IMG/VR virus record: IMGVR_UViG_3300045988_138709 | Source: a virus | Lineage: Duplodnaviria > Heunggongvirae > Uroviricota > Caudoviricetes | Direction: 5' to 3' (one strand) | DNA length: 40,733 bases | Part shown: piece after piece, positions 1 through 40,733 of the stretch | Layout of the letters: each line of letters starts with the position of its first letter | Position numbering within the stretch: the stretch's first letter is position 1 | The notes under the pieces: generated by a model | The model's input: the letters and a program-made list of their open reading frames with translations, nothing else | Told to the model about the DNA's origin: nothing | Database searches by the model: none | Translations under genes and position numbers: made by a program

Positions 1-114
1 ATAAAACCGGGTGATGCAAAAGTAGCCATTTGATTCACAAGGCCATTGACGCATCGCCCGGTTAGTTTTAACCTTGTCCACCGTGATTCACGTTCGTGAA
101 CATGTCCTTTCAGG

Positions 115-190
115 GCCGATATAGCTCAGTTGGTAGAGCAGCGCATTCGTAATGCGAAGGTCGTAGGTTCGACTCCTATTATCGGCACCA
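115..190 (+). tRNA. thrW: tRNA-Thr (anticodon CGU), 76 nt, ends in CCA
   Basis: Seen in sequence: GCCGATATAGCTCAG...anticodon loop TTCGTAA...GGTTCGACTCC T-arm...CACCA; cloverleaf folds by eye. thrW identity is from recall, not a search. Confidence 0.85.
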
Positions 191-204
191 TTTAAATCAA
201 TAAG

Positions 205-1368
205 TTACACATCATTAGTACCTTCCTTATTTTTTGACTGGGACAAATTTGGGACCGATGGGTTCAGGATCGAGTCTATTTGCCGTGCGTGTTCGGTAAG
301 GTGATTAGGTGCAAGGTGAGCATATCGACGAACCATTTCGATAGACTCCCAGCCTCCCATTTCCTGTAACACTGACAACGGGACTCCGGCTTGAACCAGC
401 CAACTTGCCCAGGTGTGTCTCAAGTCGTGAAATCTGAAATCATCAATACCAGCCCGTCTCAGCGCCGCTTTCCAGGCTGTGTTTGCGTCATACCGCATCT
501 TCCTGACTGTTGGCGCTTTCGTTCCGTCTGGTTTGGTACAGCTTTCCTTGTACACAAATACCCAACGGTGATGATTCCCGATTTGTTTTTTCAATACGCG
601 ACATGCAGTATCATTCAGCGCAACGCCAATTGCGCGGTTTGATTTACTCTCTTCCGGGTTTATCCATGCCACCCGGCGCTGCATATCTATTTGTTGCCAT
701 TCAAGGTTGATGATGTTCGAGCGTCTTAGGCCTGTTGCCAGTGCAAATTCAACAACAGACTTTAATGGCTCCGGACATTCATCAATCAGCCTTTGTGCTT
801 CATGGGGCTCCAGCCAGCGGATCCGTTTATTCTTTGGTTGGGGCACTTTAATAATTGGTGCCTTATCCAGCATTTTCCATTCACGCTCTGCGGCTCTTAG
901 TAGGGCCTTTATAAATGAAAGATGCGTAGCCTTCGTTGCAACGGACGCTGGTTTTGGCGTGTATTCTGGAACAGGTTTCCCTTTTTTTCTGCATGCTTCT
1001 GCCCTGAGTTTCCAGTTTTCCTCATGACGCCGGTTCGTCATTTTCTGCATTGCTGAATAAATTTTTGATTCAGTAATGTCTCTTAGTTGCATTCCTGCGA
1101 AATGTTGAAGCCAGAATCCGATCCGGCTTTTGTCATCGTCCAGTGATTTTTTATGTGCTTTCTCTTCAAGCCACCTGACACACGCTTCCTCGAACGTTAT
1201 ATCAGGTATTTCACCAAGTTTGCTGACCCGCCATGCTTCAGCCTTTAGCTTGTCATGGAGTTCTGTCGCCTGCCTTTTGTCCTTTGTTCCAAGAGACTGT
1301 TTAAATCTTTTACCGTTCGGCAATGTGAAACTGGCGTACCATATTTCACCTCTGCGGAAGAGTGACAT
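205..1368 (-). CDS. int: Tyrosine-type phage integrase
   Basis: 387 aa; C-terminal catalytic motifs [10 protein letters not shown]...[15 protein letters not shown]; N-terminus [14 protein letters not shown] typical of tRNA-targeting prophage integrases; adjacent to tRNA. Confidence 0.9.
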
Positions 1369-1595
1369 TTTCTTTCCTCTGTTATGCCATCACCCGCGCT
1401 CACCTGGACAGTATGCAGCGGAGACTGAAGAGCCGCAATGCAGGCTTGTCGTGTTGTGAGGTAAGGAGATTTATTCTTAGTGGGATCTTTGCGTGTTGCC
1501 TGAAGACGCCCTGTGCGTATCCAGTTAATGGCAGTCGGTCTGGATATCTTGAGAAAATGACAGGCCTCATCGAGTGTGAGGCTGTATGGCTCCAT
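1245..1595 (-). CDS. xis: Excisionase-like HTH protein (AlpA/Xis-type)
   Basis: Internal start [31 protein letters not shown] gives a short HTH typical of excisionases; its ATG overlaps the upstream stop (TAATG); 3' end overlaps int in another frame as in lambda xis/int. Exact extent uncertain. Confidence 0.55.
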
Positions 1596-1900
1596 TATTT
1601 CACCTCTTGCTGTGACATTGTTGAAAAATGGATACCAGCTCGTTGCTGCCAGACGATCCAACCGAGAGTCATATCCCATGCCATGTATTCGTTATCGCCG
1701 TTTTTTGCTCTCCGACGATCTACTAAGTCACCGAAACGCTTTTCCATGAATAATTCATAAGCTTCGCGTTCATCTGGTTCTACTTCCAGAGATAGGAGTG
1801 CGATTTCATAAGCACGGCGCTCAATATCGTCTCGCACGTCAAGGCTGCTGATACGCTCTTTAATTTCTTTAATCAGTTCTTTGTCGGTAAAAGTGGTCAT
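1595..1900 (-). CDS. Hypothetical small acidic phage protein
   Basis: 101-aa ORF, translationally coupled on both sides (1-nt stop/start overlaps). No recognisable motif. Confidence 0.5.
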   Translation of the reverse strand: MTTFTDKELIKEIKERISSLDVRDDIERRAYEIALLSLEVEPDEREAYELFMEKRFGDLVDRRRAKNGDNEYMAWDMTLGWIVWQQRAGIHFSTMSQQEVK

Positions 1901-2262
1901 TATGCTCCAGCCTCCGGTGCTTTTGGCATTACTGCCCAGTGAGTGATATTGACGTTTTCAAGGTCCCCGACCTGAAATGTCCACTGCCATTCTCCGGTTT
2001 CTTTTTGTCCCCAGGTGTACCAGAGAGAACGCCAGCCAATTAGCCAGCCTTCTCCGTTAGCATCGAATAACAAAACACTTTCATTTGCTGGTGGCAGTTC
2101 AGTTGACACTGGTATTACTTTGTTTTCCTGTGCTGCATATTTAGCTTCAAGCGCATCGAATTTACGCACCAGGTATTCAGCATCTGTTTCATTTACTTTC
2201 AGATCTCGCGGTACACATCTCCCACGAAGAAACCCTTCCATTTCGAAAACATTCATGCGCAT
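1900..2262 (-). CDS. Hypothetical phage protein
   Basis: 120-aa ORF in same-strand operon, overlaps neighbours by a few nt. No motif recognised. Confidence 0.5.
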   Translation of the reverse strand: MRMNVFEMEGFLRGRCVPRDLKVNETDAEYLVRKFDALEAKYAAQENKVIPVSTELPPANESVLLFDANGEGWLIGWRSLWYTWGQKETGEWQWTFQVGDLENVNITHWAVMPKAPEAGA

Positions 2263-2789
2263 TTGCGTAACTCCGATAACTCGTTAAAGCGTTCCATAAA
2301 CATCCCGTAGGCATGGCCCGGTGCCAGTGGAATCACGTTGAACATCTCTGTTGCCGGGATACCTTCCAGTACAGGCCAGAAAGAGCCATCATCAAGCCCG
2401 AGATCGCGGCGTTCGGTTGCCAGCATGATGAGATCGGCATATTTCACGGGCGTACTCATAACTGGAGGTAACCCGTATTTCTCACGGATTACGGCGTCTA
2501 TTTTTTCTTCCATTTGTTTATAGTCAGGAAGAAGGCGTTTCAGTGGTGCGGGAATGTCCTGGCAATACGCTTCTGTTGCATCATGCATTAACGCTTCAAA
2601 AGCAAATTCCTGCGGCACCAGCTGGCTGCAAAGAACCGCATGTTGGGCGACGCTGTAGAAGTGCGAAAGATGACCGGCAAAGCGACAGATATTTGAAAGG
2701 GAAACCGCGATATCGTTAATATCGATGTCGTCTTTATTTATCCTGTCATAATAAAAATGCTTCCCGGAAAAAGTTTTAATAAATGACAT
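2253..2789 (-). CDS. HD-domain phosphohydrolase (YfdR-like 5'-deoxynucleotidase family)
   Basis: HD signature ...SVAQHAV...ALMHDATEAY...; start moved to internal ATG (MSFIKTF...) from the longer ORF 2253..2816. Similarity to E. coli CPS-53 YfdR is from recall. Confidence 0.75.
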   Translation of the reverse strand: MSFIKTFSGKHFYYDRINKDDIDINDIAVSLSNICRFAGHLSHFYSVAQHAVLCSQLVPQEFAFEALMHDATEAYCQDIPAPLKRLLPDYKQMEEKIDAVIREKYGLPPVMSTPVKYADLIMLATERRDLGLDDGSFWPVLEGIPATEMFNVIPLAPGHAYGMFMERFNELSELRKCA

Positions 2790-2916
2790 TTTGTTCTCCA
2801 CGTATATGCGCTGCACCGCGCTGAATTCTGGTAAAAAGAATCCCTCACCATCCGGCGATTATTGAGTAAATTACGTTTCCATAAATGCCCCCGCAGGGGC
2901 ATTTGCAGTAATGAAA

Positions 2917-3741
2917 TCAGGCGGTGAAAGTACCAATAAAGGTTTCTACTTTGCTGTCCTTGAATTTCTCAACAAGCAGATCACGAAATTCGTTAGCCAT
3001 TTCTTCCTGCACCGCCTCCAGCTGAATAATGCGCAGAACCAGTACAGGACGATCGCCAGTGATAATACTGAGGCGTAATTTAAACGGACGTTCTTTCAGA
3101 CCTTCAAACGGAACGCATTTAAATTCAAATGCCACTGGCATAATGTCTTTGGTCTTCGCTTCGACAGACTCCATCAGGGAGCGTTTGCCGCTGAAGTCAT
3201 TATCTTCAAAATCAGCGGTCTGGTTTGCTTCAATCGTGATTTTACGGACAGCCGCAGCCGCTTTTGTTGCCTGAATAGCGTCACCATTAGCATCAAAGCC
3301 CACAAGATAGTCGGCCCAGTCTTCAATCCATTCTGCCAGTGACTTCTGGGAGTTACGCTCGCCGTTAACAGACAACAGAGCAGAGAACGGTGCTGTCTTT
3401 TTCAGTTTGAGTGTGGCGGTGTTATCTGCGTGACCTGGTTCATCAATAGTACCCAGGTTAAGCACACTGACGGCACGCATATTATCAGCATCGATAAAGC
3501 AGCGGGTGCCTTCATCTGCAAGATCTTTAGAATAACGGGTAAAGTCATCGATGCTGGCAGTGGAAAGCGCACCACGGAAACGGAAGCGATTTAAATTAAA
3601 TTTTTCCAGATCATGAATGCGGAAATTCTCAGGCAATGCCACAGCATCGGCACCAATCTTACTGATAATTTCATTAACACCCTGAGCAGAAATAAGGGCA
3701 TGGATTTGATTAATTGCGGTTGCGTCTAAGTTCTGAGACAT
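2917..3741 (-). CDS. DUF2303 / YfdQ-like prophage protein
   Basis: 274-aa ORF with GAGGA RBS ahead of ATG; resemblance to CPS-53 YfdQ from recall; function unknown. Confidence 0.7.
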
Positions 3742-3806
3742 AATAAGTCCTCACTATATAAAGATATTCAGTGATGAGATAAATAATCAGTTAATTAAAA
3801 ACGATA

Positions 3807-4169
3807 TTAACGACCTGCTGCGCGGAGTTTTCCGTCAGGTTCACCGGCAAGAGTCAGTAACTGTCCCTGGTCTTCCTGCAGAATAGTCAGGCGACCACCG
3901 CGATTGACATACATCGGCGTTTCGGTGGTGTCTTCTTCGGAAATTTTCCCGCGGTTAGTCGGGCGAACATATGAGAGTTTGTGTTTGATTTTCACTCGGT
4001 TCTCATCAAACGGTTCGATTTCCAGGTTGAGCGAGACCTTACCTTTGGTTTTCGTGTTCATCACACCGGAAGCGACTTCACTGAGAACTGCGCCGATTTT
4101 GGTTTCAAATACGCCGCCGTCCAGCTCCCCGATAAATGCCTGCACATCAGTACTGCGTTCGCTAGCCAT
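3807..4169 (-). CDS. YfdP-like small prophage protein
   Basis: Internal start MASERSTDVQAF... (aa 107 of ORF 3807..4487). The N-terminal extension of the long ORF runs through a hairpin-rich non-coding block and is rejected. Confidence 0.6.
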   Translation of the reverse strand: MASERSTDVQAFIGELDGGVFETKIGAVLSEVASGVMNTKTKGKVSLNLEIEPFDENRVKIKHKLSYVRPTNRGKISEEDTTETPMYVNRGGRLTILQEDQGQLLTLAGEPDGKLRAAGR

Positions 4170-4209
4170 TTTGCTGCTCCTCATCATATCGACCCTGCAA
4201 GGTCGGTTA

Positions 4210-4355
4210 GTTTCTCCACAAAACAGAGAAGAACACCTGCGGTGACTGCCGCCCGGATGGATTGGGTTATGAGCCCGTCGTCCGGTGATGCTCTTCTCTG
4301 TTTTGTAAAAAGGACGGTACCAGCCGGAAGCAAGGGTACAAGCTGGTACCGCCAA
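4210..4355. other. Structured non-coding block: nested long inverted repeats
   Basis: ~17-bp inverted repeat ACAAAACAGAGAAGAAC / GCTCTTCTCTGTTTTGT (about 4219-4235 and 4291-4307) and a perfect 9-bp stem GGTACCAGC/GCTGGTACC (about 4317-4351). Overlapping low-quality ORFs on both strands. Confidence 0.4.
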
Positions 4356-4637
4356 GACTACACACAGCATAAAGTTGTGGTGCCGGGTGCCTCCCGGTGC
4401 CTGGCGAAGGTTGCACACCAGGCGGGTGGGTATCCACAGAAGGTCGACTGTCAGCCTCAACCTTAACCCGCGTGCGCTGAGCCGCATTCACCACAACGCT
4501 AAGGATTCTCTCTGGTTGAAAATACTTAGCTGTTATGTGCCTGCTTTTAGCCACATCAGGCGAGGTGGACCTAGTTATTCCCCAACAACAAGGATTCGGT
4601 TAATCTGGTTATCCCCAACAACGCAAAAGGAAAAGAA

Positions 4638-5072
4638 ATGTCCGGTAATATCTATACGCTGTACAAATCCCACTGTGAAAATGTTGGAAAGTATCGGGGC
4701 ATTGAAATCAGTGGGGTAGTGTCATCAGTCGAAATAAGCAAAGTTGAATCAAGGGCAACATTACTTACTCTTTTGGACCTTGTCTTACATGAGCACCGGA
4801 AGAAATTCGGCACTCCCTATAATCAGTTGAATGGGAAAAAGGCTCTGGTTCACCTTATTCTGATGAAGCATCACTGGATGCCAAAACAGATTAATGAGAT
4901 GAAATTTGATGAACTTCTTCTTTCAATTCAGGATGAACTCACACTTGATAAAATAAGCGTAACCGCCCAGAAATTTTTAGATTATCGAGACTGGAGATCA
5001 CAAATTCATCACTTTGATGATTTTGACGAAAATGAATGGGATCCTAATTTGTCTGCACAATATCTAAAGTAA
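4638..5072 (+). CDS. Hypothetical protein encoded antisense to the early-left operon
   Basis: 144-aa ORF with ATG and AAAGGA RBS; AT-rich; no motif recognised. Confidence 0.5.
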   Translation: MSGNIYTLYKSHCENVGKYRGIEISGVVSSVEISKVESRATLLTLLDLVLHEHRKKFGTPYNQLNGKKALVHLILMKHHWMPKQINEMKFDELLLSIQDELTLDKISVTAQKFLDYRDWRSQIHHFDDFDENEWDPNLSAQYLK

Positions 5073-5250
5073 CATCCTGTGATAAAACCGTGATTTCCTG
5101 ATCCAGTTTTTTTAAGGAGTCTATTGTTTCCTGTCGATAAGACAGCACTTCACGAAGCTGGTTTATAGCTGCCAGCTTCTTTGTCATCCACTCATAAATT
5201 TCCTCATCTGTGTAGCCAGGCGCGACGATTTTGGGTTCTGTTTTGTGCAT
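5044..5250 (-). CDS. Small hypothetical protein (first gene of leftward early transcript?)
   Basis: ORF 5044..5265, start placed at internal ATG (MHKTEPK...). 3' end overlaps the convergent 4638..5072 gene. Weak. Confidence 0.35.
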   Translation of the reverse strand: MHKTEPKIVAPGYTDEEIYEWMTKKLAAINQLREVLSYRQETIDSLKKLDQEITVLSQDVTLDIVQTN

Positions 5251-5310
5251 TTCACATCTCCTCAAGTTATCAGTTACTTGTTGATGGGGACCAGATTGTT
5301 AAAGAGCTAA

Positions 5311-5332
5311 GCGTCCTGTAGGGCGCTTTTTT
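5311..5332 (+). terminator. Putative intrinsic terminator (hairpin plus T6)
   Basis: GCGTCC-TGTA-GGGCGC followed by TTTTTT, read by eye. Confidence 0.35.
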
Positions 5333-5409
5333 GTTGCTAACGAATCATCCTGGACTTCATATGCCCCAGGCGGCTACTTCGTGGGCGTCCTGCCTGTTCG
5401 TTGTTTCTC

Positions 5410-5446
5410 TTGGGTACATTACGTATCTCAAAGGTACATTGTCAAG
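5410..5446 (-). promoter_or_regulatory. Putative OL/pL: two GGTACATT repeats and a TTGACA -35 on the minus strand
   Basis: GGTACATT at about 5413-5420 and 5433-5440 (20-bp spacing); minus-strand TTGACA at 5445..5440; -10 is weak. Position just outside the repressor terminator matches a lambdoid pL. Confidence 0.4.
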
Positions 5447-5471
5447 TATAAAAAAACCTGCCGAAGCAGGT
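5447..5471 (-). terminator. Intrinsic terminator downstream of the repressor gene
   Basis: Minus-strand ACCTGC-TTCG-GCAGGT followed by a T7 run, immediately after the repressor stop. Confidence 0.55.
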
Positions 5472-5484
5472 TCATAAACATTGA

Positions 5485-6159
5485 TTAGGCTTTGATTTTG
5501 TATCTTCTTGGTTTTCCTGAGAAAATCACTGTACCAATTATAGAGCAATTACCGTTGATCTTAATGTAAGGCTCAGGCCAGTTTGGGTTTAACGCTTTGA
5601 GATAACGCTGTGTCCCATCTTCTATTAACCTTTTGAAGGTGGTTTCACCTGTATCGTGCATCAATGCAATAACGTCGTCACCGTGGCAGGCAGGTACTTC
5701 AGGATCGACAAAAATCATGTCTCCCGGGCGGTACTCATCAATCATTGAATCACCTATCACCCGCAAGATATAAGTCATTTCCCCACAGGGTACAGGGCAG
5801 GGATACGTTTCTGCTGTGCTCAAATCAACCTCAGAATATCCAACTTCTTTCCATGCTCCGGCCTGTACCCATGATATGACAGGGACTAATGTGATTTGTT
5901 TATTAGTGATTGAAACATCAGGTTTTTTTGTGATGTTCGTTGTCTGGTGTTCTTGATCGAGCCATCCGACAGGTAGGTCGAAACATTTTTCGATGTGTCG
6001 TGCCATGCTGTCACCGATATTTTTAGTAGCACCATCTCCCATAAACCTGCTGGTCTGGGTTGGCTCGCGATCAATCATAGTGGCAAAGGAAGAATTCCCG
6101 CCAACACCATCTCTCAGTTTTCTGGCGTTAGACCGCCGGATGTCATGGATTGTTTTCAT
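5485..6159 (-). CDS. cI: CI-like phage repressor (N-terminal HTH plus C-terminal S24 LexA-like peptidase domain)
   Basis: 224 aa; C-terminal autocleavage-domain motifs (...VISWVQAGAW..., GDSM, ...TFKRL...); divergent from the Cro-like gene; no obvious SD ahead of its ATG. Confidence 0.85.
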   Translation of the reverse strand: MKTIHDIRRSNARKLRDGVGGNSSFATMIDREPTQTSRFMGDGATKNIGDSMARHIEKCFDLPVGWLDQEHQTTNITKKPDVSITNKQITLVPVISWVQAGAWKEVGYSEVDLSTAETYPCPVPCGEMTYILRVIGDSMIDEYRPGDMIFVDPEVPACHGDDVIALMHDTGETTFKRLIEDGTQRYLKALNPNWPEPYIKINGNCSIIGTVIFSGKPRRYKIKA

Positions 6160-6169
6160 AACGAAATTA

Positions 6170-6249
6170 AAACCCTTGTACCGTTAAGGTACAAGTATCT
6201 TGAAGGTTCATTTCAATCATGTAATATGTACACCGGAGGTACATATTGT
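6170..6249. promoter_or_regulatory. OR region: two palindromic operators plus pR (TTGAAG-16-TAATAT)
   Basis: Palindromes CTTGTACC-N5-GGTACAAG (about 6175-6195) and ATATGTAC-N7-GTACATAT (about 6224-6246, overlapping the -10 at 6222-6227); -35 TTGAAG at about 6200-6205. Confidence 0.55.
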
Positions 6250-6450
6250 ATGAAAGCGTATTGGGACTCTTTAACCAAAGAACAGCAGGGCGAGTTGGCC
6301 GGAAAAGTTGGCTCAACACCTGGCTACTTACGGCTGGTTTTCAATGGCTATAAAAAAGCCAGTTTTGTGCTGGCTAAAAAACTTGAGCAATGCACGTCAG
6401 GTGCAATTACGAAATCTGACTTAAGACCGGATATCTATCCGAAAGATTAG
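6250..6450 (+). CDS. cro: Cro-like HTH regulator
   Basis: 66-aa protein from internal ATG (MKAYWDSLTKEQQGELAGKVGSTPGYLRLVFNG...) of ORF 5995..6450; sits directly behind pR/operator, divergent from the repressor. Confidence 0.7.
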   Translation: MKAYWDSLTKEQQGELAGKVGSTPGYLRLVFNGYKKASFVLAKKLEQCTSGAITKSDLRPDIYPKD

Positions 6451-6481
6451 CAGAACACTTTCAATTTTTAACCACAGAACG

Positions 6482-7045
6482 ATGAGGCTAATCGTGGGTA
6501 AGCATCACTGGAAAATAGAAAAACAGCCTGAGTGGTACGTGAAAGCTGTCAGAAAAACTATCGCGGCGTTGCCGGGGGGTTACGCTGAAGCGGCTGACTG
6601 GCTCGATGTAACAGAAAACGCTTTATTCAACCGCCTTCGTGCAGATGGCGATCAGATTTTCCCGCTGGGATGGGCAATGGTTTTACAGCGTGCTGGTGGC
6701 ACTCACTTCATTGCTGATGCTGTGGCGCAGTCTGCAAATGGCGTCTTTGTGTCTCTTCCTGACGTCGAGGATGTGGACAACGCCGATATTAACCAGCGTC
6801 TGCTGGAAGTCATTGAACAGATCGGCAGTTATTCAAAACAGATTCGTTCAGCAATCGAAGACGGTGTAGTGGAACCGCATGAGAAGACAGCAATTAACGA
6901 CGAGCTGTACCTCTCAATTTCGAAGCTGCAGGAGCATGCAGCACTGGTCTACAAAATCTTTTGCGTTTCAGAAAGTAGTGGCGCCCGCGAGTGTGCAGCT
7001 CCGGGCGCCGTGGCGTGTCGTGACTGTGGAGAAACTAACGCATGA
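6482..7045 (+). CDS. Putative CII-like regulatory protein
   Basis: 187-aa ORF in the position of a lambdoid cII; family assignment is a weak recollection (CP76-type CII) without motif proof. Confidence 0.45.
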
Positions 7046-7380
7046 ACAGTTTAACAACACACTACCGTCGCTCGCAACTGATTGCGCTTCCTGTACCGGG
7101 TGGAAAAGCGAAGGTGGAATATTGCTATGCAGTGAATGTACCAGGTGACAGGGAAATTGTAACCCACAGCTTTGCAGAGTGGGCTGTGGGGGATTTCAAC
7201 CGGCAGAAGGAGACAGTCCTTTGCGACAAGTTAACCGCTGGTTCAAAGATCACTACGGAGTGCCCGTCAGAGTCATTCGTTGGGAGCCGGAAACACAACG
7301 GGTTATCTACCTCCGCGAAGGCTATGAGCATGAGTGCTTCAGTCCGCTCGAACAGTTTCGTCGTAAATTCAGGGAAATAG
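7042..7380 (+). CDS. Hypothetical protein; likely frame-disrupted (continues in ORF 7179..7400)
   Basis: ATGA overlap with the upstream gene. The first ~60 aa look protein-like, then a low-complexity Ser-rich tail, while the protein-like sequence continues in the +1-shifted ORF 7179..7400. Confidence 0.4.
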
Positions 7381-7389
7381 AGGTCGGTC

Positions 7390-8331
7390 ATGAGCACTAA
7401 ATTAACCGGCTATGTATGGGATGGTTGCGCAGCGTCAGGCATGAAATTATCCAGCGTGGCAATTATGGCCCGCCTGGCTGATTTCAGTAATGACGAAGGT
7501 GTGTGCTGGCCATCAATTGAAACTATTGCCCGTCAGATTGGCGCGGGGATGAGTACCGTCAGGACGGCTATCGCACGGCTGGAAGCAGAAGGCTGGTTAA
7601 CGCGTAAGGCGCGTCGCCAGGGTAACCGCAATGCGTCGAATGTTTATCAGCTTAACGTTGCGAAGCTTCAGGCAGCGGCATTTTCTCAACTGTCAGATTC
7701 TGACCCGTCAAAATCTGACGCATCAAAATCTGACCCGTCAAAATTTGATGCGTCGAAATCTGGCAAAAAAGCGGGTTTTCACCCGTCAGAATCTGGCGGG
7801 GATCCGTCAGTAAAATCAAAACATGATCCGTTAGATAAAAAACCTTCTCGTCCGGACGCTTCGCAACCGGACACGCAGACGGATGAACAGGATTTTTTAA
7901 CTCGCCATCCTGATGCGGTTGTATTCAGCCCTAAAAAGCGCCAGTGGGGAACGCAGGATGATTTGACCTGCGCACAGTGGCTCTGGAAAAAAATCATTGC
8001 CCTGTACGAGCAGGCCGCCGAATGTGACGGCGAGGTGGTTCGTCCCAAAGAACCGAACTGGACAGCATGGGCAAACGAAATTCGCCTGATGTGTGTGCAG
8101 GATGGTCGTACTCACAAACAAATCTGCGAGATGTACAGCCGCGTCAGCCGCGATCCGTTCTGGTGCCGTAACGTGCTCAGCCCGTCGAAGTTGCGGGAAA
8201 AATGGGATGAGCTTTCCCTGCGCTTATCGCCGTCCGTCAGCACGCACACAGAAAAACGTGAAGACCCGTACTTCAAAGCCAGTTACGACAACGTGGACTA
8301 CAGCCAGATCCCGGCAGGATTCAGGGGGTGA
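7390..8331 (+). CDS. Replication initiator (lambda O-like; N-terminal HTH, repetitive linker, C-terminal domain)
   Basis: 313 aa; N-terminal HTH (...SSVAIMARLADFSNDEGVCWPSIETIARQIG...); iteron array inside the gene encodes an SDPSKSD-type linker; position after cro/cII. Confidence 0.8.
   Translation: MSTKLTGYVWDGCAASGMKLSSVAIMARLADFSNDEGVCWPSIETIARQIGAGMSTVRTAIARLEAEGWLTRKARRQGNRNASNVYQLNVAKLQAAAFSQLSDSDPSKSDASKSDPSKFDASKSGKKAGFHPSESGGDPSVKSKHDPLDKKPSRPDASQPDTQTDEQDFLTRHPDAVVFSPKKRQWGTQDDLTCAQWLWKKIIALYEQAAECDGEVVRPKEPNWTAWANEIRLMCVQDGRTHKQICEMYSRVSRDPFWCRNVLSPSKLREKWDELSLRLSPSVSTHTEKREDPYFKASYDNVDYSQIPAGFRG
7691..7797. repeat. Iteron array (5-6 copies of a ~15-bp unit, consensus CCGTCAAAATCTGAC) - candidate origin
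   Basis: Tandem units at about 7691, 7705, 7720, 7735, 7750 and 7783, followed by an A-rich stretch, all inside the O-like gene as for lambda ori. Confidence 0.65.
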
Positions 8332-8822
8332 TCATGAGTCTTTTGAATGAAGTTCAGAAATTCATTGAAGCCCATCCGGGGTGTACTTCCGGAGACATTG
8401 CGGATGCTTTTGCAGGTTACTCACGGCAGCGCGTTCTGCAGTCAGCAAGCAAGTTACGTCAGAGTGGGCGTGTGGCTCACCGTTGTGAAGGAGATACACG
8501 CAGACATTTCCCACGCCTGACTGAGAGAGCGCAGGAGCCAGAACCACAACCAGTTCGTGAAACCAGACCTGTGCGCAATTTCTATGTCGGCACTAACGAT
8601 CCCCGGGTGATTTTGTGCCTGACCCGCCAGGCGGAAGAACTGGAGTCCAGGGGCTTATACCGTCGTGCTGCAACGGTGTGGATGGCGGCATTCCGTGAAA
8701 GCCACTCCCAGCCAGAACGAAACAATTTTCTGGCGCGTCGTGAGCAGTGTTTACGGAAAAGCAGCAAGCGCGCTGTATCGGGTGATGAGTGGTATCTGTC
8801 AGGGAATTACGTGGGGGCTTAA
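8328..8822 (+). CDS. Hypothetical protein with winged-helix-like N-terminus
   Basis: 164-aa ORF, ATGA-coupled to the O-like gene. No helicase-loader motifs, so not a P/DnaC-like protein. Confidence 0.55.
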   Translation: MIMSLLNEVQKFIEAHPGCTSGDIADAFAGYSRQRVLQSASKLRQSGRVAHRCEGDTRRHFPRLTERAQEPEPQPVRETRPVRNFYVGTNDPRVILCLTRQAEELESRGLYRRAATVWMAAFRESHSQPERNNFLARREQCLRKSSKRAVSGDEWYLSGNYVGA

Positions 8823-9475
8823 TGAGTAATAAATATTGCCAGGAGCTGGTGGAACTGCGGAACAAACCAGCCCATGAACTGAAGGAAGTGGGTGATCAGT
8901 GGCGCACGCCGGACAACATTTTCTGGGGAATTAATACCCTGTTTGGCCCGTTTGTTCTGGATCTGTTCACTGACGGTGATAACGCCAAATGTGCTGCGTA
9001 TTACACGGCGGAAGACAACGCGCTGGCGCATGACTGGTCAGAACGTCTTGCGGAGCTTAAAGGGGCTGCCTTTGGTAATCCCCCATACAGCCGCGCCAGT
9101 CAGCATGAGGGGCAATACATCACCGGCATGCGTTACATCATGAAGCATGCCAGTGCCATGCGTGATAAAGGCGGGCGCTATGTTTTCCTGATCAAAGCTG
9201 CCACCAGCGAAGTGTGGTGGCCGGAAGATGCAGACCATATTGCTTTTATTCGCGGGCGTATTGGTTTTGAACTGCCTGTCTGGTTTATCCCGAAAGACGA
9301 GAAGCAGGTGCCGACAGGAGCGTTCTTCGCTGGTGCTATTGCTGTTTTCGATAAGACCTGGAAGGGACCGGCAATCAGCTACATCGGGCGCGATGAACTT
9401 GAGACATGTGGTGAGGCGTTTCTGGCGCAGGTTCGCCAGCAGGCGGAAAAACTGATCAGGGAGATGGCGGCATGA
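8822..9475 (+). CDS. Phage DNA N6-adenine methyltransferase (Dam-like)
   Basis: Motif ...FGNPPYS... (NPPY catalytic motif); start moved to ATG (MSNKYCQELV...), overlapping the upstream stop. Confidence 0.8.
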   Translation: MSNKYCQELVELRNKPAHELKEVGDQWRTPDNIFWGINTLFGPFVLDLFTDGDNAKCAAYYTAEDNALAHDWSERLAELKGAAFGNPPYSRASQHEGQYITGMRYIMKHASAMRDKGGRYVFLIKAATSEVWWPEDADHIAFIRGRIGFELPVWFIPKDEKQVPTGAFFAGAIAVFDKTWKGPAISYIGRDELETCGEAFLAQVRQQAEKLIREMAA

Positions 9476-9798
9476 CGACATTAACTCAATGCCAGCAGCA
9501 GGTGCTGGATATGCTGATTTCTTATCAGAAAGAACGTGGCTTCCCGCCAACCAATCAGGAGGTGGCTACCATGCTGGGATACCGTTCAGTGAATGCAGCG
9601 GTGGAGCATCTTCGCGCACTGGAGAAAAAAGGCGTCATCACGATAAAGCGTGGCGTGGCACGGGGGATAACGCTTCATACCGCGGTGAAGGACGACGACA
9701 GCGAGGCGGTCGGGATTATCCGCTCACTGCTTGCCGGTGAGGAAAACGCCAGGCTGCGTGCAGCCCACTGGTTACATGAGAGGGGCCTGAAAGTATGA
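9472..9798 (+). CDS. LexA N-terminal DNA-binding-domain protein (no peptidase domain)
   Basis: 108 aa; winged-HTH resembling the LexA DNA-binding domain (...NQEVATMLGYRSVNAAVEHLRALEKKGVITI...); ATGA-coupled. Confidence 0.55.
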   Translation: MTTLTQCQQQVLDMLISYQKERGFPPTNQEVATMLGYRSVNAAVEHLRALEKKGVITIKRGVARGITLHTAVKDDDSEAVGIIRSLLAGEENARLRAAHWLHERGLKV

Positions 9799-10184
9799 AG
9801 CTGATCCTGCCTTTTCCGCCCAGCGTGAACACGTACTGGCGACACCCCAACAAAGGGGCGTTTGCTGGTAAGAGCCTGATAAGCTCGGCGGGGCGAAAAT
9901 TCCAGAGCGCGGCGTGCGCAGCAATAGTTGAGCAGTTACGTCGTCTGCCGAAACCAACGTCGGCACCTGCTTCAGTGGAGATCGTGTTGTTTCCTCCGGA
10001 TAACAGGATCCGCGATCTGGACAACTATAACAAGGCGCTGTTTGACGCCCTGACCCACGCGGGGGTGTGGGAAGACGACAGTCAGGTGAAAAGAATGCTG
10101 GTGGAGTGGGGACCGGTTATCCCGGAAGGGAAGGTCGAGATCACTATCAGTAAGTACGAGAAAACGGCGGGTGCAGCCGCCTGA
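9795..10184 (+). CDS. rusA: RusA Holliday-junction resolvase
   Basis: 129 aa; MKLILPFPPSVNTYWR...RDLDNYNKALFDALTHAGVWEDDSQV matches RusA catalytic-core pattern. Confidence 0.9.
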   Translation: MKLILPFPPSVNTYWRHPNKGAFAGKSLISSAGRKFQSAACAAIVEQLRRLPKPTSAPASVEIVLFPPDNRIRDLDNYNKALFDALTHAGVWEDDSQVKRMLVEWGPVIPEGKVEITISKYEKTAGAAA

Positions 10185-10203
10185 TTAAGAGGAGAAACGA
10201 AGT

Positions 10204-11001
10204 ATGAATAATCTGATGGTTATTGATGGTATTGAAGTTCGTCGTGATGCTTATGGGCGTTACAGCCTGAACGATCTGCACAGGGCTGCTGGTTCTCTGG
10301 ATAAGCATAAGCCTGCATTCTGGCTCCGCAATGAGCAAACTGAGCGTTTAATAAGCGAGTTGCAGATTTGCAACTCGGTCAATATAGAGCCAGTTAACGT
10401 TATTCGTGGCGGAAATAACCAGGGGACGTATGTCTGCAAAGAACTGGTGTATGCCTATGCAATGTGGATCAGCCCGTCATTCCATCTGAAGGTGATCCGT
10501 ACTTTCGACATGGTAACCAGCGCACCGGAAAAATTATCCGGACAGGCTGCTGACAAGATGCAGGCTGGTGTGATTCTGCTGGACTTTATGCGCCGGGAAT
10601 TAAACCTGTCTAACTCTTCAGTGCTTGGTGCCTGCCAGAAACTCCAGGAGGCTGTTGGCTTACCGAATCTGGCACCGCGCTATGCCATTGATGCTCCTGC
10701 TGATGCACACGATGGCTCAAGTCGCCCCACGCTGTCTCTGAGTGCACTGCTGAGGCAGTATGGTATCCGCCTGACGGCTAATCAGGCATATCACCAGATG
10801 GTGAAGCTGGGGATCGTTGAACAACGCGAACGATACAGCCGTACCGCGATTAACAACATCAAAAAATTCTGGTCGCTGACGGCGAAAGGCTGCATGTTCG
10901 GCAAGAACATCACCAGTCCTGCAAATCCGCGCGAGACGCAGCCGCATTTCTTCGAATCCCGATTCCCTGAGCTGTTAAAACTGCTCGATACCGTTCATTG
11001 A
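10204..11001 (+). CDS. KilA-N domain protein
   Basis: N-terminus MVIDGIEVRRDAYGRYSLNDLHRAAG...KPAFWLRNEQTERLI typical of the KilA-N DNA-binding domain; C-terminal domain unassigned. Confidence 0.75.
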   Translation: MNNLMVIDGIEVRRDAYGRYSLNDLHRAAGSLDKHKPAFWLRNEQTERLISELQICNSVNIEPVNVIRGGNNQGTYVCKELVYAYAMWISPSFHLKVIRTFDMVTSAPEKLSGQAADKMQAGVILLDFMRRELNLSNSSVLGACQKLQEAVGLPNLAPRYAIDAPADAHDGSSRPTLSLSALLRQYGIRLTANQAYHQMVKLGIVEQRERYSRTAINNIKKFWSLTAKGCMFGKNITSPANPRETQPHFFESRFPELLKLLDTVH

Positions 11002-11002
11002 G

Positions 11003-11998
11003 GTGACCGTGAGAGCACTACTGACCCCTGAAATTGCCCCGCGTATGGGGATTGTATTGTTCAGGCCAGGTTCAGAGCTGATGCCCCTGTTTATGCAGGG
11101 GCGTGTCCTGCTGGAGCCTGAGCCGGAACGTTATTCATCTTTCGCCAGTGGTGCCGTTCCGGCGGCATCACAACCGCTGGCGGATGATCCTGCCGTTCGG
11201 GCCGTGTTCCGCAATGAGGCAGTGATCCGTCGTGCTGGTGGCGTGGAATGTCTTGAAAGCTGGTTACTTCGTGAAAAGGGCTGTCAGTGGCCTCATTCCG
11301 ACTGGCACAGCGAGAACATGACCACAATGCGGCACGCTCCGGGAGCAATTCGTCTGTGCTGGCACTGCGATAACCAGCTGCGTGACCAGTTCACGGAACG
11401 GCTGGAATCAATGGCAACGGATAACTGTGCCCGCTGGGTGTTGTCTGTTGTGCGTCGGGATCTCGGTTTTGATGATAGTCACGTTGTGACAATGCCGGAA
11501 CTGTGCTGGTGGCTGATTCGTAATGACCTGGCGGATGCCTTACCGGAAAGTGCAGCCCGTAAGGCACTGAGATTACCAAAGCCTATTGTGCCGTCTGTCA
11601 CCCGGGAAAGTGACCTTGTGCCTTCGGTTCCTGCCACCAGCATCATCCAGGATAAGGCGAAAAAGGTGCTGGCGCTGAAAGTGGATCCGGAGTCGCCGGA
11701 GTCTTTTATGTTACGCCCAAAACGTCGCCGCTGGGTTAATGAAAAGTACACGCGCTGGGTTAAGACACAGCCGTGTGCATGTTGTGGAAAGCCCGCTGAT
11801 GATCCCCACCACCTGATAGGTTACGGTCAGGGTGGAATGGGAACAAAAGCGCATGACCTTTTTGTGTTGCCTTTGTGCAGAAAGCATCACGACGAGCTGC
11901 ATGCGGATACCGTGGCATTTGAAGAAAAGTATGGCTCCCAGCTGGAGCTGATATTTCGTTTTATCGATCGCGCGCTGGCAATTGGCGTGCTGGCCTGA
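11003..11998 (+). CDS. DUF968-like protein with C-terminal Cys/His (HNH-like) cluster
   Basis: 331 aa; C-terminal ...CACCGKPADDPHHL...CRKHHDELH...; common in lambdoid nin regions (recall). Confidence 0.65.
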   Translation: MTVRALLTPEIAPRMGIVLFRPGSELMPLFMQGRVLLEPEPERYSSFASGAVPAASQPLADDPAVRAVFRNEAVIRRAGGVECLESWLLREKGCQWPHSDWHSENMTTMRHAPGAIRLCWHCDNQLRDQFTERLESMATDNCARWVLSVVRRDLGFDDSHVVTMPELCWWLIRNDLADALPESAARKALRLPKPIVPSVTRESDLVPSVPATSIIQDKAKKVLALKVDPESPESFMLRPKRRRWVNEKYTRWVKTQPCACCGKPADDPHHLIGYGQGGMGTKAHDLFVLPLCRKHHDELHADTVAFEEKYGSQLELIFRFIDRALAIGVLA

Positions 11999-12013
11999 TT
12001 TTTTCGGAGAAAG

Positions 12014-12382
12014 GTGATGCGTGATATTCAGATGGTTCTTGAGCGTTGGGGGGCATGGGCGGCGAGTGACAGTTCAGGAGTAGACTATTCGCCTATAGCT
12101 GCTGGGTTTAAGGGACTTCTTCCCTATACAAGCAAAACACGTCAGGCTTGTTCAGATAGTGATGCATTAATTATTGAAGGTTGTCTTGCTCGTCTAAAGC
12201 AAAAAAGGCCAGACGAACATTCGCTTCTTGTTGCCCATTACCTATACGGTATCTCTAAAAGAAAGCTCGCCAAAGCTCGTAAAAAGGATGAGAAACTAAT
12301 ACGCATTGAGATACAGATGGCTGAGGGGTTTATTGAAGGCTGTCTCTCAATGCTTGATCTTTGTTTGGAAATGGACCAATAG
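12014..12382 (+). CDS. Q: Late antiterminator Q (phage-82-type Q family)
   Basis: 122 aa; MRDIQMVLERWGAWAA...IAAGFKGL...CLARLK... strongly resembles 82-type Q proteins (recall). Confidence 0.85.
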   Translation: MMRDIQMVLERWGAWAASDSSGVDYSPIAAGFKGLLPYTSKTRQACSDSDALIIEGCLARLKQKRPDEHSLLVAHYLYGISKRKLAKARKKDEKLIRIEIQMAEGFIEGCLSMLDLCLEMDQ

Positions 12383-12405
12383 ACTACAAGAATAGCAACT
12401 GCCGC

Positions 12406-12828
12406 TCAGCTTTGCGGATCGGCAGTTTCTGATGGTGTAATGTTACGCGCAGATGTTTCAAGTATAGATTCCCTTCCGATTGATACCAAAATTTCGATTG
12501 TTCTTGCTTTAGCCTGCATCAATGTTGATTTTATTTCAGGACTTAAGTGGTCAGATCGTAACTGCTTCTCAATCTCAGCCAAATCACGCTTGCATTTTGC
12601 TCTTTTGGCTGCGTCTTCTGGAGATTCGAAACCATGTCTCGAAATGAACCAATTCATGACGTAAGTTAAAGTTGCCGCAACACCCGGTACTAATGCGTAG
12701 GCTACAGTTCGCCACACGCTATTAGGGTCGGTTAAAATCGCGCTAACAAGAACACTTAAAATTGCTCCCCAACCACCAGTTGAAAGGGTAGCTTTTCCTG
12801 TGCTTAGACCTTTAGTTTGAGAATTCAT
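12406..12828 (-). CDS. Cassette gene 3: predicted membrane protein (two N-terminal TM helices plus charged helical tail)
   Basis: 140 aa; hydrophobic segments GGWGAILSVLVSAIL and VAYALVPGVAATLTYVMNWFI; ATG start; ATGA-coupled to cassette gene 2. Confidence 0.6.
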   Translation of the reverse strand: MNSQTKGLSTGKATLSTGGWGAILSVLVSAILTDPNSVWRTVAYALVPGVAATLTYVMNWFISRHGFESPEDAAKRAKCKRDLAEIEKQLRSDHLSPEIKSTLMQAKARTIEILVSIGRESILETSARNITPSETADPQS

Positions 12829-13094
12829 TTTCGTTTTGAATTCTCCGCAATTGCCTCATCAATGAGGGTTGTTAGCATTTTTCCCTTTTTACTTGGAACT
12901 TTTATTACTAGCGTTTTGGTCACTCCGGAATCTTCATCGTGATATCGGAATTCGAAGACTTTTGTAGGGAATAGTCGACGCCAAAGCAAGGCTGACGCTG
13001 AATAGCAAAAACGACTAAAGGCAGGGATGATCATTATCACCCCTATCCAGAAGATCAGTTGTGCTATCTGCATGTTTAGTGTCACTTTTGTCAA
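12825..13094 (-). CDS. Cassette gene 2: small single-pass membrane protein
   Basis: 89-aa ORF (possible TTG start; in-frame ATG 7 codons in); TM segment IAQLIFWIGVIMIIPAF; stop overlaps gene 3 start. Confidence 0.5.
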   Translation of the reverse strand: MTKVTLNMQIAQLIFWIGVIMIIPAFSRFCYSASALLWRRLFPTKVFEFRYHDEDSGVTKTLVIKVPSKKGKMLTTLIDEAIAENSKRK

Positions 13095-13960
13095 GCCTCA
13101 GCAGGGCGTTTTCGTTTTACTTTGGTTATAGCATACTTGGTTGTGGCATTTCGCGCAGTGAAAGTTTTTATAGTTTTTAGCTCAACAACAAACAAATCTT
13201 CTTTTGTAAAACTGATGATTCCGTTTTGAACTTGGTGTATAAACAACTGATCTTCAAAGGTAACAGCATGCTCTTCGCCTAAATAATCGATTCTCCAACC
13301 CTTTGTACCCTCGAAGTTGATCTGTACGAATCTAACATTGACTTCTTCTACAGACTCTTCTTTTTCAAGTAGTGTGCCTCTAGGCAGCGGTTTGATCTCT
13401 TCGGTTTCACTTCCTTCAAGACGAACGACTTCTTCGCCTTCATCATTCAGCACCTTAAATACTGCTCCTTGTTTGCCGTCTAATGGTGCACGAACTACAT
13501 TCACAAGGGCATCACGGACTTCTGGATCTGTTACTAACTTAGCCACTGAGTCATGGCAAACAATTTCTTCCCCTTCAAGCTCAAGAACAGATTCTTCTGT
13601 TCCTGCCCGTTTTGTTACCGAAATTACTTTCTTGCTGCCCAGTTGGCGGATTAGTGATAATGCTGGAGCTCCAATAGTAGCCCCGGCTATCCCTGTTAGG
13701 CCAATCACTTTTGCTACGTCGACGGCATGAGGAACAAGCTCCATCATCGTATAGGATACGCCGAGTGATCCCGCTTCAGCTGGATTAGTAACCATTAACT
13801 TAACGGTTTGTTGGCCGTCATTAAGTCTTTTATCAGCTGCTGATATTAAATCTGCCATCGAACCTATGGAAATGCTTAATGTTTTGGCATCAATTTTATG
13901 CTGTGCTAATTCATTATCCTCTGCATCGTAGAAGATCTGAAAAGAAGTTGTTTTAGTCAC
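13091..13960 (-). CDS. Cassette gene 1: hypothetical 289-aa protein (acidic linker, one hydrophobic segment)
   Basis: Long ORF with probable GTG start; no catalytic motif recognised; hydrophobic stretch VAKVIGLTGIAGATIGAPALSLI; stop overlaps gene 2 start. Confidence 0.6.
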   Translation of the reverse strand: MTKTTSFQIFYDAEDNELAQHKIDAKTLSISIGSMADLISAADKRLNDGQQTVKLMVTNPAEAGSLGVSYTMMELVPHAVDVAKVIGLTGIAGATIGAPALSLIRQLGSKKVISVTKRAGTEESVLELEGEEIVCHDSVAKLVTDPEVRDALVNVVRAPLDGKQGAVFKVLNDEGEEVVRLEGSETEEIKPLPRGTLLEKEESVEEVNVRFVQINFEGTKGWRIDYLGEEHAVTFEDQLFIHQVQNGIISFTKEDLFVVELKTIKTFTARNATTKYAITKVKRKRPAEA

Positions 13961-14082
13961 TCTTTGCTCGCTATGTCTTGATTTTTTTCCACAAAATACC
14001 TTTTTTTGGTGTAAAAAACATTATCGCGGTCCGCAAAAATTGCGTTACTGTGTTAAGAGTGATTACTTCGTCACACAGCTTA

Positions 14083-14108
14083 AACCCGCCGTCGAGCGGG
14101 TTTTTTTA
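14083..14108 (+). terminator. Intrinsic terminator (tR'-like) downstream of Q
   Basis: AACCCGC-CGTCGA-GCGGGTT followed by a T7 run. Confidence 0.5.
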
Positions 14109-14230
14109 TACCTGTAAACCTGGTGCAGTACGGTAAACACGCTGGTGGTCGTGAATACTGACTTTTTATCTTGCTGGCTTTTTAGACAAGAGTTATTGGT
14201 ATGTCATGTTAACCATGAAGGTAAAAAGAC

Positions 14231-14425
14231 ATGCTAAAACAGCAAGATATGACAGAAACGGCGAAAGTTGTTTTTAATGAATTAAACGGCAAACCGGCAA
14301 CAGTCGGGGAGATAGCACAAAACACATACCTTTCACGCGAACGCTGTCAGTTAATACTGACCCAGCTGGTTATGGCGGGGCTGGCAGATTACCAGTTCGG
14401 CTGTTACAGACGCCTTCAGCAATGA
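14231..14425 (+). CDS. Small hypothetical protein (possible winged-helix)
   Basis: 64-aa ORF with ATG and AAGGTAAAAAG upstream; precedes the methyltransferase. Confidence 0.4.
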   Translation: MLKQQDMTETAKVVFNELNGKPATVGEIAQNTYLSRERCQLILTQLVMAGLADYQFGCYRRLQQ

Positions 14426-14574
14426 AGGGCTTTTAATTTGTGAAAATGGGCGGCTGGTGGGTGTTGGTAGCACCTGCCAGCCATTCGCTCATGCTTACTG
14501 GTCACAAGCGAACCATGGCCCACTGCTTTAGCGCAAAAGCAGAGTGAGCCTACCAGAGTTACGCTTACTGATCC

Positions 14575-15627
14575 ATGAAAAATACTGTAAAAATAAACAG
14601 TGTTGATTTAATCAACGCTGATTGCCTGCATTTTATTCAGTCCCTGCCTGATGACTCCATTGATCTGATTGTTACCGATCCGCCGTACTTCAAAGTGAAG
14701 CCCAACGGCTGGGACAATCAGTGGAAAGGGGACGAAGATTACCTGAAGTGGCTGGACCACTGTCTGGCCCAGTTCTGGCGGGTACTGAAACCAGCCGGAA
14801 GCCTTTACCTGTTCTGTGGACATCGCCTGGCATCTGATATCGAGATCATGATGCGTGAACGTTTCAACGTTCTTAACCATATCATCTGGGCGAAGCCGTC
14901 CGGACGATGGAACGGGTGTAATAAAGAAAGCCTGCGGGCATATTTCCCCGCTACAGAGCGCGTTCTGTTTGCTGAACATTACCAGGGGCCATATCGCGGC
15001 AAAAGTGACGATTATGCGGCAAAAGAAAGGGAACTCAAACAGCACATAATGGCACCGCTGATTTCGTATTTCAGGGATGCTCGTGCCGAACTGGGTATAA
15101 CGGCAAAACAGATTGCCGAAGCCACTGGTAAGAAAAATATGGTTTCCCACTGGTTTGGTGCCAGTCAGTGGCAGTTGCCGAATGAGGCTGACTACCGGAA
15201 GTTGCAGGCACTGTTTTCCCGTATAGCGGCAGATAAATTTCAGGAACAACAACTGGAACAACCACACCACCAGCTGGTGGCATCTTATGATTCACTGAAT
15301 CGCAAATATTCTGAATTGCTGGATGAGTTTAAAACTCTCCGGCGCTATTTCTCCGTATCAGTTTCCGTGCCTTATACCGACGTCTGGACGCATAAACCCG
15401 TTCAGTTCTACCCGGGTAAACATCCGTGTGAGAAGCCTGCGGATATGCTCCGGCAAATAATCAGTGCCAGTAGTCGACAAGGCGATCTGGTTGCTGATTT
15501 CTTTATGGGATCCGGTTCCACAATAAAAGCGGCAATGGCGCTGGGGCGTCGGGCGTTAGGTGTTGAACTTGAGTCAGAGCGGTTTAATCAGACGGTGAAA
15601 GAGGTAAGTGAACTGGTGGGGAAATAA
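14575..15627 (+). CDS. DNA methyltransferase (N6-adenine/N4-cytosine class; DPPY then FxGSGS order)
   Basis: 350 aa; N-terminal ...LIVTDPPYF... and C-terminal ...DFFMGSGST...; no adjacent restriction endonuclease seen. Confidence 0.85.
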   Translation: MKNTVKINSVDLINADCLHFIQSLPDDSIDLIVTDPPYFKVKPNGWDNQWKGDEDYLKWLDHCLAQFWRVLKPAGSLYLFCGHRLASDIEIMMRERFNVLNHIIWAKPSGRWNGCNKESLRAYFPATERVLFAEHYQGPYRGKSDDYAAKERELKQHIMAPLISYFRDARAELGITAKQIAEATGKKNMVSHWFGASQWQLPNEADYRKLQALFSRIAADKFQEQQLEQPHHQLVASYDSLNRKYSELLDEFKTLRRYFSVSVSVPYTDVWTHKPVQFYPGKHPCEKPADMLRQIISASSRQGDLVADFFMGSGSTIKAAMALGRRALGVELESERFNQTVKEVSELVGK

Positions 15628-15634
15628 TTCTGGT

Positions 15635-15660
15635 GGCCACGTTGCGTGGCCTTTTTATTT
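15635..15660 (+). terminator. Intrinsic terminator between methyltransferase and holin
   Basis: GGCCACG-TTG-CGTGGCC followed by TTTTTATTT. Confidence 0.55.
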
Positions 15661-15703
15661 CCAACACAGCACCCGCAAATATCGCGAGGTGAGAGATGAC
15701 GAA

Positions 15704-16039
15704 ATGCCTCATAACCCAAATACCTGGCCGGACTGGCTGGAGTTGTTTCAGAGCTGGTGGCGTGGAGATACGCCGCTGGGCGCAGTGATTATGTCGATTG
15801 TTATGGCTGGTTTGCGTATTGCCTATTTTGGTGGTGGTGGCGGCTGGAAACGAAAAACACTCGAAATTTTGCTCTGTGGCGCTCTGACGCTGACCTTTGC
15901 ATCCGCTCTTGAGTATGTCGGATGGCCTAAATCGCTTTCTGTTGCCATTGGTGGTGGGGTGGGGCTGATCGGGGTCGATGCAATTCGTGGGGCTGCAATG
16001 CGAGTAATCGGTAATAAGTTTGGTAGTTCTAAGGAGTAA
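15704..16039 (+). CDS. Holin (three predicted TM segments)
   Basis: Start at ATG with GAGGTGAG RBS, downstream of the terminator; hydrophobic segments LGAVIMSIVMAGLRIAYF, TLEILLCGALTLTFASALEYV and LSVAIGGGVGLIGV; directly precedes the endolysin. Confidence 0.7.
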   Translation: MPHNPNTWPDWLELFQSWWRGDTPLGAVIMSIVMAGLRIAYFGGGGGWKRKTLEILLCGALTLTFASALEYVGWPKSLSVAIGGGVGLIGVDAIRGAAMRVIGNKFGSSKE

Positions 16040-16042
16040 TTT

Positions 16043-16519
16043 ATGCAGGTACTAAATTCCCAGCGTAAAGCTTTCCTTGATATGGTGGCTTGGTCAGAAG
16101 GAACGGATAACGGACGACAACCGACACGTAACCACGGTTATGACGTTATTGTCGGTGGTGAACTCTTCACTGATTACTCCGATCACCCTCGCAAACTTGT
16201 CACGCTAAACCCGAAACTCAAGTCAACAGCCGCCGGACGTTACCAGCTTCTTTCACGCTGGTGGGATGCTTACCGTAAACAGCTTGGCCTGAAAGATTTT
16301 TCTCCAGAAAGCCAGGACGCTGTAGCTCTGCAGCAGATTAAAGAGCGTGGCGCTTTACCGATGATTGACCGTGGCAATATTCGTCAGGCAATCGACCGTT
16401 GCAGCAATATCTGGGCGTCGTTACCTGGTGCAGGTTATGGTCAGTATGAACATAAAATCAGTGACCTGATTGCACGGTTTGAAGAGGCTGGTGGGGTGGT
16501 AAATGAAGTTGAGCTATAA
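16043..16519 (+). CDS. R: Endolysin, lambda R-type lytic transglycosylase
   Basis: 158 aa; near-collinear with lambda R (...NSQRKAFLDMVAWSEGTDNGRQPTRNHGYDVIVGGELFTDYSDHPRKLVTLNPKLKSTAAGRYQLL...), from recall. Confidence 0.9.
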   Translation: MQVLNSQRKAFLDMVAWSEGTDNGRQPTRNHGYDVIVGGELFTDYSDHPRKLVTLNPKLKSTAAGRYQLLSRWWDAYRKQLGLKDFSPESQDAVALQQIKERGALPMIDRGNIRQAIDRCSNIWASLPGAGYGQYEHKISDLIARFEEAGGVVNEVEL

Positions 16520-16895
16520 GCTGGTTATCGCTGCATTCTTCTTTACTGTCATCGGTTCTTTCATCTGGTCTGCCAACCACTACTACAGCAAATATCAGCA
16601 CGAAAAGAAACGTGCTGATGAGGCTGTACAAAATGCCAAATCGGCAACTGTCATTACCAATAACGTCCTGCAATCACTGCAAATCGTCAATACAGTTCTG
16701 GAGGCTAACCAGCATGCAAAACAGCAGATCACACTGGAGTCACAGAGAACCCAGGAAGATATCAAAGTGGCTGTTGCGGATGATGATTGTGCTTCACGTC
16801 CTGTGCCTGCTGCCGCTGCTGACCGGTTGCGGAAGTACGCGAACAGTTTACGTGCCTATTCCGGCGGTACCGTTGCCAGCAAGCCTGACTACTGA
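16503..16895 (+). CDS. Rz: Rz-like i-spanin
   Basis: N-terminal TM anchor (LVIAAFFFTVIGSFIWSA) then coiled-coil-like region; follows the endolysin. Confidence 0.7.
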   Translation: MKLSYKLVIAAFFFTVIGSFIWSANHYYSKYQHEKKRADEAVQNAKSATVITNNVLQSLQIVNTVLEANQHAKQQITLESQRTQEDIKVAVADDDCASRPVPAAAADRLRKYANSLRAYSGGTVASKPDY

Positions 16896-17052
16896 AACTC
16901 CCCAGCCAGTTATTCCCGATCCTCTGACCTATGGGGCCAGCCTGGATCTGAATGTGAGCCTGCTTTCGGCGTTGGGACAATGCAATATTGACAAAGCGGG
17001 GATTAGAAGTATCGAGATGCGCCGTAACGTTTTGCTGGCAGCAGGCAAATAG
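16780..17052 (+). CDS. Rz1: Rz1-like o-spanin lipoprotein, overlapping Rz in another frame
   Basis: Internal start MMIVLHVLCLLPLLTGCGS with lipobox LTGC, Pro-rich mature part; starts inside Rz and extends past its stop. Confidence 0.6.
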   Translation: MMIVLHVLCLLPLLTGCGSTRTVYVPIPAVPLPASLTTETPQPVIPDPLTYGASLDLNVSLLSALGQCNIDKAGIRSIEMRRNVLLAAGK

Positions 17053-17078
17053 TCTGGACAAAGAACAGGAATATATTT

Positions 17079-17429
17079 ATGCCTCCTCGAACCCCAAAAG
17101 CCTGCCGCGTTCGCGGCTGCCCCCATACCACCACTGACTCGTCAGGCTATTGCGAAAGGCACAAAAGCGAAGGCTGGAAGCAATACAAGCCAGGCCAGTC
17201 CCGTCATCAGCGCGGTTATGGTTCGAAGTGGGACAGTATCCGCGCGCGCGTCCTGAAGCGTGACAAAGGTTTATGTCAGTTATGTCTGCGTGCCGGTGTG
17301 GTGCGTGAAGCTAAAACCGTTGACCACATCATCCCTAAAGCGCATGGCGGCACCGATGCAGACAGTAATCTGCAGAGCCTGTGCTGGCCGTGCCATAAGA
17401 CGAAGACGGCCCGTGAACGGCTAAAGTGA
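17079..17429 (+). CDS. HNH endonuclease (terminase-associated)
   Basis: 116 aa; Cys clusters and ...DHIIPKAHGGTDADSNLQSLCWPCHKTK...; immediately upstream of small terminase. Confidence 0.85.
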   Translation: MPPRTPKACRVRGCPHTTTDSSGYCERHKSEGWKQYKPGQSRHQRGYGSKWDSIRARVLKRDKGLCQLCLRAGVVREAKTVDHIIPKAHGGTDADSNLQSLCWPCHKTKTARERLK

Positions 17430-17454
17430 TAATAATTCTCAACTGCCTGAGGGG

Positions 17455-17517
17455 AGGGGCGGGTCAAATCCCTGTGGCCTGACGTCTTCCGGACTGCCCG
17501 CCCCATCGTTTTTTTAT
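17455..17517 (+). other. GC-rich stem-loop plus T-run between HNH and terS: terminator and/or cos region
   Basis: GGGGCGGG ... GCCCGCCCC arms around a ~32-nt loop, followed by TTTTTTT. Location matches where HNH-type cos phages carry cos (recall). Confidence 0.35.
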
Positions 17518-17554
17518 ACCCGCGAAAAATGAAATTTAACCAGGAGTGCCGCAT

Positions 17555-18049
17555 ATGGCTGGAACGGCGGGGCGTTCCGGGCGTCGCCCCAAGCCAACGG
17601 CGCGCAAGGCGCTGGCCGGAAACCCCGGCAAGCGAGCCCTGAATAAAGATGAACCTGTTTTTACGCCCATCAAAGGTGTTGAGCCACCGGAGTGGTTCGC
17701 TGAAGAAGATCTCCCTCTCGCTACGATCATGTGGCAACTGACAACTAAAGAACTCTGCGGTCAGGGCCTGCTGTGCGTGACTGACCTCGCGGTGCTTGAG
17801 CGGTGGTGCGTGGCCTACGAGTTCTGGCGACGTGCCGTGAAAAATATTGCCAGACAGGGCAACACCATCACCGGTGCAATGGGCGGTATGGTCAAAAATC
17901 CGGAGCTGACCGCCAAAAAAGAACAGGAGTCCGAGATGAGCAGTACGGGGGCAATGCTCGGACTCGACCCCAGCAGCCGCCAGCGTCTGATTGGCCTGGC
18001 GGGGAAGAAGAAAGCCACTAACCCGTTTCTGAAAATCATCGAATCATGA
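17555..18049 (+). CDS. Terminase small subunit (P27-type)
   Basis: Start at ATG ([15 protein letters not shown]...) with CAGGAG RBS; basic N-terminus; overlaps terL start. Confidence 0.8.
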
Positions 18050-19779
18050 GCCGGAAATCTTACCCCAACGTAAATGCTGCCAATCAGTATGCCCGTGATG
18101 TCGTGCGCGGAAAGATTGTGGCCTGCCAGTTTGTGATTCAGGCCTGCCAGCGCCATCTTGATGACCTGATGGCGGAAAAAAGTAAGTCGTTTCGTTACCG
18201 CTTCGACAAGGACCTGGCTGAACGGGCCGCCAAATTTATTCAGCTGTTGCCACACACCAAGGGTGAGTGGGCATTCAAACGGATGCCCATCACGCTGGAG
18301 CCGTGGCAGCTCTTTGTGATCTGCTGTGCGTTTGGCTGGGTCAATAAAGGCACCCGGTTGCGTCGCTTCCGTGAGGTGTATACCGAAATCCCCCGTAAGA
18401 ACGGCAAATCGGCAATCTCTGCCGGTGTTGCCCTGTATTGTTTTGCCTGTGATAACGAGTTCGGTGCGGAAGTGTATTCCGGTGCCACGACGGAGAAACA
18501 GGCATGGGAAGTCTTTCGCCCGGCACGACTGATGTGTAAACGCACACCCATGCTGACGGAAGCGTTCGGGATTGAGGTTAACGCCTCAAACATGAACCGT
18601 CCGGAGGATGGCGCGCGGTTTGAACCGCTGATTGGTAACCCCGGTGATGGTTCATCCCCCCACTGTGCGGTGGTGGATGAATATCACGAGCACGCCACCG
18701 ATGCGCTTTACACCACGATGCTTACCGGGATGGGGGCGCGACGTCAGCCACTGATGTGGGCCATTACTACTGCCGGGTACAACATTGAGGGGCCGTGCTA
18801 CGACAAGCGGCGGGAAGTTATCGAGATGCTCAACGGGTCGGTACCCAACGATGAACTGTTCGGGATCATCTATACCGTTGACGAAGGCGATGACTGGACC
18901 GACCCGCAGGTGCTGGAAAAAGCCAATCCAAATATTGGCGTGTCGGTTTATCGCGAATTTTTGTTAAGTCAGCAGCAGCGTGCGAAAAATAACGCCCGTC
19001 TGGCAAACGTCTTTAAAACAAAACACCTCAATATCTGGGTGTCGGCGCGTTCGGCGTATTTCAACCTGGTGAGCTGGCAGAGCTGCGAGGATAAATCACT
19101 GACCCTTGAGCAGTTCGAGGGGCAGCCGTGCATTCTGGCCTTTGACCTGGCGCGTAAGCTGGATATGAACAGTATGGCGCGACTTTATACCCGCGAGATT
19201 GACGGTAAAACGCATTACTACAGTGTGGCTCCGCGCTTCTGGGTACCGTATGACACGGTGTACAGCGTCGAGAAAAATGAAGATCGCCGGACAGCCGAAC
19301 GCTTTCAGAAATGGGTGGAAATGGGCGTTCTGACCGTTACCGATGGTGCAGAGGTGGATTATCGCTACATCCTCGAAGAGGCCAAAGCGGCGAACAAAAT
19401 CAGCCCGGTCAGCGAGTCACCCATCGACCCCTTCGGGGCGACCGGGCTCTCACATGACCTTGCTGATGAAGACCTGAACCCCGTCACTATCGTCCAGAAC
19501 TTCACCAATATGTCCGATCCGATGAAAGAGCTGGAAGCAGCGATTGAATCGGGACGTTTTCATCATGACGGCAATCCCATCATGACCTGGTGTATCGGCA
19601 ACGTGGTCGGCAAAACCATTCCGGGTAACGATGATGTGGTGAAGCCCGTCAAAGAGCAGGCGGAAAACAAAATCGATGGTGCAGTTGCGCTGATTATGGC
19701 GGTTGGCAGAGCCATGCTGTACGAGAAAGAAGACACGTTGTCTGACCACATTGAGTCCTATGGGATCCGCTCGCTTTAA
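18046..19779 (+). CDS. Terminase large subunit
   Basis: 577 aa; ATPase Walker A-like (...[12 protein letters not shown]...), Walker B (...CAVVDEYHE...) and C-terminal nuclease acidic residues. Confidence 0.9.
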
Positions 19780-19790
19780 CTGAGGTAATT

Positions 19791-19973
19791 ATGATCATGC
19801 TGATTCTCGCGCCTCTGGTGGGCGTGCTGGGGGCGCTTTTGCTGGCGTATGGTGCCTGGCTGATTTATCCCCCGGCGGGGTTTGTTGTTGCCGGGGCGTT
19901 GTGCCTGTTCTGGTCGTGGCTGGTGGCGCGATATCTTGACCGTACACAGTCGTCTGTCGGCGGAGGTAAATAG
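19791..19973 (+). CDS. Small membrane protein
   Basis: 60-aa ORF with GAGGT RBS and two hydrophobic helices; stop overlaps the portal GTG start. Confidence 0.45.
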
Positions 19974-21214
19974 TGTTCTTTTCGGGATTATTTCAACGAA
20001 AAAGTGACGCACCGATGACCACGCCAGCAGAGCTGGCGGATGCTATCGGGTTGTCCTACGACACCTATACCGGAAAGCAGATCAGCAGCCAGCGGGCCAT
20101 GCGACTGACGGCGGTTTTTTCCTGTGTCAGGGTGCTGGCGGAGTCGGTCGGGATGTTGCCCTGCAACCTGTATCACCTGAACGGCAGCCTGAAGCAGAGA
20201 GCCACTGGCGAACGTCTGCATAAGCTGATCTCCACGCATCCCAATGGCTATATGACGCCGCAGGAGTTCTGGGAGCTGGTGGTCACCTGTCTGTGCCTGC
20301 GGGGAAACTTTTACGCCTACAAAGTGAAAGCATTTGGCGAAGTGGCTGAACTGCTGCCCGTCGATCCCGGCTGTGTGGTACCGAAGCTTAACAGTAGCTG
20401 GGAGCCGGTCTATCAGATCACATTCCCGGATGGCTCCTCGGATGTACTGAGCCAGGAGGATATCTGGCATGTGCGCACGCTGACGCTGGACGGACTGGTG
20501 GGGCTGAATCCCATCGCCTATGCCCGCGAGGCAATATCGCTGGCGGCAGCGACCGAAGAGCACGGGGCCAGACTGTTCAGCAATGGCGCGGTGACGTCGG
20601 GTGTGTTGCGTACAGAGCAGACGCTGTCAGATCAGGCTTATGAGCGCCTGAAGAAAGATTTTGAGGAGCGTCACACCGGGCTTGGCAATGCTCACCGCCC
20701 GATGATCCTTGAGATGGGGCTGGACTGGAAGTCGATGGCGCTGAACGCCGAGGACAGCCAGTTCCTGGAAACCCGCAAGTTTCAGCTTGAAGAAATCTGT
20801 CGTCTGTTCCGGGTACCGTTGCACATGGTGCAGAACACCGATCGCGCCACCTTCAACAATATCGAAGAACTGGGGCTCGGATTTATCAACTATTCACTGG
20901 TGCCGTATCTGACCCGCATCGAACAGCGGATCAACACCGGACTGGTACGAAAAAGTAAGCAGGGCGTTTATTACGCCAAATTTAACGCCGGGGCGTTACT
21001 GCGCGGGGATATGAAGTCCCGTTTTGAAGCCTACGCCACCGGGATTAACTGGGGAATTTACTCTCCCAATGACTGCCGCGACCTGGAAGATATGAATCCG
21101 CGTCCCGGTGGTGATGTCTATCTCACACCGATGAACATGACCACGAAACCCTCCGATGGCAGTAAGGCCGGTAAGCAGAAGGATAACGCCAATGCAGACG
21201 AAACAACGTCTTGA
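19973..21214 (+). CDS. Portal protein (HK97 family)
   Basis: 413 aa; GTG start with GGAGG RBS (alternative ATG at about 20015); position after terminase and before protease. Confidence 0.85.
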   Translation: MFFSGLFQRKSDAPMTTPAELADAIGLSYDTYTGKQISSQRAMRLTAVFSCVRVLAESVGMLPCNLYHLNGSLKQRATGERLHKLISTHPNGYMTPQEFWELVVTCLCLRGNFYAYKVKAFGEVAELLPVDPGCVVPKLNSSWEPVYQITFPDGSSDVLSQEDIWHVRTLTLDGLVGLNPIAYAREAISLAAATEEHGARLFSNGAVTSGVLRTEQTLSDQAYERLKKDFEERHTGLGNAHRPMILEMGLDWKSMALNAEDSQFLETRKFQLEEICRLFRVPLHMVQNTDRATFNNIEELGLGFINYSLVPYLTRIEQRINTGLVRKSKQGVYYAKFNAGALLRGDMKSRFEAYATGINWGIYSPNDCRDLEDMNPRPGGDVYLTPMNMTTKPSDGSKAGKQKDNANADETTS

Positions 21215-21842
21215 TGTACCGCTGAGTCTGAAATCTGTCAGTGACTCCGGTGAGTTTGAAGGGTATGGCTCCGTCTTTGGTGTAAAGGACAGCCACGATG
21301 ATGTGGTGATGTCCGGGGCATTTGCTGCTTCCCTGCGGGCGTGGAGTGACAGAAAAGCGTTACCTGCGCTGCTCTGGCAGCACCGCATGGATGAACCCAT
21401 CGGTGTTTACACCGAAATGAAGGAAGACGATGTCGGGCTTTACGTCAGGGGACGGTTGCTTATTGATGATGATCCCCTGGCAAAACGCGCACATGCACAC
21501 ATGAAGGCCGGTTCGTTAACCGGCCTTTCTATTGGGTACGTCCTGAAAGACTGGGAATACGACCGGACGAAAGAAGCCTTTTTGCTGAAAGAAATCGACC
21601 TCTGGGAAGTCAGTCTGGTGACGTTTCCGTCTAACGACGAGGCGCGGATCAGCGACGTCAAGAACGCGCTGGCCCGCGGGGAAATCCCTGAACAGAAAAA
21701 AATCGAAAGAGTCCTGCGTGATGTCGGACTCTCCCGTACCCAGGCCAAAGCATTCATGGCCGGGGGCTATGGCGCACTGTCCCTGCGCGACGCTGAGGAT
21801 GTGGGCTCTGCACTGAATGCACTGAAAAATCTGAACTTCTAA
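21192..21842 (+). CDS. Prohead protease (HK97-type)
   Basis: Start at ATG (MQTKQRLDVPL...); ...FEGYGSVFGVKDSHDDVV... consistent with prohead protease family; overlaps portal 3' end. Confidence 0.8.
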   Translation: MQTKQRLDVPLSLKSVSDSGEFEGYGSVFGVKDSHDDVVMSGAFAASLRAWSDRKALPALLWQHRMDEPIGVYTEMKEDDVGLYVRGRLLIDDDPLAKRAHAHMKAGSLTGLSIGYVLKDWEYDRTKEAFLLKEIDLWEVSLVTFPSNDEARISDVKNALARGEIPEQKKIERVLRDVGLSRTQAKAFMAGGYGALSLRDAEDVGSALNALKNLNF

Positions 21843-21856
21843 TCAGGAGAAATACG

Positions 21857-23062
21857 ATGGCGGTTGATATTAAAGATGTGGAACAGGTCGCGCAGGAGCT
21901 GCAGCAGAAGTTTGACGACTTCAAGGCAAAGAACGACAAGCGCGTGGATGCGATTGAGCAGGAAAAAGGCAAACTTGCCGGGCAGGTGGAAACCCTGAAC
22001 GGGAAACTCAGCGAGCTGGAAAATCTCAAAAGCGACCTTGAAAAAGAGCTGCTTGAGCTGAAACGTCCGGCAGGTGGTGTGCAAAATAAACTGGCCACTG
22101 AGCATAAAGAAGCGTTTGTGGGCTTTCTGCGTAAAGGCCGTGAAGACGGTCTGCGCGATCTGGAGCGCAAGGCATTACAGGTGGGCACCGATGAAGACGG
22201 TGGCTATGCCGTGCCGGAAGCACTGGATCGCAACATTCTCACCCTGCTGAAAGATGAAGTGGTGATGCGCCAGGAAGCCACGGTGATCACTGTTGGCGGT
22301 TCCGACTACAAAAAACTGGTGAATCTGGGCGGCACGGCTTCCGGATGGGTGGGCGAGACTGACGCGCGCTCCCAGACTGCCACCTCAAAACTGGGGCTGA
22401 TTGAACCTTTCATGGGGGAAATCTACGGTAACCCGCAGGCCACTCAGAAAATGCTGGATGATGCCTTCTTCAACGTGGAGGCCTGGATCAACAGCGAGCT
22501 GGCGACCGAATTTGCTGAACAGGAAGAAATTGCCTTTACCACCGGTGATGGCACCAAGAAGCCAAAAGGGTTCCTGGCGTATGAATCCACCGATGAAACC
22601 GATAAGGTTCGTGCGTTCGGTAAACTTCAGCATATTGTATCCGGTGAAGCGACGACGGTGACCGCAGACGCCATTATCAAACTGATTTACACGCTGCGTA
22701 AGGCACACCGCACTGGCGCGAAGTTCATGATGAACAACAACAGCCTGTTTGCCATCCGTCTGTTGAAAGACACCGAGGGTAACTATCTGTGGCGTCCGGG
22801 GCTGGAGCTGGGGCAACCGTCCTCTCTGGCGGGTTACGGTATCGCTGAAAACGAACAGATGCCGGATATCGCCGCTGATGCGAAAGCTATTGCATTTGGT
22901 AACTTCAAGCGGGGTTACACCATCGTTGACCGTATCGGTACCCGCATTCTGCGTGATCCGTACACCAATAAACCATTTGTCGGTTTTTATACCACCAAGC
23001 GCACCGGCGGCATGCTGGTCGATTCGCAGGCCATCAAACTGCTGAAGATTGCAGCGGCGTAA
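21857..23062 (+). CDS. Major capsid protein (HK97 fold, with N-terminal coiled-coil delta domain)
   Basis: 401 aa; AGGAGA RBS; coiled-coil N-terminus then capsid domain; follows protease. Confidence 0.9.
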   Translation: MAVDIKDVEQVAQELQQKFDDFKAKNDKRVDAIEQEKGKLAGQVETLNGKLSELENLKSDLEKELLELKRPAGGVQNKLATEHKEAFVGFLRKGREDGLRDLERKALQVGTDEDGGYAVPEALDRNILTLLKDEVVMRQEATVITVGGSDYKKLVNLGGTASGWVGETDARSQTATSKLGLIEPFMGEIYGNPQATQKMLDDAFFNVEAWINSELATEFAEQEEIAFTTGDGTKKPKGFLAYESTDETDKVRAFGKLQHIVSGEATTVTADAIIKLIYTLRKAHRTGAKFMMNNNSLFAIRLLKDTEGNYLWRPGLELGQPSSLAGYGIAENEQMPDIAADAKAIAFGNFKRGYTIVDRIGTRILRDPYTNKPFVGFYTTKRTGGMLVDSQAIKLLKIAAA

Positions 23063-23111
23063 TCATTCATGGGCGCGGAACCGCGCCCCCTGTTCTGACG
23101 GGTGAAGAATC

Positions 23112-23312
23112 ATGATCCTGAAACAAGATCTGAAATGGTCACCGGACGGTATGCGTGTTGAGGTCATTCGGGCCGGTGAGTATGACGACGGGGCGCTTCC
23201 TGCCCGTGTGCAGGAGATTGCACTTCAGGCCGGGTTAGCAGAGCGCGGAATCAGTGCAAAAAGCAGTAAAGCGGCAAAAGAGAAAAAAGCCACGACCAGT
23301 AAAGAGGGCTGA
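23112..23312 (+). CDS. Small hypothetical head-region protein
   Basis: 66-aa ORF between capsid and connector; Lys/Ala-rich C-terminus. Confidence 0.4.
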   Translation: MILKQDLKWSPDGMRVEVIRAGEYDDGALPARVQEIALQAGLAERGISAKSSKAAKEKKATTSKEG

Positions 23313-23314
23313 GC

Positions 23315-23638
23315 ATGCTTCTGACAATGGAAGAGATTAAAGCCCAACTCCGGCTGGATGAGGATTTCGATACTGATGACCGCCATCTGCAACTGCTGGC
23401 CTGTGCGGCACAAAAGCGGACGGAAACGTATCTGAACCGGAAGCTCTATGCACCGCATGAAACCATTCCGGACAGCGATCCGGACGGGCTGCACCTGCCG
23501 GATGATATTCGTCTGGGGATGCTGATGCTTATCAGCCATTTTTACGAAAACCGCTCGTCGGTTACGGAAGTGGAGAAACTCGACATGCCGCAGAGTTTTG
23601 GCTGGCTTGTCGGCCCGTACAGGTACTTTCCGCAATGA
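23315..23638 (+). CDS. Head-tail connector (gp6-like)
   Basis: 107 aa; position and size; ...LRLDEDFDTDD...LIS... pattern of gp6-like connector proteins (recall). Confidence 0.65.
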   Translation: MLLTMEEIKAQLRLDEDFDTDDRHLQLLACAAQKRTETYLNRKLYAPHETIPDSDPDGLHLPDDIRLGMLMLISHFYENRSSVTEVEKLDMPQSFGWLVGPYRYFPQ

Positions 23639-24045
23639 AAATTCGTCAGGCGCAGACCAGCGCAACCTACATTCTGCCGGACCCCGGTGAACTGAATAAA
23701 CGCGTCCTGATCCGCCAGCGGGTGGATATGCCCGCGGATAACTTTGGCGTGGAGTCTCAATACCCGGTTACGTTCCGGACATGGGCGAAGGTTATCCAGA
23801 CCAGTGCCACCACCTGGCAGGAAACCGCGCAGACCGGGGACGCCATCACCCATTACATCACCATTCGCTACCGCCGGGGGATCACCGCTGATTATGAGGT
23901 GGTCTGCGGTGACAGTGTGTACCGGGTGAAACGTCAGCGCGATCTGAACGGGGCGCGGCGCTTTCTGCTGCTGGAGTGTACGGAACTGGGCGAATTTACG
24001 CAGAGTCACGGAGGCAGCAATGGCGACTTCCTTTTTTCACGTTGA
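23635..24045 (+). CDS. Head closure / head-tail adaptor protein
   Basis: 136-aa ORF, ATGA-coupled, synteny within head-tail joining genes. Confidence 0.55.
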   Translation: MKIRQAQTSATYILPDPGELNKRVLIRQRVDMPADNFGVESQYPVTFRTWAKVIQTSATTWQETAQTGDAITHYITIRYRRGITADYEVVCGDSVYRVKRQRDLNGARRFLLLECTELGEFTQSHGGSNGDFLFSR

Positions 24046-24526
24046 TTTTCAGCAGCCCGCGGAGATGCGCTTTAACCGCGCCCGTGTCCGGCGGGCGTTT
24101 GTCACGATTGGCCAGCGTCATATGCGTGATGCCCGTCGGCTGGTGATGCGCCGTGCGCGGTCGGCACCAGGTGAAAACCCCGGTTATCAGACCGGACGCC
24201 TGGCTCGTTCGATTGGTTACATGGTGCCGAGAGCCAGTAAAAAGCGAGCCGGTTTTATGACACGCATTGCCCCTAACCAGCGCAACGGGAGGGGGAACCG
24301 GATGATCTCTGGTGACTTCTATCCGGCGTTTCTGTTTTTTGGTGTCCGGGGAGGAGCAAAACGTCGTCGCAGTCATCATCGTGGTGCATCCGGTGGCAGC
24401 GGCTGGCGACTGGCTCCACGTAATAACTTCATGGTGGAAACTCTTGAAAAGAACCGCAGCTGGACACGCTATTTTCTGGCGCGGGAATTGCGTAAATCAC
24501 TGAAGCCGGAGCGACGACACAGATGA
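24020..24526 (+). CDS. HK97 gp10-like tail-component protein
   Basis: 168 aa, basic; ...PGENPGYQTGRLARSIGY... resembles the gp10 family (recall). Confidence 0.55.
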   Translation: MATSFFHVDFQQPAEMRFNRARVRRAFVTIGQRHMRDARRLVMRRARSAPGENPGYQTGRLARSIGYMVPRASKKRAGFMTRIAPNQRNGRGNRMISGDFYPAFLFFGVRGGAKRRRSHHRGASGGSGWRLAPRNNFMVETLEKNRSWTRYFLARELRKSLKPERRHR

Positions 24527-25083
24527 AACTGACGCCTGTTATTGCTGCGCTGCGTGCCCGCTGCCCGTATTTTGAAAACCGGGTGGCAGGCGCGGCACAG
24601 TTCAAAAATCTGCCGGAGGTCGGAAAGCTGAGACTCCCGGCGGCGTATGTGGTACCGGGGGATGATTCTCCGGGAGAAAACAAAAGCCAGACCGACTACT
24701 GGCAGGAGCTGAAAGAGGGCTTCTCCGTGGTTGTCATACTGAGTAACGGGCGTGATGAGCGCGGTCAGTTTGCTTCGTATGATGTGGTGGACGATGTCCG
24801 GCAGATGCTCTTTAAGGCCCTGCTGGGCTGGAACCCGGAAGAGTGCGGTAACCCGATTAACTATGACGGCGGCACGCTGCTGGATCTGAATCGTCATGAG
24901 CTGATTTATCAGTTCGATTTTTCGATCATCAGCGAGCTGACTGAAGACGATACCCGCCAGCAGGATGACCTGAACAGTCTGGATGAACTGCGAACGCTGG
25001 CGATTGATGTTGATTATCTCGATCCCGGTAACGGGCCTGACGGCGATATCGAACATCACACCGAAATAACCCTTCCTTCCTGA
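24523..25083 (+). CDS. Tail completion / virion morphogenesis protein
   Basis: 186-aa ORF, ATGA-coupled, immediately upstream of the sheath gene. Confidence 0.55.
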   Translation: MKLTPVIAALRARCPYFENRVAGAAQFKNLPEVGKLRLPAAYVVPGDDSPGENKSQTDYWQELKEGFSVVVILSNGRDERGQFASYDVVDDVRQMLFKALLGWNPEECGNPINYDGGTLLDLNRHELIYQFDFSIISELTEDDTRQQDDLNSLDELRTLAIDVDYLDPGNGPDGDIEHHTEITLPS

Positions 25084-25245
25084 GAATCTTCATGTTTGTG
25101 AAACCTGTTAAAGGGCGGTCAGTGCCTGACCCTGCCCGCGGTGACCTTTTGCCCGCCGAAGGGCGAAATGTTGACGAGAACAACTACTGGCTGCGCCGTG
25201 AAGCAGCGGGTGATATCCGGCGCGTGAATAAAAAGGTGAACACCG

Positions 25246-26742
25246 ATGACGATAAGCTTTAACACCATTCCGTCGAATACGCTGGTTCCGCTGTTTTATG
25301 CGGAAATGGATAACCAGGCGGCGAATACTGCACAGGACAGCGGAGCATCGCTGCTGATTGGTCATGCCAATAACGGTGCAGAGATTGTTGCCAACAGTCT
25401 GGTGCTGATGCCGTCGGCAGACTATGCACGCCAGATTTGTGGTGCGGGAAGTCAGTTGGCGCGTATGGTCGAGGCTTATCGCCAGACCGACCCGTTTGGT
25501 GAGCTGTATGTGATTGCCGTTCCGGAAGCCACAGGCGCGGCGGCAACGGTTACGCTGACGGTGACCGGGGAAGCAACCGAAAGCGGCACGGTGAATGTCT
25601 ATGTGGGACGTACCCGCGTGCAGGCTCCGGTGACCAACGGCGATAACGTCACGACGATTGCCAGCAGTATCAAAGATGCCATCAATGCCGTTCCGACTCT
25701 GCCGTTTACAGCTTCATCTTCGGCTGGTGTTGTCACGCTGACCGCGCGTCATAAGGGGCTTTGCGGGAATGAAATTCCTGTCAGCCTCAATTACTACGGC
25801 TTCGGTGGGGGCGAAGTACTGCCAGCGGGCGTACAGATTGCCGTGGCGACGGGGACCGCCGGAACGGGCGCTCCGGTTCTCACCGGCGCGGTGGCTGCAA
25901 TGGCGGATGAGCCGTTTGATTATATCGGTCTGCCGTTCAACGACACGGCCTCCGTTAACACGCTGGTGACCGAGATGAACGATACCAGCGGTCGCTGGAG
26001 CTATGCGCGTCAGCTGTATGGTCATGTGTATACGGCAAAGACCGGCACACTGTCAGAACTGGTGAACGCAGGTGACCAGTTTAACCAGCAGCACATCACC
26101 CTGGCGGGGTACGAAAAAGAGACCCAGACGCCTGCCGACGAGCTGGCGGCAAGCCGTACCGCCCGCGCAGCGGTGTTTATCCGCAACGATCCGGCACGTC
26201 CCACGCAGACCGGTGAGCTGGTGGGTATGTTGCCTGCGCCGAAGGGGAAACGGTTCACGATGACCGAGCAGCAGACCCTGCTGTCTCATGGCGTGGCAAC
26301 GGCGTATGTCGAAAGCGGGGTGCTGCGCATTCAGCGTGATGTCACCACGTACAGGAAAAACGCTTACGGGGTTGCGGATAACAGCTACCTAGACAGCGAG
26401 ACGCTGCATACCAGTGCGTATGTACTGCGCAAACTGAAATCCGTCATTACCAGTAAGTACGGGCGTCACAAGCTTGCCAGCGACGGTACCCGCTTTGGTC
26501 CCGGTCAGGCGATTGTCACCCCGGCGGTAATCAAAGGGGAACTGCTGGCAACCTACCGTCAGCTTGAGCGTGCGGGGATCGTGGAAAACTACGAACTGTT
26601 TAAGCAGTACCTGGTTGTGGAGCGTGATGCCAGCGATCCGAACCGCCTGAACACGCTGTTCCCGCCTGACTATGTTAACCAGTTGCGTGTTTTTGCCGTG
26701 GTTAACCAGTTCCGTCTTCAGTATTCAGAGGAGTCTGCATAA
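25246..26742 (+). CDS. Contractile tail sheath protein (Mu gpL-like)
   Basis: 498 aa; size, position before the tube gene and general sheath-like composition; family from recall. Confidence 0.8.
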   Translation: MTISFNTIPSNTLVPLFYAEMDNQAANTAQDSGASLLIGHANNGAEIVANSLVLMPSADYARQICGAGSQLARMVEAYRQTDPFGELYVIAVPEATGAAATVTLTVTGEATESGTVNVYVGRTRVQAPVTNGDNVTTIASSIKDAINAVPTLPFTASSSAGVVTLTARHKGLCGNEIPVSLNYYGFGGGEVLPAGVQIAVATGTAGTGAPVLTGAVAAMADEPFDYIGLPFNDTASVNTLVTEMNDTSGRWSYARQLYGHVYTAKTGTLSELVNAGDQFNQQHITLAGYEKETQTPADELAASRTARAAVFIRNDPARPTQTGELVGMLPAPKGKRFTMTEQQTLLSHGVATAYVESGVLRIQRDVTTYRKNAYGVADNSYLDSETLHTSAYVLRKLKSVITSKYGRHKLASDGTRFGPGQAIVTPAVIKGELLATYRQLERAGIVENYELFKQYLVVERDASDPNRLNTLFPPDYVNQLRVFAVVNQFRLQYSEESA

Positions 26743-27098
26743 TGGCCCGTATCGGGGGAACCTGTTATTTCAAAATTGACGGTCAGCAGCTATCGCTGAC
26801 CGGCGGCATTGAGGTGCCCATGAACAGGACGGTCAATGATGACATCATCGGCCTGGACGGTTCAGTGGACCGCAAGGAAACTCACCGTGCGCCTTATGTC
26901 AAAGGGACCTTCAAGGTGCCGAAGAATTTTCCGGTGAGCAAAATCACCTCGTCTGATGAGATGACCATCACTGCCGAGCTGGCGAACGGTCAGGTCTATG
27001 TATTGTCGTCCGCCTGGCTGCACGGAGAAGCGAACCATAATGCCGAAGAAGGCACGGTTGATCTTGAGTTCCACGGTGAAGAAGGGGATTACCAGTAA
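26742..27098 (+). CDS. Tail tube protein (Mu gpM-like)
   Basis: 118 aa; start overlaps sheath stop; canonical sheath-tube-chaperone-tape-measure order. Confidence 0.8.
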   Translation: MARIGGTCYFKIDGQQLSLTGGIEVPMNRTVNDDIIGLDGSVDRKETHRAPYVKGTFKVPKNFPVSKITSSDEMTITAELANGQVYVLSSAWLHGEANHNAEEGTVDLEFHGEEGDYQ

Positions 27099-27367
27099 TG
27101 AAAGAGCTTGAGTTAAAGAAACCGATTATCGCTCATGGTGAGACACTCTCCGTACTGGAGTTTGATGAACCCACCGGGAAGGATGTCCGCGAGCTGGGGT
27201 ATCCCTACCAGATGAATCAGGATGAGTCCGTCAGACTTCTGGCGCATGTGGTGTCGAAATACATTGTGCGGCTGGCGAAAGTGCCGCAAAGCTCTGTCGA
27301 CCAGATGTCTCCGGCAGACCTGAATGCAGCGGCGTGGCTTGTGGCTGGTTTTTTCCTCCAGGCCTGA
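27098..27367 (+). CDS. Tail assembly chaperone (short form)
   Basis: 89 aa; ends just after a T_TTT_TTC slippery heptamer; located before the tape measure gene. Confidence 0.7.
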   Translation: MKELELKKPIIAHGETLSVLEFDEPTGKDVRELGYPYQMNQDESVRLLAHVVSKYIVRLAKVPQSSVDQMSPADLNAAAWLVAGFFLQA

Positions 27368-27516
27368 CGGCTGAATACCTCACTGATCGCTTCTTTGACT
27401 GCGCCAGCTACTGGCGCATTAATCCCTTCGAATTGCTGAATATGCCGATCAGTGAAATTCCCTTGCTGGTCAGTCAGGCAAACAGGATAGAGCAGGAGAA
27501 ACGCACACATGGCTGA
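27098..27516 (+). CDS. Tail assembly chaperone, long form via programmed -1 frameshift at about 27349-27355
   Basis: The -1 frame ORF (27334..27516) is open across the slippery site and ends overlapping the tape-measure start; conserved strategy in tailed phages. Confidence 0.6.
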
Positions 27517-29344
27517 ATTTGAGCTTAAGGCGTTGATCACCGGTGTCGACAGGCTTTCTCCCGCGCTGTCGAAAATGCAAAAGAAAATCCGGGGATTTAA
27601 ACGCCAGGCGGAAGAGGCGTCACAGGGTGGGCTGGCGCTTGGTGGCGGACTGGCAGCGGGGCTGACGCTTTCCCTGAAATCTTATGCCGATCAGGAAAAC
27701 GCCGCTACCGGGCTGAAAGTCGCCATGATGGATGCGAACGGCGAGGTTGGAAAGAGCTTTCAGGACATCAATAAACTGGCTATTGGCCTGGGTAACCAGC
27801 TACCCGGTACAACGGCTGATTTCCAGAACATGATGCAGATGCTGGTGCGTCAGGGGATCCCGGCAGAAAACATTCTGGGTGGTGTGGGTAAAGCGACAGC
27901 TTATCTTGCGGTACAACTGAAAAAAACACCGGAAGCGGCTGCCGAGTTTGCCGCAAAGATGCAGGATGCTACCGGAACGGCCTCAGAAGACATGATGGGG
28001 CTGTTCGACACAATTCAGAAGGCGTTTTATCTGGGCGTTGACGACACCAACATGCTGTCATTCTTCACTAAAACCAGCTCTGTTCTGAAGATGGTGAATA
28101 AGGACGGTCTTCAGGCTGCACAGAGTCTTGCCCCCATCAGTGTCATGATGGATCAGATGGGGATGAACGGGGAGTCGGCAGGTAATGCCCTGCGAAAAGT
28201 TATCCAGTCCGGATTAAGCGTTAAGAAAATCAGGGACGTCAATAAAATCATGGCCCGCCAGAAACTCGGGGTACAGCTCGATTTTACTGATGGCAAAGGG
28301 AGTTTTGGCGGTCTTGATAACATGTTCAGGCAACTGGCAAAGCTGCGAAAACTGACCGACGTTAAGCGAACCGGTGTACTTAAGGCAATATTTGGTGATG
28401 ATGCCGAAACCCTTCAGGTGGTCAATGCTCTGATCGATAAAGGAAAGGATGGTTACGATCAGATCCAGCAGAAGATGCATAAACAGGCCAGCCTGAATAA
28501 ACGTGTTCAGGCACAGCTTGGTACGCTGTCCAACCTGTGGGAGGCAATGACGGGGACCGCAACTAACGGTCTTGCAGCTATTGGCGGCGCATTTTCTGGT
28601 GACGCTAAAAATATCACGCAATGGCTGGGGGAGTTGGGGGAAAAATTCACGAAGTTTGCGGATGAAAATCCCCGGGTTATTCGCGGCGTCGTCGGGCTTG
28701 CTGCCGGTCTTGCGATTCTGAAACTGGGATTGATGGGCGTGGGCAGTGCCATCAGCATTGTCAGCAGGATCATGTCGATGACGCCGATTGGCATGATTGC
28801 GACGGCGATAGCCCTGGCTGCGGGATTAATTATCACTAACTGGGATGTTGTCGGACCTTATTTCAAGAAGCTCTGGGAAACCATTGGTCCTTATTTTGAG
28901 GCTGGCTGGGAACTCCTTAAGAAAGTTTTTGCCTGGTCGCCGCTGGGGATGGTGATCAATAACTGGGGGCCGGTTGTTAAGTGGTTTCAGGATATGTGGG
29001 ACAAGCTGAAGCCAATTATTGAGTGGTTTACCGACAGTTCCGGAGACACGGTCGATGCCATTAACTCTGCGCAGTGGGGCGCGGGTGCTTATGATGCTTA
29101 TGGGACGGGAATACCGGCACGGGGATACACACCTTATCCGGCGGTAGATCTGGCTCAGTCAAACAACGCCTCCGATGCCACAGGCCCGAATCCCTTCATG
29201 ATTAATAAAGCTACTGCGCCAAAAGTTGATGGTGAGATCAAGGTCTCTTTTGTGAATTCGCCTCCGGGTATGCGGGTTATGGAAACGCGATCCAGCGGTT
29301 TTGATGTCAGCCATGATGTTGGCTATACGCGCTTTGGCAGGTAA
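27509..29344 (+). CDS. Tail tape measure protein
   Basis: 611 aa; Ala/Gly-rich helical protein with C-terminal hydrophobic segments; position after the chaperone. Confidence 0.9.
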   Translation: MAEFELKALITGVDRLSPALSKMQKKIRGFKRQAEEASQGGLALGGGLAAGLTLSLKSYADQENAATGLKVAMMDANGEVGKSFQDINKLAIGLGNQLPGTTADFQNMMQMLVRQGIPAENILGGVGKATAYLAVQLKKTPEAAAEFAAKMQDATGTASEDMMGLFDTIQKAFYLGVDDTNMLSFFTKTSSVLKMVNKDGLQAAQSLAPISVMMDQMGMNGESAGNALRKVIQSGLSVKKIRDVNKIMARQKLGVQLDFTDGKGSFGGLDNMFRQLAKLRKLTDVKRTGVLKAIFGDDAETLQVVNALIDKGKDGYDQIQQKMHKQASLNKRVQAQLGTLSNLWEAMTGTATNGLAAIGGAFSGDAKNITQWLGELGEKFTKFADENPRVIRGVVGLAAGLAILKLGLMGVGSAISIVSRIMSMTPIGMIATAIALAAGLIITNWDVVGPYFKKLWETIGPYFEAGWELLKKVFAWSPLGMVINNWGPVVKWFQDMWDKLKPIIEWFTDSSGDTVDAINSAQWGAGAYDAYGTGIPARGYTPYPAVDLAQSNNASDATGPNPFMINKATAPKVDGEIKVSFVNSPPGMRVMETRSSGFDVSHDVGYTRFGR

Positions 29345-29368
29345 TGAAAAATTAATCTGTTAATGAGT

Positions 29369-29390
29369 CCCACTCCGGTGGGATTTTTTA
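29369..29390 (+). terminator. Weak hairpin plus T-run after tape measure gene (possible attenuator)
   Basis: CCCAC-TCCG-GTGGG followed by ATTTTTTAT. Confidence 0.35.
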
Positions 29391-29404
29391 TGTACGGAGT
29401 TTAT

Positions 29405-30733
29405 ATGACGTGGAAAGACAGACTTCAGGACGCGTCATTTCGCGGTGTGCCGTTTAAGGTTGAAGAAGAAAGTGCGGGAACCGGTCGTCGTGTGGAAACG
29501 CACGAATACCCGAACCGCGACAAACCCTATACTGAAGACCTGGGGAAAATCACTTTCCGCCCGTCCATCACGGCTTATGTGGTGGGAGATGACTGCTTTG
29601 ACCAGCGCGATCGCCTGATTGACGCGCTGAATAAACCCGGTCCCGGCACGCTTGTCCATCCGACTTACGGTGAGCTGAAAGTCTGTGTTGACGGAGAGGT
29701 TCGGGTCAGCACATCGAAGAGTGAAGGGCGTATTGTCCGCTTTGACCTGAAGTTTGTCGAAGCGGGAGAGCTCTCTTACCCCACATCAGGTGCGGCGACG
29801 GCGCAGACGCTGATGTCATCCTGTTCTGCACTGGATGACTGCATCAGTGACAGCTTCAGCGGTTTCAGTATCGATGGCGTGGCGGATTTTGTGCAGAACG
29901 ACGTCGTCGGTAATGCCAGCACAATGCTTGGGTATGTTTCTGATGCGATGAAAGTGGTGGATTCTGCCGTATCGGATGCTGCCAGGCTGTTGCAGGGGGA
30001 TATCTCGGTACTTCTGCCGCCACCATCGTCAGGCAAAAATTTCGTTGAGCAGGTGCAGAAAATGTGGCGTACCGGGAAACGCCTTTATGGTAACGCCAGC
30101 GACCTGGTCACCATGATCAAAACGCTTTCCGGTGTCAGCCTCGGCAGCGATCTGCAACCGCGCGGCGTCTGGAAAACGGACAGTAAAACCACCGCCACGG
30201 CGACGCATCAGCGTAACGAGGTTGCCAGTACCCTTCGTACGACCGCAATCAGCGAAGCGGCGTATGCCGTCACCCGATTGCCTGCGCCAACAACTTCCGC
30301 GGTGATGCAGAATGCCGCAGTGGGGCAGTCAACAACACCTGCGCAGAGCGCTGGCTGGCCTTCCGTCACGCATCCGGCACTGAACAATGCACCGGCGGTG
30401 AAAAACACGGTTGACCTGCCAACGTGGGAAGAACTGACTGACATTCGCGACACACTGAATACGGCAATTGATAAGGAGTTGTCCCGTACAACCAGTGATG
30501 CGCTGTTTCTGGCACTGCGCCGGGTGAAAGCAGATCTGAATGCGGATATCAACACGCGCCTTGAACAGTCTGCACGGATCATTCAGCGCACACCGGATGA
30601 GGTTTTACCCGCGCTGGTGCTGGCGGCGACCTGGTTTGATAACGCGGCGCGTGATGCGGACATTATCCGGCGTAATGCCATTACGCATCCCGGCTTTGTG
30701 CCGGTGATCCCTCTGAAGGTGCCAGTGCAATGA
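29405..30733 (+). CDS. Mu gpN-like tail protein (DNA circulation protein family)
   Basis: Start at ATG with GGAG RBS (MTWKDRLQDASFRGVPF...), N-terminus typical of Mu N-like proteins (recall). Confidence 0.75.
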   Translation: MTWKDRLQDASFRGVPFKVEEESAGTGRRVETHEYPNRDKPYTEDLGKITFRPSITAYVVGDDCFDQRDRLIDALNKPGPGTLVHPTYGELKVCVDGEVRVSTSKSEGRIVRFDLKFVEAGELSYPTSGAATAQTLMSSCSALDDCISDSFSGFSIDGVADFVQNDVVGNASTMLGYVSDAMKVVDSAVSDAARLLQGDISVLLPPPSSGKNFVEQVQKMWRTGKRLYGNASDLVTMIKTLSGVSLGSDLQPRGVWKTDSKTTATATHQRNEVASTLRTTAISEAAYAVTRLPAPTTSAVMQNAAVGQSTTPAQSAGWPSVTHPALNNAPAVKNTVDLPTWEELTDIRDTLNTAIDKELSRTTSDALFLALRRVKADLNADINTRLEQSARIIQRTPDEVLPALVLAATWFDNAARDADIIRRNAITHPGFVPVIPLKVPVQ

Positions 30734-31809
30734 ACGACAATGTCACGCTACGGGTAAATGGCCGGGAGTGGAATGGCTGGACATCGGTGCGCATCGGTGC
30801 CGGTGTTGAACGACTGGCGCGGGATTTCAGTGTGGAGATCACCCGCCAGTGGCCGGGTGATGAGGGTATCACCACGCTTCAGCCGCGCATTAAAAACGGT
30901 TCAAAAGTGGAGGTGCTGATTGGTGATGAGCTGGTGATCACCGGCTGGGTGGAGGCGACGCCCGTTCGTTACGATGCCCGTTCGGTCAGCACCGGTATTG
31001 CCGGACGCAGTCTGACCGCTGACCTGATTGATTGTGCAGCTGAACCGACACAGTTTAACGGACGATCACTGGTACAGATTGCGCAGGCGCTTGCTGCGCC
31101 CTTCGGCATTGAGGTGGTGAACAGCGGTGCGCCGTCGGGTGTTATTCCTGATGTCCAGCCTGATCACGGTGAAACGGTGATCGAGGTGATTAACAAAATA
31201 CTCGGTCAGCAGCAGGCGCTGGCTTATGACGACCCGCACGGCAGGCTGGTGATTGGCGGTATTGGCTCAACGCGGGCACATACCGCGTTGGTACTCGGGG
31301 AAAACATCCTTTCCTGCGATACGGAGAAGAGTATCCGGGAGCGGTTTTCTGTTTACCAGGTGGCGGGGCAGCGTGCCGGAAACGACGATGATTTCGGTGA
31401 GGCCACCACAACTGCGCTGCGGGCCCGCACAGAGGACGCATTTATTGCCCGTTACCGTCCGATGTATATCAGGCAGACAGGGCAGGCTACGGGGGCTGGC
31501 TGTATTGCGCGTGCTGACTTTGAAGCCCGACAACGGGCGGCGCGGACGGATGAAACCACCTATGTGGTGCAGGGCTGGCGACAGGGTAACGGTACGCTGT
31601 GGCAGCCCAACCAGCGGGTGATTGTCTTCGATCCGGTCTGTGGTTTCGACAATACCGAACTGCTTGTCTCGGAAGTCACGTTTACTCAGGACCAGAATGG
31701 CACCCTGACGGAAATCCGTGTCGGCCCACCTGATGCTTATCTGCCTGAACCCGAAGCCCCCGGCGCGCGGAAAAAGAAAAAAGCCAGAGTACAGGAGGAC
31801 CCGTTCTGA
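30730..31809 (+). CDS. Mu gpP-like tail/baseplate hub protein
   Basis: 359 aa; ATGA-coupled; synteny with Mu N-P-Q-V-W-J order. Confidence 0.75.
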   Translation: MNDNVTLRVNGREWNGWTSVRIGAGVERLARDFSVEITRQWPGDEGITTLQPRIKNGSKVEVLIGDELVITGWVEATPVRYDARSVSTGIAGRSLTADLIDCAAEPTQFNGRSLVQIAQALAAPFGIEVVNSGAPSGVIPDVQPDHGETVIEVINKILGQQQALAYDDPHGRLVIGGIGSTRAHTALVLGENILSCDTEKSIRERFSVYQVAGQRAGNDDDFGEATTTALRARTEDAFIARYRPMYIRQTGQATGAGCIARADFEARQRAARTDETTYVVQGWRQGNGTLWQPNQRVIVFDPVCGFDNTELLVSEVTFTQDQNGTLTEIRVGPPDAYLPEPEAPGARKKKKARVQEDPF

Positions 31810-32357
31810 TGAAGGCGATTGAAGCCATGCAGCGACAACTCCTCGGCCTGATTGGGCGGGCGGTGGTGAAAAGCATCAGTGCCGCCACGAAATGTCAGAC
31901 CGTGGATGTGTCCCTGATTGCCGGTGAACCCAAAGACGGGGTTGAACATCTTGAACCCTACGGTTTTACCGCAAGGGCAAACAGCGGTGCGGAAGCGGTG
32001 GTGTTGTTTCCGGATGGTGACCGTTCTCATGCGGTGGTTGTTACGGTGTCGGACCGGCGCTACCGCCTGAAAGGGCTGCAGACGGGTGAGGTGGCTGTCT
32101 ATGACGATCAGGGGCAGTCCGTGACGCTGACCCGGGAGGGGATCGTGGTGGACGGTGCAGGTAAAACGATCACGTTTCGCAATTCACCTAAAGCACGTTT
32201 TGAAATGGACCTGGAAGTGACAGGACAGGTGAAAGACCTGTGCGACTCCAGCGGCACCACCATGTCAGCGATGCGGCTTGCCTATAACGGGCATCGTCAC
32301 AGAGAGAACGGTCAGGGCAGTAACACCGACAAACCTGATAAATCGATGGAGGCATGA
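31809..32357 (+). CDS. Baseplate assembly protein V / spike (gp45-like)
   Basis: 182 aa; synteny; family from recall. Confidence 0.7.
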   Translation: MKAIEAMQRQLLGLIGRAVVKSISAATKCQTVDVSLIAGEPKDGVEHLEPYGFTARANSGAEAVVLFPDGDRSHAVVVTVSDRRYRLKGLQTGEVAVYDDQGQSVTLTREGIVVDGAGKTITFRNSPKARFEMDLEVTGQVKDLCDSSGTTMSAMRLAYNGHRHRENGQGSNTDKPDKSMEA

Positions 32358-32782
32358 TGGAACTGTGGCTGACGGTGAACGGTAAACGCACCTGCGCCAG
32401 CGCACCGCTGGATCCGCTGACCCGCGCCGTGGTGATTTCCCTGTTTACCTGGCGGCGGGCGGAGCCTGATGACAACGCCGACGTCCCGATGGGATGGTGG
32501 GGGGATACCTGGCCTGCGGTACAGAATGACCGTTACGGCTCCCGACTGTGGCTGCTTCAGCGCAGCAAACTGACCAATCAGCTGGTGCTGACGGTAAGGG
32601 GGTATATCCGCGAATGCCTGCAATGGATGATTGATGACGGCGTGGTGTCCCGTATTGATCTGGATATCCACCGCACCGGGATTAATGAACTGGGTAACAG
32701 TATCACTCTCTGGCGTCGTGACGGACCGGTAATGATTTCTTTTGATGATCTGTGGAGTGCGATAACGCATGGCGGACAGTGA
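32354..32782 (+). CDS. Baseplate protein (Mu gp46-like)
   Basis: 142 aa; ATGA-coupled; synteny. Confidence 0.65.
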   Translation: MMELWLTVNGKRTCASAPLDPLTRAVVISLFTWRRAEPDDNADVPMGWWGDTWPAVQNDRYGSRLWLLQRSKLTNQLVLTVRGYIRECLQWMIDDGVVSRIDLDIHRTGINELGNSITLWRRDGPVMISFDDLWSAITHGGQ

Positions 32783-33827
32783 ATTTCAGCGCCCGACGCT
32801 GGCAGAAAATATCAGTATGCTCCGTAACGATTTATTCGCCAGGCTGGACGTCAGCGACACGCTCCGGCGCATGGATGAAGACGTGCGGGCAAAGGTGTAT
32901 GCGGCGGCGCTGCATACGGTTTACGGGTACATCGATTATCTGGCAATGAACATGCTGCCTGACCTGTGCGATGAGTCCTGGCTGGCGCGACATGCTGCGA
33001 TGAAACGGTGTCCGCGCAAGGGGGCCACGGCTGCCAGCGGGTATATGCGCTGGGAAGGTGTCAGCGATGGCCTGAAGGTGACCGCCGGGAGTGTTATTCA
33101 GCGCGATGACCTGGTTCAGTACACGGCAACTGCCGATGAAACCAGCTCCGGTGGTGTCCTGCGCGTGCCGATCGCCTGCTCAAGTGCAGGCGCGGTCGGT
33201 AACGCTGACGACGGTACGTCATTAATCCTGGTCACGCCGGTTAATGGTCTGCCGTCTTCCGGCGTGGCAGATACCCTGACAGGTGGATTTGATACTGAAG
33301 AGCTGGAAACGTGGCGTGCCCGCGTCATTGAGCGGTATTACTGGACGCCTCAGGGCGGGGCTGACGGGGACTATGTCGTCTGGGCTAAAGAAGTGCCCGG
33401 CATTACCCGCGCATGGACATACCGTCACTGGATGGGAACGGGAACTGTCGGTGTGATGATTGCCAGCAGTGACCTGATTAATCCCATTCCGGAAGAATCA
33501 ACGGAAACGGCAGCAAGACAACATATCGGGCCACTGGCCCCGGTGGCAGGCTCTGATTTGTATGTATTCAGGCCGGTGGCACATACGGTGGATTTTCATA
33601 TCCGCGTGACGCCGGACACACCGGAAATACGGGCTGCCATTACCGCGGAGTTGCGTTCGTTCCTGCTGCGTGATGGTTATCCGCAGGGAGAACTGAAGGT
33701 ATCGCGTATCAGTGAGGCGATTTCCGGTGCGAACGGGGAATACAGCCATCAGTTGCTTGCACCGGTGGACAATATCTCCATTGCGAAAAACGAACTGGCG
33801 GTACTGGGGACGATTTCATGGACGTGA
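32769..33827 (+). CDS. Baseplate J-like protein (gp47-like)
   Basis: 352 aa; size and position; family from recall. Confidence 0.8.
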
Positions 33828-34402
33828 CAAACGATGATTACATCCGCCTGTTATCGGCACTGTTGCCGCCCGGTCCGGCGTGGTCAGCCAGCGATCCGGC
33901 GATTGCCGGTGCGGCACCGTCATTAACCCGTGTTCATCAGCGTGCGGATGCCCTGATGCGGGAGCTGGATCCGCGCACCACCACTGAACTGATAAACCGC
34001 TGGGAGCGTCTGTGCGGTCTGCCGGATGAATGTATTCCGGCGGGAACGCAGACCCTTCGCCAGCGTCAGCAACGGCTGGATGCGAAGGTTAACCTGGCGG
34101 GCGGCATCAACGAGGATTTTTATCTTGCACAGCTTGCTGCCCTGGGCAGACCAGATGCCACCATCACGCGATACGACAAAAGCACGTTCACCTGCTCATC
34201 GGCCTGTACTGACGCGGTGAATGCGCCGGAATGGCGGTATTACTGGCAGGTCAACATGCCAACCACCACCAACACCACCTGGATGACATGTGGCGATCCC
34301 TGTGATTCCGCACTGCGTATCTGGGGTGACACCGTTGTCGAGTGTGTGCTTAACAAACTCTGCCCGTCGCATACCTACGTAATTTTTAAATATCCGGAGT
34401 AA
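33818..34402 (+). CDS. Tail protein, DUF2313 / YmfQ-like (gp48-like)
   Basis: 194 aa; Cys-rich C-terminus; resembles e14 YmfQ (recall); precedes the tail fibre. Confidence 0.7.
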
Positions 34403-34405
34403 TCC

Positions 34406-35149
34406 ATGCATCGTATAGACACGAAAACCGCGCAGAAGGATAAGTTCGGCGCGGGTAAGAACGGTTTTACCCGTGGTAACCCCCAGACTGGCACGCCTGC
34501 CACCGATCTGGATGATGACTACTTTGATATGTTGCAGGAAGAACTCTGCAGCGTGGTGGAGGCATCCGGTGCCAGCCTGGAGAAGGCGCGGCACGACCAG
34601 TTGCTTACCGCGCTTCGTGCGCTGCTGTTAAGCCGCAAGAATCCGTTTGGCGATATCAAATCGGATGGCACGGTGAAAACAGCTCTCGAAAACCTTGGTT
34701 TGGGAGAAGCGGCAAAACGGAATGTGGGCAACGGGGAAAACCAAATCCCTGATATGTCTTTCTGGACGGTTACTGGTGGCAATGGAAATTTTGTGATTCG
34801 TCAACCTGACGGGCTAATCACTCAGATGGTTACTGTAAGTATAAGCGGTCCAGTGGCGATGAATGGAATGACTGATAATGCTTATGCCATTACAGGTTCT
34901 AATAAGTCTTATATTGCCACAGCCACATTGCCCTTTGTATTTCCTAATAAGGTACTGGGCGTTATCCCTCTGGTATCAACAACAGCCTATGGTGGTGTAT
35001 CCAGTAATATTACAGGTTCATACGCGACGGCGGTTTGTTCTTTTGCCGCTGTCCGGGGGAATAATACGATTGTATTCAAAGTCGACAAACCACTGAATGC
35101 AGCCTTTCCTTCAGATACCAGCGTCTCAGCGTTAATCATTGGACGGTAA
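34406..35149 (+). CDS. Tail fibre protein: constant N-terminus (about 34406-34695) fused to the currently expressed variable C-terminus
   Basis: 247 aa; GGAG RBS; the left crossover site lies inside the gene at codons encoding ...ENLGLGE.... Confidence 0.8.
34683..34708. repeat. Left crossover site of the invertible segment (Gin/Hin/Pin-type, 26 bp)
   Basis: CTCTCGAAAACCTTGGTTTGGGAGAA; about 20/26 identity to the reverse complement of the right site, including the identical 13-bp arm TGGTTTGGGAGAA. Confidence 0.65.
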
Positions 35150-35151
35150 TA

Positions 35152-35595
35152 ATGAACTCAGTATTCTTTTCACCCGGAAGTAAAAGTTTTTATCTACAAG
35201 AATTGTTTCCAGAATATGAGGATGCGGGAACGCTTCCAGATGATGTTATTGAAATTACCCGAGAAACATATGAGCAATTTCTTGGGCTGCATCCAGAAGG
35301 GAAAGAAATTGGCGCTGACAGTTCAGGACGGCCAATATGGATTAATTCCCCACCGCCTTCAAAAGAGGATGAGGTGTTGATGGCTGAAATGAAAAAAATA
35401 TCTTTGGTTTCAGAAGCCAATACCTACATCAATACCCATCAGTGGCCTGGCAAAGCTGCTATTGGTCGTCTGAAAGGTAACGAGCTGGAGCAATATAATT
35501 TATGGCTGGATTATCTGGACGCACTGGAACTGGTTGATCCCTCCAGTGCTCCAGATATTGAATGGCCTACGCCTCCGGCAGTTCAGGCCAGATGA
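35152..35595 (+). CDS. Tail fibre assembly protein (expressed orientation)
   Basis: 147 aa; conserved C-terminal ...LDYLDALELVDPSSAPDIEWPTPP... also present in the opposite-strand paralogue. Confidence 0.8.
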   Translation: MNSVFFSPGSKSFYLQELFPEYEDAGTLPDDVIEITRETYEQFLGLHPEGKEIGADSSGRPIWINSPPPSKEDEVLMAEMKKISLVSEANTYINTHQWPGKAAIGRLKGNELEQYNLWLDYLDALELVDPSSAPDIEWPTPPAVQAR

Positions 35596-36169
35596 CATTC
35601 GGCGCGGTGCTGGTATCTGTTGCCGTCACCGCGTCAATGTAATCCAGCACAGCGTTAAGCTGGGTTGTTTCTGCCTGCGTCAGTTTCCGTCCGGCCTGTA
35701 ATTTCAGCTGAATCAGACTGATGGAAGCCATTGCAGCATCAATCAGTGACTGGCGCTGTGCTTCTGCCGCGTCTACTGCGGCGCTATGCTGTGCCTCAGT
35801 ATCGGTTACCCATTTCTCACCATCCCATTTATCGTATGGAGATAAAGGGGCGATAGTGGTTGTATTTTCAGGGTAATCACCCGGAGCTTTGATTTCTTTT
35901 GATTCTCCTGTTTCTGTGCTAAAGACGATTTCACCACGATGGTCTGGCACATATTCCCATGAGTTAAAATCTGCAGAACGGCAAATTGCATACCCAGTTT
36001 TGTATGAGCCAGGAGCATCTAAACAGGAACATGCCGGAATGCCGACACCCACAGCAAGATATTCAGTTGATGTGAAAATATATTCCCGTGTTTCACCATC
36101 ATAGTTATAAACCGTAATATTTCCTGCCTGGGTGGCGATAAATTCGTTATTTAATACAGCGTAATCCAT
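35567..36169 (-). CDS. Alternative tail fibre assembly protein (silent orientation)
   Basis: 200 aa; C-terminal ...LDYIDAVTATDTSTAPNVIWPELP... paralogous to the + strand chaperone. Confidence 0.75.
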   Translation of the reverse strand: MDYAVLNNEFIATQAGNITVYNYDGETREYIFTSTEYLAVGVGIPACSCLDAPGSYKTGYAICRSADFNSWEYVPDHRGEIVFSTETGESKEIKAPGDYPENTTTIAPLSPYDKWDGEKWVTDTEAQHSAAVDAAEAQRQSLIDAAMASISLIQLKLQAGRKLTQAETTQLNAVLDYIDAVTATDTSTAPNVIWPELPEA

Positions 36170-36670
36170 TATGCAGCCCTCATGATATACGCAAATGCCA
36201 GGTTCCGTGGTCTGGTTTCTTTAATTAAAGAGGAGGCATCAGGTGAACTCACTGATTCAGCACCATTTCTTCCACCAGTGGTATAAGTAAAAACTCTTTC
36301 ACTGTTAGACCAGTAATCCACACCAACTGTTTTTGCTGATGAAAAAATGGTTTCATCAGATATAACCTGTTCTATTCCATACGGGATATTAGTAACTGAC
36401 CCCACTTTTGTAGGTATTCCATGATTATGAGAAATTACTGCATGCTCTTGATTCGTTAATAAAGTACGACCGCTATCCACTCCACGCCCGTCATCCCAGC
36501 CACGAATAAACTCACCACGTAAATCAGGCAATTTATTTGTCGGATAAGCCTTTGCCAGTTCCGGGTATTCTTCAGCAGAAAAAGCGGCACCGTTGCATTT
36601 CAGCCAGCCTGTTGGCGGAGTGGCGGAAGGCCACGGAACAGGCACGCCAACGGGTAATGCCGAACCTTCT
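36169..36670 (-). CDS. Alternative tail fibre variable C-terminal segment (promoterless; expressed only after inversion)
   Basis: Reading frame passes in-frame through the right crossover site (...INVGLGEGS...), matching ...ENLGLGE... at the left site; ORF 36169..36720 trimmed to the site. Confidence 0.65.
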
Positions 36671-36692
36671 CCCAAACCAACGTTTATGAAAA
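36667..36692. repeat. Right crossover site of the invertible segment
   Basis: TTCTCCCAAACCAACGTTTATGAAAA, in inverted orientation relative to the left site, about 55 bp upstream of the invertase start. Confidence 0.65.
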
Positions 36693-36746
36693 TGCAGAAA
36701 TAACGAGCAAATGGCATCATTCCTGCTTTTGTCAGGGAGATCCACC

Positions 36747-37301
36747 ATGCTTATTGGCTATGTACGCGTATCAACAAATGACCAGAACACCGATCTACAA
36801 CGTAATGCGTTGAACTGTGTAGGATGTGGGCTGATTTTTGAAGACAAGATAAGCGGTACGAAGTCCGAAAGGCCCGGACTGAAAAAACTGCTCAGGACAT
36901 TATCGGCAGGTGACACTCTGGTTGTCTGGAAGCTGGACAGGTTAGGGCGCAGTATGCGGCATCTTGTTACGCTGATAGAAGAGTTGCGCCAGCGTGGCGT
37001 GAATTTCCGAAGCCTGACTGACAGTATTGATACCAGTACCCCAATGGGCCGTTTCTTTTTTCATGTCATGGGTGCCCTAGCTGAAATGGAACGAGAACTG
37101 ATTGTTGAACGAACAAAAGCTGGACTGGAAGCTGCTCGCGCACAGGGACGAATTGGTGGACGTCGTCCCAAACTTACACCAGAACAATGGGCGCAGGCCG
37201 GGCGATTAATTGCATCAGGCGTTCCTCGCCAGAAGGTGGCGATCATCTATGATGTTGGTATATCGACACTGTATAAGAAGTTTCCGGTCGGAGATAAATG
37301 A
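36747..37301 (+). CDS. pin: Site-specific DNA invertase (serine recombinase, Pin/Gin/Hin family)
   Basis: Start MLIGYVRVSTNDQ (catalytic Ser in the canonical N-terminal motif), GGGAGA RBS; C-terminal HTH; adjacent to the crossover site. Confidence 0.9.
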   Translation: MLIGYVRVSTNDQNTDLQRNALNCVGCGLIFEDKISGTKSERPGLKKLLRTLSAGDTLVVWKLDRLGRSMRHLVTLIEELRQRGVNFRSLTDSIDTSTPMGRFFFHVMGALAEMERELIVERTKAGLEAARAQGRIGGRRPKLTPEQWAQAGRLIASGVPRQKVAIIYDVGISTLYKKFPVGDK

Positions 37302-37303
37302 AA

Positions 37304-37339
37304 CCGTAGCACGTCGTATGCAAGAAGATCGTGCTGCGG
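37304..37339. repeat. Hairpin-forming repeat, copy 1 (10-bp stem, 16-nt loop)
   Basis: CCGTAGCACG-TCGTATGCAAGAAGATC-CGTGCTGCGG directly after the pin stop; near-identical second copy at 38317-38350. Confidence 0.6.
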
Positions 37340-37361
37340 TTTATGCTTATCACTTAAAGAC

Positions 37362-38231
<870 letters not shown>

Positions 38232-38316
38232 CTAACCCTTTGAATTTACATAGCGCAAAAAGATACCTTTCCTCATAATGTGAGCTAATTTTATGTTTCG
38301 TTTGATGATCGGGTCG

Positions 38317-38350
38317 GTCTCGAAACCCGTAGCCACGTCGTATGCAAGAA
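38317..38350. repeat. Hairpin-forming repeat, copy 2
   Basis: CCGTAGCCACG-TCGTATGCAAGAA-CGTGCTACGG; same orientation as copy 1, so the two bracket the GIY-YIG gene. Confidence 0.6.
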
Positions 38351-38734
38351 CGTGCTACGGCTGGCTGGTGAACTTCCGATAGTGCGAGTATTGAATGATT
38401 TCCAACTGTTATCGATTTTGCGTATTTTTTGCATGAGAGGATTTTTACCTCCTCCCACCGATCCTCCATGGCTTTACGCCAGTGTCTCTGGTCTGCTATG
38501 TGCCAAGAGCGGACGTTAGAAGTAAAAAAGCATCTTTACAAGCGGGTTGTTGGGGAGAGTTTTGTTGCGTTCGCCACAACTCTTGAGAATGCTGCTATTT
38601 ATTATGGTAGTATTGACAGCTAAAATTTATAATGATTAGCGACTCAATAGCCAGTTCAAGCCAGATTTTGATGGGACACTAATGAAATCCTCCCGCACTA
38701 TTGCGGTATATTCATACCCACTCGAGCATCTTTA

Positions 38735-39259
38735 GTGTTAACAAGGAATGAAATCGTGACAGAATTTCTTGAAAAAATGTTTGATCGTGTTTATTCGGAG
38801 AAAGACTTCAGCATTAACATCGCAATATTTGTCTCCGGAATCGCAGGAGTTACCTGTTATCTTATTCTTCGCGATTATGTACTGACTCTGTTTTCTTTTA
38901 TTATTATTTTTCCAGTTGTAAAGATTATTGCGGGAGGATTATATGTGCGAATTATTACCCGCAAGGGAGAGGCAGTTGCAGAAAAACGACTGGCAACGCT
39001 TTATAATTCTCTGACTGGAAGAGAAAAAGAAGTAGTCATGCACTTTGTGACGCATGGTGGTTCTGTTATGACATGGGGACAAATGAATAGGCTTGATGAT
39101 CCTGAACCGGGTGTAGAATCTCTGGCCCGTCGGGGATTACTGAATACGTCCGTAACGATGGATGGTATGCGAGAAACGTTTGAACTAGATCTGACCCTCT
39201 TTAATTATGCATATAAGTATCACCCCCATCAGGAGAAGATGCTTACTTCAGAAGAATAA
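38735..39259 (+). CDS. Hypothetical membrane protein (two to three N-terminal TM helices)
   Basis: 174-aa ORF with GTG start (alternative in-frame GTG at about 38756 has an AAGGA RBS); hydrophobic segments INIAIFVSGIAGVTCYLIL and LTLFSFIIIFPVV; AT-rich. Confidence 0.5.
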   Translation: MLTRNEIVTEFLEKMFDRVYSEKDFSINIAIFVSGIAGVTCYLILRDYVLTLFSFIIIFPVVKIIAGGLYVRIITRKGEAVAEKRLATLYNSLTGREKEVVMHFVTHGGSVMTWGQMNRLDDPEPGVESLARRGLLNTSVTMDGMRETFELDLTLFNYAYKYHPHQEKMLTSEE

Positions 39260-39528
39260 GAAATTTTTAATCTTTATGATGGAGATCTTAAACAGGATGG
39301 ACGCCTCCCATCCCGTTTATTCAAAGAATGTAAGGTTTACAGTATATACTCCATGTAAGAGGATGAACAGAAATCTATTCCTCCATATTAGCAATAATGT
39401 CATAAATTAGGCTTGCCAATTCGGTTAACAATATCTTCCGCCTCTCACGCTATAATGCCAGAAGCATTATACATTATAAAACATGAGAGGCGGACAAGAA
39501 TGCATCTTCAATCAAGGATTAATCTTAG

Positions 39529-40446
39529 TCATGGTTTGTTGCTAATATCTCTACAGTCAGGACAAATGTTAGTCCCCTCCCCAAGCCAAGAACTCATTTC
39601 CTCTTCAGGCCATTCAGCACCACAAACATCACATGTGACTTCAATTGAGCCTGAGTCTTCGGCACCGCAATACGTACAACGATATCCTGAAGTAGAATCG
39701 TTATTTTGAATCATTGTCTCATGACCACAGTAATCGCAGATATATTCTTTCCAATTAACTAACTCAAAAAACTTTGGTCTAACCCCAAGAAATGCTGCTT
39801 TTCTAGCATCAGCTACATCAAGATAACCTTCATGAACATTATGCTCATATTCGTCAGAAAGTATATTATAGGAATTAGATATTTCCTTAGAAACTTCTTT
39901 ATCTAGATCGTATAAACCAAATATATCAGAGAACTCAGCCAACCCTCTGACCAAACGCCCCATTGCCAGACGAACATGTTTAATAGTAAACGAGAATTCG
40001 TAATGCTCAATTGAATTTCTAAGATCTTTCATCCAAGCGATATCATCTAGTAACTCTTTATCAACTAAGTCCACAGAGGTTATGCTACACTTTTCATGTG
40101 TAGCTATCGATATTGCTTGATCCAAAGTAATAGTATGAGGATTTTTATGTCCTTTAATAAGTTCTTCAAAGTCGAATTCTTCAGCCTCCATTTTATAAAA
40201 AGCTTCAATAAGATTGACTTTGTCACTTTTGGCACGCTCTATTACTGCTCTGTAGCATTTTGAAAAAATCAAGTTTTCGTCTAATGTTTGAATATACATT
40301 TTCAACGTCAATTCAAAACAATGAGACAAATGTAGTATAGCAAACTTGAAAGCTTTATAATCTCCATTTTCTCCTTGCTGGAATTTTTTGATGGCTTCAT
40401 TAAAACTATCTAAAGCATTGGATTTTAGATCAAGTTTAAATTCCAT
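39529..40446 (-). CDS. HEPN-motif protein with C-terminal multi-CxxC zinc ribbon (candidate RNase-type abortive-infection effector)
   Basis: Alpha-helical N-terminal region containing R-x4-H (DLRNSIEHYEF); C-terminus CDYCGH...CTYCG...CDVCG...CPDC; start set to in-frame ATG (MEFKLDLK...), ORF track starts 3 codons upstream at GTG; AT-rich. Confidence 0.6.
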   Translation of the reverse strand: MEFKLDLKSNALDSFNEAIKKFQQGENGDYKAFKFAILHLSHCFELTLKMYIQTLDENLIFSKCYRAVIERAKSDKVNLIEAFYKMEAEEFDFEELIKGHKNPHTITLDQAISIATHEKCSITSVDLVDKELLDDIAWMKDLRNSIEHYEFSFTIKHVRLAMGRLVRGLAEFSDIFGLYDLDKEVSKEISNSYNILSDEYEHNVHEGYLDVADARKAAFLGVRPKFFELVNWKEYICDYCGHETMIQNNDSTSGYRCTYCGAEDSGSIEVTCDVCGAEWPEEEMSSWLGEGTNICPDCRDISNKP

Positions 40447-40733
40447 TGTTTTCACTTACTTTACTTGAATGGTAGAATATTTTTACATAATTAAGAACGC
40501 TGCGCTATAGCATCGGAGGTACTAACTTCCGCTCCTCGCTCATAACAGACATAAACTTCAGTTATGGCATAAAGGTATGCATGCTGGGTGGGGAAAGTAT
40601 GAAGGAAAAGAAGACTGCTGCGCCGTTTGTCGTCACGTTTATCTTCATTGGCTATGCAAGTCGTAATACAAGGTGGGACAAAACTGAGACACATAAGGCC
40701 TCGCAATGGCTTGCAAGGCTTTACATGTTTTGA

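Follow-up and report, generated by a model that had tools for sequence, protein, structure and literature searches.

The yfdP-yfdQ-yfdR genes in the early-left arm of an SfV-like prophage: a near-invariant gene pair and a facultative gene for a predicted HD-domain 5'-deoxynucleotidase

When genes without any evident relation to recombination occupy the slot where phage lambda carries its recombination genes, the obvious question is what they do there: replace the missing recombination functions, remodel nucleotide pools, or act upon the host in some other way? This question is raised by positions 2253-4169 of the window, by which we mean the whole 40,733-nt stretch of Caudoviricetes DNA analysed here (IMG/VR record IMGVR_UViG_3300045988_138709). 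The initial annotation placed at this locus three co-directional genes, and three minus-strand open reading frames with exactly these limits are indeed present, all of them real genes. The features on which the argument depends are as follows.

2253..2789, minus strand: yfdR (SfV orf30), 178 aa, predicted HD-domain 5'-deoxynucleotidase, 98% identical to K-12 YfdR
2917..3741, minus strand: yfdQ (SfV orf31), 274 aa, DUF2303 (PF10065)
3807..4169, minus strand: yfdP (SfV orf32), 120 aa, phrog_204, 98% identical to K-12 YfdP
1900..2262, minus strand: yfdS-like DUF551 gene, with its start in a 10-nt overlap with the end of yfdR
1595..1900, minus strand: yfdT, so annotated by RefSeq in a 99.9% identical locus; identical to SfV orf28
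1245..1679, minus strand: excisionase-like HTH_17 gene
205..1368, minus strand: tyrosine integrase, adjoining tRNA-Thr
115-190: tRNA-Thr
5416..5445, minus strand: candidate pL (TTGACA, 18 nt, TAATGT), by our reading of the sequence
5403-5440: two ATGTACC operator-like repeats overlapping the candidate pL
5485..6159, minus strand: CI-like S24 (LexA-family) repressor (Pfam Peptidase_S24, E=1.5e-26)
5454-5473: terminator, upstream of the three genes
6217-6253: palindrome with an ATGTAC motif, between the repressor and cro genes

The three genes are yfdP, yfdQ and yfdR of the SfV/CPS-53-type prophages of E. coli, which have been described before; the observation is real but ordinary, the genes being already known. 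The encoded proteins show 98% (YfdR), 99% (YfdQ) and 98% (YfdP) identity to their K-12 counterparts, and the RefSeq annotation of a 99.9% identical DNA assigns the same gene names. Most codon differences from K-12 leave the amino acid unchanged (6 synonymous vs 2 amino-acid changes in yfdP, 10 vs 2 in yfdQ, 16 vs 4 in yfdR), and homologues with 40-75% identity are found in some 80 other species; together, these data indicate that we are dealing with genes and not with chance reading frames. The yfdP-yfdQ-yfdR genes are found in approximately one in two complete E. coli genomes. The two partners of the HD gene, initially presented as proteins of unknown function, are indeed without an assigned biochemical function, but both are named genes with a literature of their own.

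The window itself is an SfV-like prophage at tRNA-Thr that is apparently complete, with repressor, cro, head, tail and lysis genes. The arrangement is best explained by considering yfdP-yfdQ-yfdR the first conserved block of the early-left operon, followed by yfdS, yfdT, xis and int. That the slot of the lambda recombination genes is occupied is borne out by the block, which lies in the early-left arm with the CI-like repressor on one side and xis/int on the other. The three genes lie downstream of this repressor, of the terminator and of the TTGACA promoter candidate with its operator-like repeats; the palindrome between the repressor and cro genes shares its ATGTAC motif with these repeats, and in 39 related loci an S24 repressor is encoded no more than three genes upstream of yfdP. 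A consensus promoter scan upstream of yfdP yielded nothing convincing, and the candidate pL was absent from its list. From this layout, we infer that the block would be expressed from the candidate pL on derepression. The overlaps of yfdR with yfdS, and of yfdS with yfdT, suggest that these three genes may be translationally coupled. Hairpins that might attenuate transcription are located at 4218-4306 and 2887-2900.

The gene starts deserve a brief comment. The longest yfdR reading frame begins with GTG at 2816, but the ATG at 2789, with GGAG 6 nt upstream, is preferred, and yfdR encodes 178 aa in the K-12, SfV and RefSeq annotations alike; the GTG start was therefore rejected. Similarly, a 226-aa extended yfdP, in a frame open to 4487, is ruled out by the GAGGAG that precedes the ATG at 4169 and by the homology to K-12, which begins only about 20 nt upstream of this ATG.

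Do the three genes form a natural unit, as the term "trio" used in the initial annotation would imply? They do not, and this is the new result of the present analysis. Among 83 diverse loci, supplied by a scan of genome_contigs with a YfdQ alignment, yfdP is located directly upstream of yfdQ in 82, whereas the HD gene comes next after the pair in 57, and the remaining 26 contain the pair without any HD gene. Thus, the function of yfdP-yfdQ cannot depend on YfdR. The HD gene, in turn, has a distribution among phages that differs from that of yfdPQ, and the gene set studied experimentally extends into yfdS and yfdT. The same alignment run against viral_contigs recovered only 99-100% identical copies, and that scan was uninformative.

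YfdQ matches PF10065 (DUF2303) over residues 7-272 of 274 (E=2e-92) and phrog_210 (E=2.6e-120), and YfdP matches phrog_204 (E=1.2e-49); all the YfdP homologues listed bear the precomputed label PF27127, a model that the local Pfam copy does not include. Although one phage record calls both proteins DUF2303, a common ancestry of YfdQ and YfdP was rejected (profile-profile probability 0.3%). AlphaFold2 models of YfdQ (pLDDT 77) and YfdP (pLDDT 70) gave no Foldseek match in the PDB at E<=0.001, and against BFVD the YfdQ model retrieved solely uncharacterised DUF2303 proteins (E down to 6e-14). At the level of sequence profiles, YfdP had no match in the PDB, and the YfdQ family matched a single entry, 9o7m, "YfdQ Protein" (E=1e-58), which comprises 36 YfdQ chains of the Xanthomonas/Xylella-phage type, 98.8% identical to phage MET23-P3; a search under the PDB code and the phage names found no paper on this structure. 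Invariant motifs, RxRFRG and PGHAD, are present in YfdQ, and the C-terminal tail of YfdP is invariant yet disordered. One could envisage, tentatively and with the odds somewhat against it, that YfdP and YfdQ make up an obligate two-protein early-phage machine of unseen fold and, judging from the 36 chains of 9o7m, large oligomeric size, which would target the DNA replication of the host or of the phage with no need of the HD enzyme; in that case, the pair would be what is truly conserved as the effector of this block, and YfdR an addition made in particular lineages. If so, RxRFRG, PGHAD and the YfdP tail would be functional sites.

The position of the pair invites another reading, namely that the absent Red-type functions are supplied by YfdP and YfdQ, alone or together with YfdR, as a hidden recombination or replication-accessory module. 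The Red slot is occupied, and no recombinase domain was detected in this arm: a search of all genes from the repressor to int with Pfam and PHROG found no annealing-protein or exonuclease domain. Moreover, in other phages the pair lies beside genes for SSB, RecT and exonuclease, or between a YqaJ-domain protein, a DnaQ-type exonuclease and SSB. However, TL-2011c and ArgO145 carry the pair alongside complete Gam/RecT/Exo/SSB modules, and for this reason a recombinase role was judged unlikely when the Red-slot placement was discussed in 2025 and a hidden recombination role was argued against (PMC12315714). The models of YfdQ and YfdP also speak against this possibility, as the lack of PDB matches at E<=0.001 means that no annealing-protein or nuclease fold was found. 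We regard such a replacement as very unlikely.

As to the third gene, the claim of an HD phosphohydrolase signature holds in full: H50, H69-D70, E73, D78 and D119 are all present in YfdR, and each of these residues is retained in 53-55 of 56 family members that span 40-98% identity (E73 and D78 in 54 each). The residues H69/D70/E73/D78 align with H68/D69/E72/D77 of YfbR; of the latter, E72 is reportedly the catalytic glutamate and D77 the substrate aspartate, as Zimmerman is said to have described in 2008. The further designation of a deoxynucleotidase-like enzyme is upheld by this alignment and by the matches of YfdR to phrog_318, "deoxyribonucleoside 5' monophosphate phosphatase" (E=2.7e-110), and to PDB 2gz4, Agrobacterium Atu1052 (E=3e-14). 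The Pfam YfbR-like model scores just below its threshold (25.0 bits, cut-off 25.9, E=1.7e-5), and the NCBIfam YfbR equivalog model scores 20.5 against a cut-off of 122, which indicates that YfdR is not a YfbR equivalog. The protein is 100% identical to that of phage SfIV. The K-12 RefSeq product name is likewise 5'-deoxynucleotidase, and K-12 YfdR is described as an enzyme with this activity, with a substrate affinity much below that of YfbR (Zimmerman 2008, as cited in PMC4776307).

The orthologues have a second known property. YfdR binds domain I of DnaA in a Phe46-dependent manner, a result reproduced with purified protein, and inhibits the binding of DiaA and of DnaB to DnaA (PMC4776307). 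Multicopy yfdQ and yfdR together with either yfdS or yfdT inhibit initiation at oriC in vivo, yfdP not being required, and extracts oversupplied with YfdQRST inhibit initiation in vitro (PMC4776307); a review agrees on DnaA binding and inhibition of initiation (PMC5448010). Deletion of yfdQRST was without effect, and the authors concede a possible overexpression artefact (PMC4776307). Only multicopy plasmids gave this inhibition, a point against assigning it to the phage life cycle. By extension from this literature on 98-99% identical orthologues, the proteins of the window would have the same enzymatic activity, bind DnaA and inhibit initiation.

Could YfdR then be a matter of nucleotide housekeeping only, that is, a dNMP phosphatase tuning deoxynucleotide turnover while phage DNA is being synthesised, with DnaA binding an artefact and YfdP and YfdQ unrelated neighbours? 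The strict conservation of the active site in the 56 relatives and the distribution of the HD gene independently of yfdPQ agree with this possibility, as does the artefact of overexpression raised by the authors of the DnaA study themselves. Nevertheless, the binding of DnaA is specific, in that it depends on Phe46 and is reproduced with purified protein, and genetic suppression required both yfdQ and yfdR (PMC4776307). Furthermore, deletion of yfdR in K-12 left the CMP yield of an engineered strain unchanged, which argues against a large metabolic flux via YfdR, at least when the prophage is silent. On balance, housekeeping alone appears unlikely.

The most likely role of yfdPQR in this SfV/CPS-53-type temperate phage is, in our opinion, probably host takeover at induction, a view that we hold with moderate confidence. 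YfdR, an apparently intact HD-domain 5'-deoxynucleotidase with an activity reported for the 98% identical K-12 protein, would bind domain I of DnaA at Phe46 in competition with DiaA and DnaB, and strong co-expression of YfdR, YfdQ and either YfdS or YfdT would restrain initiation at the host oriC. A separate module would be formed by YfdP and YfdQ, an obligate pair to which the HD gene has been added in enterobacterial phages. What is observed here is the identity of the genes, the conservation of the active site, the linkage pattern and the location within the prophage, and the collinearity of the block with SfV orf32-orf28, xis and int is a point in favour; we infer that inhibition of initiation is the natural role of the genes. 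Many lytic and jumbo phages also encode members of the YfdR HD family, their hosts including Bacillus, Caulobacter and Rhizobium, so that a role involving E. coli DnaA cannot be the conserved function there.

This broad distribution bears on one more possibility, that of counter-defence, raised in the initial annotation, in which YfdR, produced early, would cleave dNMPs or a signalling nucleotide and thereby starve or silence a nucleotide-based defence. The wide occurrence of the family in virulent phages fits a general infection-stage role, and there is a precedent: Dmp of T5, a first-expressed 5'-deoxynucleotidase with which YfdR shares the class of activity and, given its place in the operon, the early position, blocks Kongming immunity by removing dAMP (bioRxiv 10.1101/2024.12.20.629578). 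However, it is phage dNMP kinases that set off Kongming, and Dmp is encoded mainly by phages with a kinase of this kind (bioRxiv 10.1101/2024.12.20.629578), whereas the closest relatives of this prophage that are annotated list no dNMP kinase; the low nucleotide affinity reported for YfdR (PMC4776307) also argues against such a role. Homology of the two proteins was ruled out, as the best BLASTP alignment has E=3.5 and Dmp gives no HD domain hit. A PADLOC search at E<=0.01 gave no match for YfdP, YfdQ, YfdR, YfdS, YfdT or two neighbouring genes, but PADLOC lists defence and not anti-defence families, so that this null result says little on counter-defence. We consider this role distinctly improbable.

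The finding as first stated matters little, since the genes are named and common, and papers of 2008 and 2016 had already reported the enzyme and its DnaA link. The pair is a different matter: few early gene pairs without an assigned biochemical function are as widespread in Proteobacteria phages as yfdP-yfdQ, which is always paired, has a fold of its own and shows genetic links to the inhibition of replication initiation, the tolerance of H2O2 and MMS, and the control of phage SW1 production. Besides, counter-defence by phage HD-type dNMPases, as with the unrelated T5 Dmp, is now a cheaply testable question.

Comparison with known systems places the locus as follows. K-12 CPS-53 (KpLE1) contains yfdP-yfdQ-yfdR-yfdS-yfdT in the same order, each of the five genes having the same length as in the window, but there they are left over in a decayed argW prophage that has neither a repressor nor pL. 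SfV shares with the window the gene order, as do SfIV and SfII, and its DNA is about 96% identical from int as far as position 17,488 of the window; the two diverge between the repressor and yfdP, where SfV has orf33 and the window an opposite-strand ECs1072-family gene along with a stretch that RefSeq calls a pseudogene. Phages without recombination genes have the same three gene types in their early-left operon (PMC12315714), but with greater divergence, the ST64B proteins showing 68.5% (YfdR) and 59.8% (YfdP) identity to those of the window; overall, the yfdPQR cluster is neither restricted to nor universal among phages that lack a Rec module (PMC12315714).

Among enzymes, E. coli YfbR (PDB 2paq) and Agrobacterium Atu1052 (PDB 2gz4) share with YfdR the HD fold and an alignable H...HD..E....D core, but YfdR resembles YfbR only weakly (phmmer E=0.88) and Atu1052 more closely (E=3e-14), which, together with the low NCBIfam score, makes YfdR a member of a separate subfamily closer to Atu1052. 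T5 Dmp, the only documented phage dNMPase acting as counter-defence (bioRxiv 10.1101/2024.12.20.629578), resembles YfdR in reaction class and early expression and is an analogue, not a relative. Finally, lambda P and B. subtilis SirA are, like YfdR, small DnaA-binding proteins that hold back host initiation, although all are unrelated; SirA uses a residue equivalent to Phe46, whereas lambda P binds domain III of DnaA (PMC4776307).

The stretch at 2253-4169 contains three minus-strand ORFs, in agreement with the initial annotation, which had described three co-directional genes here:

3807-4169, minus strand, yfdP, 120 aa
2917-3741, minus strand, yfdQ, 274 aa
2253-2816 (ORF; likely start ATG 2789), minus strand, yfdR, 178 aa

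Since ATG 2789 has a GGAG 6 nt upstream and ATG 4169 of yfdP is preceded by GAGGAG, the longer in-frame extensions of the yfdR and yfdP ORFs fall outside the genes and were rejected. The spacing is 65 nt between yfdP and yfdQ and 127 nt between yfdQ and yfdR; yfdR overlaps yfdS by 10 nt, and yfdS overlaps yfdT by 1 nt. The observation is confirmed and its initial interpretation holds in part, but all three genes have already been named and studied. The products are 98% (YfdR), 99% (YfdQ) and 98% (YfdP) identical to those of the cryptic prophage CPS-53 of E. coli K-12, and the codon differences are mainly synonymous, which indicates that the genes are under purifying selection. In many E. coli chromosomes, RefSeq labels 99.9%-identical DNA beside proA and tRNA-Thr as yfdP, yfdQ and yfdR (5'-deoxynucleotidase); the window begins at tRNA-Thr. 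The 1.9-kb stretch is matched in 3012 of 5426 complete E. coli genomes, at up to 7 places in some, with at least 80% of it covered in 2456 of the matching genomes.

The location of the genes in the slot where lambda carries its Red genes had been correctly recognized: they lie between the CI-like repressor and xis, and no recombinase domain was found in the arm from the candidate pL to xis. Features of this region include:

5485-6159, CI-like S24 repressor
5454-5473, terminator after the repressor
5416-5445, candidate pL (TTGACA, 18 nt, TAATGT) with two overlapping ATGTACC repeats
4638-5072, plus strand, ECs1072-family phage-associated gene (NCBIfam E=1.7e-46)

The assignment of pL is our own reading of the sequence; the motif of the ATGTACC repeats recurs in a palindrome between the repressor and cro genes. 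From this candidate promoter towards xis, the order is a 73-aa ORF, the ECs1072-family gene, which opposes the early-left genes in strand and looks like an inserted moron, a stretch that RefSeq treats as a frameshifted pseudogene, and yfdP-Q-R-S-T. Within that stretch, just upstream of yfdP, there is a match, slightly short of the threshold, to the Rfam sRNA family STnc100 (4304-4527, minus strand; 43.4 bits, cut-off 47, E=3.5e-7); a second, very weak match (E=0.39) lies at 2746-2925, in the yfdQ-yfdR gap. Some 50 nt ahead of the yfdP start there is a long hairpin at 4218-4306 (25-nt arms, 84% complementary, RNA fold z-score -4.8), which might act as an attenuator or mark a processing site. 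This hairpin is missing in K-12, where the homology begins only 20 nt before yfdP. A GC hairpin (GCCCC-TGCG-GGGGC followed by ATTTAT; 2887-2900, minus strand), 16 nt past the yfdQ stop codon, may be a weak terminator dividing the yfdP-yfdQ pair from yfdR.

The trio, however, is not one unit. The comparison covered 83 loci, of which 80 came from a set with one genome per species and three from phages. In 82 of them yfdQ is immediately preceded, on its own strand, by a YfdP homologue, the lone exception being cut by a contig end; the two ORFs overlap slightly at one extreme and are 193 nt apart at the other, and only one locus has a gap of more than 67 nt. An HD gene of the YfdR type comes after yfdQ in 57 of the 83; the loci of Marinobacter, Photobacterium, Vibrio and Halomonas lack it. 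In the phage collection, YfdQ matches 184 records and YfdP 180, with almost equal taxon breakdowns, whereas YfdR matches 333, dominated by phages of Bacillus, Caulobacter, Rhizobium, Vibrio and Pseudomonas, many of them large and virulent. Taken together, these data, described as new here, show that yfdP and yfdQ form a tight pair, which was joined in enterobacterial prophages by an independently moving HD gene. A few E. coli database proteins (P0011, P0073, P0160; 96-99% identity) carry the YfdP (PF27127) and YfdQ (PF10065) labels together; a deletion or frameshift has probably fused the two neighbouring genes in these cases.

An S24 repressor is found no more than three genes upstream of the pair in 39 loci. 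Other neighbours of the pair vary: in TL-2011c they are SSB, RecT, Exo and Gam, and in a Vibrio podophage they are a YqaJ-domain protein, a DnaQ-type exonuclease and SSB. Weakly DUF1351-like proteins of 377-471 aa, both with Pfam scores below the cut-off, take the place of the HD enzyme after yfdQ in Xanthomonas phage Tabio and Vibrio phage vB_VpP_1 (L169:4405-5820 and L170:4457-5590). In Vibrio phage 34E29.1, the third gene downstream of yfdP-yfdQ-ssb (locus L003, 5712-6221) has a product that carries a Tad2-like (Thoeris anti-defence 2) domain (E=4e-22).

As to YfdR, the proposed HD nucleotidase-type enzyme is upheld by a match to phrog_318, "deoxyribonucleoside 5' monophosphate phosphatase" (E=2.7e-110), and by its HD residues, although the gene itself was no novelty. 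YfdR also matches the HD protein Atu1052 (PDB 2gz4, E=3e-14) and, marginally, the Pfam YfbR-like family (25.0 bits, cut-off 25.9); as a YfbR equivalog it was rejected (NCBIfam, 20.5 bits against a cut-off of 122). H50, H69-D70, E73, D78 and D119 are retained in 53-55 of 56 relatives (40-98% identity), and H69/D70/E73/D78 align with H68/D69/E72/D77 of YfbR, so that the active site is intact. According to Zimmerman 2008, as cited in PMC4776307, YfdR is a YfbR-like enzyme whose affinity for nucleotides is much lower.

Counter-defence by YfdR acting on nucleotides, also raised initially, is possible but unsupported. There is one precedent, the 5'-deoxynucleotidase Dmp of phage T5, which defeats Kongming by removing dAMP (bioRxiv 10.1101/2024.12.20.629578), but sequence comparison rejected Dmp, an enzyme of the same type, as a homologue of YfdR. 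Besides, Dmp genes tend to co-occur with a dNMP kinase in phages (same source), and the annotations of this prophage's closest relatives list no such kinase. PADLOC, which covers defence and not anti-defence families, gave no match for these proteins.

Elsewhere in the window, 37362-38186 (minus strand) strongly matches the anti-phage defence protein PD-T4-3 (PADLOC E=1e-139) and has a LEM-3-like GIY-YIG domain; it is a defence gene carried by the prophage close to its tail-fibre end. Two minus-strand ORFs in a low-GC stretch (12406-13960, ~42% GC) oppose the surrounding genes: 13091-13960 matches the candidate defence family PDC-S42 (E=8e-33) and 12406-12828 had no match in domain and PADLOC searches. 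In the reference strain this moron slot is occupied by a KAP NTPase instead. The N-terminal 90 residues encoded by 39529-40455 (minus strand; no Pfam match) match candidate defence family PDC-S64 (E=2e-16). A Type II DNA methyltransferase gene (14575-15627, plus strand; N6_N4_Mtase E=9e-42, PADLOC MTase_II E=3e-151) has no visible restriction partner in its vicinity. A Gin/Pin-type serine invertase gene (36711-37301; Resolvase E=1.5e-51) adjoins an oppositely oriented tail-collar ORF (36169-36720), which suggests an invertible tail-fibre switch (36169-37301).

The predicted models of YfdQ (pLDDT 77) and YfdP (pLDDT 70) had no match at E<=0.001 in a PDB fold search, and profile-profile comparison detected no relationship between the two proteins. 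In the YfdP model a long helix leads into a three-stranded sheet, after which comes a tail that is disordered yet invariant. In BFVD, all matches of YfdQ are to other DUF2303 proteins, among them proteins from a Gordonia phage; its invariant residues include R52, R54-F55-R56-G57 and G103-H104-A105-D106. By sequence, the family has a single PDB match, 9o7m ("YfdQ Protein", 36 chains), of the Xanthomonas-phage type, for which our literature search found no paper.

Noguchi and Katayama (2016; PMC4776307) found yfdQ-yfdR-yfdS-yfdT as a multicopy suppressor of hda-185 over-initiation. Suppression needs yfdQ, yfdR and either yfdS or yfdT, yfdP being dispensable; YfdR binds DnaA in a Phe46-dependent manner and moderately impairs the binding of DiaA and of DnaB to DnaA, and an excess of YfdQRST in extracts blocks or lowers replication from oriC in vitro. 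Deletion of yfdQRST had no phenotype, and the authors conceded that the initiation effect could be an overexpression artefact (PMC4776307). Mild sensitivity of yfdQ deletions to H2O2 and MMS has been reported, and when YfdQ was produced in a strain carrying phage SW1, a demarcation line again separated swimming colonies and plaques were obtained. Host takeover at induction is the likeliest role: it would combine interference with DnaA and dNMP hydrolysis by YfdR, and YfdP-YfdQ would act as a separate module.

A 2025 paper in Genome Research (PMC12315714) described the same three-gene cluster. It reported the cluster from lambdoid phages without a recombination module, where it belongs to the early-left operon, as well as from phages whose Rec module is complete, and judged a hidden recombinase role unlikely. 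The Shigella phages SfV, SfIV and SfII are ~96% identical to the window from int to position 17,488; SfV has a different gene, orf33, in place of the ECs1072-family gene, followed by orf32, orf31 and orf30 (yfdP, yfdQ and yfdR), and then orf29, orf28, xis and int.

Follow-up and report, generated by a model that had tools for sequence, protein, structure and literature searches.

A composite structured RNA block with an STnc100/PasD-type core and an RprA-type seed in an early-left phage operon: a putative small RNA precursor

The DNA analysed here (the window) is a stretch of 40,733 nucleotides from a virus of the Caudoviricetes (IMG/VR record IMGVR_UViG_3300045988_138709). The block of interest lies in its early-left operon, between the cI-like repressor side and yfdP. 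A first-pass annotation, made from the sequence letters, had placed a hairpin-dense block without a credible ORF at 4205-4560. The block is indeed non-coding, but these limits are too narrow, the intergenic gap being 4170-4637. Only mechanical ORFs occur in the block: two on the minus strand, of 95 and 49 aa, and two on the plus strand, of 161 and 114 aa. A Pfam search of them returned zero matches. The sole RefSeq/PGAP annotation there is a frameshifted ‘hypothetical protein’ pseudogene at window 4184-4494. About half of complete E. coli genomes (2782/5426) carry the stretch, yet it figures in RefSeq as a broken hypothetical gene. APEC O78 and Shigella SfV/SfIV lysogens are examples of strains with an identical locus.

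The repeats that first marked the block are all present. The long inverted repeat has arms of 25 nt each (4218-4242 and 4282-4306) that are 84% complementary as DNA; read as minus-strand RNA, all positions pair, two of them as G.U. A perfect stem of 10 bp is formed by CGGTACCAGC (4315-4324) and GCTGGTACCG (4342-4351). The GGTGCC direct repeats number three copies within ~4378-4402, and a repeat search finds CCGGGTGCCT twice at 4383-4402. No strand had been named for these features; the relevant one is the minus strand, which is that of the early-left operon. RNA folding, an analysis that the first-pass annotation had proposed, gives structures beyond chance and favours this strand. For minus-strand RNA, the fold energy of 4296-4535 is -100.9 kcal/mol (z = -4.4; none of 200 shuffles reaches it) and that of 4171-4312 is -59.7 kcal/mol (z = -6.3), while the plus strand of 4296-4535 has a weaker fold excess (z = -2.3). 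The structured block therefore stands, though not as one element: it resolves into three separable modules, each with its own distribution among phages. No prior annotation of this three-part arrangement was found in the databases and literature searched.

All features described below are read on the minus strand. The first is P0, a hairpin in the predicted fold (GCUAAGUAUUUUC ... GAGAAUCCUUAGC, 4498-4530) directly 5' of the core. Equivalent hairpins of different sequence precede the core elsewhere when loci are compared by eye, namely in phiES15 (GAAGCGCAUU / GAAUGCGCUUC), in P1-like loci (AGAGCAUUC / GAAUGCUCU), and in L239 and L170. The core itself is an STnc100/PasD-type pseudoknotted domain of ~136 nt (4370-4505), supported by the Rfam STnc100 model, by R1 (our own covariance model, built from early-operon copies of the core) and by covariation. 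Its helices are P1 (4489-4497 with 4374-4382), P2 (4473-4486), P3 (4466-4471 with 4422-4427), P4 (4401-4421) and P5 (4383-4397), and a pseudoknot pairs AAGGUUG (4458-4464) with CAACCUU in the P4 loop (4407-4413).

At gathering thresholds, Rfam reports a flanking tRNA only; the informative matches came with E-value reporting on a short stretch. Searched in this way, minus-strand window 4527-4304 matches STnc100 (RF02076) over model positions 1-206 of 206 with E = 4e-8. The score, 43.4 bits, is under the gathering cut-off of 47 bits. R1 scores 97.3 bits on the minus strand of the window versus 5.2 bits on the plus strand, with a single copy, and it also finds canonical STnc100-like copies elsewhere (E = 1e-7 to 1e-14). 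On these model alignments, the core is a homologue of STnc100/PasD, a subtype just below threshold. Riboswitches and ribozymes of Rfam 15 gave chance-level matches only against the block (THF at 15.9 bits and Hairpin at 14.5 bits).

Comparison across related phages, likewise proposed at the outset, demonstrates that pairing in the core is preserved by compensatory changes. Among 71 distinct homologues, 87.6% of cells are paired versus 69.5% in shuffles, 24 of the 30 core pairs vary on both sides and all five helices covary. The covariation score is 0.46 versus 0.16 when shuffled, with slid controls at no more than 0.10. Because MAFFT shifted P3/P4 by two columns between subtypes, a covariance-model alignment was used. 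For the pseudoknot, an earlier statistic (the longest complementary run) discriminated poorly, with 6.75 for own partners versus 5.35 for cross partners, so duplex energies and permutations were used instead. The duplex with its own partner has -8.5 kcal/mol versus -4.3 when permuted (0 of 5000 permutations as low), and the homologues hold 39 distinct duplex sequences. The homologues also show indels in the variable hairpins.

The most conserved part of the core is a 22-mer, CACCGGGAGGCACCCGGCACCA (4378-4399), which comprises the P5 hairpin, with GGAGG in and next to its loop, and the start of the P1 3' strand. It is exact in the window, where its plus-strand reading is the set of GGTGCC direct repeats, and at least 120 viral contigs contain it without mismatch. 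Covariation is seen in the P5 stem (CCGGG/CCCGG, CCUGG/CCAGG, GGUGG/CCACC), around a constant AGGCA loop. Inspection by eye also suggests that the GGAGG loop of P5 may make a tertiary contact with pyrimidine-rich stretches of the variable hairpin.

Downstream of the core, 4354-4373 comprises a seed and, before it, a single-stranded, AU-rich linker whose UUUAUG is a candidate site for RNase E. The seed, UGCUGUGUGUAGUCUU (4354-4369), is identical over 16 consecutive nt to the conserved 3' seed of published E. coli RprA (PMC5606850, PMC7311995); the RprA segment, AUUGCUGUGUGUAGUCUUUGCC, stands in the block beside the terminator. The same seed occurs in Kp4866-6, phiNP, phiES15 and Flotzy, and one Qin-like operon has it in the sRNA at the DicF position. 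Moreover, it is constant across phages of E. coli, Klebsiella, Citrobacter and Cronobacter, while the terminator stems vary. The Rfam RprA model (RF00034) has a cut-off of 70 bits, full-length RprA being ~105 nt with three stem-loops; even with E up to 10 it reports no hit in the window, and it gives relatives a sub-threshold 41-43 bits, among them the Flotzy copy at 43.2 bits (E = 3.7e-4). Within the library searched, no relevant paper on an RprA-like sRNA, homologue or mimic in prophages was found.

The intrinsic terminator (4305-4353) consists of GGCGGUACCAGC, a 17-nt loop and GCUGGUACCGUCC, followed by CCUUUUU. Its perfect 10-bp stem becomes 13 pairs in the predicted fold, and in the Rfam STnc100 alignment it aligns as the STnc100 terminator. 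The 5' arm is DicF-like (UUGGCGGUAxCAG), and the Rfam DicF model matches the block weakly (19.4 bits, E = 0.11, cut-off of 48 bits not reached). The early suggestion of a structured RNA or sRNA is thereby supported: an STnc100 match and covarying helices are joined to an RprA-type seed and then an intrinsic terminator. Activation of rpoS through this seed was considered and is not claimed: the ACGAAUU pairing segment is missing, and the duplex energy is no better than shuffled (by a crude and uninformative duplex-energy method, 91% of shuffles pair at least as well with the rpoS leader).

Beyond the terminator, the long inverted repeat forms a Y-shaped element (4218-4306), defined by its fold and covariation. 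Its closing stem measures 20-25 bp, the 5' arm beginning within the terminator U-tract, and encloses two hairpins, A (4253-4285, with the tip CGGGCUCAUAACCC at 4264-4277) and B (4239-4252). In seven homologues 95.2% of cells pair, six pairs vary on both sides (slid controls reach at most 1) and one U.G wobble is invariant; here too, compensatory changes preserve pairing. The tip has an exact 14-mer in common with the anticodon arm of initiator tRNA-fMet (metZ), the only match of at least 11 nt in the window. A tRNA gene within 4218-4306 was rejected, given no ARAGORN tRNA call and no Rfam tRNA, and Rfam assigns the Y element to no family. In Klebsiella phages, short-stem versions of it stand after tRNA arrays. 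At its downstream edge (4167-4205) the module has a small hairpin, CGACCUUGCAGGGUCG (4190-4205), and then the Shine-Dalgarno sequence and ATG (4169) of yfdP. In other phages different genes come directly after the Y element, which places a mosaic boundary at ~4210.

A sigma-70 promoter scan found no site less than 100 nt upstream of the element. The likely promoter is a candidate pL at ~5445-5416, beside TGTACC operator-like repeats, assigned from reading of the sequence; none was found closer. This candidate is ~900 nt off, and its transcript would run antisense through a convergent plus-strand gene (4638-5072). A nut-like site, which had also been suggested for the block, is not borne out. 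By eye, the minus strand of the block lacks a lambda-type boxA (YGCUCUU)-boxB unit in nut order; what resembles boxA there is imperfect and confined to the 3' arm of the Y element, which is paired. A single exact 12-nt boxA exists in the window, GCUCUUUAACAA (5296-5307); it is ~750 nt upstream, with a hairpin before boxA (an rrn-like order).

The dicB operon of the Qin prophage offers a precedent. [quoted passage not shown] The layout of the block mirrors this operon. More than 30 retrieved loci carry an exact K-12 DicF immediately 5' of a homologous core, and E. coli K-12 itself has an unannotated core in the spacer between dicF and dicB (NC_000913.3 1649446-1649585; the dicB 5' UTR) that R1 scores at 124.6 bits. 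The K-12 region 5' of dicF was considered as a diverged core, but R1 does not detect it at E up to 1, and the idea was dropped. The Rfam DicF model also misses the DicF-position variants of Qin-like loci. More broadly, the core heads early and late operons in lambdoid and P1-like phages.

We favour, with a probability of roughly 0.6, the reading that the block is a composite sRNA precursor, expressed on the minus strand of the early-left operon, processed and acting in trans on RprA-type targets. Transcription would come from upstream, likely from the candidate pL. The transcript would form P0 and the ~136-nt pseudoknotted domain, continue through the AU-rich linker and the RprA-identical seed, and stop at the DicF-like terminator to give an RNA of ~200-230 nt (4530-4305). 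By analogy with DicF, an RNase E cut in the linker would then probably yield an sRNA of ~65-70 nt with the terminator hairpin and U tail. [quoted passage not shown] A terminator hairpin with a U tail is the usual Hfq-binding 3' end, and the released sRNA may depend on Hfq. Its RprA-type seed would base-pair with mRNAs of the host, and the prophage could in this way tap the RprA regulon. RprA is an Rcs-controlled sRNA of the core genome with a regulon in envelope stress and biofilm formation, and its targets include csgD, dgcM/ydaM and hdeD. On terminator read-through the Y element would be transcribed, its long stem taking in the terminator U-tract; as a plausible RNase III substrate, it would part the sRNA from the yfdP-yfdQ mRNA. 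Several points count against this reading: the missing nearby sigma-70 site, scores under the cut-offs of all three Rfam families (STnc100, DicF and RprA), the missing rpoS-pairing segment, and core copies in 5' UTRs that no terminator follows. Moreover, an sRNA precursor would hardly require a domain as elaborate as this one, with its 136 nt, pseudoknot and invariant loops.

The main rival is a role in cis, which we regard as possible but doubtful. In this scenario, the core is a sensor or a polymerase-modifying RNA (riboswitch-like, or an antiterminator like put) that gates read-through of the terminator into yfdP-yfdQ, and the terminated RNA is a by-product. The core looks aptamer-like, being a closed multi-helix junction with a covarying pseudoknot and invariant unpaired nucleotides, and the exact boxA lies upstream on the same putative transcript. 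Late-operon copies begin right after a TTGACA-17-TAAATT promoter, ahead of holin and endolysin genes. In Qin-type operons, the core stands 30-40 nt 5' of the start codon of dicB and other genes with no intervening terminator, and such copies in 5' UTRs hint at a cis role. On the other hand, an alternative pairing between core and terminator was not seen by eye, members have linkers and terminators that bear no relation to one another, and the architecture is unlike that of put (~70 nt, two stems; PMC9378689). Canonical members accumulate as discrete sRNAs, with PasD being Hfq-dependent and having many RNA partners. Moreover, tandem arrays of three to four core copies exist, several with their own terminators, which suits sRNA genes better than attenuators.

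A combined reading, which we hold just as tentatively, takes the core as a widespread, unrecognised pseudoknotted domain with a function of its own, accompanied by a mimic of a host sRNA seed and by a Y element that mimics the initiator-tRNA anticodon arm. The binding partner of the core could then be a ligand, a protein, RNA polymerase or the ribosome, and the Y element could act as a decoy that diverts anticodon nucleases (VapC, for example), or as a ligand of the 30S P site.

Structural punctuation is a less probable explanation, and we consider it unlikely. Here, the hairpins would only terminate and insulate transcription between a convergent moron and the early genes and protect RNA ends, and their sequence would have no specific function. 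The block does stand between convergent or divergent units, mosaic boundaries lie at the terminator and just past the Y element, and 3700-5600 has an excess of terminator-like hairpins (8 versus 1.9 expected). Punctuation, however, would not preserve the 22-nt motif, the pseudoknot, the 16-nt seed and the 14-nt tRNA-like tip over four genera.

It is very improbable that the long inverted repeat acts at the DNA level, as a recombination target (the first-pass suggestion), a protein-binding palindrome or an origin. Its long, largely complementary arms and the position of the module at a mosaic junction would suit such a site, but the arms are 39 nt apart with two conserved hairpins between them, and short-stem versions persist after the Klebsiella tRNA arrays. 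In addition, the G.U pairs, among them the invariant U.G, are valid on minus-strand RNA only. Strand-specific pairing kept by compensatory changes fits RNA rather than duplex DNA. Least probable of all is a degraded protein-coding gene, as the PGAP pseudogene and the hypothetical proteins of several phage records would have it, since no ORF has a Pfam match, substitutions in helices compensate one another and lack codon periodicity, indels fall in variable hairpins and the conserved core recurs in unrelated contexts.

If the block is an sRNA module, a prophage RNA with an RprA seed could rewire the host regulon for envelope stress and biofilm. The findings also join STnc100/PasD, DicF and RprA in one mosaic family, which suggests an exchange of parts between core-genome and phage sRNAs. 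They flag the conserved Y element, with a tip that reproduces part of the anticodon arm of the initiator tRNA, and they recognise a strongly covarying pseudoknotted domain in the dicB 5' UTR of E. coli K-12. The gene dicB is toxic, and its regulation is under active study.

Among known systems, STnc100/PasD shares with the block a full-length model alignment including the terminator, the 22-nt motif and the helices (closing helix and internal hairpins). PasD1/PasD2 and STnc100_4 have been detected by Northern blot, and PasD has Hfq-dependent stability and many RNA partners (PMC8550237, PMC5331693). The link between PasD and STnc100 was already made by Zhu, Shabalina and Storz (2026 preprint). 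In the portions of the literature examined, no description of a pseudoknot was found for STnc100/PasD. The P2 hairpin differs (GCGGCUCAGCGC in the block, CCCCCUGUGCGGAGGGG in STnc100), as does the setting. PasD is reported between antiterminator Q and the holin/lysis genes, and one copy of STnc100 follows stx2 at a distance of 75 nt, whereas the block lies in the early-left operon with an RprA-type seed and a DicF-like terminator.

RprA shares with the block 16 nt of its most conserved segment, immediately 5' of the terminator hairpin. Its terminator arm recurs in the relatives Flotzy (26 nt identical) and phiES15, but the block is without the RprA 5' half, the ACGAAUU segment or the chromosomal rprA context. 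The lambda 6S RNA and StxS are likened by layout alone, each being a short RNA from the head of a phage operon with its 3' end at a terminator; they arise at pR' and not in the early-left operon. StxS, attributed to Sy et al. in 2020, is reportedly a leader-derived short phage RNA that doubles as a trans-acting regulator. Lambda nut and HK022 put resemble the block in position, each following an early promoter and preceding a terminator. The put RNA, which needs no protein factors (~70 nt, two stem-loops; PMC9378689), has no closing helix or pseudoknot, whereas the 136-nt core has both.

DicF (RF00039), known for its complementarity to the ftsZ, xylR, pykA and manX mRNAs, resembles the putative sRNA of the block in lying inside a pL-like operon downstream of the repressor. 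Both layouts have a structured 5' extension of ~135 nt, an AU-rich junction and a terminator-proximal sRNA (predicted in the block) of ~55-65 nt, as well as the UUGGCGGUAxCAG terminator arm. The K-12 DicF seed (UUUCUGGUGACG) is unlike that of the window, and the K-12 core is downstream of dicF whereas the window core precedes its sRNA; DicF-position sRNAs of Qin-like operons, however, carry exactly the window's seed.

The window is a lambdoid prophage of the SfV / SfIV / ST64B / CPS-53 type adjoining a tRNA-Thr gene. Its RNA module occupies an intergenic gap (4170-4637) flanked by yfdP (3807-4169, minus strand) and an ECs1072-family gene (4638-5072, plus strand), with the gene for the LexA/cI-like repressor YmfK to the right (5485-6159, minus). 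Of 5426 complete E. coli genomes, 2782 contain a 467-nt stretch of the gap region, which phages Kati, SfIV, SfV and SfII also carry; the ST64B copy has about 78% identity. We read the module as a composite sRNA precursor (probability roughly 0.6) that would end at about 4305-4312, be trimmed by RNase E and use an RprA-type seed to act in trans.

The repeats that the first-pass annotation had noticed are real. The long inverted repeat has 25-nt arms (4218-4242 and 4282-4306), the perfect stem has 10 bp (4315-4324 and 4342-4351), and the GGTGCC repeats (about 4378-4402) belong to a conserved 22-mer, CACCGGGAGGCACCCGGCACCA. Minus-strand RNA folds well (z = -4.4 for 4296-4535 and -6.3 for 4171-4312), while the plus strand of 4296-4535 reaches only z = -2.3. 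A role for the repeats at the DNA level is unlikely. So is a protein-coding role: mechanical ORFs gave no Pfam matches, in keeping with the earlier view that no credible ORF is present. RefSeq annotates the gap only as a frameshifted 'hypothetical protein'.

The first element is an STnc100-type pseudoknotted domain (4530-4370, minus). In a sensitive scan, the whole Rfam STnc100 model aligned with 4527-4304 of the minus strand at 43.4 bits (E = 4e-8), just below the cut-off of 47 bits. The middle portion of the model also gave matches below threshold in ST64B, the P1-like phage RCS47 and Cronobacter phage phiES15, where the match lies in the early-left operon ahead of kil and gam. The 22-mer occurs in at least 120 loci in a scan of viral contigs, and these share a common plan: a closing helix P1, a junction AAU, hairpin P2, a variable insert, hairpin P4, an invariant hairpin P5 and the 3' strand of P1. 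R1, a covariance model that we trained on 23 early-operon copies, detects a single copy in the window (4370-4505, minus; 97.3 bits, against 5.2 bits on the plus strand). R1 also recovers canonical STnc100-like copies (E = 1e-7 to 1e-14), and the early-operon and canonical subtypes are therefore homologous.

Pairing is maintained by compensation across relatives in the core helices, the pseudoknot and the Y-shaped element described below. In a core alignment of 74 sequences, 87.6% of cells are paired, a share that none of 500 shuffles reached (69.5% after shuffling). Both sides vary in 24 of the 30 pairs. Covariation scores 0.46, compared with 0.16 when shuffled and no more than 0.10 when partners are slid; the alignment was fitted to R1, which favours structure, but the margin is large nonetheless. 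The pseudoknot joins 7-10 nt directly 3' of P3 to the P4 loop; in the window, AAGGUUG (4458-4464) pairs with CAACCUU (4407-4413) on the minus strand. Elsewhere the same place holds quite different sequences, such as AAGGCUG/CAGCCUU, ACAGUUAA/UUAACUG, UGGUUAU/AUAACCA, AGACUGACAA/UUGUCAGUCU, CUGGUG/CACCAG and CCAGUC/GACUGG. Over 61 distinct copies, the duplex with the own partner averages -8.5 kcal/mol, compared with -4.3 +/- 0.3 kcal/mol for permuted partners (0/5000 permutations as low). Preceding the core is a 5' hairpin, P0 (4498-4530, minus), a position in which relatives carry hairpins of other sequence, as judged by eye.

The second element is a putative sRNA that joins an RprA seed to a DicF-like terminator (4373-4305, minus). 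P1 is followed by an AU-rich linker UUUAUG, then UGCUGUGUGUAGUCUU (4354-4369), then the stem GGCGGUACCAGC...GCUGGUACCGUCC and CCUUUUU. The stem, which is the perfect hairpin of the first-pass annotation, takes the place of the terminator in the STnc100 alignment and has a weak resemblance to Rfam DicF (19.4 bits). UGCUGUGUGUAGUCUU is kept in Klebsiella phage Kp4866-6, Citrobacter phiNP, Cronobacter phiES15, Escherichia phage Flotzy and the DicF-position sRNA of a Qin-like operon, and terminator stems diverge among phages that share it; judged on sequence, a fixed stretch with varying stems is a seed-like pattern, and a reading of the block as mere punctuation is unlikely. A literal search of the accessible literature identifies UGCUGUGUGUAGUCUU as the seed conserved in RprA, an sRNA of the core genome (...AAUUGCUGUGUGUAGUCUUUGCCCAUC...). 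Identity to RprA spans 16 consecutive nt in the window and 26 nt in Flotzy, and Rfam RprA scores reach 43.2 bits (E = 3.7e-4) in Flotzy and 41 bits in phiES15. Because this element lacks ACGAAUU, the stretch through which RprA pairs with rpoS, and did not outperform shuffles in a crude duplex test against the rpoS leader, our claim covers seed identity and not rpoS activation.

The third element is Y-shaped (4306-4218, minus), with a predicted closing stem of 20-25 bp, hairpin A (4253-4285) and hairpin B (4239-4252). Since its 5' arm starts in the terminator U-tract, only read-through transcripts can fold it, and there it would process or insulate the mRNA; we infer that RNase III could plausibly cleave the long stem. 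Across seven homologues, 95.2% of cells are paired, six pairs change on both sides (slid controls, at most one) and one U.G wobble is invariant; by eye, hairpin B is compensatory in ST64B (GCGG/CCGC to GCUG/CAGC). Since the genes 3' of the element vary by phage, its travelling companion is the sRNA module, not yfdP. At the tip of hairpin A, CGGGCUCAUAACCC reproduces 14 nt of the E. coli initiator tRNA exactly (three G-C pairs and the CAU anticodon loop) and is the sole match of at least 11 nt to that tRNA within the window. Klebsiella phages carry short-stem versions directly 3' of a tRNA array downstream of Q (homologous loci L246, 1508-1590; L252 and L253, about 1205-1290), with a 6-7-bp closing stem followed by (A/G)CCA. 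Their CAGGCC(A/G)CCA terminus resembles a tRNA 3' end; ARAGORN and Rfam made no tRNA or family call at Y-element sites, including these.

A scan for sigma-70 promoters gave none near the module. Reading the sequence, we find a candidate pL, TTGACA-18-TAATGT (about 5445-5416, minus), just past the repressor terminator and flanked by AATGTACC repeats similar to the TGTACC...GGTACA palindromes between ymfK and ymfT (6173-6249), which are likely operators. A transcript from it would cross boxA, an ORF of 68-73 aa and the ECs1072-family gene in antisense before reaching the module. The idea of a nut-like site is unsupported inside the block; an exact rrn-type boxA, GCUCUUUAACAA, lies outside it on the early-left transcript strand (5296-5307, minus), just after a G+C-rich hairpin (5309-5328), in the rrn-like boxB-boxA order. 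This pair suggests possible Nus-factor antitermination in the early-left operon. The ECs1072-family gene, which looks like a moron, is inserted in opposite orientation within that operon, convergent with the proposed pL transcript; plus-strand terminators lie near it at 5154-5179 and at 5309-5328, the same hairpin read on the other strand. Between it and the module are two direct repeats, GTTGTTGGGGA(T/A)AAC(C/T)AG (4568-4620, minus), partly similar to the sequence entering P1, GCGUUGUGGUG; these could be operators or remnants.

The main rival, in our view rather improbable, has the core acting in cis: its conservation is aptamer-like, it stands at transcript starts in late operons, and in some 5' UTRs it is not followed by a terminator. 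This reading and that of an sRNA precursor are mutually compatible. Other settings of the core are varied. Tandem arrays of 2-4 diverged cores, several of which have a terminator to themselves and differ in their pseudoknot sequence, occur in L014 (4 copies, 2321-3359), L022 (3 copies, 365-993), L125 and L021. At L214 (2972-3371) and L180 (5482-5898), matches to isrK and to C4 antisense RNA come after the core, in an immI/ant-type module; in ST64B (L002, 5732-5920) an isrK-C4 pair lies elsewhere in the locus, and each of these three early regions has several structured RNAs lined up one behind another. In P1-like plasmid prophages (RCS47, L003 2004-2124; L215, L134, L158) the core is intergenic, near a tRNA cluster and upstream of variable genes. 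In L023 (5320-5442) a copy that has a TTGA..-TAAATT promoter directly precedes the genes for holin, endolysin and spanin; the core is therefore the first late-transcript RNA in some phages, the position of lambda 6S RNA.

The STnc100/PasD family is already known, as is the concept of operon-embedded phage sRNAs such as DicF. In the databases and the accessible portions of the literature, we found no description of the early-operon subtype, which scores below the Rfam cut-offs, or of its RprA seed, nor of the covarying pseudoknot, the core copy in the K-12 dicB leader or the tRNA-fMet-like Y element. RNAs related to the core have been detected: according to the available excerpts, STnc100_4 is Northern-positive in EDL933 (PMC5331693), PasD1 and PasD2 are Hfq-dependent with many RIL-seq partners (PMC8550237), and Zhu, Shabalina and Storz made the PasD-STnc100 link.

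Many early-operon core copies come from Qin-type dicB operons, in the order exact K-12 DicF, core about 20 nt past the DicF terminator, then dicB or another gene. In MG1655 the core lies in the unannotated dicF-dicB spacer (NC_000913.3, 1649446-1649585; L248, 2447-2586), scoring 124.6 bits with R1 and 34.4 bits with Rfam STnc100; it is in effect the dicB 5' UTR. At its gathering threshold, Rfam DicF misses the DicF-position sRNAs in the Qin-like operons of L231, L226, L214, L243, L180, L213 and L150, several of which have an RprA-type seed in place of the K-12 DicF seed. [quoted passage not shown] The window shares the DicF/Qin layout, in which a structured 5' domain of about 135 nt leads through an AU-rich junction to a putative terminator-proximal sRNA.

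Follow-up and report, generated by a model that had tools for sequence, protein, structure and literature searches.

The question raised by this locus is what kind of unit lies beside the early-left promoter, where a 144-aa gene runs against the lytic transcript. The window, which is the whole 40,733-nucleotide stretch of DNA analysed (IMG/VR record IMGVR_UViG_3300045988_138709), contains a variable cassette at 4569..5340, not assigned to either strand, between conserved flanks. It has the same extent as the feature that an earlier note had described as an opposite-strand moron gene with tandem upstream repeats. In SfV, SfII, PhiR29, e14, mEp460 and other relatives, the match is limited to window positions 4450-4568 and 5341-5480; many E. 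coli prophages likewise have only the flanks in common, and the cargo is absent. The GC content is 34-42% in the cassette and 49-58% in the flanks. The moron reading is therefore borne out by the absence of the cassette from collinear relatives, its AT-rich composition, and a terminator on the plus strand (5309-5332, found by terminator scan). The left flank contains an STnc100-like RNA; the right flank contains PL/OL and cI. The left flank (window 4450-4568) was matched in 1936 of the 5426 complete E. coli genomes, about a third, and the ECs1072-type cargo of the window was found in 406 of the 5426. The region is an AT-rich moron cassette at a hot spot beside the early-left promoter of SfIV/SfV/e14-type lambdoid prophages.

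The slot has been filled with 23 or more unrelated types of cargo in one common frame, arranged in the order of leader (with repeat 1 and a -35/-10-like pair), 5' arm (repeat 2), downstream inverted arm, and terminator. The conserved leader, referred to as class A (ACCTrGTTATTCCCCAACAACAAGGATTCGGTTAATCTGG; 4569..4608, plus strand), contains repeat 1 (4575-4589) and is common to at least 23 cargo types, at 120 IMG/VR loci and in several E. coli genomes. It also precedes some cargo that has no downstream arm and terminator. The conserved trailer GTTAAAGAGCTAAGCGTCCTGTAGGGCGCTTTTTTGTTGCTAA (5298..5340, plus strand) contains an intrinsic terminator, with the hairpin at 5309-5328 and T6 at 5327-5332. 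The trailer was present in 103 of the 128 leader matches, which comprise 120 IMG/VR stretches, other loci, and the window itself. The loci with both leader and trailer were reduced to 69 distinct cassettes, which belong to 23 types and at least five protein families. The trailer and its terminator are kept behind all class A cargo, as expected for a moron with its own terminator. A literature search on ECs1072, ymfI/ymfJ, SfIV/SfV/e14, and hot spots did not turn up any account of this cassette frame.

The early-left promoter was located on the minus strand. A PL-like promoter (5398..5445, score 10.8) consists of TTGACA at 5445..5440, a spacing of 18 nt, and TAATGT at 5421..5416. This region holds two ATGTACC operator half-sites, which are similar to the OR palindromes (6175-6195 and 6227-6245). 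The opposition of the 144-aa gene to the early-left transcript, as claimed in the earlier note, is thus supported by both promoter and OL half-sites. At another locus, L229, the same PL-like sequence abuts an ECs1072-like gene. The STnc100-like structured RNA (4304..4527, minus strand) comes after the cassette in the PL transcript and ends in a DicF-like 3' hairpin. It matches STnc100 (RF02076) over the full length of the model (positions 1-206) with 43.4 bits, which is below the gathering score of 47 (E 3e-8).

The plus-strand gene (4638..5072) was confirmed as an ORF with the Shine-Dalgarno sequence AAGGA at 4627-4631. Its 144-aa product is all-alpha and belongs to the ECs1072 family: it scores 157.8 bits against NCBIfam NF033230, 'ECs1072 family phage-associated protein' (cutoff 70), with residues 4-144 aligned on profile positions 2-142, and it matches phrog_5286 with an E value of 1.5e-90. 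Its relatives form 76 clusters at 50% identity. The AF2 model has a pLDDT of 94.3 and a pTM of 0.89, and no fold or sequence match was found in PDB, BFVD, Pfam, or PADLOC. The protein had been said to contain no recognisable domain, which holds for Pfam but not for NCBIfam; the proposed homology and structure search yielded an uncharacterised family, but no fold match in PDB or BFVD. A role as a DNA mimic was rejected, since the median pI of the family is 5.9 and not strongly acidic. ECs1072, the name-giving gene and a member of the family, was found by its microarray signal to be a regulated transcript in uninduced cultures of O157 Sakai (PMC2241611).

The convergent ORF at the 3' end of this gene also proved to be a real gene, with an overlap of 29 nt (5044-5072). 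It was listed as 5044-5265 on the minus strand; the true start is the ATG at 5250, with GAGGAG (5263..5258) 7 nt before it. The resulting 68-aa gene (5250..5044) is the first ORF downstream of PL. Its product matches phrog_1744 (E 7.8e-35) over 68 of 68 positions and is 39-41% identical to the annotated ydfC of Qin-like phages. The latter is itself a phrog_1744 member (E 9e-39), which places the 68-aa gene in the YdfC family. The protein is hydrophilic and acidic (GRAVY -0.50, pI 4.8).

The convergent pair recurs elsewhere. In the three cassette types of E. coli, the lytic transcript opens with a small gene that is convergent and overlaps at the 3' end. Distant ECs1072 relatives (25-45% identity) were found in Serratia and nine IMG/VR phages, where they lie antisense to the late operon, directly upstream of the holin. 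Each of these loci has a small gene that converges on the ECs1072 relative, overlaps it, and is the first ORF behind a tR'-like terminator; remote relatives (phrog_3501) of the 68-aa protein are among the genes convergent to distant ECs1072 genes. The antisense overlap pointed out earlier is thus repeated in most of the distant relatives examined. In L133, L229, and L230, the lytic transcript does not begin with a convergent small gene. An obligate two-gene module is weakened by L133 and L229, where the big ECs1072-like gene stands alone, and by Citrobacter koseri, where the small-gene family is convergent to an unrelated DUF2441 gene. The ymfI/ymfJ genes of e14 were rejected as homologues of the pair, being assigned to different PHROGs.

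The two direct repeats are present as described, TTATTCCCCAACAAC at 4575-4589 and TTATCCCCAACAAC at 4609-4622. As a bare 10-mer, the repeat has 7 matches across the window (at most 1 mismatch) versus 3.1 expected, and a count of 7 was reached in 4 of 100 shuffles, which is unremarkable at the scale of the window. The significance of the repeats comes from their position and from conservation at over 100 further loci, the latter being a check that the earlier note had proposed. Beyond the noted pair, there is an inverted third copy at 5277-5297 and a degenerate fourth at 4486-4508; the leader looks like a duplicate of 4486-4515. In all cargo types, with or without the right arm, the core CCCCAACA precedes the start codon by 15-25 nt. 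Repeat 1 is part of the shared leader and holds its sole -35/-10-like pair; repeat 2 serves both as a CA-rich 5' UTR and as the 5' arm in a long-range inverted repeat. A role of the CA-rich repeats as an AgvB-type anti-sRNA or a GcvB target was considered and rejected as unsupported: the Rfam scan gave no AgvB match, and the GcvB R1-leader duplex (-17.4 kcal/mol) was equalled or exceeded by a fraction of 0.71-0.78 of the shuffles and other windows, in what is a crude test.

The candidate promoter of the 144-aa gene (4578..4606, plus strand) would consist of the -35 element TTCCCC (4578-4583), a spacing of 17 nt, and the -10 element TAATCT (4601-4606), so that transcription might start near 4613. 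It has the top plus-strand sigma-70 score in 4380-4640 (8.1); about 0.6 sites of such a score are expected per 260 nt, and the score alone is within chance. Across cargo types, the -10 hexamer changes only towards the consensus (TAATAT, TATTAT, TATAAT) or keeps TA...T, as in L133 (TACTCT); the 3 nt preceding it are variable. This pattern of conservation is suggestive of a promoter.

The 5' arm AATCTGGTTATCCCCAACAAC (4602..4622, no strand assigned) includes repeat 2 and pairs with the 3' arm CTTGTTGATGGGGACCAGATT (5277..5297, likewise unassigned), forming 17 bp interrupted by one mismatch and a bulge of 3 nt. MFE folding of the cassette yields this pairing for either strand. The two arms covary: across cargo types, 88% of the cells are paired and 7 of 13 pairs are altered on both sides. 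These values were attained in none of 500 shuffles, and slid controls were 13-47% paired. The inner part of the helix shows further compensated positions between cargo types. Since the arms change in a compensatory manner, the pairing is selected, and it most likely acts in RNA. In late-region copies of the gene pair, the 5' and 3' ends are not complementary (z about 0); a helix tied to the gene pair was therefore rejected, and it is assigned to the PL slot. Some leader-bearing cargo is also without the helix; together with the late-region copies, this indicates that the helix is not required by the cargo itself. In L133, the arms accompany the gene into a different phage background.

The available evidence leans towards the minus strand, namely the PL transcript, as the strand in which the helix forms. 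Of 33 variants, 26 have the more stable duplex on the minus strand, and folding gave z-scores of -2.88 (minus strand) and -0.66 (plus strand), the latter being no better than shuffles. The count of G-U pairs was rejected as a guide to the strand: it is even in the outer 13 bp (10 vs 11), and the minus bias of the inner helix may only reflect a right arm that is freer to mutate than the left, as the arms are unequally conserved. The helix might instead act in the plus-strand mRNA, where a pairing of 5' end and 3' UTR like the fbi pairing of hok would stabilise or gate the cargo mRNA, and the CCCCAACAAC repeats would be a 5' UTR element (translation enhancer, Hfq or sRNA site). Such a role would suit the presence of the helix in the plus-strand MFE fold, the constant place of the CCCCAACA core before the start codon, the end of the 3' arm 11 nt before the terminator hairpin, and the covarying inner part, which would be retained in an RNA starting near 4613. 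However, if the -10 call is right, the plus-strand RNA begins inside the 5' arm and the outer covarying 13 bp lie outside it; together with the weaker plus-strand duplexes and fold, and a GcvB R1 duplex no better than with shuffled leaders, this makes the plus-strand role rather unlikely. The arms might also function as DNA, as terminal repeats or recombination sites of a MITE-, transposon-, or integron-like mobile cassette, with the direct repeats as remnants of insertion events. The arms do bracket the variable DNA exactly, and the common arm AATCTGGATATCC has the palindrome GGATATCC at both ends, possibly a duplicated target or core site; the movement of the L133 arms with their gene and the duplicated appearance of the leader point the same way. 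Nevertheless, recombinase sites are expected to be constant, whereas these arms differ and stay complementary (7 of 13 pairs), and arms of 13-21 bp, separated by about 680 bp, are ill suited to gene conversion. No cargo in inverted orientation, or outside the slot or its homologue, was found among the leader/trailer loci, and no transposase or integron integrase adjoins the cassette among the window ORFs. A mobile cassette of this kind is considered improbable.

The earlier suggestion that the direct repeats form a regulator-binding array, which would control the 144-aa gene, is highly unlikely. The spacing of the two CCCCAACA copies, 33 bp or about three helical turns, would suit such an array, in which one copy overlaps the -35 element and the other the predicted start; the copies are also kept across cargo types. 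But repeat 1 belongs to the leader of at least 23 unrelated cargo types, and repeat 2 covaries with its distant complement at 5277-5297, which a protein-binding site does not need; the copies are unrelated to the operator half-sites of the phage, and the cassette encodes no candidate regulator. The resemblance to toxin-antitoxin arrangements, also proposed earlier, found no support either. Here the 144-aa protein would be a toxin or abortive-infection effector, and the 68-aa protein or an antisense RNA its antidote. The convergent 3'-overlap arrangement does recur down to about 25-35% identity at two phage locations, each mRNA is antisense to the partner gene, and the small gene is always on the side of the lytic transcript, which would suit an antidote sparing lytic growth of the phage. 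Against this, neither protein matches a toxin-antitoxin or defence family: PADLOC-DB v2 (2023 library) gave 0 families at E ≤ 1 for either, and likewise none for the alternative cargo or the DUF2441 partner. The genes are convergent rather than forming the co-directional two-gene operon with a DNA-binding antitoxin and known folds or families of type II systems. The small protein, hydrophilic and acidic, is unlike a type I toxin, the 144-aa protein is soluble and helical, and both antisense partners encode proteins, which differs from hok/sok-like systems. The big gene also occurs without the small one, and the small gene with an unrelated partner. A toxin-antitoxin or abortive-infection pair thus has only a small chance of being correct.

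The preferred model combines the shared frame with cargo expressed in lysogeny and shut off from PL; as a whole, it is given an even chance. A weak sigma-70-type promoter in the leader, with its -35 element in repeat 1, would be followed by the CA-rich 5' UTR and the Shine-Dalgarno sequence. The intrinsic terminator would end the plus-strand transcript with about 80 bp left to PL/OL, keeping cargo transcription out of the immunity region. The helix 4602-4622/5277-5297, most likely formed in the leftward PL transcript, would close off the foreign insert of about 680 nt as a loop; this loop might be a site of RNase III-type processing, or might insulate the folding of the RNA that follows. In the lysogen, CI would silence PL, and the 144-aa protein would be made from the leader promoter by an mRNA that runs antisense over the whole 68-aa gene. 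Upon induction, PL would fire with the YdfC-like 68-aa protein as the first product; the PL transcript would be antisense to the 144-aa gene, and convergent transcription and double-stranded RNA would shut that gene off. Expression in the lysogen with shut-off upon induction would make the 144-aa protein an accessory protein of the lysogenic phase, most likely for phage exclusion or host modulation. This function is suggested by analogy with lysogen-expressed genes beside repressors, since the proteins have no defence, toxin, or regulator signature. A further-reaching reading is a plug-and-play platform of SfV/e14-type prophages, in which a fixed promoter-leader and terminator would express whatever cargo is inserted in the lysogen, and the covarying helix would loop the insert out of the leftward RNA, for processing or so that the regulatory RNA downstream folds undisturbed. 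In the window, the cargo would be a lysogeny/lysis toggle pair, also placed directly behind Q and tR' in other phages; this reading is regarded as doubtful. As part of it, it is proposed that the YdfC-like protein and antisense transcription might neutralise a lysogen-expressed effector with a new fold.

Several known systems share parts of this arrangement. The Qin dicB operon (ydfA-ydfB-ydfC-dicF-dicB) likewise has a YdfC-family gene early on a repressor-controlled leftward transcript, and a structured RNA that includes a DicF-like hairpin comes after it. DicF is freed from the Qin dicB transcript by RNase III and RNase E. In Qin-like phages, however, ydfC points the same way as the genes beside it, and no ECs1072-like gene was seen in antisense; the window RNA scores as STnc100 (below gathering), with only 19.4 bits versus 48 for DicF. 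In the fbi pairing of hok and the RNase III stems of lambda sib, T7 early mRNA, and rRNA precursors, distant complements likewise enclose a unit. The arms in the window are several hundred nt apart, with complementarity kept by compensatory change; unlike in hok, the helix is bound to the slot rather than to a single gene, and there is no small hydrophobic toxin. As in excludon-type units, each mRNA would carry a long antisense stretch to the other gene: the plus-strand mRNA would span the entire 68-aa gene, and the PL transcript the entire 144-aa gene. Mutually exclusive, excludon-like expression states might result; unlike in other excludons, the switch would follow the lysogeny/lysis decision through the control of PL by CI.

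To our knowledge, a shared frame of leader, terminator, and covarying flanks has not been described for rexAB/sieB, bstA, or STMMW_20121, and a literature search found no account of such a frame with paired flanks for them. Here, unlike in these examples, many unrelated cargo types share one leader, one terminator, and covarying flanks. The lambdoid morons (lambda rexAB/sieB; BTP1 bstA; ST64B STMMW_20121; PMC7067206) are likewise AT-rich units with their own terminator, which lie between backbone genes beside the immunity region, against lytic transcription, and vary among collinear phages. The P2/P4 anti-phage hot spots (PMC9122126) similarly combine a fixed site, conserved flanking genes, and many alternative small cargo genes. 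Unlike them, the slot in the window holds cargo without a match to known defence families among the cargo tested, and this cargo consists of single small genes of about 150-240 aa in a shared expression frame.

What is new is that the feature noted before is a variable cassette with a shared frame, covarying arms, and recurring cargo. If the frame is functional, unrelated accessory genes could be inserted beside the genetic switch without disturbing the PL operon or immunity, and the signature of leader and trailer could be used to harvest dozens of uncharacterised lysogen-expressed genes as candidates for exclusion or defence. The predicted structure of the ECs1072 family is confident and without a known relative, and the family lies antisense to lytic transcripts in two locations; Shigella phage SfIV or E. 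coli lysogens would make it tractable for the discovery of its function.

The 144-aa gene (4638-5072, + strand), the two direct repeats (4575-4589 and 4609-4622), the convergent ORF (5250..5044, - strand), and the terminator (5309-5332, + strand) described in an earlier note were all found again, at the same positions or a few bases away. The 144-aa gene belongs to the ECs1072 family. Shigella phage SfIV (KC814930, 27503-28533) is 98% identical to this region, and several E. coli phages and prophages are nearly identical. In the relatives SfV, SfII, PhiR29, mEp460, ST64B, and the K-12 e14 element, only the flanks 4450-4568 and 5341-5480 were matched. The interval delimited in the earlier note corresponds almost exactly to the variable part between them (4569-5340), which has a GC content of 34-42%, compared with 49-58% in the surroundings. 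Of 5426 complete E. coli genomes, 1936 matched part or all of the query (in most cases the left flank), and 406 contained the cassette itself.

Comparison of 13 loci showed that one group of alternative inserts (class A) opens with a common 40-nt leader (ACCTrGTTATTCCCCAACAACAAGGATTCGGTTAATCTGG) and closes with a common trailer (CCAGATTGTTAAAGAGCtAAGCGTCCTGTAGGGCGCTTTTTTGTTGCTAA); leader and trailer enclose unrelated genes. Repeat 1 and the terminator therefore belong to a shared frame, not to the 144-aa gene. Scanning IMG/VR with the leader found 120 loci; once the window and previously retrieved loci were included, the leader matches numbered 128, and 103 of these also have the trailer. They represent 69 distinct cassettes, which fall into 23 types, defined at 80% identity. 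Besides the ECs1072 family, the same slot carries, on the + strand (loci L003, L006-L009, and L013-L132 from IMG/VR), a coiled-coil plus 2xCxxC family (about 150-178 aa), a two-TM "MTRDD..." family (about 150-165 aa), a signal-peptide protein with weak LprI similarity (163-170 aa), and a 167-aa protein, among others. No class A cargo family was matched in PADLOC or Pfam. Judged from these sequence comparisons, the region is a swappable cassette; as a moron in a hot spot beside the immunity region, it is of a known kind. In K-12 e14 (L004, 3162-3749), ymfI (+) and ymfJ (-) occupy the same slot and are also convergent, with a 63-nt overlap, but their sequences are unrelated to the window pair, and the class A leader, arms, and terminator are missing. 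They provide a tractable K-12 analogue of the convergent layout.

Early-left genes resembling yfdQ and yfdP are encoded on the minus strand. A PL-like promoter on the same strand (within 5398-5445) consists of TTGACA (5445..5440) and TAATGT, 18 nt apart, with two ATGTACC half-sites, which resemble the OR palindromes at 6175-6195 (CTTGTACCgttaaGGTACAAG) and 6227-6245 (ATGTACAccggagGTACAT). Beyond it are the repressor gene terminator (5473..5454, - strand), an S24-type CI repressor (5485-6159, - strand), and cro (6251-6450). The 144-aa gene therefore runs against the PL transcript, as had been proposed.

The direct repeats had been read as a possible regulator-binding array, which the comparisons do not support. 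The 10-mer CCCCAACAAC alone is not significant across the window (7 matches, 3.1 expected). Repeat 1 carries a -35 element (TTCCCC), followed by a -10 hexamer (TAATCT, 4601-4606); this is the only promoter-like site on the + strand, and its score (8.1), taken alone, does not exceed chance. From one cargo type to another, the three bases preceding the hexamer vary, while the hexamer is retained or nearer to consensus (TAATAT, TATTAT, and, through a 1-nt insertion, TATAAT); the diverged leader of locus L133 has TACTCT. For this reason the leader site is regarded as a probable, though unproven, + strand promoter that would start transcription near 4613. Repeat 2 forms the 5' UTR of the 144-aa gene, and also the 5' arm of a long-range inverted repeat. 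In every cargo type, CCCCAACA lies 15-25 nt ahead of the start codon.

The inverted copy, which the earlier note overlooked, lies at 5277-5297 and is complementary to 4602-4622. The arms of most types read AATCTGGATATCC(CCAACAAC) and (GTTGTTGG)GGATATCCAGATT. Changes in one arm are matched in its partner: ATGACT / AGTCAT, AATCTT / AAGATT, AATCTGAAT / ATTCAGATT, and GTAACCCTC / GAGGGTTAC, as well as CAACAATG / CATTGTTG, AATG / CATT, AACAAAT / ATTTGTT, and AACAT / ATGTT in the inner helix. For the outer 13 bp, 88% of cells are paired among 19 distinct variants, and both sides have changed in 7 of the 13 pairs; these values were reached by none of 500 shuffles, and slid controls were 13-47% paired. 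This is good evidence that pairing of the flanks is selected, rather than formal proof, because the variants are related to one another and were picked by eye. The helix is missing where the gene pair recurs in the late region, and some cargo that has the leader lacks a right arm, so the helix cannot be ascribed to the cargo.

On both strands, the minimum free energy fold of the 767-nt cassette includes the helix. Folding on the minus (PL) strand is favored by the fold z (-2.88, against -0.66 for the plus strand) and by duplex stability, which is higher on the minus strand in 26 of 33 variants; moreover, a + strand RNA would start inside the 5' arm if the -10 is right. A firm choice of strand is opposed by the G-U counts in the outer helix, which are equal on both strands; the inner-helix bias may come solely from stronger constraint on the left arm than on the right.

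The anatomy, modularity, covariation, and recurrence are what is observed; the promoter, the timing, which strand carries the helix, and what the proteins do are inferred. In the most likely model, PL would be repressed in the lysogen, and the leader promoter would yield an mRNA for the 144-aa protein. This mRNA would run antisense across the small gene, and end at the shared terminator short of PL/OL and cI. In a microarray study of uninduced O157 Sakai (PMC2241611), ECs1072 is listed as regulated by growth phase, which weakly supports expression in lysogens. Upon induction, transcription from PL would pass through the small gene before crossing the large gene in antisense, turning the latter off. 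The paired flanks would close the insert off within the PL transcript, upstream of an STnc100-like RNA.

This GC-rich stretch (4304-4527, - strand) scores as full length, with 43.4 bits, just below the gathering score of 47 (E 3e-8); its 3' hairpin (4312-4366) is DicF-like. On the PL transcript it comes directly after the cassette. With no evident N-like gene, this RNA may either be processed into an sRNA or serve as a put-like antiterminator. Deposited records annotate ORFs over it: the N-terminal extension of SfIV_34, SfIV_35, a RefSeq "frameshifted hypothetical", and K-12 ymfH. A degenerate extra leader unit (4486-4515; ATTCACCACAACGCTAAGGATTC compared with ATTCCCCAACAACAAGGATTC) lies within its 5' end, and the class A leader seems to be a duplicate of this segment. 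Directly downstream of the STnc100-like RNA on the PL transcript is a 25-nt inverted repeat (4218-4242 / 4282-4306, 84% complementary, 39-nt loop), with no T-run after it on either strand.

The 68-aa ORF is, from its homology, a real gene. It matches phrog_1744 and shares about 40% identity with annotated ydfC, a gene of the repressor-controlled leftward operon in Qin-like phages. Class A types 0, 15, and 21 each combine an ECs1072-like gene with a convergent YdfC-like gene. ECs1072 relatives at 25-45% identity were examined in Serratia (L139; same arrangement in L234/L235) and nine IMG/VR loci (L220-L228). Unlike in the window, these immediately precede holin, endolysin, and Rz in the late-transcript sense; here too, lytic transcription runs antisense to the large gene. 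Their small gene, a phrog_3501 member of 79-111 aa with a weak link to phrog_1744, is convergent and overlaps the 3' end of the large gene. Where upstream sequence was read (L139, L221, L222, L224, L225, and L228), it directly follows a tR'-like terminator, as the first late-operon ORF. Where the two genes overlap in several of the relatives from L139 and L220-L228 (L139 among them), the palindrome TGGGATCCCA reads as W-D-P on either strand. Its counterpart in the window is TGGGATCCTA (5036-5046): a CCC>CCT change, synonymous in the 144-aa gene, converts the minus-strand TGG to TAG, which truncates the 68-aa ORF just before the W-D-P motif. The suggested toxin-antitoxin reading of the pair found no support. 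In a limited literature search, no description was found of an expression frame common to at least 23 cargo types whose paired flanks change in compensation, of an ECs1072/YdfC-like convergent pair heading two different lytic operons, or of the confident orphan fold.

The linkage of the two genes is not absolute. The large gene stands alone in L133 and L229, directly abutting PL in the latter. In Citrobacter koseri prophages (L231/L232, 2501-3409), the phrog_3501 small gene is the first after antiterminator Q and convergently overlaps an unrelated DUF2441 gene (phrog_5663), followed by holin; the layout of a small first lytic gene facing an antisense accessory gene is thus broader than the ECs1072 family. 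In L133, which has a different lambdoid background, a GC-rich and probably structured segment (4600-4800) separates the ECs1072-like cassette from a repressor-like gene. The segment is thus on the side of the cassette nearer to PL, the order being reversed relative to the window.

Follow-up and report, generated by a model that had tools for sequence, protein, structure and literature searches.

Putative operators and promoters of a probable e14/SfV-type immunity switch in a lambdoid prophage

Positions 5410-6450 of the window, by which we mean the whole 40,733-bp stretch of DNA analyzed here, contain two divergent genes, cI on the minus strand and cro on the plus strand, which lie 90 bp apart and have three operator-like sites between them. 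These and the adjoining features are listed in Table 1. The deduced CI protein contains a Peptidase_S24 domain (residues 93-212, E 1.5e-26) with the motifs QAG at residues 99-101, GDSM at 136-139, and FKRL at 175-178. Ala100-Gly101, Ser138, and Lys176 are intact in CI and were conserved in 17 of 17 aligned proteins, and the C-terminal half is similar to lambda CI (E 1.9e-9), UmuD, and LexA. A profile search of the PDB with the N-terminal part of CI returned the Rep structure 5D50 (E 1.7e-8, residues 1-73), and the recognition region REPTQxSR was conserved in all 17 homologues. The Cro protein showed weak similarity to the solved phage Cro proteins 8CO2 and 8C7K. As judged from sequence, the combination of a divergent CI-type repressor with a small Cro supports the view that the region is an immunity switch.

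Table 1. Features of the cI-cro region and of the adjoining pL leader; positions are those of the window
Feature	Position	Strand	Description
Hairpin and boxA in pL leader	5296-5328	minus	hairpin 5309-5328, then rrn-type boxA GCTCTTTAACAA 5296-5307
Conserved structured RNA	5335-5406	minus	5' end of predicted pL transcript; adjoins the switch, not part of it
OL2 (putative)	5402-5418		strong half AATGTACC and weak half GAAAC; 11.2 bits; family D1
pL -10 (putative)	5418-5423	minus	CGTAAT in window, CATAAT in every relative; 16-bp spacer
OL1 (putative)	5422-5438		ATGTACC-TTTGA-GATACG (minus strand), in pL spacer; 19.3 bits
pL -35 (putative)	5440-5445	minus	TTGACA, perfect consensus; in 17/17 homologues directly after cI terminator
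cI intrinsic terminator	5454-5473	minus	terminator scan; also in SfV record
cI repressor gene	5485-6159	minus	ORF, 224 aa; N-terminal DNA-binding domain and C-terminal S24 autocleavage domain
pRM transcription start	6159	minus	A of cI ATG; published start on identical e14 sequence
pRM -10	6166-6171	minus	TTTAAT; TnTAAT in the family; T instead of A at -11
OR site 1 (putative)	6177-6193		perfect palindrome TGTACC-GTTAA-GGTACA; 23.1 bits
pRM -35 (putative)	6189-6194	minus	TTGTAC, 17-bp spacer, inside OR site 1
OR site 2 (putative)	6194-6210		degenerate, AGTATC-TTGAA-GGTTCA; 12.4 bits
pR -35 (putative)	6200-6205	plus	TTGAAG; TTG kept in 17/18 aligned sequences
pR -10 (putative)	6222-6227	plus	TAATAT, 16-bp spacer
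OR site 3 (putative)	6227-6243		perfect palindrome TGTACA-CCGGA-GGTACA; 24.8 bits
cro Shine-Dalgarno	6235-6239	plus	GGAGG, invariant
cro	6250-6450	plus	ORF, 66 aa; small YdaS/HTH-like protein

Over 115 of 115 bp, the cI-cro region is identical to the ymfK-ymfT region of e14, a cryptic prophage of E. coli K-12. CI matches e14 YmfK/CohE in all 224 residues and Cro matches YmfT/CroE in 65 of 66. The region shows 98-99% DNA identity to the phages PhiR29_1, SfIV, and SfV (98-98.8% for SfV and SfIV) and 95.6% to Stx2c phages. In the GenBank record of SfV, the equivalent of window positions 6176-6244 is already labelled 'putative operator region', and cI, cro, and the cI terminator are annotated as well. 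The cI and cro genes of SfIV were reported to be identical to their SfV counterparts (PMC3851460). Besides SfV and SfIV, the same immunity group comprises Stx2c-converting phages, cdtI, Ayreon, and 2H10. As in the window, a YmfL-like gene follows cro in e14; e14 is a 15-kb remnant at icd, whereas the window holds a 40-kb prophage adjoining tRNA-Thr. With a probability of about 85%, we therefore take the region to be the immunity switch, deciding between lysis and lysogeny, of a lambdoid prophage of the e14/SfV type that is integrated beside tRNA-Thr. To judge from these sequence identities, it is the same switch as that of e14 and mostly known already, and the window, e14, and SfV/SfIV, which share repressor and operator region, belong to one homoimmune group.

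The initial annotation had described two palindromes between the divergent genes, CTTGTACC-N5-GGTACAAG and ATATGTAC-N7-GTACATAT. Both are present, at 6175-6195 and 6224-6246, respectively, and the arms of the second extend to 9 bp; a third site in this interval, at 6194-6210, had been overlooked. The two palindromes share a single register, TGTAC-N7-GTACA, which has exactly two perfect matches in the entire window (6177-6193 and 6227-6243, both between cI and cro) compared to 0.04 expected; two perfect matches were obtained in none of 100 shuffles. When two mismatches were allowed, the pattern was not enriched window-wide (15 found versus 11.1 expected), which would fit an origin of the palindromes as chance features of an AT-rich intergenic region. 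The exact-match count, the conservation at fixed positions in 17 diverged loci, and the recovery of the sites by a matrix built independently of the window refute such an origin, to which we give practically no credence. This weight matrix was trained on the homologous loci alone, with the window left out. Its five best scores in the window belong without exception to OR or OL, with hits starting at 6225 (24.8 bits), 6175 (23.1 bits), 5420 (19.3 bits), 6192 (12.4 bits), and 5400 (11.2 bits); the sixth-best score was 8.9, and the mean shuffle maximum was 8.5 (standard deviation, 3.0). Site 2 and OL2 score just about 1 standard deviation over the mean shuffle maximum, and their assignment as putative operators rests mainly on conservation and position.

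The comparison set consisted of 17 diverged homologous loci whose CI proteins are 73-88% identical. In all of these loci the half-sites of the operators are invariant and the central 5 bp are variable, and the sites keep constant positions relative to the ATG, at -87 and -37. Invariant halves, variable centers, and fixed positions support the interpretation that the palindromes behave as operators, and CI is predicted to bind 17-bp sites of the form TGTACC-N5-GGTACA. Neither the recognition region nor the half-sites differ among the 17 homologues, i.e., there is no co-variation in specificity between repressor and operator. Binding of CI or Cro to these sites was not documented in the literature covered, which did not extend to the SfV (2002) and e14 (2004) genome papers. 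The center of site 1 is at 6185, corresponding to -26 of pRM. Site 2 is centered at 6202 (-43 of pRM), overlaps the pR -35 hexamer, and groups with the OL sites in the direct-repeat family D1. Its GGTTCAT is invariant and its left half is GTACC in most homologues; this conservation could partly reflect the -35 hexamer and spacer of pR. Site 3, centered at 6235 (-76 of pRM), spans the end of the pR -10 hexamer, the predicted start, and the cro Shine-Dalgarno sequence, and its position is kept in all homologues. From center to center, neighboring OR sites are 17 and 33 bp apart, and the distance between the two OL sites is 20 bp. Sites 1 and 3 of the window are both perfect palindromes, unlike in SfV, where one half of site 3 reads GTAT and the central spacer of site 1 is a different one.

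Palindromes of this kind might also act as RNA or DNA hairpins, and palindrome 1 in particular might serve as an intrinsic terminator of leftward transcripts entering cI, as a terminator scan flagged 6195-6175 (minus strand) with an 8-bp stem followed by GGTTTTAATT, and the RNA fold reached -11.5 kcal/mol (z = -3.3). The U-tract is short, however, and the arms are invariant in sequence without compensatory change while the loop varies, which is the pattern of protein recognition. The motif is furthermore found again at pR and in the pL spacer, places at which termination would make no sense, and the predicted cro mRNA starts only after the left arm of palindrome 2. We rejected palindrome 1 as a terminator on the basis of its invariant arms, the motif at pL and pR, and the short U-tract, and regard a hairpin function of the palindromes as very improbable compared to their function as operators.

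The second palindrome had been said to overlap a near-consensus pR, TTGAAG-16-TAATAT. Hexamers and spacer are indeed present, but 'near-consensus' was an overstatement, as only 8 of 12 positions match. The aligned -10 hexamers are TAATAT, CATAAT, TAGAAT, and TATCCT, with A2 and T6 kept in 18 of 18 sequences, and a pR promoter at this position, inferred from sequence, is predicted to start at about 6232-6235. A consensus promoter scan of the window listed none of pR, pRM, and pL, and the promoters were therefore assigned from conservation and, in the case of pRM, additionally from a published start. The sequence upstream of cro pairs with the anti-Shine-Dalgarno sequence at -10.6 to -11.6 kcal/mol in the 18 sequences.

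The situation is different upstream of cI, where the pairing ranges from -5.1 to +0.9 kcal/mol in 18 sequences, equivalent to no Shine-Dalgarno sequence. The proposal that the repressor lacks such a sequence and appears to be leaderless held up on three counts: the missing pairing in 18 of 18 sequences, a conserved TAAT, and a published start on the ATG. In differential RNA-seq of MG1655, the class I start RVS_(I)-1202156 coincides with the start of ymfK and has a leader length of 0 (PMC4681348, Table S3). These data support a leaderless cI mRNA starting on the A of the ATG; a leaderless ymfK/cI mRNA is a prior published result and not new here. The A lies 15 nt from the first palindrome, in agreement with the distance of ~15 bp from an operator given in the initial annotation. 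The -10 hexamer of pRM is located 6 nt from the cI ATG in all but one of the 17 homologues, in which the distance is 7 nt. The AAT of this hexamer is invariant, and the bases between hexamer and ATG are hypervariable. The -35 hexamer was placed from the mapped start site. Its TTGTAC is invariant in the alignment (A1), and no homologue has an insertion or deletion between it and the -10 hexamer. Without an A at -11 of its -10 element, pRM is weak by sequence.

On the other side of cI, two GGTACATT repeats had been taken as a putative OL/pL. They are present at 5413-5420 and 5433-5440, and the assignment is supported, with the modification that the repeats are the strong halves of two full-length sites, the partner halves of both being degenerate in the window. 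OL1 is a perfect palindrome in most homologues. OL2 lies 20 bp from OL1 over the predicted pL start, which we place at about 5410-5411, and its weak half is G.AAC in 11 of 17 homologues. TTGACA, the palindrome in the spacer, and CATAAT are kept in all homologues directly after the cI terminator, which at the level of sequence supports the assignment as pL/OL. The OL of e14 differs from that of the window by a single base, which changes CATAAT to CGTAAT in the window. An exact match to the 61-mer of the window occurred in none of 644 complete E. coli genomes carrying this OL. Because its -10 hexamer is CGTAAT instead of CATAAT, the left promoter may be impaired in the window.

The arrangement shares with lambda the divergent cI and cro genes, the three OR sites, a second cluster at pL beyond cI, the leaderless cI, the self-cleaving C-terminal S24 domain, and a pRM-proximal site inside pRM. 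The N-terminal domain and the operator sequence are unrelated to those of lambda, in which the OR spacings are 23 and 24 bp compared to 17 and 33 bp here; the ~23-24-bp operator spacing of lambda was not found in the window. Relative to pRM, the OR centers are at -19, -42, and -66 in lambda and at -26, -43, and -76 here. The pRM-proximal site is the weakest in lambda but the best palindrome here, and lambda has three OL sites, whereas two were seen in the window. CII of the window is of the CP76 type, unlike that of lambda, and an N gene was not found in the window. Because of the deviating spacings, pairwise cooperativity in the manner of lambda is not to be assumed.

In a lysogen, CI bound to sites 2 and 3 and to both OL sites is predicted to keep pR and pL silent, and cI is transcribed from the sequence-weak pRM as a leaderless mRNA. 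Occupancy of site 1, between the -35 and -10 hexamers of pRM, is predicted to limit cI expression; from site 2, CI may stimulate pRM in the way that lambda CI acts from OR2. DNA damage would lead to RecA-stimulated self-cleavage of CI at Ala100-Gly101 and to derepression of pR and pL; YmfK has been listed among the SOS-sensitive repressors (PMC8249747). Cro would then be translated from an mRNA with a short leader and a strong ribosome-binding site; it would presumably occupy the same sites and shut off pRM. We infer the occupancy of the individual sites by these proteins, its order, the activation from site 2, and the starts of pR and pL.

The strongest palindrome within the core promoter of pRM fits plain autorepression better than a lambda-like activation. 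In a purely negative autoregulation, site 1 would be filled first and throttle pRM, and site 2 would just block pR without any activation. Site 1 indeed spans -34 to -18 of pRM, the same position in the spacer as OL1 in pL, and scores 23.1 bits compared to 12.4 bits for site 2. The message number of ymfK, a gene that is essential in K-12 (PMC10350078), is very low, at ~0.4 messages per cell cycle (PMC10350078). Other properties of the region argue against a purely negative circuit. The poor -10 hexamer of pRM (TTTAAT, with a base other than A at -11 in most homologues) is typical of activator-dependent promoters, and the center of site 2 at -43 is within 1 bp of that of lambda OR2 at -42. The imperfect GTTC half of site 2 is invariant in 18 of 18 sequences, suggesting a tuned affinity, and pRM is active in K-12 lysogens with CI present. 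Purely negative autoregulation has a substantial chance of being correct, if one somewhat short of even.

The N-terminal DNA-binding domain is homologous to that of Rep of SPC32H/epsilon15 (PDB 5D50), and the operator core xTACC-N5-GGTAx is shared as well, including an abutting pair at 17 bp. TTACC-N5-GGTAA sites flank the rep gene of SPC32H six times, compared to 0.03 expected; the Rep operators read TTACC/GGTAA and those of the window GTACC/GGTAC. Rep lacks an S24 domain, whereas the C-terminal half of CI is an S24 domain and not an oligomerization domain of the Rep type. Rep is inactivated by an antirepressor (PMC9638917); CI is predicted instead to cleave itself. By analogy, the abutting sites 1 and 2 might be bound jointly by a CI tetramer in which the domain pairs come from different dimers. 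This mode was already proposed for Rep, whose binding to palindromic sites reportedly involves a tetramer (PMC9638917) and whose N-terminal domain is homologous to that of CI at E 1.7e-8; SPC32H moreover has a third site at 30 bp next to its abutting 17-bp pair, resembling the 17 and 33 bp found here. Against a tetramer stand the lambda-type C-terminal S24 domain of CI, in place of the oligomerization domain of Rep, and the distance of 20 rather than 17 bp between the OL sites; a single-sequence AlphaFold prediction of CI reached a pLDDT of just 31 and yielded no structural model. We consider joint binding by a tetramer unlikely. More generally, this CI family may have inherited, along with its Rep-like DNA-binding domain, a way of reading the abutting 17-bp operator pair that differs from that of lambda.

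Operators with TGAAC/TGTAC half-sites are also found in HK022, but there the half-sites are 2 bp closer, with N5 between the xxAC and GTxx cores instead of the N7 found here, and no similarity was detectable between the N-terminal domains of HK022 CI and the CI of the window. A kinship of the operators was therefore dropped in favor of coincidence or convergence.

HK022 is of interest in another respect, as it also lacks N and has the RNA element putL at the very start of its pL transcript (PMC9378689). SfV-like phages are likewise without N (PMC3851460), and in the window the 5' end of the predicted pL transcript contains a conserved structured RNA, which begins ~6-9 nt past the predicted pL start and was hit by a covariance model with 93.5 bits. 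The RNA forms a three-way junction whose single-stranded core of 22 nt is invariant; in an alignment of 74 distinct sequences, pairing holds in 97.6% of cells, and compensatory change is seen in 10 of 15 pairs. It was previously unannotated, and a comparison with Rfam gave no family at the gathering thresholds or at E values up to 5. It recurs behind strong early promoters of many phages and was also found among the first few nucleotides of early-left transcripts in phages whose immunity regions are unrelated. The leader RNA of e14 is a different sequence variant from that of the window. The boxA GCTCTTTAACAA downstream of the RNA is the single exact copy in the window and occurs at a fixed distance in related contexts. 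The leader RNA shares with put of HK022 a location right at the 5' end of the early-left transcript in a phage lacking N. BLAST found no similarity between the leader RNA and the put elements of HK022 and HK639, and the covariance model (R1) had no hit at E values up to 10 in the HK022 immunity region and the whole HK639 genome, including the annotated putL; the identification of the leader RNA as HK022/HK639 put was rejected on these grounds. Tentatively, and with the odds rather against it, the RNA might act in cis and independently of N in antitermination or against pausing, as a new class of RNA that is analogous but not homologous to put.

The switch itself is an ordinary one: of 5,426 complete E. 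coli genomes, 644 contain an OL region of the e14/SfV type, and the same immunity type is carried by Stx2c-converting and cdtI toxin phages. The putative operator set (consensus ATGTACC-N5-GGTACAT; OR contains three sites and OL two) is now usable for annotation and for predicting superinfection immunity among e14/SfV-type prophages. Because the OR of e14 is identical to that of the window, E. coli K-12 can be used directly as a test system. The geometry of the switch, with the best site inside pRM, an invariably imperfect site at -43, and spacings of 17 and 33 bp, raises the question of how a lambda-like switch achieves cooperativity and autoregulation when its DNA-binding domain is of another kind. 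A more interesting lead than the switch is the leader RNA, which could explain the read-through of early terminators in lambdoid phages without N.

The region is the already known immunity region of the e14/SfV group and is not new, e14 being a cryptic prophage of Escherichia coli K-12. DNA identity is 99.3% with Escherichia phage PhiR29_1, 98.8% with Shigella phage SfIV, 98.0% with SfV, and ~95.6% with Stx2c-converting phages, cdtI, Ayreon, and 2H10. Direct comparison with K-12 revealed 115 of 115 identical base pairs in the cI-cro region of e14, whose two genes RefSeq names ymfK and ymfT; CI is identical to YmfK/CohE in all 224 residues and Cro to YmfT/CroE in 65 of 66. In the SfV GenBank record, annotations cover cI with a terminator behind it, cro, and, at the equivalent of window positions 6176-6244, a "putative operator region"; the OL segment was found in 644 of 5,426 complete E. 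coli genomes. As the window begins with a tRNA-Thr(CGU) gene, presumably the integration site, what it holds is a prophage of full length that belongs to the e14/SfV immunity group and sits next to this tRNA. The initial annotation had interpreted the region as an immunity switch, and every sequence element it listed was found where it had been placed. This observation is confirmed and the interpretation supported; the present analysis adds the full operator set, its geometry, and a link to the Rep family.

Features of the immunity region and of the SPC32H sequence used for comparison
Feature	Position	Strand	Basis or remark
tRNA-Thr (anticodon CGT/CGU)	115-190		left edge of window
boxA, perfect rrn-type	5296-5307	-	directly after hairpin
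Hairpin	5309-5328	-	between leader RNA and boxA
Structured leader RNA	5335-5406	-	covariation; 5' end of predicted pL transcript
OL2	5402-5418
OL1	5422-5438
cI terminator	5454-5473		terminator scan
cI ORF, 224 aa	5485-6159	-	C-terminal Peptidase_S24 domain, E 1.5e-26
pRM -10, TTTAAT	6166-6171	-	from +1 at 6159
OR site 1	6177-6193
pRM -35, TTGTAC, 17-bp spacer	6189-6194	-	inside site 1, from +1 at 6159
OR site 2	6194-6210
OR site 3	6227-6243
cro ORF, 66 aa	6250-6450	+	weak YdaS and HTH_3 matches
CII, CP76-type, 187 aa	ORF next after cro		protein domain match
TTACC-N5-GGTAA sites flanking rep	585-646 and 1356-1508 of L164 (Salmonella phage SPC32H)

The cI and cro ORFs are separated by 90 bp, and the two palindromes proposed as operators in this gap (OR) share one register, TGTAC-N7-GTACA. 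Exact copies of this motif occur only twice in 40.7 kb, as sites 1 and 3 (expected, 0.04). With two mismatches allowed, no overall enrichment was found in the whole window, and the signal therefore consists of the exact, clustered copies. For phylogenetic footprinting, 17 homologous loci with CI proteins 73-88% identical were taken from a scan with one genome per species, covering Pseudocitrobacter, Klebsiella, Atlantibacter, Leclercia, Phytobacter, Pantoea, Rahnella, Edwardsiella, and others; their alignment contained no indels across OR, and, measured from the cI ATG, the strong sites are always at -87 and -37. Site 1, TGTACC-N5-GGTACAAGT on the plus strand, has invariant half-sites, and its central five bases differ in nearly every locus. 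Site 3, ATGTAy-N7-GTACAT, holds the invariant Shine-Dalgarno sequence GGAGG of cro. A middle site missed by the initial annotation, site 2 (GTAyC-TTGnn-GGTTCAT), directly abuts site 1; most homologues have GTACC as its left half, and its right half carries GTTC, never GTAC, in 18 of 18 sequences. A weight matrix derived from 40 homologue sites, with the window left out, gave its five best window matches at 6225 (24.8 bits), 6175 (23.1), 5420 (19.3), 6192 (12.4), and 5400 (11.2), the sixth scoring 8.9 bits and the shuffle maximum averaging 8.5 (sd 3.0). The direct repeat D1, an 18-nt family found independently, joins site 2 to both OL sites. The invariant half-sites in the 17 loci and the recovery by this matrix support the two palindromes as putative operators. 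The predicted operators in OR number three, not two, and the two weak sites are supported by conservation and position more than by score.

The two GGTACATT repeats support the proposed OL and leftward early promoter pL; they are the strong halves of the two OL sites, 20 bp apart, whose degenerate partner halves had been overlooked. Directly past the cI terminator, every homologue has a perfect TTGACA, then a spacer containing an operator, then CATAAT. The spacer operator, ATGTACC-N5-GGTACAT, is a perfect palindrome in most homologues, and CATAAT overlaps the second OL site, which there combines one strong half with a weak G.AAC half. In the window, the -10 hexamer reads CGTAAT, with a C at plus-strand position 5422 that is a window-specific base at position -11; CATAAT is present in SfV, Ayreon, e14, strain T16R, and 17 of 17 homologues, and of the 644 complete E. 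coli genomes in which this OL was found, none has an exact match to the window's 61-mer. Since sigma-70 promoters depend on A at -11 more than on any other -10 base, this change may cripple pL in the window; partial substitution could come from TAATGT, which overlaps the hexamer and has an 18-bp spacer. The base also falls in the weak half of OL1, degrading it further, and it may be a sequencing error or else a pL-down mutation in a prophage that is decaying. An ORF of 144 aa (4638-5072) is encoded on the plus strand, opposite to that of the pL operon, and is followed by terminator-like plus-strand hairpins at 5154-5179 and 5309-5328. An E. coli genome carries a counterpart annotated as "ECs1072 family phage-associated protein," and the ORF resembles a moron that has inserted into the early-left region.

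Pfam detected no helix-turn-helix in CI residues 1-90, and single-sequence AlphaFold of CI gave a pLDDT of 31. A profile of 16 CI N-terminal domains matched the N-terminal domain of Rep, the repressor of Salmonella phage SPC32H (PDB 5D50; E 1.7e-8, residues 1-73). Around the SPC32H rep gene, six TTACC-N5-GGTAA sites were counted versus 0.03 expected; three of them lie upstream, at spacings of 30 and 17 bp, paralleling the 33 and 17 bp in the window OR. Both systems have an xTACC-N5-GGTAx core and an abutting pair of sites spaced 17 bp, whereas the core itself is TTACC-N5-GGTAA in SPC32H and GTACC-N5-GGTAC in the window. The homology to Rep together with the common core supports the operator assignment. 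By analogy, CI might possibly bind in a Rep-like tetrameric mode, although its C-terminal domain is lambda-like. The operators of HK022 (TGAAC/TGTAC-N5-GTTCA/GTAC; L028, ~330-400 and 1140-1200) have the same half-site core, but placed 2 bp closer together. The N-terminal domains of the HK022 and window CI proteins show no detectable similarity, and the operator likeness is probably convergence.

The cI start, described as apparently leaderless in the initial annotation, shows no Shine-Dalgarno pairing in 18 of 18 sequences (-5.1 to +0.9 kcal/mol upstream of the ATG); the values for cro are -10.6 to -11.6 kcal/mol. A TnTAAT motif, invariant in its TAAT, precedes the cI ATG by 6 nt in 16 of the 17 homologues and by 7 nt in the other; the six bases in between are hypervariable, and this position puts the +1 of the cI promoter pRM at the A of the ATG. 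The start had already been mapped: Romero et al. (2014) listed only five leaderless mRNAs in MG1655, one of which is ymfK, whose class I start site RVS_(I)-1202156 coincides with the start codon (leader length, 0; PMC4681348, Table S3). The window is identical to the K-12 sequence carrying this start, which corroborates both the leaderless start and the proposed pRM start point. Judged by its sequence, pRM would be weak, because position -11 is T, C, or G in most family members, and the ymfK message number of ~0.4 per cell cycle (PMC10350078) agrees with this. TTTAAT is an unusual -10 hexamer for an active promoter with an experimentally mapped start, which suggests dependence on an activator. 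Calling the rightward promoter pR near-consensus was an overstatement, as it has 8 of 12 consensus matches; positions 2 (A) and 6 (T) of its -10 hexamer do not vary (TAATAT, CATAAT, TAGAAT, TATCCT). Inside the cro start, about 30 nt downstream of the predicted pR start, lies a boxA-like ACTCTTTAACCA with 2 mismatches (6266-6277, plus strand), which is kept in homologues, yet coding, so that its likeness to boxA is probably due to chance.

Relative to the pRM +1, the centres of sites 1, 2, and 3 are at -26, -43, and -76, and those of lambda OR3, OR2, and OR1 at -19, -42, and -66 (coordinates annotated in J02459). Site 1 lies within the pRM spacer, just as OL1 lies within the pL spacer, site 2 overlays the pR -35 region, and site 3 overlays the pR -10 end, the predicted pR start (~6232-6235), and the cro ribosome-binding site. 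The best-supported reading is a lambda-like switch, for which we infer site occupancy by protein and its order: CI would shut pR and pL, would limit its own synthesis when bound to site 1, and at site 2 might stimulate the weak pRM. Purely negative autoregulation is a serious rival to such stimulation, because the best palindrome lies inside pRM and the operators are spaced differently from those of lambda (17 and 33 bp within OR and 20 bp within OL, versus 23 and 24 bp). In the lambda-like switch, SOS induction would proceed via CI self-cleavage at Ala100-Gly101; Ser138 and Lys176 are conserved in the homologue alignment. This is consistent with the listing of YmfK as an SOS-sensitive repressor (PMC8249747) and with ymfK being essential in K-12 (PMC10350078).

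Downstream of pL, the homologues have in common a block of 65-72 nt whose stems co-vary. BLAST detected this structured RNA in phages with unrelated immunity regions, in each case a short way past the repressor gene; among them are SfII, ST64B, ZF40, mEp237, SEN34, SPN3UB, YeP1, and an Aeromonas phage. A T5-like Providencia phage also has it, within its terminal repeat. RNAalifold predicted a three-way junction with the stems P1 (AACGAA/UUCGUU) and P3 (CCUGG/CCAGG), and the 22-nt core AGGCAGGACGCCCACGAAGUAGC is invariant and present in >120 IMG/VR contigs. A covariance model identified 93 copies in the fetched loci; among 74 distinct sequences, 97.6% of cells were paired versus ~19-41% with partners slid, and 10 of 15 pairs showed compensatory changes. 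In most of 40 contexts inspected (130 distinct), the RNA lies ~10-25 nt below a strong early promoter, and these promoters carry operator-like palindromes of varied types. The RNA has no match in Rfam 15 and is present, unannotated, in the K-12 prophage e14. An assignment to put, the antiterminator RNA of HK022 and HK639, was rejected, as there was no covariance-model match to either. The hairpin after the RNA reads as an intrinsic terminator on the plus strand, and no other exact copy of the boxA, GCTCTTTAACAA, occurs in the window. Allowing up to one mismatch, a boxA is found in 21 of the 130 contexts, in 17 of them at the same distance of 87 nt. Since SfV-like phages lack N (PMC3851460), a cis-acting role in antitermination is a reasonable hypothesis; as a candidate N-independent antiterminator, the leader RNA is the item most deserving follow-up.

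Follow-up and report, generated by a model that had tools for sequence, protein, structure and literature searches.

A probable lambda-type iteron origin within the initiator gene of an SfII/SfIV/SfV-like prophage whose initiator ends in a DnaT-like tail

The replication origin of phage lambda is found within gene O, where several dyad-symmetric iterons (four annotated) lie between the parts coding for the N- and C-terminal domains of the initiator, with an AT-rich stretch on their right. Gene O belongs to the pR operon, after cro and cII, and the C-domain of lambda O contacts P. Four gp15 sites are annotated in gene 15 of phi80 and a rep_origin inside gene 18 of P22, and in both phages a partner protein is encoded, the P-like gp14 in phi80 and the DnaB-like gp12 in P22. 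The plasmid-type origins of pSC101, R6K, RK2 and P1 oriR rely on a single winged-helix initiator, on tandem iterons placed beside an AT-rich region and on the host DnaB-DnaC. In gene 18 of phage L, six 11-bp repeats have been proposed as the origin (PMC8022706). Zheng et al. 2025 (PMC12315714) describe "O-only" modules in phage LLS and in 34 of 314 lambdoid phages, the replication of which "is not yet understood." Finally, DopC is a domesticated O-like protein in which HTH_36 is combined with the C-terminal element of DnaT (Brezellec et al. 2017, PMC5509034).

Here, we have analysed a stretch of 40,733 bp (the window), which is an SfII/SfIV/SfV-like lambdoid prophage of E. coli/Shigella, and compared a repeat array within its O-like gene with these systems. 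As in lambda, the repeats lie between the N- and C-domain coding parts of the initiator gene, with an AT-rich stretch on their right and in an operon where the gene comes after cro- and cII-like genes; the C-domains are homologous, and in both phages "N-domain + iterons" move as one recombination module. The same relative position is occupied by the annotated phi80 sites (gp15 also having a related C-domain) and by the P22 origin, and the repeats in gene 18 of phage L match the layout of 7692-7797. Unlike lambda O, with its Phage_rep_O N-domain, the initiator has an HTH_36 N-domain. The lambda iterons number four, measure about 19 bp and occur every 20-24 bp, whereas the window has six 13-bp sites at a period of 15 bp; lambda has a longer and stronger AT-rich region than the one found here (30 bp at 77% AT); the P gene is absent from the window; and the protein ends in IPAGFRG, whereas the lambda O tail reads TDWIYGVDL. 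The iteron sequences and N-domains of phi80, P22 and phage L are unrelated to those described here, and the window has no counterpart of the partner encoded in phi80 and P22. With the iteron plasmids the locus shares the winged-helix initiator, the tandem iterons and the AT-rich neighbour, and with P1 oriR and oriC the GATC sites. Unlike those plasmids, the putative origin has no DnaA box, lies within the initiator coding sequence and has a period of 15 bp instead of about 22 bp. Characterised iteron origins, including that of lambda, show a roughly two-turn spacing, whereas 15 bp amounts to ~1.4 turns.

The initiator ORF (942 bp) was 98-99% identical to the "replication/primosomal/O" gene of SfII and SfIV, as well as to genes of several E. 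coli phages. PhiR phages were among the best matches; their genes, which carry the annotation "DNA replication protein O," were 98% identical. A near-full-length match (at least 80% of the gene) was present in 1,576 of the 5,426 complete E. coli genomes. The gene order from 5485 to Q is that of a lambda-like early-right operon (Table 1). Upstream of the initiator, an ORF at 7042-7380 (PHROG 1170, annotated in SfIV) and another at 7179-7400 (Pfam DUF4222, RefSeq-annotated) overlap by ~200 nt in different frames, the latter also overlapping the initiator start by 11 nt. These are either alternative annotations or a genuine overlap or frameshift.

Table 1. Features of the initiator gene and of its early-right neighbourhood, in window coordinates
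Feature	Position	Strand	Basis or content
CI-like repressor	5485-6159	minus	Early-right gene order
Cro-like gene	Between CI-like repressor and CII/YmfL-like gene		
CII/YmfL-like gene	6482-7045		
Small gene(s)	Between CII/YmfL-like gene and initiator		
Replication initiator gene	7390-8331	+	313 aa; HTH_36 N-domain, disordered linker, lambda-O-type C-domain, DnaT-like tail
N-terminal winged-helix DNA-binding domain, residues 1-98	7390-7683	+	pLDDT 70-89; H-H-H-H-E-E topology
Five tandem iterons, 13-bp cores, 15-bp period	7692-7764	.	Repeat scans; fixed codons TCA-AAA-TCT in 67 genes
Spacer: A6 run, then G+C-rich GCGGGTTTTCACCC	7765-7784	.	Direct reading of the sequence
Sixth, solitary iteron GTCAGAATCTGGC	7785-7797	.	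Core scan; same offset in most related genes
Conserved box GATCCGTCAGTAAAATCAAAACATGATCCGTTAGATAAAAAACC	7801-7846	.	Two GATC, two iteron half-sites (CCGTCAG / CCGTTAG), AT-rich patch
Conserved junction common to all mosaic partners; boundary of the "N-domain + origin" and "C-domain" modules	7833-7868	.	
C-terminal domain, residues 162-282	7873-8235	+	Lambda O C-domain homologue; pLDDT 85-95
C-terminal tail SQIPAGFRG, residues 305-313	8302-8328	+	8/9 residues shared with the E. coli DnaT C-terminus SQIPPGFRG
PerC/YfdN-family gene	8328-8822	+	Pfam PerC E=1e-9; PHROG 1324 "transcriptional activator"
Phage Dam-type N6-adenine methyltransferase	8789-9475	+	Pfam PF05869 E=1e-45
LexA-like DNA-binding protein, then RusA, KilA-N, DUF968/HNH, Q	3' of Dam gene		

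The initiator belongs to PHROG 391 ("replication initiation O-like," E=1e-135), and its N-domain was recognized as Pfam HTH_36 (E=4e-11); NCBIfam had no family for the protein, and the Pfam search gave no match to Phage_rep_O (PF04492). Lambda O was aligned by BLASTP (E=6e-26; 216 aa at 31% identity; residues 70-277), the similarity being strong only in the C-domain, which in tblastn matched the O-type proteins of lambda, 434 and phi80. With a lambda-type C-domain joined to a non-lambda DNA-binding N-domain, the initiator is thus a chimera in lambda terms. The name "O-like initiator," given to it in a first-pass annotation of this DNA, therefore suits the C-domain and not the N-domain, which is HTH_36 instead of Phage_rep_O. 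In the AlphaFold2 prediction, which had a 23-sequence alignment as input, a disordered stretch at residues 103-161 (pLDDT <50) separated the two folded domains. Foldseek searches of the PDB returned only MarR/ArsR-type winged helices for the N-domain (best E 2e-3) and no match for the C-domain, and the PDB sequence search with the initiator gave only weak MarR-type matches, on the N-domain.

Tandem Repeats Finder detected a period of 15 (4.3 copies, 81% matches) at 7699-7762, with a slightly better 30-bp super-period (88%), and no comparable array elsewhere in the window. The core of the unit is a 13-bp near-palindrome, GTCA(A/G)AATCTGAC, of which six in-register copies were found within 7692-7797 (106 bp), spaced by 15, 15, 15, 15 and 33 bp. 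One unit, GTCAGATTCTGAC, is a perfect 6+1+6 dyad (GTCAGA-T-TCTGAC), and the remaining ones are near-palindromes. Scanning with the core GTCAAAATCTGAC at up to 2 mismatches located the sites at 7692, 7707, 7722, 7737, 7752 and 7785, so that seven of the eight core matches of the window fell within the array (the palindromic 7692 site counts on both strands). A chance origin of the repeats was rejected, as 1.04 ± 1.06 core matches were expected in the whole window and none of 100 shuffles reached eight. The first-pass annotation had described five to six ~15-bp tandem units followed by an A-rich stretch; these correspond to five tandem units plus one located 33 bp further on, and the A-rich stretch was recovered in two forms, an A6 run at 7765-7770 and an AT-rich patch at 7811-7840. 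The interval of 7690-7800 that it had assigned to the array suits the iterons; the element as a whole reaches ~7868.

The array codes for initiator residues 101-136. Given the pLDDT values below 50 at residues 103-161, the iterons are in linker-coding DNA, between the parts coding for the folded domains, a location that had been proposed from the sequence and that the structure prediction bore out. The 33-bp offset of the sixth iteron is retained in many homologues, and the number of tandem copies varied from 4 to 7 among near-identical relatives, which made up most of the IMG/VR scan, informative for copy-number variation only. On two E. coli chromosomes (L091 and L092), gene copies devoid of the first 78 codons retain all six iterons. 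They resemble the defective remnant of yfdO type in the CPS-53 prophage, and origin DNA would in these cases outlast the loss of the DNA-binding domain.

We have then considered whether the repeats are constrained as DNA or as the peptide that they encode. Compared with Citrobacter phage phiNP, identity was 92% at 7692-7764 and 93% at 7692-7819 vs 78% in the N-domain coding DNA. At third codon positions, 7692-7819 had 88% identity and the N-domain coding part 50% (Fisher p=1e-5). A recombination patch could be a partial cause of this high local identity. For the codon test, 137 units of the form S[KE]S[DE] were taken from 67 distinct genes, representing many enterobacterial species. In these units the first Ser was TCA in 97% of cases (17% background), the second Ser was TCT in 87% (9% background) and Lys was AAA in 100% (62% background); the comparison genes are phylogenetically related, so these counts overstate independence. 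The codon usage showed that the repeats are conserved as nucleotide sequence, independently of the encoded peptide. Taken with the synonymous constraint relative to phiNP, the near-fixed codons and the palindromic units identify the repeats as DNA elements.

The opposite reading is that the array is a coding feature only, a low-complexity Ser/Lys/Asp linker of DPSKS/DASKS pentapeptides expanded by slippage and with no role as DNA. The units are indeed in frame, they encode a repetitive peptide within a disordered linker, and their copy number changes in steps of 15 nt. Yet the synonymous positions are nearly fixed, the units show a palindromy at the DNA level for which a peptide repeat has no need, the repeat type tracks the DNA-binding domain (see below), and the arrays of unrelated initiators have periods of 20-24 nt, mostly not multiples of three. 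We regard a purely coding role as hardly credible.

The relationship between the repeats and the protein domains was examined in 84 initiator genes, comprising 78 of the 80 loci from one-genome-per-species contigs and six reference phages. When the N-domain was at least 70% identical to that of the window initiator, 63 of 65 genes carried two or more motif copies. In the 19 genes whose N-domain was more distant the motif was absent, and all 19 had an array of their own at the same relative position. In the "MSSKLHGLVW" subtype (N-domain 58-65% identical) this array consisted of CCCCTCAAATATTGA units, also with 15-bp spacing; in the locus L107 it was formed by TTCAGATTCTGAAC units, and the other distant-N-domain genes had array periods of 21-24 bp. 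As a positive control, the same blind scan recovered the annotated iterons of lambda and phi80.

Two natural chimeras illustrate this exchange. phiNP shares the N-domain and the 15-bp iterons with the window initiator gene and has an unrelated C-domain (Phg_2220_C). In mEp460 the C-domain is shared (99% identity), the N-domain is unrelated, and the position of the iterons is taken by a different array, with 23-bp repeats (GGTCAAAATGAC...). The mEp460 match begins at query position 444 and the phiNP match stops at 479, and in the protein alignment this junction contains an invariant ASQP. Across the genes compared, the iteron sequence type changed with the N-domain and not with the C-domain. 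It is this covariation that suggests that the iterons are specific for the initiator N-domain.

The segment at 7811-7840, within the conserved box to the right of the iterons, has 77% AT, whereas the window averages 49%, and no 30-mer of the early-right operon (6160-12000) has a lower stability. In this box, Asp was encoded by GAT and Ser by TCA in all of the 66 distinct genes compared (66/66 in each case; background of 55% and 15%, respectively), and the box was retained in genes with different iteron types. We propose 7801-7846 as a candidate DNA-unwinding element. Two GATC (Dam) sites, 24 bp apart, are present in 7801-7834. Their presence in a box of fixed codons, together with the phage Dam gene, makes methylation control of the origin possible, as occurs in oriC and P1 oriR. 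In related loader-less modules, one or two methyltransferase genes are often found directly 3' of the initiator.

The DnaA boxes that had been suggested as a check near the array were absent, with no match to TTATCCACA at up to one mismatch within 7034-10295. Over the whole window, one-mismatch DnaA-like boxes were over-represented (18 vs 8.75 expected, with 0/100 shuffles reaching 18), forming a loose same-strand group at 4212-4617, and others were located in 6468-7033. This excess could be taken to favour initiation elsewhere in the genome, the initiator binding the sites in its gene chiefly for operator functions (autoregulation, a roadblock to transcription or handcuffing). Plasmid iterons are established to have both regulatory and origin roles, which also speaks for such a function. 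However, every one of the DnaA-like boxes contains a mismatch and none lies within 7034-10295, there is no comparable repeat array elsewhere in the window, a conserved, easily melted box adjoins the iterons, and the architecture agrees with the annotated origins of lambda, phi80 and P22. An operator function with initiation at another place thus appears improbable.

We consider it likely that these repeats are the iterons of a lambda-type replication origin located inside its own initiator gene. The lambda ori arrangement invoked in the first-pass annotation was upheld, since the iterons correspond in relative position to those annotated in lambda and phi80 and to the annotated P22 origin, and a melting-prone stretch adjoins them. 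We found no description of an origin at 7692-7868 in the literature on iterons or origins of SfV, SfII and SfIV and on "initiator-solo." The plan of the origin is ordinary, and it adds an HTH_36 specificity class with a 13-bp dyad and a 15-bp period to the known lambdoid scheme. What is unusual is that a helicase-loader gene is absent and that the initiator terminates in a copy of the DnaT tail, DnaT being a replication-restart protein of the host.

The absence of a P/DnaC-like loader downstream, already remarked on from the open reading frames, extended to the entire window. Searches with phmmer (E<=1e-3) for homologues of lambda P, phi80 gp14, E. coli DnaC and DnaB, and P22 gp12 were negative for all window ORFs of at least 60 aa, and no replication protein besides the initiator came up when the early-left and early-right genes were scanned against PHROG and Pfam. 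The gene that follows the initiator encodes a PerC/YfdN-family protein without homology to P, DnaC or DnaB. With a lone O-homologue gene and neither helicase nor loader, the window contains an "O-only" module as this is defined in PMC12315714. As far as it was searched, that article makes no mention of iterons or DnaT, and relative to it the iteron origin and the tail motif are additions to the description of the "O-only" module.

The initiator ends in ...VDYSQIPAGFRG and E. coli DnaT in ...SEPDSQIPPGFRG. The DnaT tail (IPxGFRG) was invariant in 21 DnaT orthologues. A longer match to DnaT, of ~20 residues, was present in some relatives, as in Kluyvera, where ~20 residues are common to the initiator (RERDINAISQPNDTIPPGFRG) and DnaT (KRDINAISQPDSQIPPGFRG); the tail was also seen in the loci L125, L136, L155, L161, L167 and L007. 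The likeness to DnaT concerns the extreme C-terminus. In contrast, the DNA-binding three-helix domain of DnaT (PF17948) had no Pfam match in the initiator, and when the initiator and DnaT families were compared by hhalign, 13 tail columns alone were aligned, with a probability of 21%. The idea that the lambda-O-type C-domain is itself a DnaT domain was dropped, as hhalign found no core homology. The GFR tail occurred on three unrelated C-domains (lambda-O type, Phg_2220_C and Stx2a_1447/Ayreon type). The protein resembles DopC in that an O-like HTH_36 N-terminus is joined to the DnaT C-terminal element. The last 76 nt of the gene (8256-8331) were 98.7% identical to those of many Stx2, cdtI and Ayreon phages with otherwise unrelated initiators; this segment is a mosaic junction carrying both the tail and the beginning of the yfdN-like gene.

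The type of tail was compared with the presence of P at 87 loci, including 10 P-associated and 57 GFR-tailed initiators (10 + 57 = 67). All 10 initiators followed by a P homologue had Trp-rich tails (TDWIYG... or W..W.E.TL), and none of the 57 GFR-tailed initiators was accompanied by P or DnaB. The association of tail type with P presence gave a Fisher p=4e-12, a value computed on lineages that are not independent. At the locus L156, a GFR-tailed initiator is followed by a dnaC-like gene, which is the arrangement of the host dnaT-dnaC operon.

The helicase might also be recruited by the PerC/YfdN-like protein, which would then do the work of P without being its homologue, in place of the initiator tail. 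Its start overlaps the initiator stop codon (GTGA), at the position held by P in lambda, its N-terminal part is MarR-like/winged-helix-like, and its gene came after about half of the GFR-tailed initiators, other species included. On the other hand, about half of the loader-less modules are devoid of PerC/YfdN, among them those of phiNP and HannyBb, in some loci that do have P (L101 and L147) the gene is likewise found, 3' of it, and the PerC family is annotated as transcriptional activators. Recruitment by the PerC/YfdN-like protein therefore seems unlikely to us.

The initiator tail is another candidate. In the loader-less initiators, a portable DnaT-type peptide, ...(RD[IV]N..S.PD..)IPxGFRG, may replace P and bring in DnaB-DnaC, directly or via PriA, a hypothesis that falls short of being probable and for which the support, from the comparison of tails and gene content given above, is correlational. 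The peptide would be either copied from or shared with the host DnaT.

Combining these observations, initiation could proceed as follows. After early rightward transcription, N-domain dimers would fill the iterons and form an O-some-like complex. Since the 15-bp period corresponds to ~1.4 turns, neighbouring dimers would not share one face of the helix, and every second site would be roughly in phase. This complex would strain and open the adjacent AT-rich box. As no P, DnaC or DnaB gene is present, we propose that the C-domain of the initiator and/or its DnaT-like tail would recruit the host helicase-loading machinery, either DnaB-DnaC directly or the PriA restart primosome.

The putative origin offers a precise origin annotation for a prophage type with an initiator match in about 1,580 of the 5,426 complete E. 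coli genomes. The replication-restart literature describes the recruitment of DnaB-DnaC by DnaT or the restart primosome as unknown, and we found no function for the DnaT tail there, including in the papers on the preprimosome cryo-EM and the DnaT crystal structure. If the proposal for the initiator tail is true, the same tail would also serve DnaT, as its element of handover to DnaB-DnaC during replication restart. A DnaT-like tail could explain both the loading of DnaB in loader-less phages and the role of the DnaT tail in restart.

What the first reader, a model, noticed from the sequence alone, without database searches (positions are those of the whole stretch)
9472..9798. LexA DNA-binding-domain-only protein in the early-right operon
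A 108-aa protein resembling the LexA N-terminal winged HTH but lacking the peptidase/dimerisation domain could occupy SOS boxes without being RecA-cleavable, or act as a dominant-negative on host LexA: a possible phage tool for rewiring the SOS response or its own induction.
Basis: inference. Interest (0 to 1): 0.45.

Follow-up and report, generated by a model that had tools for sequence, protein, structure and literature searches.

The report
Truncated LexA-like phage DNA-binding protein
A lambdoid prophage gene encodes the DNA-binding head of the SOS repressor LexA joined to a small helical tail instead of the self-cleaving domain; the gene is real, very common in E. coli and already annotated, but its function has not been tested.

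Summary
ORF 9472..9798 (+) encodes a 108-aa protein. Residues 1-68 are a full-length LexA_DNA_bind winged helix (Pfam E=2.9e-19; about 50% identical to E. coli LexA; model rmsd 1.0 A to LexA on DNA). There is no S24 peptidase domain. Residues 75-103 instead form a conserved two-helix hairpin that LexA lacks. The gene lies in the delayed-early (nin) operon, translationally coupled to a Dam-type methylase upstream and RusA downstream. It occurs in 2233 of 5426 complete E. coli genomes and in SfV, mEp460, cdtI and Stx2 phages, where it is already annotated as a LexA-family or LexA-DNA-binding-domain protein. I found no functional study. LexA's base-reading residues are kept (S39, N41, A42, E45), but E44 is non-acidic in all 129 family representatives tabulated. 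In three sister clades the gene follows a strong SOS box and dinI. My best reading (about 0.4) is a RecA-proof LexA surrogate that binds CTGT-type operators. The main rival (about 0.3) is a regulator with its own phage operator, like GIL01 gp6. A dominant-negative action on host LexA is unlikely. The kind is known; the interest is moderate.

The parts
9472..9798 (+). Complete ORF for the 108-aa LexA-like protein (stop included)
   Evidence: Searches give the ORF. Pfam LexA_DNA_bind E=2.9e-19. PHROG 362 matches full length at 1.4e-59. It is 98% identical to mEp460_046, annotated 'LexA DNA binding domain protein'.
9460..9463 (+). GGAG Shine-Dalgarno, 8 nt upstream of the ATG
   Evidence: Read directly from the sequence.
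9472..9675 (+). Residues 1-68: LexA-type winged helix-turn-helix (helices 6-22, 28-35, 40-52; strands 56-58, 66-68)
   Evidence: AlphaFold model. Foldseek to 3jso/3jsp/1lea gives rmsd 0.9-1.2 A at 49-51% identity.
9586..9627 (+). Residues 39-52: recognition helix SVNAAVEHLRALEK (LexA has SPNAAEEHLKALAR)
   Evidence: Alignments. Family statistics. Contact residues taken from PMC11442139 and PMC3091678.
9694..9780 (+). Residues 75-103: conserved two-helix hairpin (H75-88, H93-103) that replaces the LexA cleavage and catalytic domain; proposed dimerisation element
   Evidence: Model pLDDT is 86-88. A93, A97 and L101 are invariant or nearly so across clades at 39-66% identity. No counterpart appears in any LexA structure hit. 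The dimerisation role is an inference.
9733..9738 (+). Ala88-Gly89, which HMMER aligns with the LexA Ala84-Gly85 scissile bond; judged not to be a cleavage-site relic
   Evidence: Alignment. G89 is Asn in Citrobacter members and other residues in other clades. It lies inside predicted helix 75-88.
8789..9475 (+). Upstream Dam-family N6-adenine methyltransferase gene; its stop overlaps this gene's start
   Evidence: Pfam PF05869 E=1e-45. A methyltransferase of varying family precedes the homologue in most loci.
9795..10184 (+). Downstream RusA Holliday-junction resolvase gene; its start overlaps this gene's stop
   Evidence: Pfam PF05866. RusA follows the homologue in nearly every locus examined.
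14583..14602 (.). The only strong SOS box in the window (TACTGTAAAAATAAACAGTG), covering codons 3-9 (its last base is the first base of codon 10) of the late-region N6_N4 methylase gene; a candidate target, though host LexA is its default ligand
   Evidence: It scores 22.6-22.7 bits on a matrix built from 23 E. coli SOS boxes recalled from memory (those boxes score 13.5-27.3). The next best window site scores 12.1, and the highest score in 100 shuffles was 20.2. It is conserved, including at synonymous positions, in 7 phages with or without the LexA-like gene.

Best explanation
The gene encodes a LexA-derived, sequence-specific DNA-binding protein that RecA* cannot inactivate. It keeps the LexA winged helix and its base-reading residues. 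The linker, cleavage site and serine-protease/dimerisation domain are replaced by a short conserved helical hairpin, which I infer lets it dimerise. In this phage it is made only after the cI-like repressor has been cleaved, or after infection, as part of the delayed-early pR/nin transcript, translationally coupled to Dam and RusA. I propose that it binds CTGT-type (SOS-box-like) operators and so acts as a non-cleavable stand-in for LexA when host LexA has been destroyed. It would then re-impose repression on LexA-controlled promoters of the host, of co-resident prophages, and possibly on the phage's own SOS box at the late-region methylase gene. In the sister clades, where the gene sits behind an SOS box and dinI, it would give delayed negative feedback on an SOS-induced prophage operon. 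Shown: domain architecture, absence of the protease, operon position, conservation of the contact residues, and SOS-box linkage in sister clades. Inferred: dimerisation through the hairpin, the actual DNA target, and a repressing rather than activating effect.
For: The N-domain is LexA-specific: Pfam 2.9e-19, all top PDB hits are LexA, and rmsd is 1.0 A to DNA-bound LexA at about 50% identity. The residues named as main base readers of CTGT (S39, N41, A42, E45) are all retained here. They are conserved across 129 representatives at down to about 40% overall identity: 129/129, 127/129, 113/129, and 116/129 acidic at position 45. Asn41 reads the last T:A pair of CTGT (PMC5999292). There is no S24 domain. 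The conserved C-terminal hairpin has hydrophobic stripes. Winged helix plus C-terminal helices is the usual dimeric layout of the weaker structural neighbours MntR and MepR. In three clades (Klebsiella, Enterobacter, Salmonella) a 20-27-bit SOS box with a promoter lies 440-620 bp upstream of the gene. No + strand terminator lies between them, and in Klebsiella dinI, another SOS damper, is the first gene. Cleaved repressor N-domains can retain DNA binding and repression and must be removed by Clp proteases (PMC10584840; PMC3159453). From my own recall of older LexA work (Kim and Little 1992, not retrievable here), the isolated LexA N-domain binds operators cooperatively. A canonical SOS box co-occurs in the same phage in several independent clades.
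Against: No binding data exist. E44, listed as a DNA-contacting residue, is non-acidic in all 129 tabulated representatives; one further locus, L039, keeps Glu. P40 is replaced. A42S occurs in close relatives, and A42S is one of the three changes in the altered-specificity LexA408 mutant (my recall). About 10% of representatives, including the large Klebsiella clade, lack an acidic residue at 45, which a strict host-SOS-box mimic should not tolerate. The characterised precedent, GIL01 gp6, evolved a different operator and activates transcription. The window has only one SOS box, and it is also present in phages lacking this gene (phiP27, phiNP, Morganella), so it does not need this protein. 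Tight binding there would obstruct the phage's own late transcript. Geometry set by a hairpin dimer could demand a different half-site spacing, and no alternative CTGT spacing is enriched in the window.
Confidence: 0.4

Rival explanations
1. It is a phage-specific transcription factor with its own operator, the GIL01 gp6 model. In this view the LexA fold was captured and its specificity drifted away from the SOS box. The protein would then activate or repress one or a few phage promoters, for instance in the nin, Q or late region or at the KilA-N/antirepressor gene, to time lytic development.
For: gp6 is exactly such a case: a truncated LexA homologue that binds GaCACAnnTGTGaC at the late promoter and activates it. 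The family-wide loss of E44, the replacement of P40 and clade-specific recognition helices (SSSNAVLLHL, RSQNTVFIHL, RSPNAANDHL) suggest shifted specificity. The gene keeps a fixed place just upstream of RusA, DUF968 and Q in all loci.
Against: No candidate operator was found. The gene has no flanking intergenic DNA in this window. Inverted repeats in 5000-14700 are the immunity operators, terminators or coding palindromes. Half-site spacing scans were negative. S39, N41, A42 and E/D45 are far better conserved than expected if each clade had a different operator. gp6's key Lys38 is not present, and the two proteins show no BLASTP alignment.
Confidence: 0.3
2. It is a DNA-binding accessory of the neighbouring DNA-transaction genes rather than a transcription factor. 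Examples would be targeting or modulating RusA resolution or the upstream methyltransferase, by analogy with small nin-region DNA-binding proteins placed next to recombination nucleases.
For: In this window the reading frames overlap (ATGA) with Dam upstream and RusA downstream. The methyltransferase-then-this-gene-then-RusA order persists even when the methyltransferase belongs to a different family (PF05869, PF02086, PF00145).
Against: Positional conservation is typical of mosaic nin regions and need not reflect function. Klebsiella prophages have the gene without RusA, and the Klebsiella, Enterobacter and Salmonella loci lack an adjacent methylase. Conservation of base-reading residues points to sequence-specific operator recognition.
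Confidence: 0.12
3. It is a dominant-negative poison or decoy of host LexA. The protein would inactivate LexA by forming mixed oligomers or by titrating RecA*, thereby inducing or prolonging SOS.
For: The only support is the homology to LexA. HMMER extends the alignment through the linker to an Ala-Gly pair.
Against: The LexA dimer interface and the RecA*-docking surface lie in the C-terminal domain, which is absent. The Ala-Gly pair is not conserved in the family and lies within a predicted helix. Co-location with dinI in Klebsiella prophages suggests damping of SOS, not amplification.
Confidence: 0.04
4. It is a decaying remnant of a captured lexA gene with no current function.
For: No phenotype has been reported. 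Many fragmentary or fused gene calls exist in databases.
Against: An ORF covering at least 80% of the query is present in 2223 of 5426 complete E. coli genomes. Full-length homologues at 39-66% identity in at least eight genera keep both the wHTH and the hairpin, with invariant core residues. The gene has a good SD and translational coupling.
Confidence: 0.03

Closest known systems
Escherichia coli LexA repressor (PDB 1lea, 1jhh, 3jso)
   Same: The N-terminal winged helix is about 50% identical and superposes at rmsd about 1 A. The recognition helix keeps S39, N41, A42, E45, H46 and L47.
   Different: It has no S24 peptidase/dimerisation domain, no catalytic Ser/Lys and no conserved Ala-Gly site. 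E44 is Val and P40 is Val. It carries an extra conserved C-terminal helical hairpin. It is phage-encoded in the pR/nin operon rather than an autoregulated chromosomal gene.
GIL01 (Bacillus tectivirus) gp6, a truncated LexA homologue that activates late promoter P3 (PMC6182141)
   Same: It is a temperate-phage LexA_DNA_bind protein without the cleavable domain. It is encoded in the early operon and so is made only once lytic transcription begins.
   Different: gp6 is 66 aa, a bare wHTH with no hairpin, derived from Gram-positive LexA. It uses Lys38 and binds GaCACAnnTGTGaC. It shows no BLASTP alignment to the window protein. The host, phage family and late-gene control (Q antitermination here) all differ.
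PHROG 362 / NCBI 'LexA family transcriptional regulator' (mEp460_046, SfV orf42, SfIV, SfII, cdtI, Stx2c and Stx2a phage genes)
   Same: This is the same protein family and in many cases essentially the same gene (97-98% nucleotide identity). The neighbours are the same: Dam upstream and RusA downstream.
   Different: Nothing material differs. These are database annotations without experimental characterisation. A Stx-phage survey lists the family only as a pfam01726 'pham' (PMC8136144).
Gifsy prophage LexA-controlled dinI-antirepressor-irsA operon (PMC3121763)
   Same: In Klebsiella, Enterobacter and Salmonella prophages the longer homologues occupy the slot after an SOS box, dinI and/or a small phrog_1813 protein. 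That is the position irsA holds in Gifsy.
   Different: IrsA is a DUF1367 protein unrelated to LexA. phrog_1813 is not detectably related to GftA. The window phage uses a cleavable cI and has no SOS box upstream of the gene.

Membership tests
Bona fide LexA repressor (TIGR00498) | N-terminal LexA-type winged helix-turn-helix | tested here: met
   PF01726 matches 1-65/65 at E=2.9e-19. Rmsd is 1.0 A to 3jso.
Bona fide LexA repressor (TIGR00498) | C-terminal S24 peptidase/dimerisation domain with Ser-Lys dyad | tested here: not met
   The protein ends at residue 108. TIGR00498 covers only 1-91/203 and scores 70.8 against a cutoff of 110.95. There is no Peptidase_S24 hit.
Bona fide LexA repressor (TIGR00498) | Conserved Ala-Gly scissile bond in a flexible loop | tested here: not met
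   A88-G89 aligns with A84-G85. However, G89 varies (N, R, E, D and others) across the family, and the pair lies within predicted helix 75-88.
Bona fide LexA repressor (TIGR00498) | Binds CTGT-N8-ACAG SOS boxes | not testable with these tools
   Only indirect evidence is available. S39, N41, A42 and E45 are retained, while E44 is lost.
Pfam PF01726 LexA_DNA_bind / PHROG 362 | Profile match above the family threshold over the full model | tested here: met
   69 bits against a cutoff of 23.7. PHROG 362 matches 1-108 to 1-106/106 at E=1.4e-59.
GIL01 gp6-type truncated LexA activators | LexA DNA-binding domain without a cleavable domain, phage-encoded, early operon | tested here: met
   gp6 context is.
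GIL01 gp6-type truncated LexA activators | Sequence relatedness to gp6 and the critical recognition-helix Lys38 | tested here: not met
   There is no BLASTP alignment. The gp6 helix reads SHKTAHRYL, against RSVNAAVEHL here.
GIL01 gp6-type truncated LexA activators | Binds a palindrome at the -35 of a late promoter and activates it | not tested
   Late genes here depend on Q antitermination (Q at 12014..12382, tR' at 14082-14103). No candidate operator was found.
Gifsy IrsA (DUF1367) | Homology to STM1020/IrsA | tested here: not met
   BLASTP gives E=0.23 over 9 residues. STM1020 is PF07105 DUF1367. tblastn of the family finds no Gifsy record.

The most novel reading that the evidence does not exclude
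The protein is a RecA-proof LexA surrogate used in conflict between mobile elements. Once this prophage is induced, or when its SOS-controlled operon fires in the Gifsy-like clades, the protein re-occupies SOS boxes that host LexA has vacated. It would thereby silence LexA-controlled antirepressors of rival prophages, colicin and toxin genes and SOS-induced host functions. The result would be a phage-imposed shut-off, or a pulse, of the SOS response. With the gene in about 41% of complete E. coli genomes and in Stx2 phages, it would be a common, overlooked modifier of SOS dynamics and of Shiga-toxin phage induction hierarchies.
Probability: 0.22. Interest if true: 0.65.

Novelty: new member of a known kind. 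Interest (0 to 1): 0.38.

Why it matters
LexA cleavage is the master switch for DNA-damage responses, mutagenesis, persistence and prophage induction, including induction of Shiga-toxin phages. A widespread prophage protein able to occupy LexA operators without being cleavable would uncouple part of the SOS regulon from RecA. It could explain differences between strains in SOS dynamics or in which prophage wins after induction. If it instead has its own operator, it would be a second independent case, after GIL01 gp6, of phages converting the LexA head into a private regulator. Both outcomes can be tested cheaply with EMSA, reporters in lexA(Def) cells and a deletion in mEp460 or SfV. At present it is an annotated gene of unknown function, not a discovery.

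Tried and rejected
(1) Cleavage-site relic. HMMER aligns A88-G89 with LexA A84-G85, which suggested possible trans-cleavage. I rejected this because G89 is not conserved and lies in a predicted helix.

(2) IrsA identity. The Gifsy operon dinI-antirepressor-irsA suggested that irsA might be this family. I rejected this because STM1020 is DUF1367 with no similarity. The phrog_1813 neighbour is also not detectably GftA-like, and no phage record annotates it as an antirepressor.

(3) Alternative operator geometry. Counts of CTGT/ACAG pairs at spacings 0-20 in both orientations gave nothing convincing after allowing for multiple testing, and the sites found lie in coding DNA. The inverted-repeat survey of 5000-14700 found only immunity operators, terminators and coding palindromes.

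(4) Homodimer prediction.

(5) Genome-wide sampling. The genome-contig scan returned mostly authentic host lexA genes, because the seed peptide is shared with LexA. Only 4 short-family loci were usable.

(6) Literature. The primary LexA-DNA structure paper (PMC2921665) is not held, so the contact list comes from secondary sources that disagree on E44. Searches found no functional study of this enterobacterial family.

(7) No promoter was detected immediately upstream of the gene.

Full report
**1. The observation**

The window is a lambdoid prophage. Its order is integrase (205..1368, -), a cI-like repressor with an S24 peptidase domain (5485..6159, -), cro-like, cII, a replication protein, a PerC-like protein and a Dam-family methylase (8789..9475). 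Next comes the ORF in question (9472..9798), followed by RusA (9795..10184), a KilA-N protein, a DUF968/HNH protein and antiterminator Q (12014..12382). The late region follows.

A GGAG sits 8 nt upstream. Four-base ATGA overlaps join it to both neighbours, so it is translated as part of the delayed-early right operon. No separate promoter was detected in front of it.

**2. It is a LexA head, not a generic winged helix**

- Pfam LexA_DNA_bind matches end to end (1-65/65, E=2.9e-19, 69 bits against a cutoff of 23.7).
- The best PDB sequence matches are all LexA (1lea E=7e-16).
- An AlphaFold model built on a 32-sequence family alignment has mean pLDDT 83.
- By Foldseek its closest structures are DNA-bound E. 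coli LexA (3jso, 3jsp) and the NMR N-domain (1lea), at rmsd 0.9-1.2 A over 67-69 residues and 49-51% identity. Generic wHTH proteins (MntR, MepR) score four or more orders of magnitude worse.
- The LexA equivalog model TIGR00498 matches only positions 1-91 of 203 and stays below its cutoff. No S24 domain is present.

**3. It is not a bare domain**

After a short low-confidence linker (residues 69-74), residues 75-88 and 93-103 form two helices with pLDDT 86-88. This hairpin is conserved in relatives as distant as 39% identity from Cronobacter, Klebsiella, Enterobacter, Kosakonia, Atlantibacter and Salmonella. A97 is invariant, A93 and L101 are nearly so, and hydrophobic positions recur with helical periodicity.

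HMMER aligns A88-G89 with the LexA scissile bond A84-G85. This is not a cleavage-site relic, because Gly89 is Asn in Citrobacter members and varies elsewhere, and the pair lies inside a predicted helix. I infer that the hairpin replaces the LexA C-domain as a dimerisation element. A dimer prediction could not be run, so this remains an inference.

**4. Distribution and prior knowledge**

The gene is 97-98% identical in phages mEp460 (annotated 'LexA DNA binding domain protein'), SfV (orf42, 'unknown') and SfIV and in 15 Stx2c phages; homologues in SfII, cdtI and Stx2a phages were found by tblastn with a Salmonella family member. It is present in 2233 of 5426 complete E. coli genomes, where PGAP names it 'LexA family transcriptional regulator'. 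One strain, XH990, is 100% identical. It belongs to PHROG 362, 'transcriptional repressor'.

A comparative Stx-phage study lists it only as a pfam01726 gene family (PMC8136144). None of the full-text searches aimed at this family found a functional study of it. The function is not.

**5. What the DNA-binding surface says**

A review of the 3JSO complex names S39, N41, A42 and E45 as the main mediators of CTGT recognition (PMC11442139). An earlier paper adds E44 (PMC3091678). Asn41 reads the last T:A pair through a water molecule (PMC5999292). The window protein has S39, N41, A42, V44 and E45.

| Position | Residues in 129 short-family representatives |
|---|---|
| 39 | S in 129/129 |
| 41 | N in 127/129 |
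| 42 | A in 113/129 (remainder S, G or T) |
| 44 | Never acidic: V 52, A 23, T 17, N 17, F 10, L 8 |
| 45 | E or D in 116/129 |

One Scandinavium homologue outside that table (L039) keeps Glu44.

The residues that read CTGT are thus under strong constraint across the family. This argues for an SOS-box-like half-site. The systematic loss of Glu44, the replacement of Pro40, and A42S in close relatives leave room for altered affinity or specificity. About 10% of representatives, notably the large Klebsiella clade (SSSNAVLLHL), have lost the acidic residue at 45.

**6. Genomic context**

Across the window and 18 related loci from several genera, the neighbourhood is stereotyped: [DNA methyltransferase] - this gene - RusA - (KilA-N/Ant) - DUF968 - Q. 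The methyltransferase belongs to different Pfam families in different phages (PF05869, PF02086, PF00145). This looks like positional conservation in a mosaic nin region.

Three clades carry an N-terminal extension of about 25 aa (118-135 aa in total; Klebsiella L007/L008, Enterobacter L009/L010, Salmonella L017). Their arrangement is more informative:

- The gene lies 440-620 bp downstream of a strong SOS box (27.3, 20.1 and 26.5 bits).
- In L009 that box abuts a promoter-like element.
- In L017 a terminator precedes the box.
- No + strand terminator lies between the box and the gene.
- The intervening genes are dinI (Klebsiella only) and a small conserved phrog_1813 protein.

This is the layout of the Gifsy LexA-controlled dinI-antirepressor-irsA operon (PMC3121763). 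I tested whether irsA is this family and it is not: IrsA is DUF1367. In those clades the truncated LexA is therefore probably itself SOS-induced, beside DinI, a known SOS modulator.

**7. SOS boxes in the window**

I scored the window with a matrix built from 23 E. coli SOS boxes recalled from memory. Exactly one strong site emerged: TACTGTAAAAATAAACAGTG at 14583-14602. It scores 22.6-22.7 bits, within the 13.5-27.3 range of the training boxes. The next best site scores 12.1, and the highest score in 100 shuffles was 20.2. It covers codons 3-9 of the late-region N6_N4 methylase gene (14575..15627), downstream of tR' (14082-14103).

The site is conserved in phiP27, phiNP, Klebsiella, Salmonella and Morganella phages at 72-97% DNA identity. 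The Thr codon is always ACT, and the codon before Ser always ends in C (AAC, TCC or GGC). This points to DNA-level selection. The box occurs in phages with and without the LexA-like gene, so host LexA is its default ligand and it does not prove a partnership. It nonetheless co-occurs with the gene in several independent clades.

**8. Mechanism**

My best-supported reading (about 0.4) is a RecA-insensitive LexA surrogate. It would be a dimeric wHTH protein that recognises CTGT-type operators and is produced only once lytic transcription, or in sister clades an SOS promoter, is on. It would re-impose repression on LexA-controlled promoters after host LexA has been cleaved.

Cleaved repressor N-domains can keep repressor activity and must be removed by Clp proteases. 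A stable N-domain protein with its own dimerisation module is therefore a credible repressor.

The chief rival (about 0.3) is the gp6 model, in which the captured LexA head has drifted to a private phage operator and regulates phage genes. I found no candidate operator, but the changes at positions 40 and 44 keep this rival alive.

- A role as accessory to RusA or Dam: about 0.12.
- Dominant-negative action on host LexA: about 0.04, disfavoured because the LexA dimerisation and RecA-docking domain is absent.
- A decaying pseudogene: about 0.03, contradicted by conservation.

**9. Verdict**

The thing is a new, uncharacterised member of a known kind (phage-encoded truncated LexA homologues). 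It is already annotated as such and is very widespread. Interest is moderate: it becomes interesting only if experiments show that it really rewires SOS control.

Noticed in passing
window 14583-14602 (within methylase ORF 14575..15627): A near-consensus SOS box sits at codons 3-9 of the late-region N6_N4 DNA methylase gene, about 480 bp downstream of tR'. It is conserved in 7 phages at 72-97% identity, including at synonymous positions (Thr always ACT; the codon before Ser always ends in C). This suggests host LexA controls or blocks this orphan methylase.
   Followed up: partly
window 13091..13960 (-), with 12825..13094 (-) and 12406..12828 (-): A three-gene reverse-strand insert lies between Q and the late promoter/terminator. 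The 288-aa product matches the PADLOC candidate defence family PDC-S42 over its full length (E=8.9e-33). The two smaller products have no family hits.
   Followed up: partly
window 14231..14425 (+) and palindrome 14595-14623: A 64-aa ORF lies just upstream of the methylase; its phiP27 counterpart is annotated as a TrmB-family regulator in RefSeq. A 14-nt-arm inverted repeat (AAACAGTGTTGATT/AATCAACGCTGATT) overlaps the right half of the SOS box. This may be a controller-type circuit for the methylase.
   Followed up: no
L001 1546-1565 (mEp460 repressor gene) and L004 35267-35286 (phiNP cI-like gene): Strong SOS boxes (25.3 and 22.7 bits) lie about 165 nt inside the coding sequence of the cI-like repressor genes of two other phages. 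The window's own cI has none.
   Followed up: no
L007/L008 5385-6393; L009/L010 5531-6408; L017 5476-6357: Klebsiella, Enterobacter and Salmonella prophages carry an SOS-box promoter followed by (dinI), a conserved small phrog_1813 protein, and the LexA-like gene. This mirrors the Gifsy dinI-antirepressor-irsA operon. phrog_1813 may be an uncharacterised LexA-controlled antirepressor, and the L009 prophage repressor lacks an S24 domain.
   Followed up: partly
proteins P0132, P0148, P0152, P0153, P0186, P0211 and others: Some proteins from other bacteria contain two tandem LexA_DNA_bind domains in one chain and no peptidase domain (sequences checked only for P0132 and P0148). They would be single-chain pseudo-dimers of the LexA head.
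   Followed up: no
L017 9794-11390 (-): The Salmonella prophage carrying a homologue also encodes adjacent AcrVA2-like and Cas1-domain proteins just after its late-region methylase.
   Followed up: no
window 14082-14103 and about 14030-14065: A strong intrinsic terminator (AAACCCGC...GCGGGTTT followed by a T run) is preceded by an AT-rich stretch, which is the expected pR'/tR' arrangement. It is displaced about 1.7 kb from Q by the reverse-strand insert.
   Followed up: partly

Follow-up and report, generated by a model that had tools for sequence, protein, structure and literature searches.

Lambda RexA and RexB, proteins of 279 and 144 aa, are the described pair to which a preliminary description likened the locus studied here. 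For its largest protein, the closest described groups are PDC-S42, NCBIfam NF053583 (LAPAL) and PHROG 3243. The PDC families were picked by their embedding in BREX, DISARM, RM-I and Hma systems, and have the status of candidates (bioRxiv 10.1101/2024.01.29.577857). Elsewhere, four of eight other tested PDC/HEC candidates were protective. No paper on PDC-S42, on the LAPAL motif or under the RefSeq accessions came up in the literature, and no PDC-S42 entry was found in the supplements of the PADLOC embedding paper.

The window, i.e., the whole 40,733-nucleotide stretch of Caudoviricetes DNA analysed (IMG/VR record IMGVR_UViG_3300045988_138709), carries three genes, here called A, B and C, between an antiterminator Q gene and the late operon. 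The best explanation for them is an accessory (moron) cassette that is autonomous and is carried by a lambdoid prophage of the QuuD/82 type.

Cassette layout and coding status

The features of the cassette and its ends are as follows.

13091-13960, minus strand: gene A, 289 aa, GTG start (ORF list); multi-domain, with a central Gly/Ala-rich hydrophobic loop at residues ~79-105
12825-13094 (TTG start) or 12825-13085 (GTG start), minus strand: gene B, 86-89 aa (ORF list); N-terminal TM helix, conserved FxRFxYAxSxLLWRxxFPT motif and short basic tail
12406-12828, minus strand: gene C, 140 aa, ATG start (ORF list); two-helix TM hairpin, NWxISRHGxESPxxA motif and helical hairpin
13961-14030, minus strand: leader and upstream region of A, noncoding, conserved
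12385-12439, no strand assigned: imperfect inverted repeat, spanning the 23-nt gap between Q and C and the 3' end of C

The ORF list agrees with the preliminary description as to three minus-strand genes at these coordinates, and their orientation is indeed opposite to that of the flanking genes, which occupy the plus strand at 5995-12382 and from 14231 onward. Overlaps of 4 nt had been claimed at both junctions. The claim stands for B and C, where the stop of one and the start of the other overlap as ATGA, an arrangement that the start-codon comparison found kept in nearly all relatives, but not for A and B, where such an overlap exists only with the TTG start of B at 13094. According to the same comparison, the GTG at 13085, which yields an 86-aa protein, is conserved in the closest relatives. 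This GTG is more likely to be the start of B than the TTG, at which the ORF begins mechanically; the protein collection lacks the 89-aa form that starts at TTG. Across relatives, the A-B spacing ranges from a 22-nt overlap to a 16-nt gap.

Comparison of the window with a related locus, L024, yielded pN/pS values of 0.047/0.71 for gene A, 0.088/0.56 for gene B and 0.105/0.76 for gene C. These values indicate that A, B and C are genuine genes, all under purifying selection, with B and C evolving faster than A. Gene B is left unannotated by PGAP, and other gene callers miss it too. Because current annotation misses B, automated defence finders see one of the three genes.

By eye, the block had seemed more AT-rich than its flanks, and the measured composition bears this out: the cassette has 42.1% GC against 50.6% for the whole window, which places it at the 5.6th percentile among equal-sized windows, and its GC3 is 0.32-0.40 against 0.51-0.56 in the neighbouring genes. 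Low GC is also found in Q (44%) and in the intergenic region (40%). In its antisense orientation, low GC and GC3, translational coupling and constrained leader, the cassette has a foreign, self-contained look.

Transcription signals

The leader of A is 69-83% identical to that of relatives with near-saturated synonymous sites. On the minus strand upstream of A, a promoter scan found no convincing or consensus sigma-70-like site, and phylogenetic footprinting of this region pinned down no promoter. The cassette is probably expressed in the lysogen, as its orientation had been taken to imply. At the other end, the arms of the inverted repeat (12385-12410 and 12414-12439) are 73% complementary, and the repeat may stop transcription in both directions, that of Q and that of A-B-C, which converge here; the scan scored no canonical T-tract terminator in this stretch.

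The slot and its other cargo

The slot is bounded by the following plus-strand features.

12014-12382, plus strand: antiterminator Q, QuuD/82 type (PF06530, E 3e-53), convergent with the cassette; early-operon side
14019-14103, plus strand: putative pR'/qut block and tR'-like terminator; late-operon side of the slot
14575-15627, plus strand: methyltransferase (PF01555)
15608-16039, plus strand: holin (PF05106)

The holin is followed by more lysis-cassette ORFs, one of which has only a sub-threshold DUF2570 match. On the late-operon side, a tR'-like intrinsic terminator lies at 14082-14103 on the plus strand, and the putative pR'/qut block next to it, CACTCTTAACAC...TGCGGACCGC, is invariant in the E. 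coli, Klebsiella, Serratia and Edwardsiella loci. This block is taken as the late promoter and Q-utilisation region (pR'/qut). The sequence from 14013/14083 onward is common to many lambdoid phages, and one record labels it "terminator". The location had been called a classic moron slot, the one where Stx phages carry stx. It is a cargo site, but the position is not that of stx, since the cassette lies upstream of the late promoter, as nmpC does in DLP12.

Slot content was sampled in seven related prophages, six with the same DUF968-Q module and the seventh being K-12 DLP12, in which a QuuD-type Q belongs to a different early module. Six of the slots hold antisense cargo, different in each, and one, in a sibling prophage, is empty. 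In DLP12 the cargo is nmpC. The cargos of the E. coli siblings comprise a KAP NTPase (PDC-S20, E 1e-176; PifA, E 6e-18), an SDH/ClpP-like protease, a 339-aa protein of no assigned function, a pair of genes encoding 313 and 149 aa, and a different three-gene set. In short, the slot from Q to the late promoter is a site of antisense cargo that varies between prophages. When these other cargos were compared with A, B and C as possible relatives, they proved unrelated. The unknown slot cargos of three loci (L066, L069 and L151) are example candidates for further systems.

Conservation of the three genes as a unit

The trio recurs as a unit: the order A-B-C is kept in 66/66 related loci, in which the identity of A lies between 37% and 100%. 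When the search is started from C homologs, A and B always precede C, and neither B nor C occurs without A in any sampled locus. The trio lies in the Q-pR' slot in 64 loci, with Q adjoining C in 64/66. In two others (L014 and L015) it adjoins an integrase, and in Hafnia its neighbours are a CRISPR array and tail-fibre genes. Its presence in three prophage or island contexts shows that the trio moves as a unit. The extra genes beside it in L014 were compared with A, B and C and are not related to them.

Given the adjacency to Q in 64/66 loci, functional coupling to Q was considered and rejected as a requirement: the identity of Q and that of A-B-C vary independently across loci, and the trio is found without Q as well. 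The Q allele was counted in 627 E. coli genomes and the cassette in 31; natural lysogens include strains 120899 and EC21Z-078.

Gene A belongs to a family of defence candidates

The three products had been described as belonging to no recognisable family. This holds for B and C, which yielded nothing above noise in Pfam, PADLOC, PHROGs and NCBIfam, but not for A. The PADLOC model of PDC-S42, PDLC05015, matches A with E 8e-33 (8.2e-33) over residues 4-287 of 289 and profile positions 3-292 of 302, with weak matches only for PDLC05016/17. NF053583 is matched with 202 bits (cutoff 60) over model positions 1-292 of 292, and PHROG 3243 with 3e-60. Aligned end to end with the LAPAL branch, A obtains an hhalign probability of 100% and E 2e-40, although the literal LAPAL motif is missing from the window protein, whose residues 27-36 read TLSISIGSMA against DLAPALLAIS in distant members. 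Because of its matches to PDC-S42, NF053583 and PHROG 3243, A is an already flagged defence candidate, by way of PDC-S42, and all the families it matches are uncharacterised. As far as could be found, what is new here is B, C and the three-gene layout only.

A profile search gathered 1871 representatives of the A family, which share a size of ~290 aa and the same architecture and range from Proteobacteria to CPR bacteria. The AF2 model of A has a pLDDT of 83 and a pTM of 0.74. No solved relative was found in the PDB by fold or by sequence, and Foldseek against BFVD returned uncharacterised viral proteins only. Among 50,697 deposited phage genomes, tblastn with A found no match, and megablast with the cassette matched only the tR' end. 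No recognisable enzymatic motif had been seen in the products, and the analysis supports this. In A, a single borderline Gly/Ala-rich hydrophobic segment (residues ~79-105, Kyte-Doolittle 1.64) forms a loop that is conserved family-wide, and no signal-peptide-like sequence was apparent by eye at the N-terminus.

The near neighbours of distant A relatives include type IIG RM genes, retron RTs, ZorD, DpdE, SoFic and AriA, and about a dozen of 147 such neighbours match strong defence models, this being a raw count with no background. Many LAPAL-branch genes lie between housekeeping genes, without defence neighbours. The distant LAPAL genes are solitary, and B- or C-like partners, which were looked for beside them, were not found. 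A can thus probably act without B and C as its sole effector, and, with many of these solitary genes amid housekeeping genes, the family does not depend on a division of labour into sensor and pore. In NCBIfam, the A family is named "putative phage structural protein". We see no support for this role in A, which lies outside the late operon and has no virion fold match, and whose distant relatives are found among housekeeping or defence genes.

Genes B and C encode small membrane proteins

Two membrane proteins and a third product with one hydrophobic segment had been recognised by the preliminary description, and both the Kyte-Doolittle scan and AF2 agree. The scan gives B a single strong TM segment (Kyte-Doolittle 2.0). 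In C, the Kyte-Doolittle scan places the hairpin and AF2 predicts helices at residues 11-31, 38-65, 70-90 and 97-116 (pLDDT 65, a model too weak for use in a fold search); according to the alignments, the NWxISRHGxESPxxA motif is juxtamembrane and highly conserved. The TM segments of B and C are followed by charged residues. Given these residues and the lack of a signal peptide in A, the soluble parts of all three proteins, the helical tail of C included, are predicted to be cytoplasmic.

The C family comprises 102 clusters, found in Enterobacterales only and none with a Pfam domain, and B and C accompany no branch of A other than the enterobacterial one. One UniRef entry calls a C homolog "Holin". 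B and C have no holin match in Pfam or PHROGs, and the trio lies in antisense orientation ahead of tR'.

Proposed function and alternative explanations

The leading reading remains that of a defence or exclusion candidate, as first proposed from the sequence: we consider the chances about even that the cassette, which the lysogen probably expresses, acts at the inner membrane to exclude superinfecting phage or abort its infection. This reading is favoured because the trio is a mobile unit with a foreign look, sits in a cargo hotspot, includes a member of the PDC-S42 family and has a suitable predicted topology. We infer that A, B and C would associate physically as a three-protein complex at the inner membrane, on its cytoplasmic side. 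In such a complex, A would be the conserved core, made of several small alpha/beta and beta domains with the Gly/Ala-rich hydrophobic loop, and B and C, whose translation is coupled, its small partners in the inner membrane. An infection cue inside the cell would be sensed by A, upon which the complex would act on the membrane, either as abortive infection through permeabilisation or depolarisation or as a block of DNA entry. Its role would be to protect the lysogen against other phages.

The trio could instead be a lysogenic-conversion or host-fitness cassette, e.g., a membrane complex altering envelope physiology, stress tolerance or colonisation, which we regard as unlikely. The DLP12 slot does hold a porin rather than a defence gene, and nmpC/lc porins change the cell surface; B and C are membrane proteins matching no family, and the many LAPAL-branch genes amid housekeeping genes also fit. 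Yet the A family was found through embedding inside defence systems, defence genes neighbour A in several distant genomes and a CRISPR array lies by the Hafnia trio, and a PifA-like protein is among the other slot cargos. Surface conversion in particular fits poorly with the topology, which would leave almost nothing exposed to the periplasm or the surface. Less probable than this is that two functions share one operon, with A self-sufficient, as PADLOC models it, and B-C a separate inner-membrane superinfection-exclusion module. The solitary state of the distant A family, the faster evolution of B and C, and the conserved ATGA coupling of B and C beside a variable A-B spacing are in line with two functions. 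However, B and C never occur without A in the sampled loci, which cover three genomic contexts, and the C family does not extend beyond the taxa of the A subfamily, both of which favour functional dependence.

A service of the trio to the lytic cycle, be it as a lysis-timing (holin/antiholin-like) or virion set or through convergent transcription that damps Q, is more doubtful again. The database names "putative phage structural protein" and "Holin" speak for it, as does the layout of C, two TM segments and a charged tail as in small holins. The stop of C is 23 nt from that of Q, with the imperfect hairpin between them, so read-through would be antisense to Q. Nevertheless, the cassette is antisense, upstream of the late promoter and outside the lysis cassette, and the phage has its own holin and further lysis-cassette ORFs. 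Pfam and PHROGs yielded no holin or virion match, no structural-protein fold was matched, and the 50,697 phage genomes hold no homolog. Siblings without the trio or with unrelated cargo indicate it is dispensable, and some copies of the trio do not lie beside Q, with distant family members in non-phage contexts. Least probable of the alternatives, in our judgement, is that the trio makes the prophage more stable as an addiction or toxin-antitoxin-like module without phage sensing, with A restraining a membrane toxin (B and/or C) or with these roles swapped. The close coupling of the genes, their invariable order and the presence of small membrane proteins would suit such a module, but A is the most conserved of the three and is alone in most lineages, unlike an antitoxin or a toxin in need of a partner, and no match to a TA family was found in Pfam, PADLOC, PHROGs or NCBIfam. 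Abi systems of TA-like type would fall under the leading reading anyway.

A broader version of the defence reading is more tentative, and we put it somewhat below even: that the trio is a previously uncharacterised three-component membrane-acting anti-phage system, in which the enterobacterial prophage branch of the A family would have recruited two dedicated inner-membrane partners, and that the Q-pR' gap is a general antisense defence hotspot. If the trio is protective, it would give the large PDC-S42/LAPAL family, so far uncharacterised, its first function and a model that is tractable in E. coli, with a role to proteins that annotation pipelines now label as putatively structural, and it would exemplify a single-gene system acquiring membrane partners. 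The compact slot, from the Q stop to the late-promoter block, would then be a place to find more exclusion genes.

Comparison with known systems

P22 SieA, HK97 gp15 and T4 Imm are small inner-membrane proteins of moron-type loci in prophages or phages, and by analogy they illustrate a possible mode for B and C. They are, however, single proteins without a 290-aa A-like partner, and no homology of the trio to exclusion proteins of this type was detected in PHROGs or Pfam.

The preliminary description had seen RexAB-like logic in the cassette. The likeness to lambda RexA/RexB is one of analogy: both are prophage-encoded, with proteins of similar sizes and the logic of a soluble protein with a small inner-membrane partner, and no Pfam, PADLOC, PHROG, PDB-sequence or fold match to RexA or RexB was obtained. 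RexAB consists of two genes in the immunity region, whereas the trio consists of three genes in the Q-pR' location; RexB has four TM helices and C has two. In contrast with RexAB, A relatives are solitary in most lineages, without B and C.

The nmpC/lc cargo of DLP12/PA-2 and the PifA-like KAP NTPase (PDC-S20) occupy the slot of the trio, likewise in antisense orientation and between identical boundaries. The proteins are nonetheless unrelated to A, B and C: nmpC codes for a porin of the outer membrane, and the KAP NTPase is a soluble P-loop enzyme.

In terms of homology, the closest systems are those of the A family. The window protein is an end-to-end homolog of NF053583/PHROG 3243, but with TLSISIGSMA in place of DLAPALLA. 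It matches the PDC-S42 model over its full length, with the same ~290-aa size and architecture, and no PADLOC model matches B or C. While PDC-S42 is embedded in BREX, DISARM or RM systems, the window locus occupies a prophage slot and is not embedded; and while PDC-S42 is modelled as a single gene, A is here followed by B and C in 66/66 loci.

Gene content and coding status

Three minus-strand genes, A, B and C, occupy positions 12406-13960 of the window, at the coordinates given for them in the preliminary description. The neighbouring genes, both those in 5995-12382 and those that begin at 14231, are without exception on the plus strand, which confirms that the cassette lies antisense between the antiterminator gene Q and the terminator.

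Table. The cassette and its flanks (positions in the window)
12014-12382, plus strand: Q, QuuD/82 type (PF06530 match, E 3e-53)
12385-12439: imperfect inverted repeat (26-nt arms, 73% complementary, 3-nt spacer)
12406-12828, minus strand: gene C, 140 aa
12825-13094, minus strand: gene B, 89 aa from TTG at 13094, or 86 aa from GTG at 13085
13091-13960, minus strand: gene A, 289 aa
14082-14103, plus strand: intrinsic terminator, tR'-like
15608-16039, plus strand: holin

After the terminator come, in order, a 64-aa ORF, an N6/N4 methyltransferase, the holin and further lysis-cassette ORFs. At the start of the window, a tRNA-Thr (CGT) is directly followed by a minus-strand tyrosine integrase (115-1368), which is probably the prophage attachment end, and much further on a plus-strand serine recombinase (Resolvase and HTH_7, 36711-37301) adjoins minus-strand ORFs at 35567-36720 that follow plus-strand putative tail-fibre genes; the layout of 35152-37301 resembles a Gin/Pin-type invertible tail-fibre segment.

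Against a relative with 92% identity in the A protein, pN is 0.047, 0.088 and 0.105 in A, B and C, and the corresponding pS values are 0.71, 0.56 and 0.76; synonymous sites are thus near saturation and non-synonymous change is low in all three. Judged by this comparison, A, B and C are genuine genes, and B is conserved under purifying selection. The PGAP (RefSeq) annotation of identical loci calls A and C and omits B. In a collection of 15 billion proteins, exact A is found on 515 contigs and exact C on at least 1000, and the 89-aa TTG-start form of B has no entry. Given that the GTG at 13085 is kept in the closest relatives and the internal ATG of the window's B is not, B probably starts at this GTG and has 86 aa. 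Hence, of the two 4-nt stop/start overlaps previously described, the B/C overlap (ATGA) stands and is kept almost everywhere, whereas the A/B overlap hinges on the TTG start. The AT-richness noticed by eye is borne out: the cassette has a GC content of 42.1% where the window as a whole has 50.6%, which puts it at the 5.6th percentile among stretches of its size, and its GC3 is 0.32-0.40, compared with 0.51-0.56 for the DUF968 and methylase genes on either side.

Protein families and topology

The preliminary description recognised no family for A. This does not hold: A matches the PADLOC phage defence candidate PDC-S42 over its full length (E 8e-33), NCBIfam NF053583, "LAPAL motif-containing putative phage structural protein" (202 bits, cutoff 60), and PHROG 3243, a family of no known function. 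PDC families are candidates, picked out because their genes lie inside BREX, DISARM, type I RM and Hma systems; of eight PDC/HEC candidates other than PDC-S42 that were assayed in a later study, four were protective. Two names used in databases, "Holin" and "putative phage structural protein", found no support in any check that was run.

A profile search yielded 1871 representative clusters of the A family, nearly all of 280-310 aa. A distant branch, homologous end to end, carries a literal DLAPALLA where the window's A has TLSISIGSMA. The whole family shares a central hydrophobic loop rich in Gly and Ala, with a basic helix after it, and 95% of distant representatives are most hydrophobic at about residues 60-100. 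In the window's A this is a borderline Gly/Ala-rich stretch only (about residues 79-105), in keeping with the single hydrophobic segment first noted.

The other two products are membrane proteins, as had been proposed: B has a single strongly hydrophobic N-terminal helix, and C a two-helix hydrophobic hairpin. Neither has a family match in any library searched. The C family comprises 102 clusters, all from Enterobacterales and all of 94-146 aa (full-length about 129-146 aa), none with a Pfam domain. Since A has no signal peptide and the TM segments of B and of C are followed by positive charges, the soluble portions of the three proteins are read as cytoplasmic, with almost nothing predicted in the periplasm.

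Downstream of the LAPAL gene in 80 loci of the distant branch, small membrane genes do not recur as a conserved pair; B and C are thus a lineage-specific addition to a protein that is solitary elsewhere. The neighbours of these distant genes are heterogeneous and include housekeeping genes; a minority have strong defence matches (type IIG RM, retron RTs, ZorD, DpdE, SoFic, AriA), in a raw tally with no background control. In six Burkholderia loci with a solitary LAPAL gene (L089, L092, L093, L095, L097 and L119, about 2900-4900, plus strand), a 530-640-aa ORF without Pfam match precedes it on the same strand; this ORF may encode a partner confined to that lineage, or it may be spurious and due to high GC.

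Recurrence as a unit

Homologs of A at 100% to 37% identity were gathered from E. coli, Citrobacter, Klebsiella, Enterobacter, Serratia, Edwardsiella and metagenomes, giving 66 loci. A, B and C are in the same order on one strand in all 66, and when the search starts from C homologs (Hafnia, Rahnella, one metagenome), A and B are again upstream; the trio thus does recur as a unit. A QuuD/82-type Q converges on C within 15-45 nt in 64 loci. The identities of Q and A-B-C are uncoupled (A 91% and Q 65% in locus L033; A 52% and Q 75% in L006), the 37%-identical relatives adjoin an integrase, and the Hafnia copy adjoins a CRISPR-DR4 array and tail-fibre genes. These three findings speak against a functional dependence of the trio on Q, and the trio thus acts like a mobile cassette.

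The array of the Hafnia paralvei locus (GCA_054482955.1; L153, 4533-5054) lies about 630 nt downstream of C, between the trio and tail-fibre-assembly genes, and is made up of at least nine repeats of 28 nt that recur every 60 nt (Rfam CRISPR-DR4 match); no Q gene adjoins this trio. [quoted passage not shown] These extra proteins have no family match; the trio may here be part of a more extensive island of membrane-protein genes, or the system itself may be longer in these loci.

The site between Q and the putative late promoter

The region 13961-14081 comprises the A leader and, adjoining it, a noncoding block conserved across genera, which reads, along the minus strand, ...CACTCTTAACAC...TGCGGACCGC..., then the terminator; CACTCTTAACAC is an invariant string and TGCGGACCGC a palindrome. 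Sequence from about 14013/14083 onward is common to many lambdoid phages. In our reading, the block combines the late promoter/Q-utilisation region with tR', although promoter hexamers for pR' or the A-B-C operon could not be assigned within 13961-14081. The 65-nt A leader is 69-83% conserved against relatives with saturated synonymous sites, and the conservation of leader and block greatly exceeds that of synonymous sites in the flanking genes; the regulatory DNA of the late unit and that of the A-B-C unit may overlap or be shared. At the other end, the inverted repeat spans the 23-nt convergent stop-codon gap between Q and C and enters the 3' end of C, and it may stop transcription in both directions or be a place where the transcription of cassette and Q interferes.

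The stx genes of Stx phages lie downstream of tR'. On the late-promoter reading the cassette sits between Q and pR', so the earlier equation of this slot with the site of stx fails. Its description as a cargo site fares better. Of 5426 complete E. coli genomes, 627 have this Q allele and only 31 the cassette. Sibling prophages with the same KilA-N/DUF968/Q module hold five different cargos and one empty slot, and K-12 DLP12, where a QuuD-type Q lies inside a different early module, holds nmpC.

Table. Contents of the slot in related loci
L066, 3895-4914, antisense: 339-aa protein of no known function
L067, 4070-5065, antisense: SDH/ClpP-like protease
L068, 3897-5228, antisense: KAP NTPase (PDC-S20, E 1e-176; PifA, E 6e-18)
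L069, 3904-5316, antisense: 313- and 149-aa pair
L151, 3865-6023, antisense: three-gene set (365, 140 and 211 aa), unrelated to A-B-C
L152: empty
L150 (K-12 DLP12), 5284-7372: IS5 plus nmpC porin

None of the cargos compared shows kinship to A, B or C. Because siblings hold differing antisense cargos or none, the slot is a site of variable antisense cargo, with exclusion-type genes among its contents, and several uncharacterised cargos could be further exclusion genes. A description of this site as a defence hotspot was not found in the literature.

Proposed function

We consider an anti-phage role for the trio about an even chance. The case is weakened by the lack of any catalytic or known sensor motif in A, by its absence from all 50,697 deposited phage genomes, by the lack of a reported phenotype for its family in the literature, and by the lack of a recognisable promoter upstream of A. 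In the mechanism we propose, A, B and C would form a complex at the inner face of the inner membrane, which would sense an intracellular event and in response either permeabilise that membrane, so that the infection aborts, or hinder the entry of DNA there. The location would fit soluble parts read as cytoplasmic and a nearly free periplasm. That A senses while its membrane partners execute or anchor is a more doubtful proposal.

The main alternative, a role in lysogenic conversion unrelated to defence, is unlikely, and conversion of the cell surface fits the predicted topology poorly. Two independent systems in one operon seem less likely still. A role in the phage's own cycle, be it lysis timing, a virion protein or damping of Q by convergent transcription, we hold improbable: the strand and position of the cassette speak against it, as do its dispensability among sibling prophages and the phage's own holin and lysis-cassette ORFs. 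Nor was any holin or virion likeness found in A, B or C, the kind of homology that the preliminary description had set against an exclusion role. An addiction module is the least probable reading. The trio is a good and cheap experimental lead rather than a categorical surprise.

Comparison with known systems

The RexAB likeness proposed earlier survives only as an analogy of logic and size; no homology of sequence or fold was found, and gene number, TM count and location all differ. For the slot, the closest real relative is nmpC of DLP12. For the genes it is PDC-S42/LAPAL, to whose HMM A belongs, although PDC-S42 is a single-gene architecture and A is here followed by B and C. We regard the three-gene variant as new, within a candidate family that had already been flagged and is uncharacterised.
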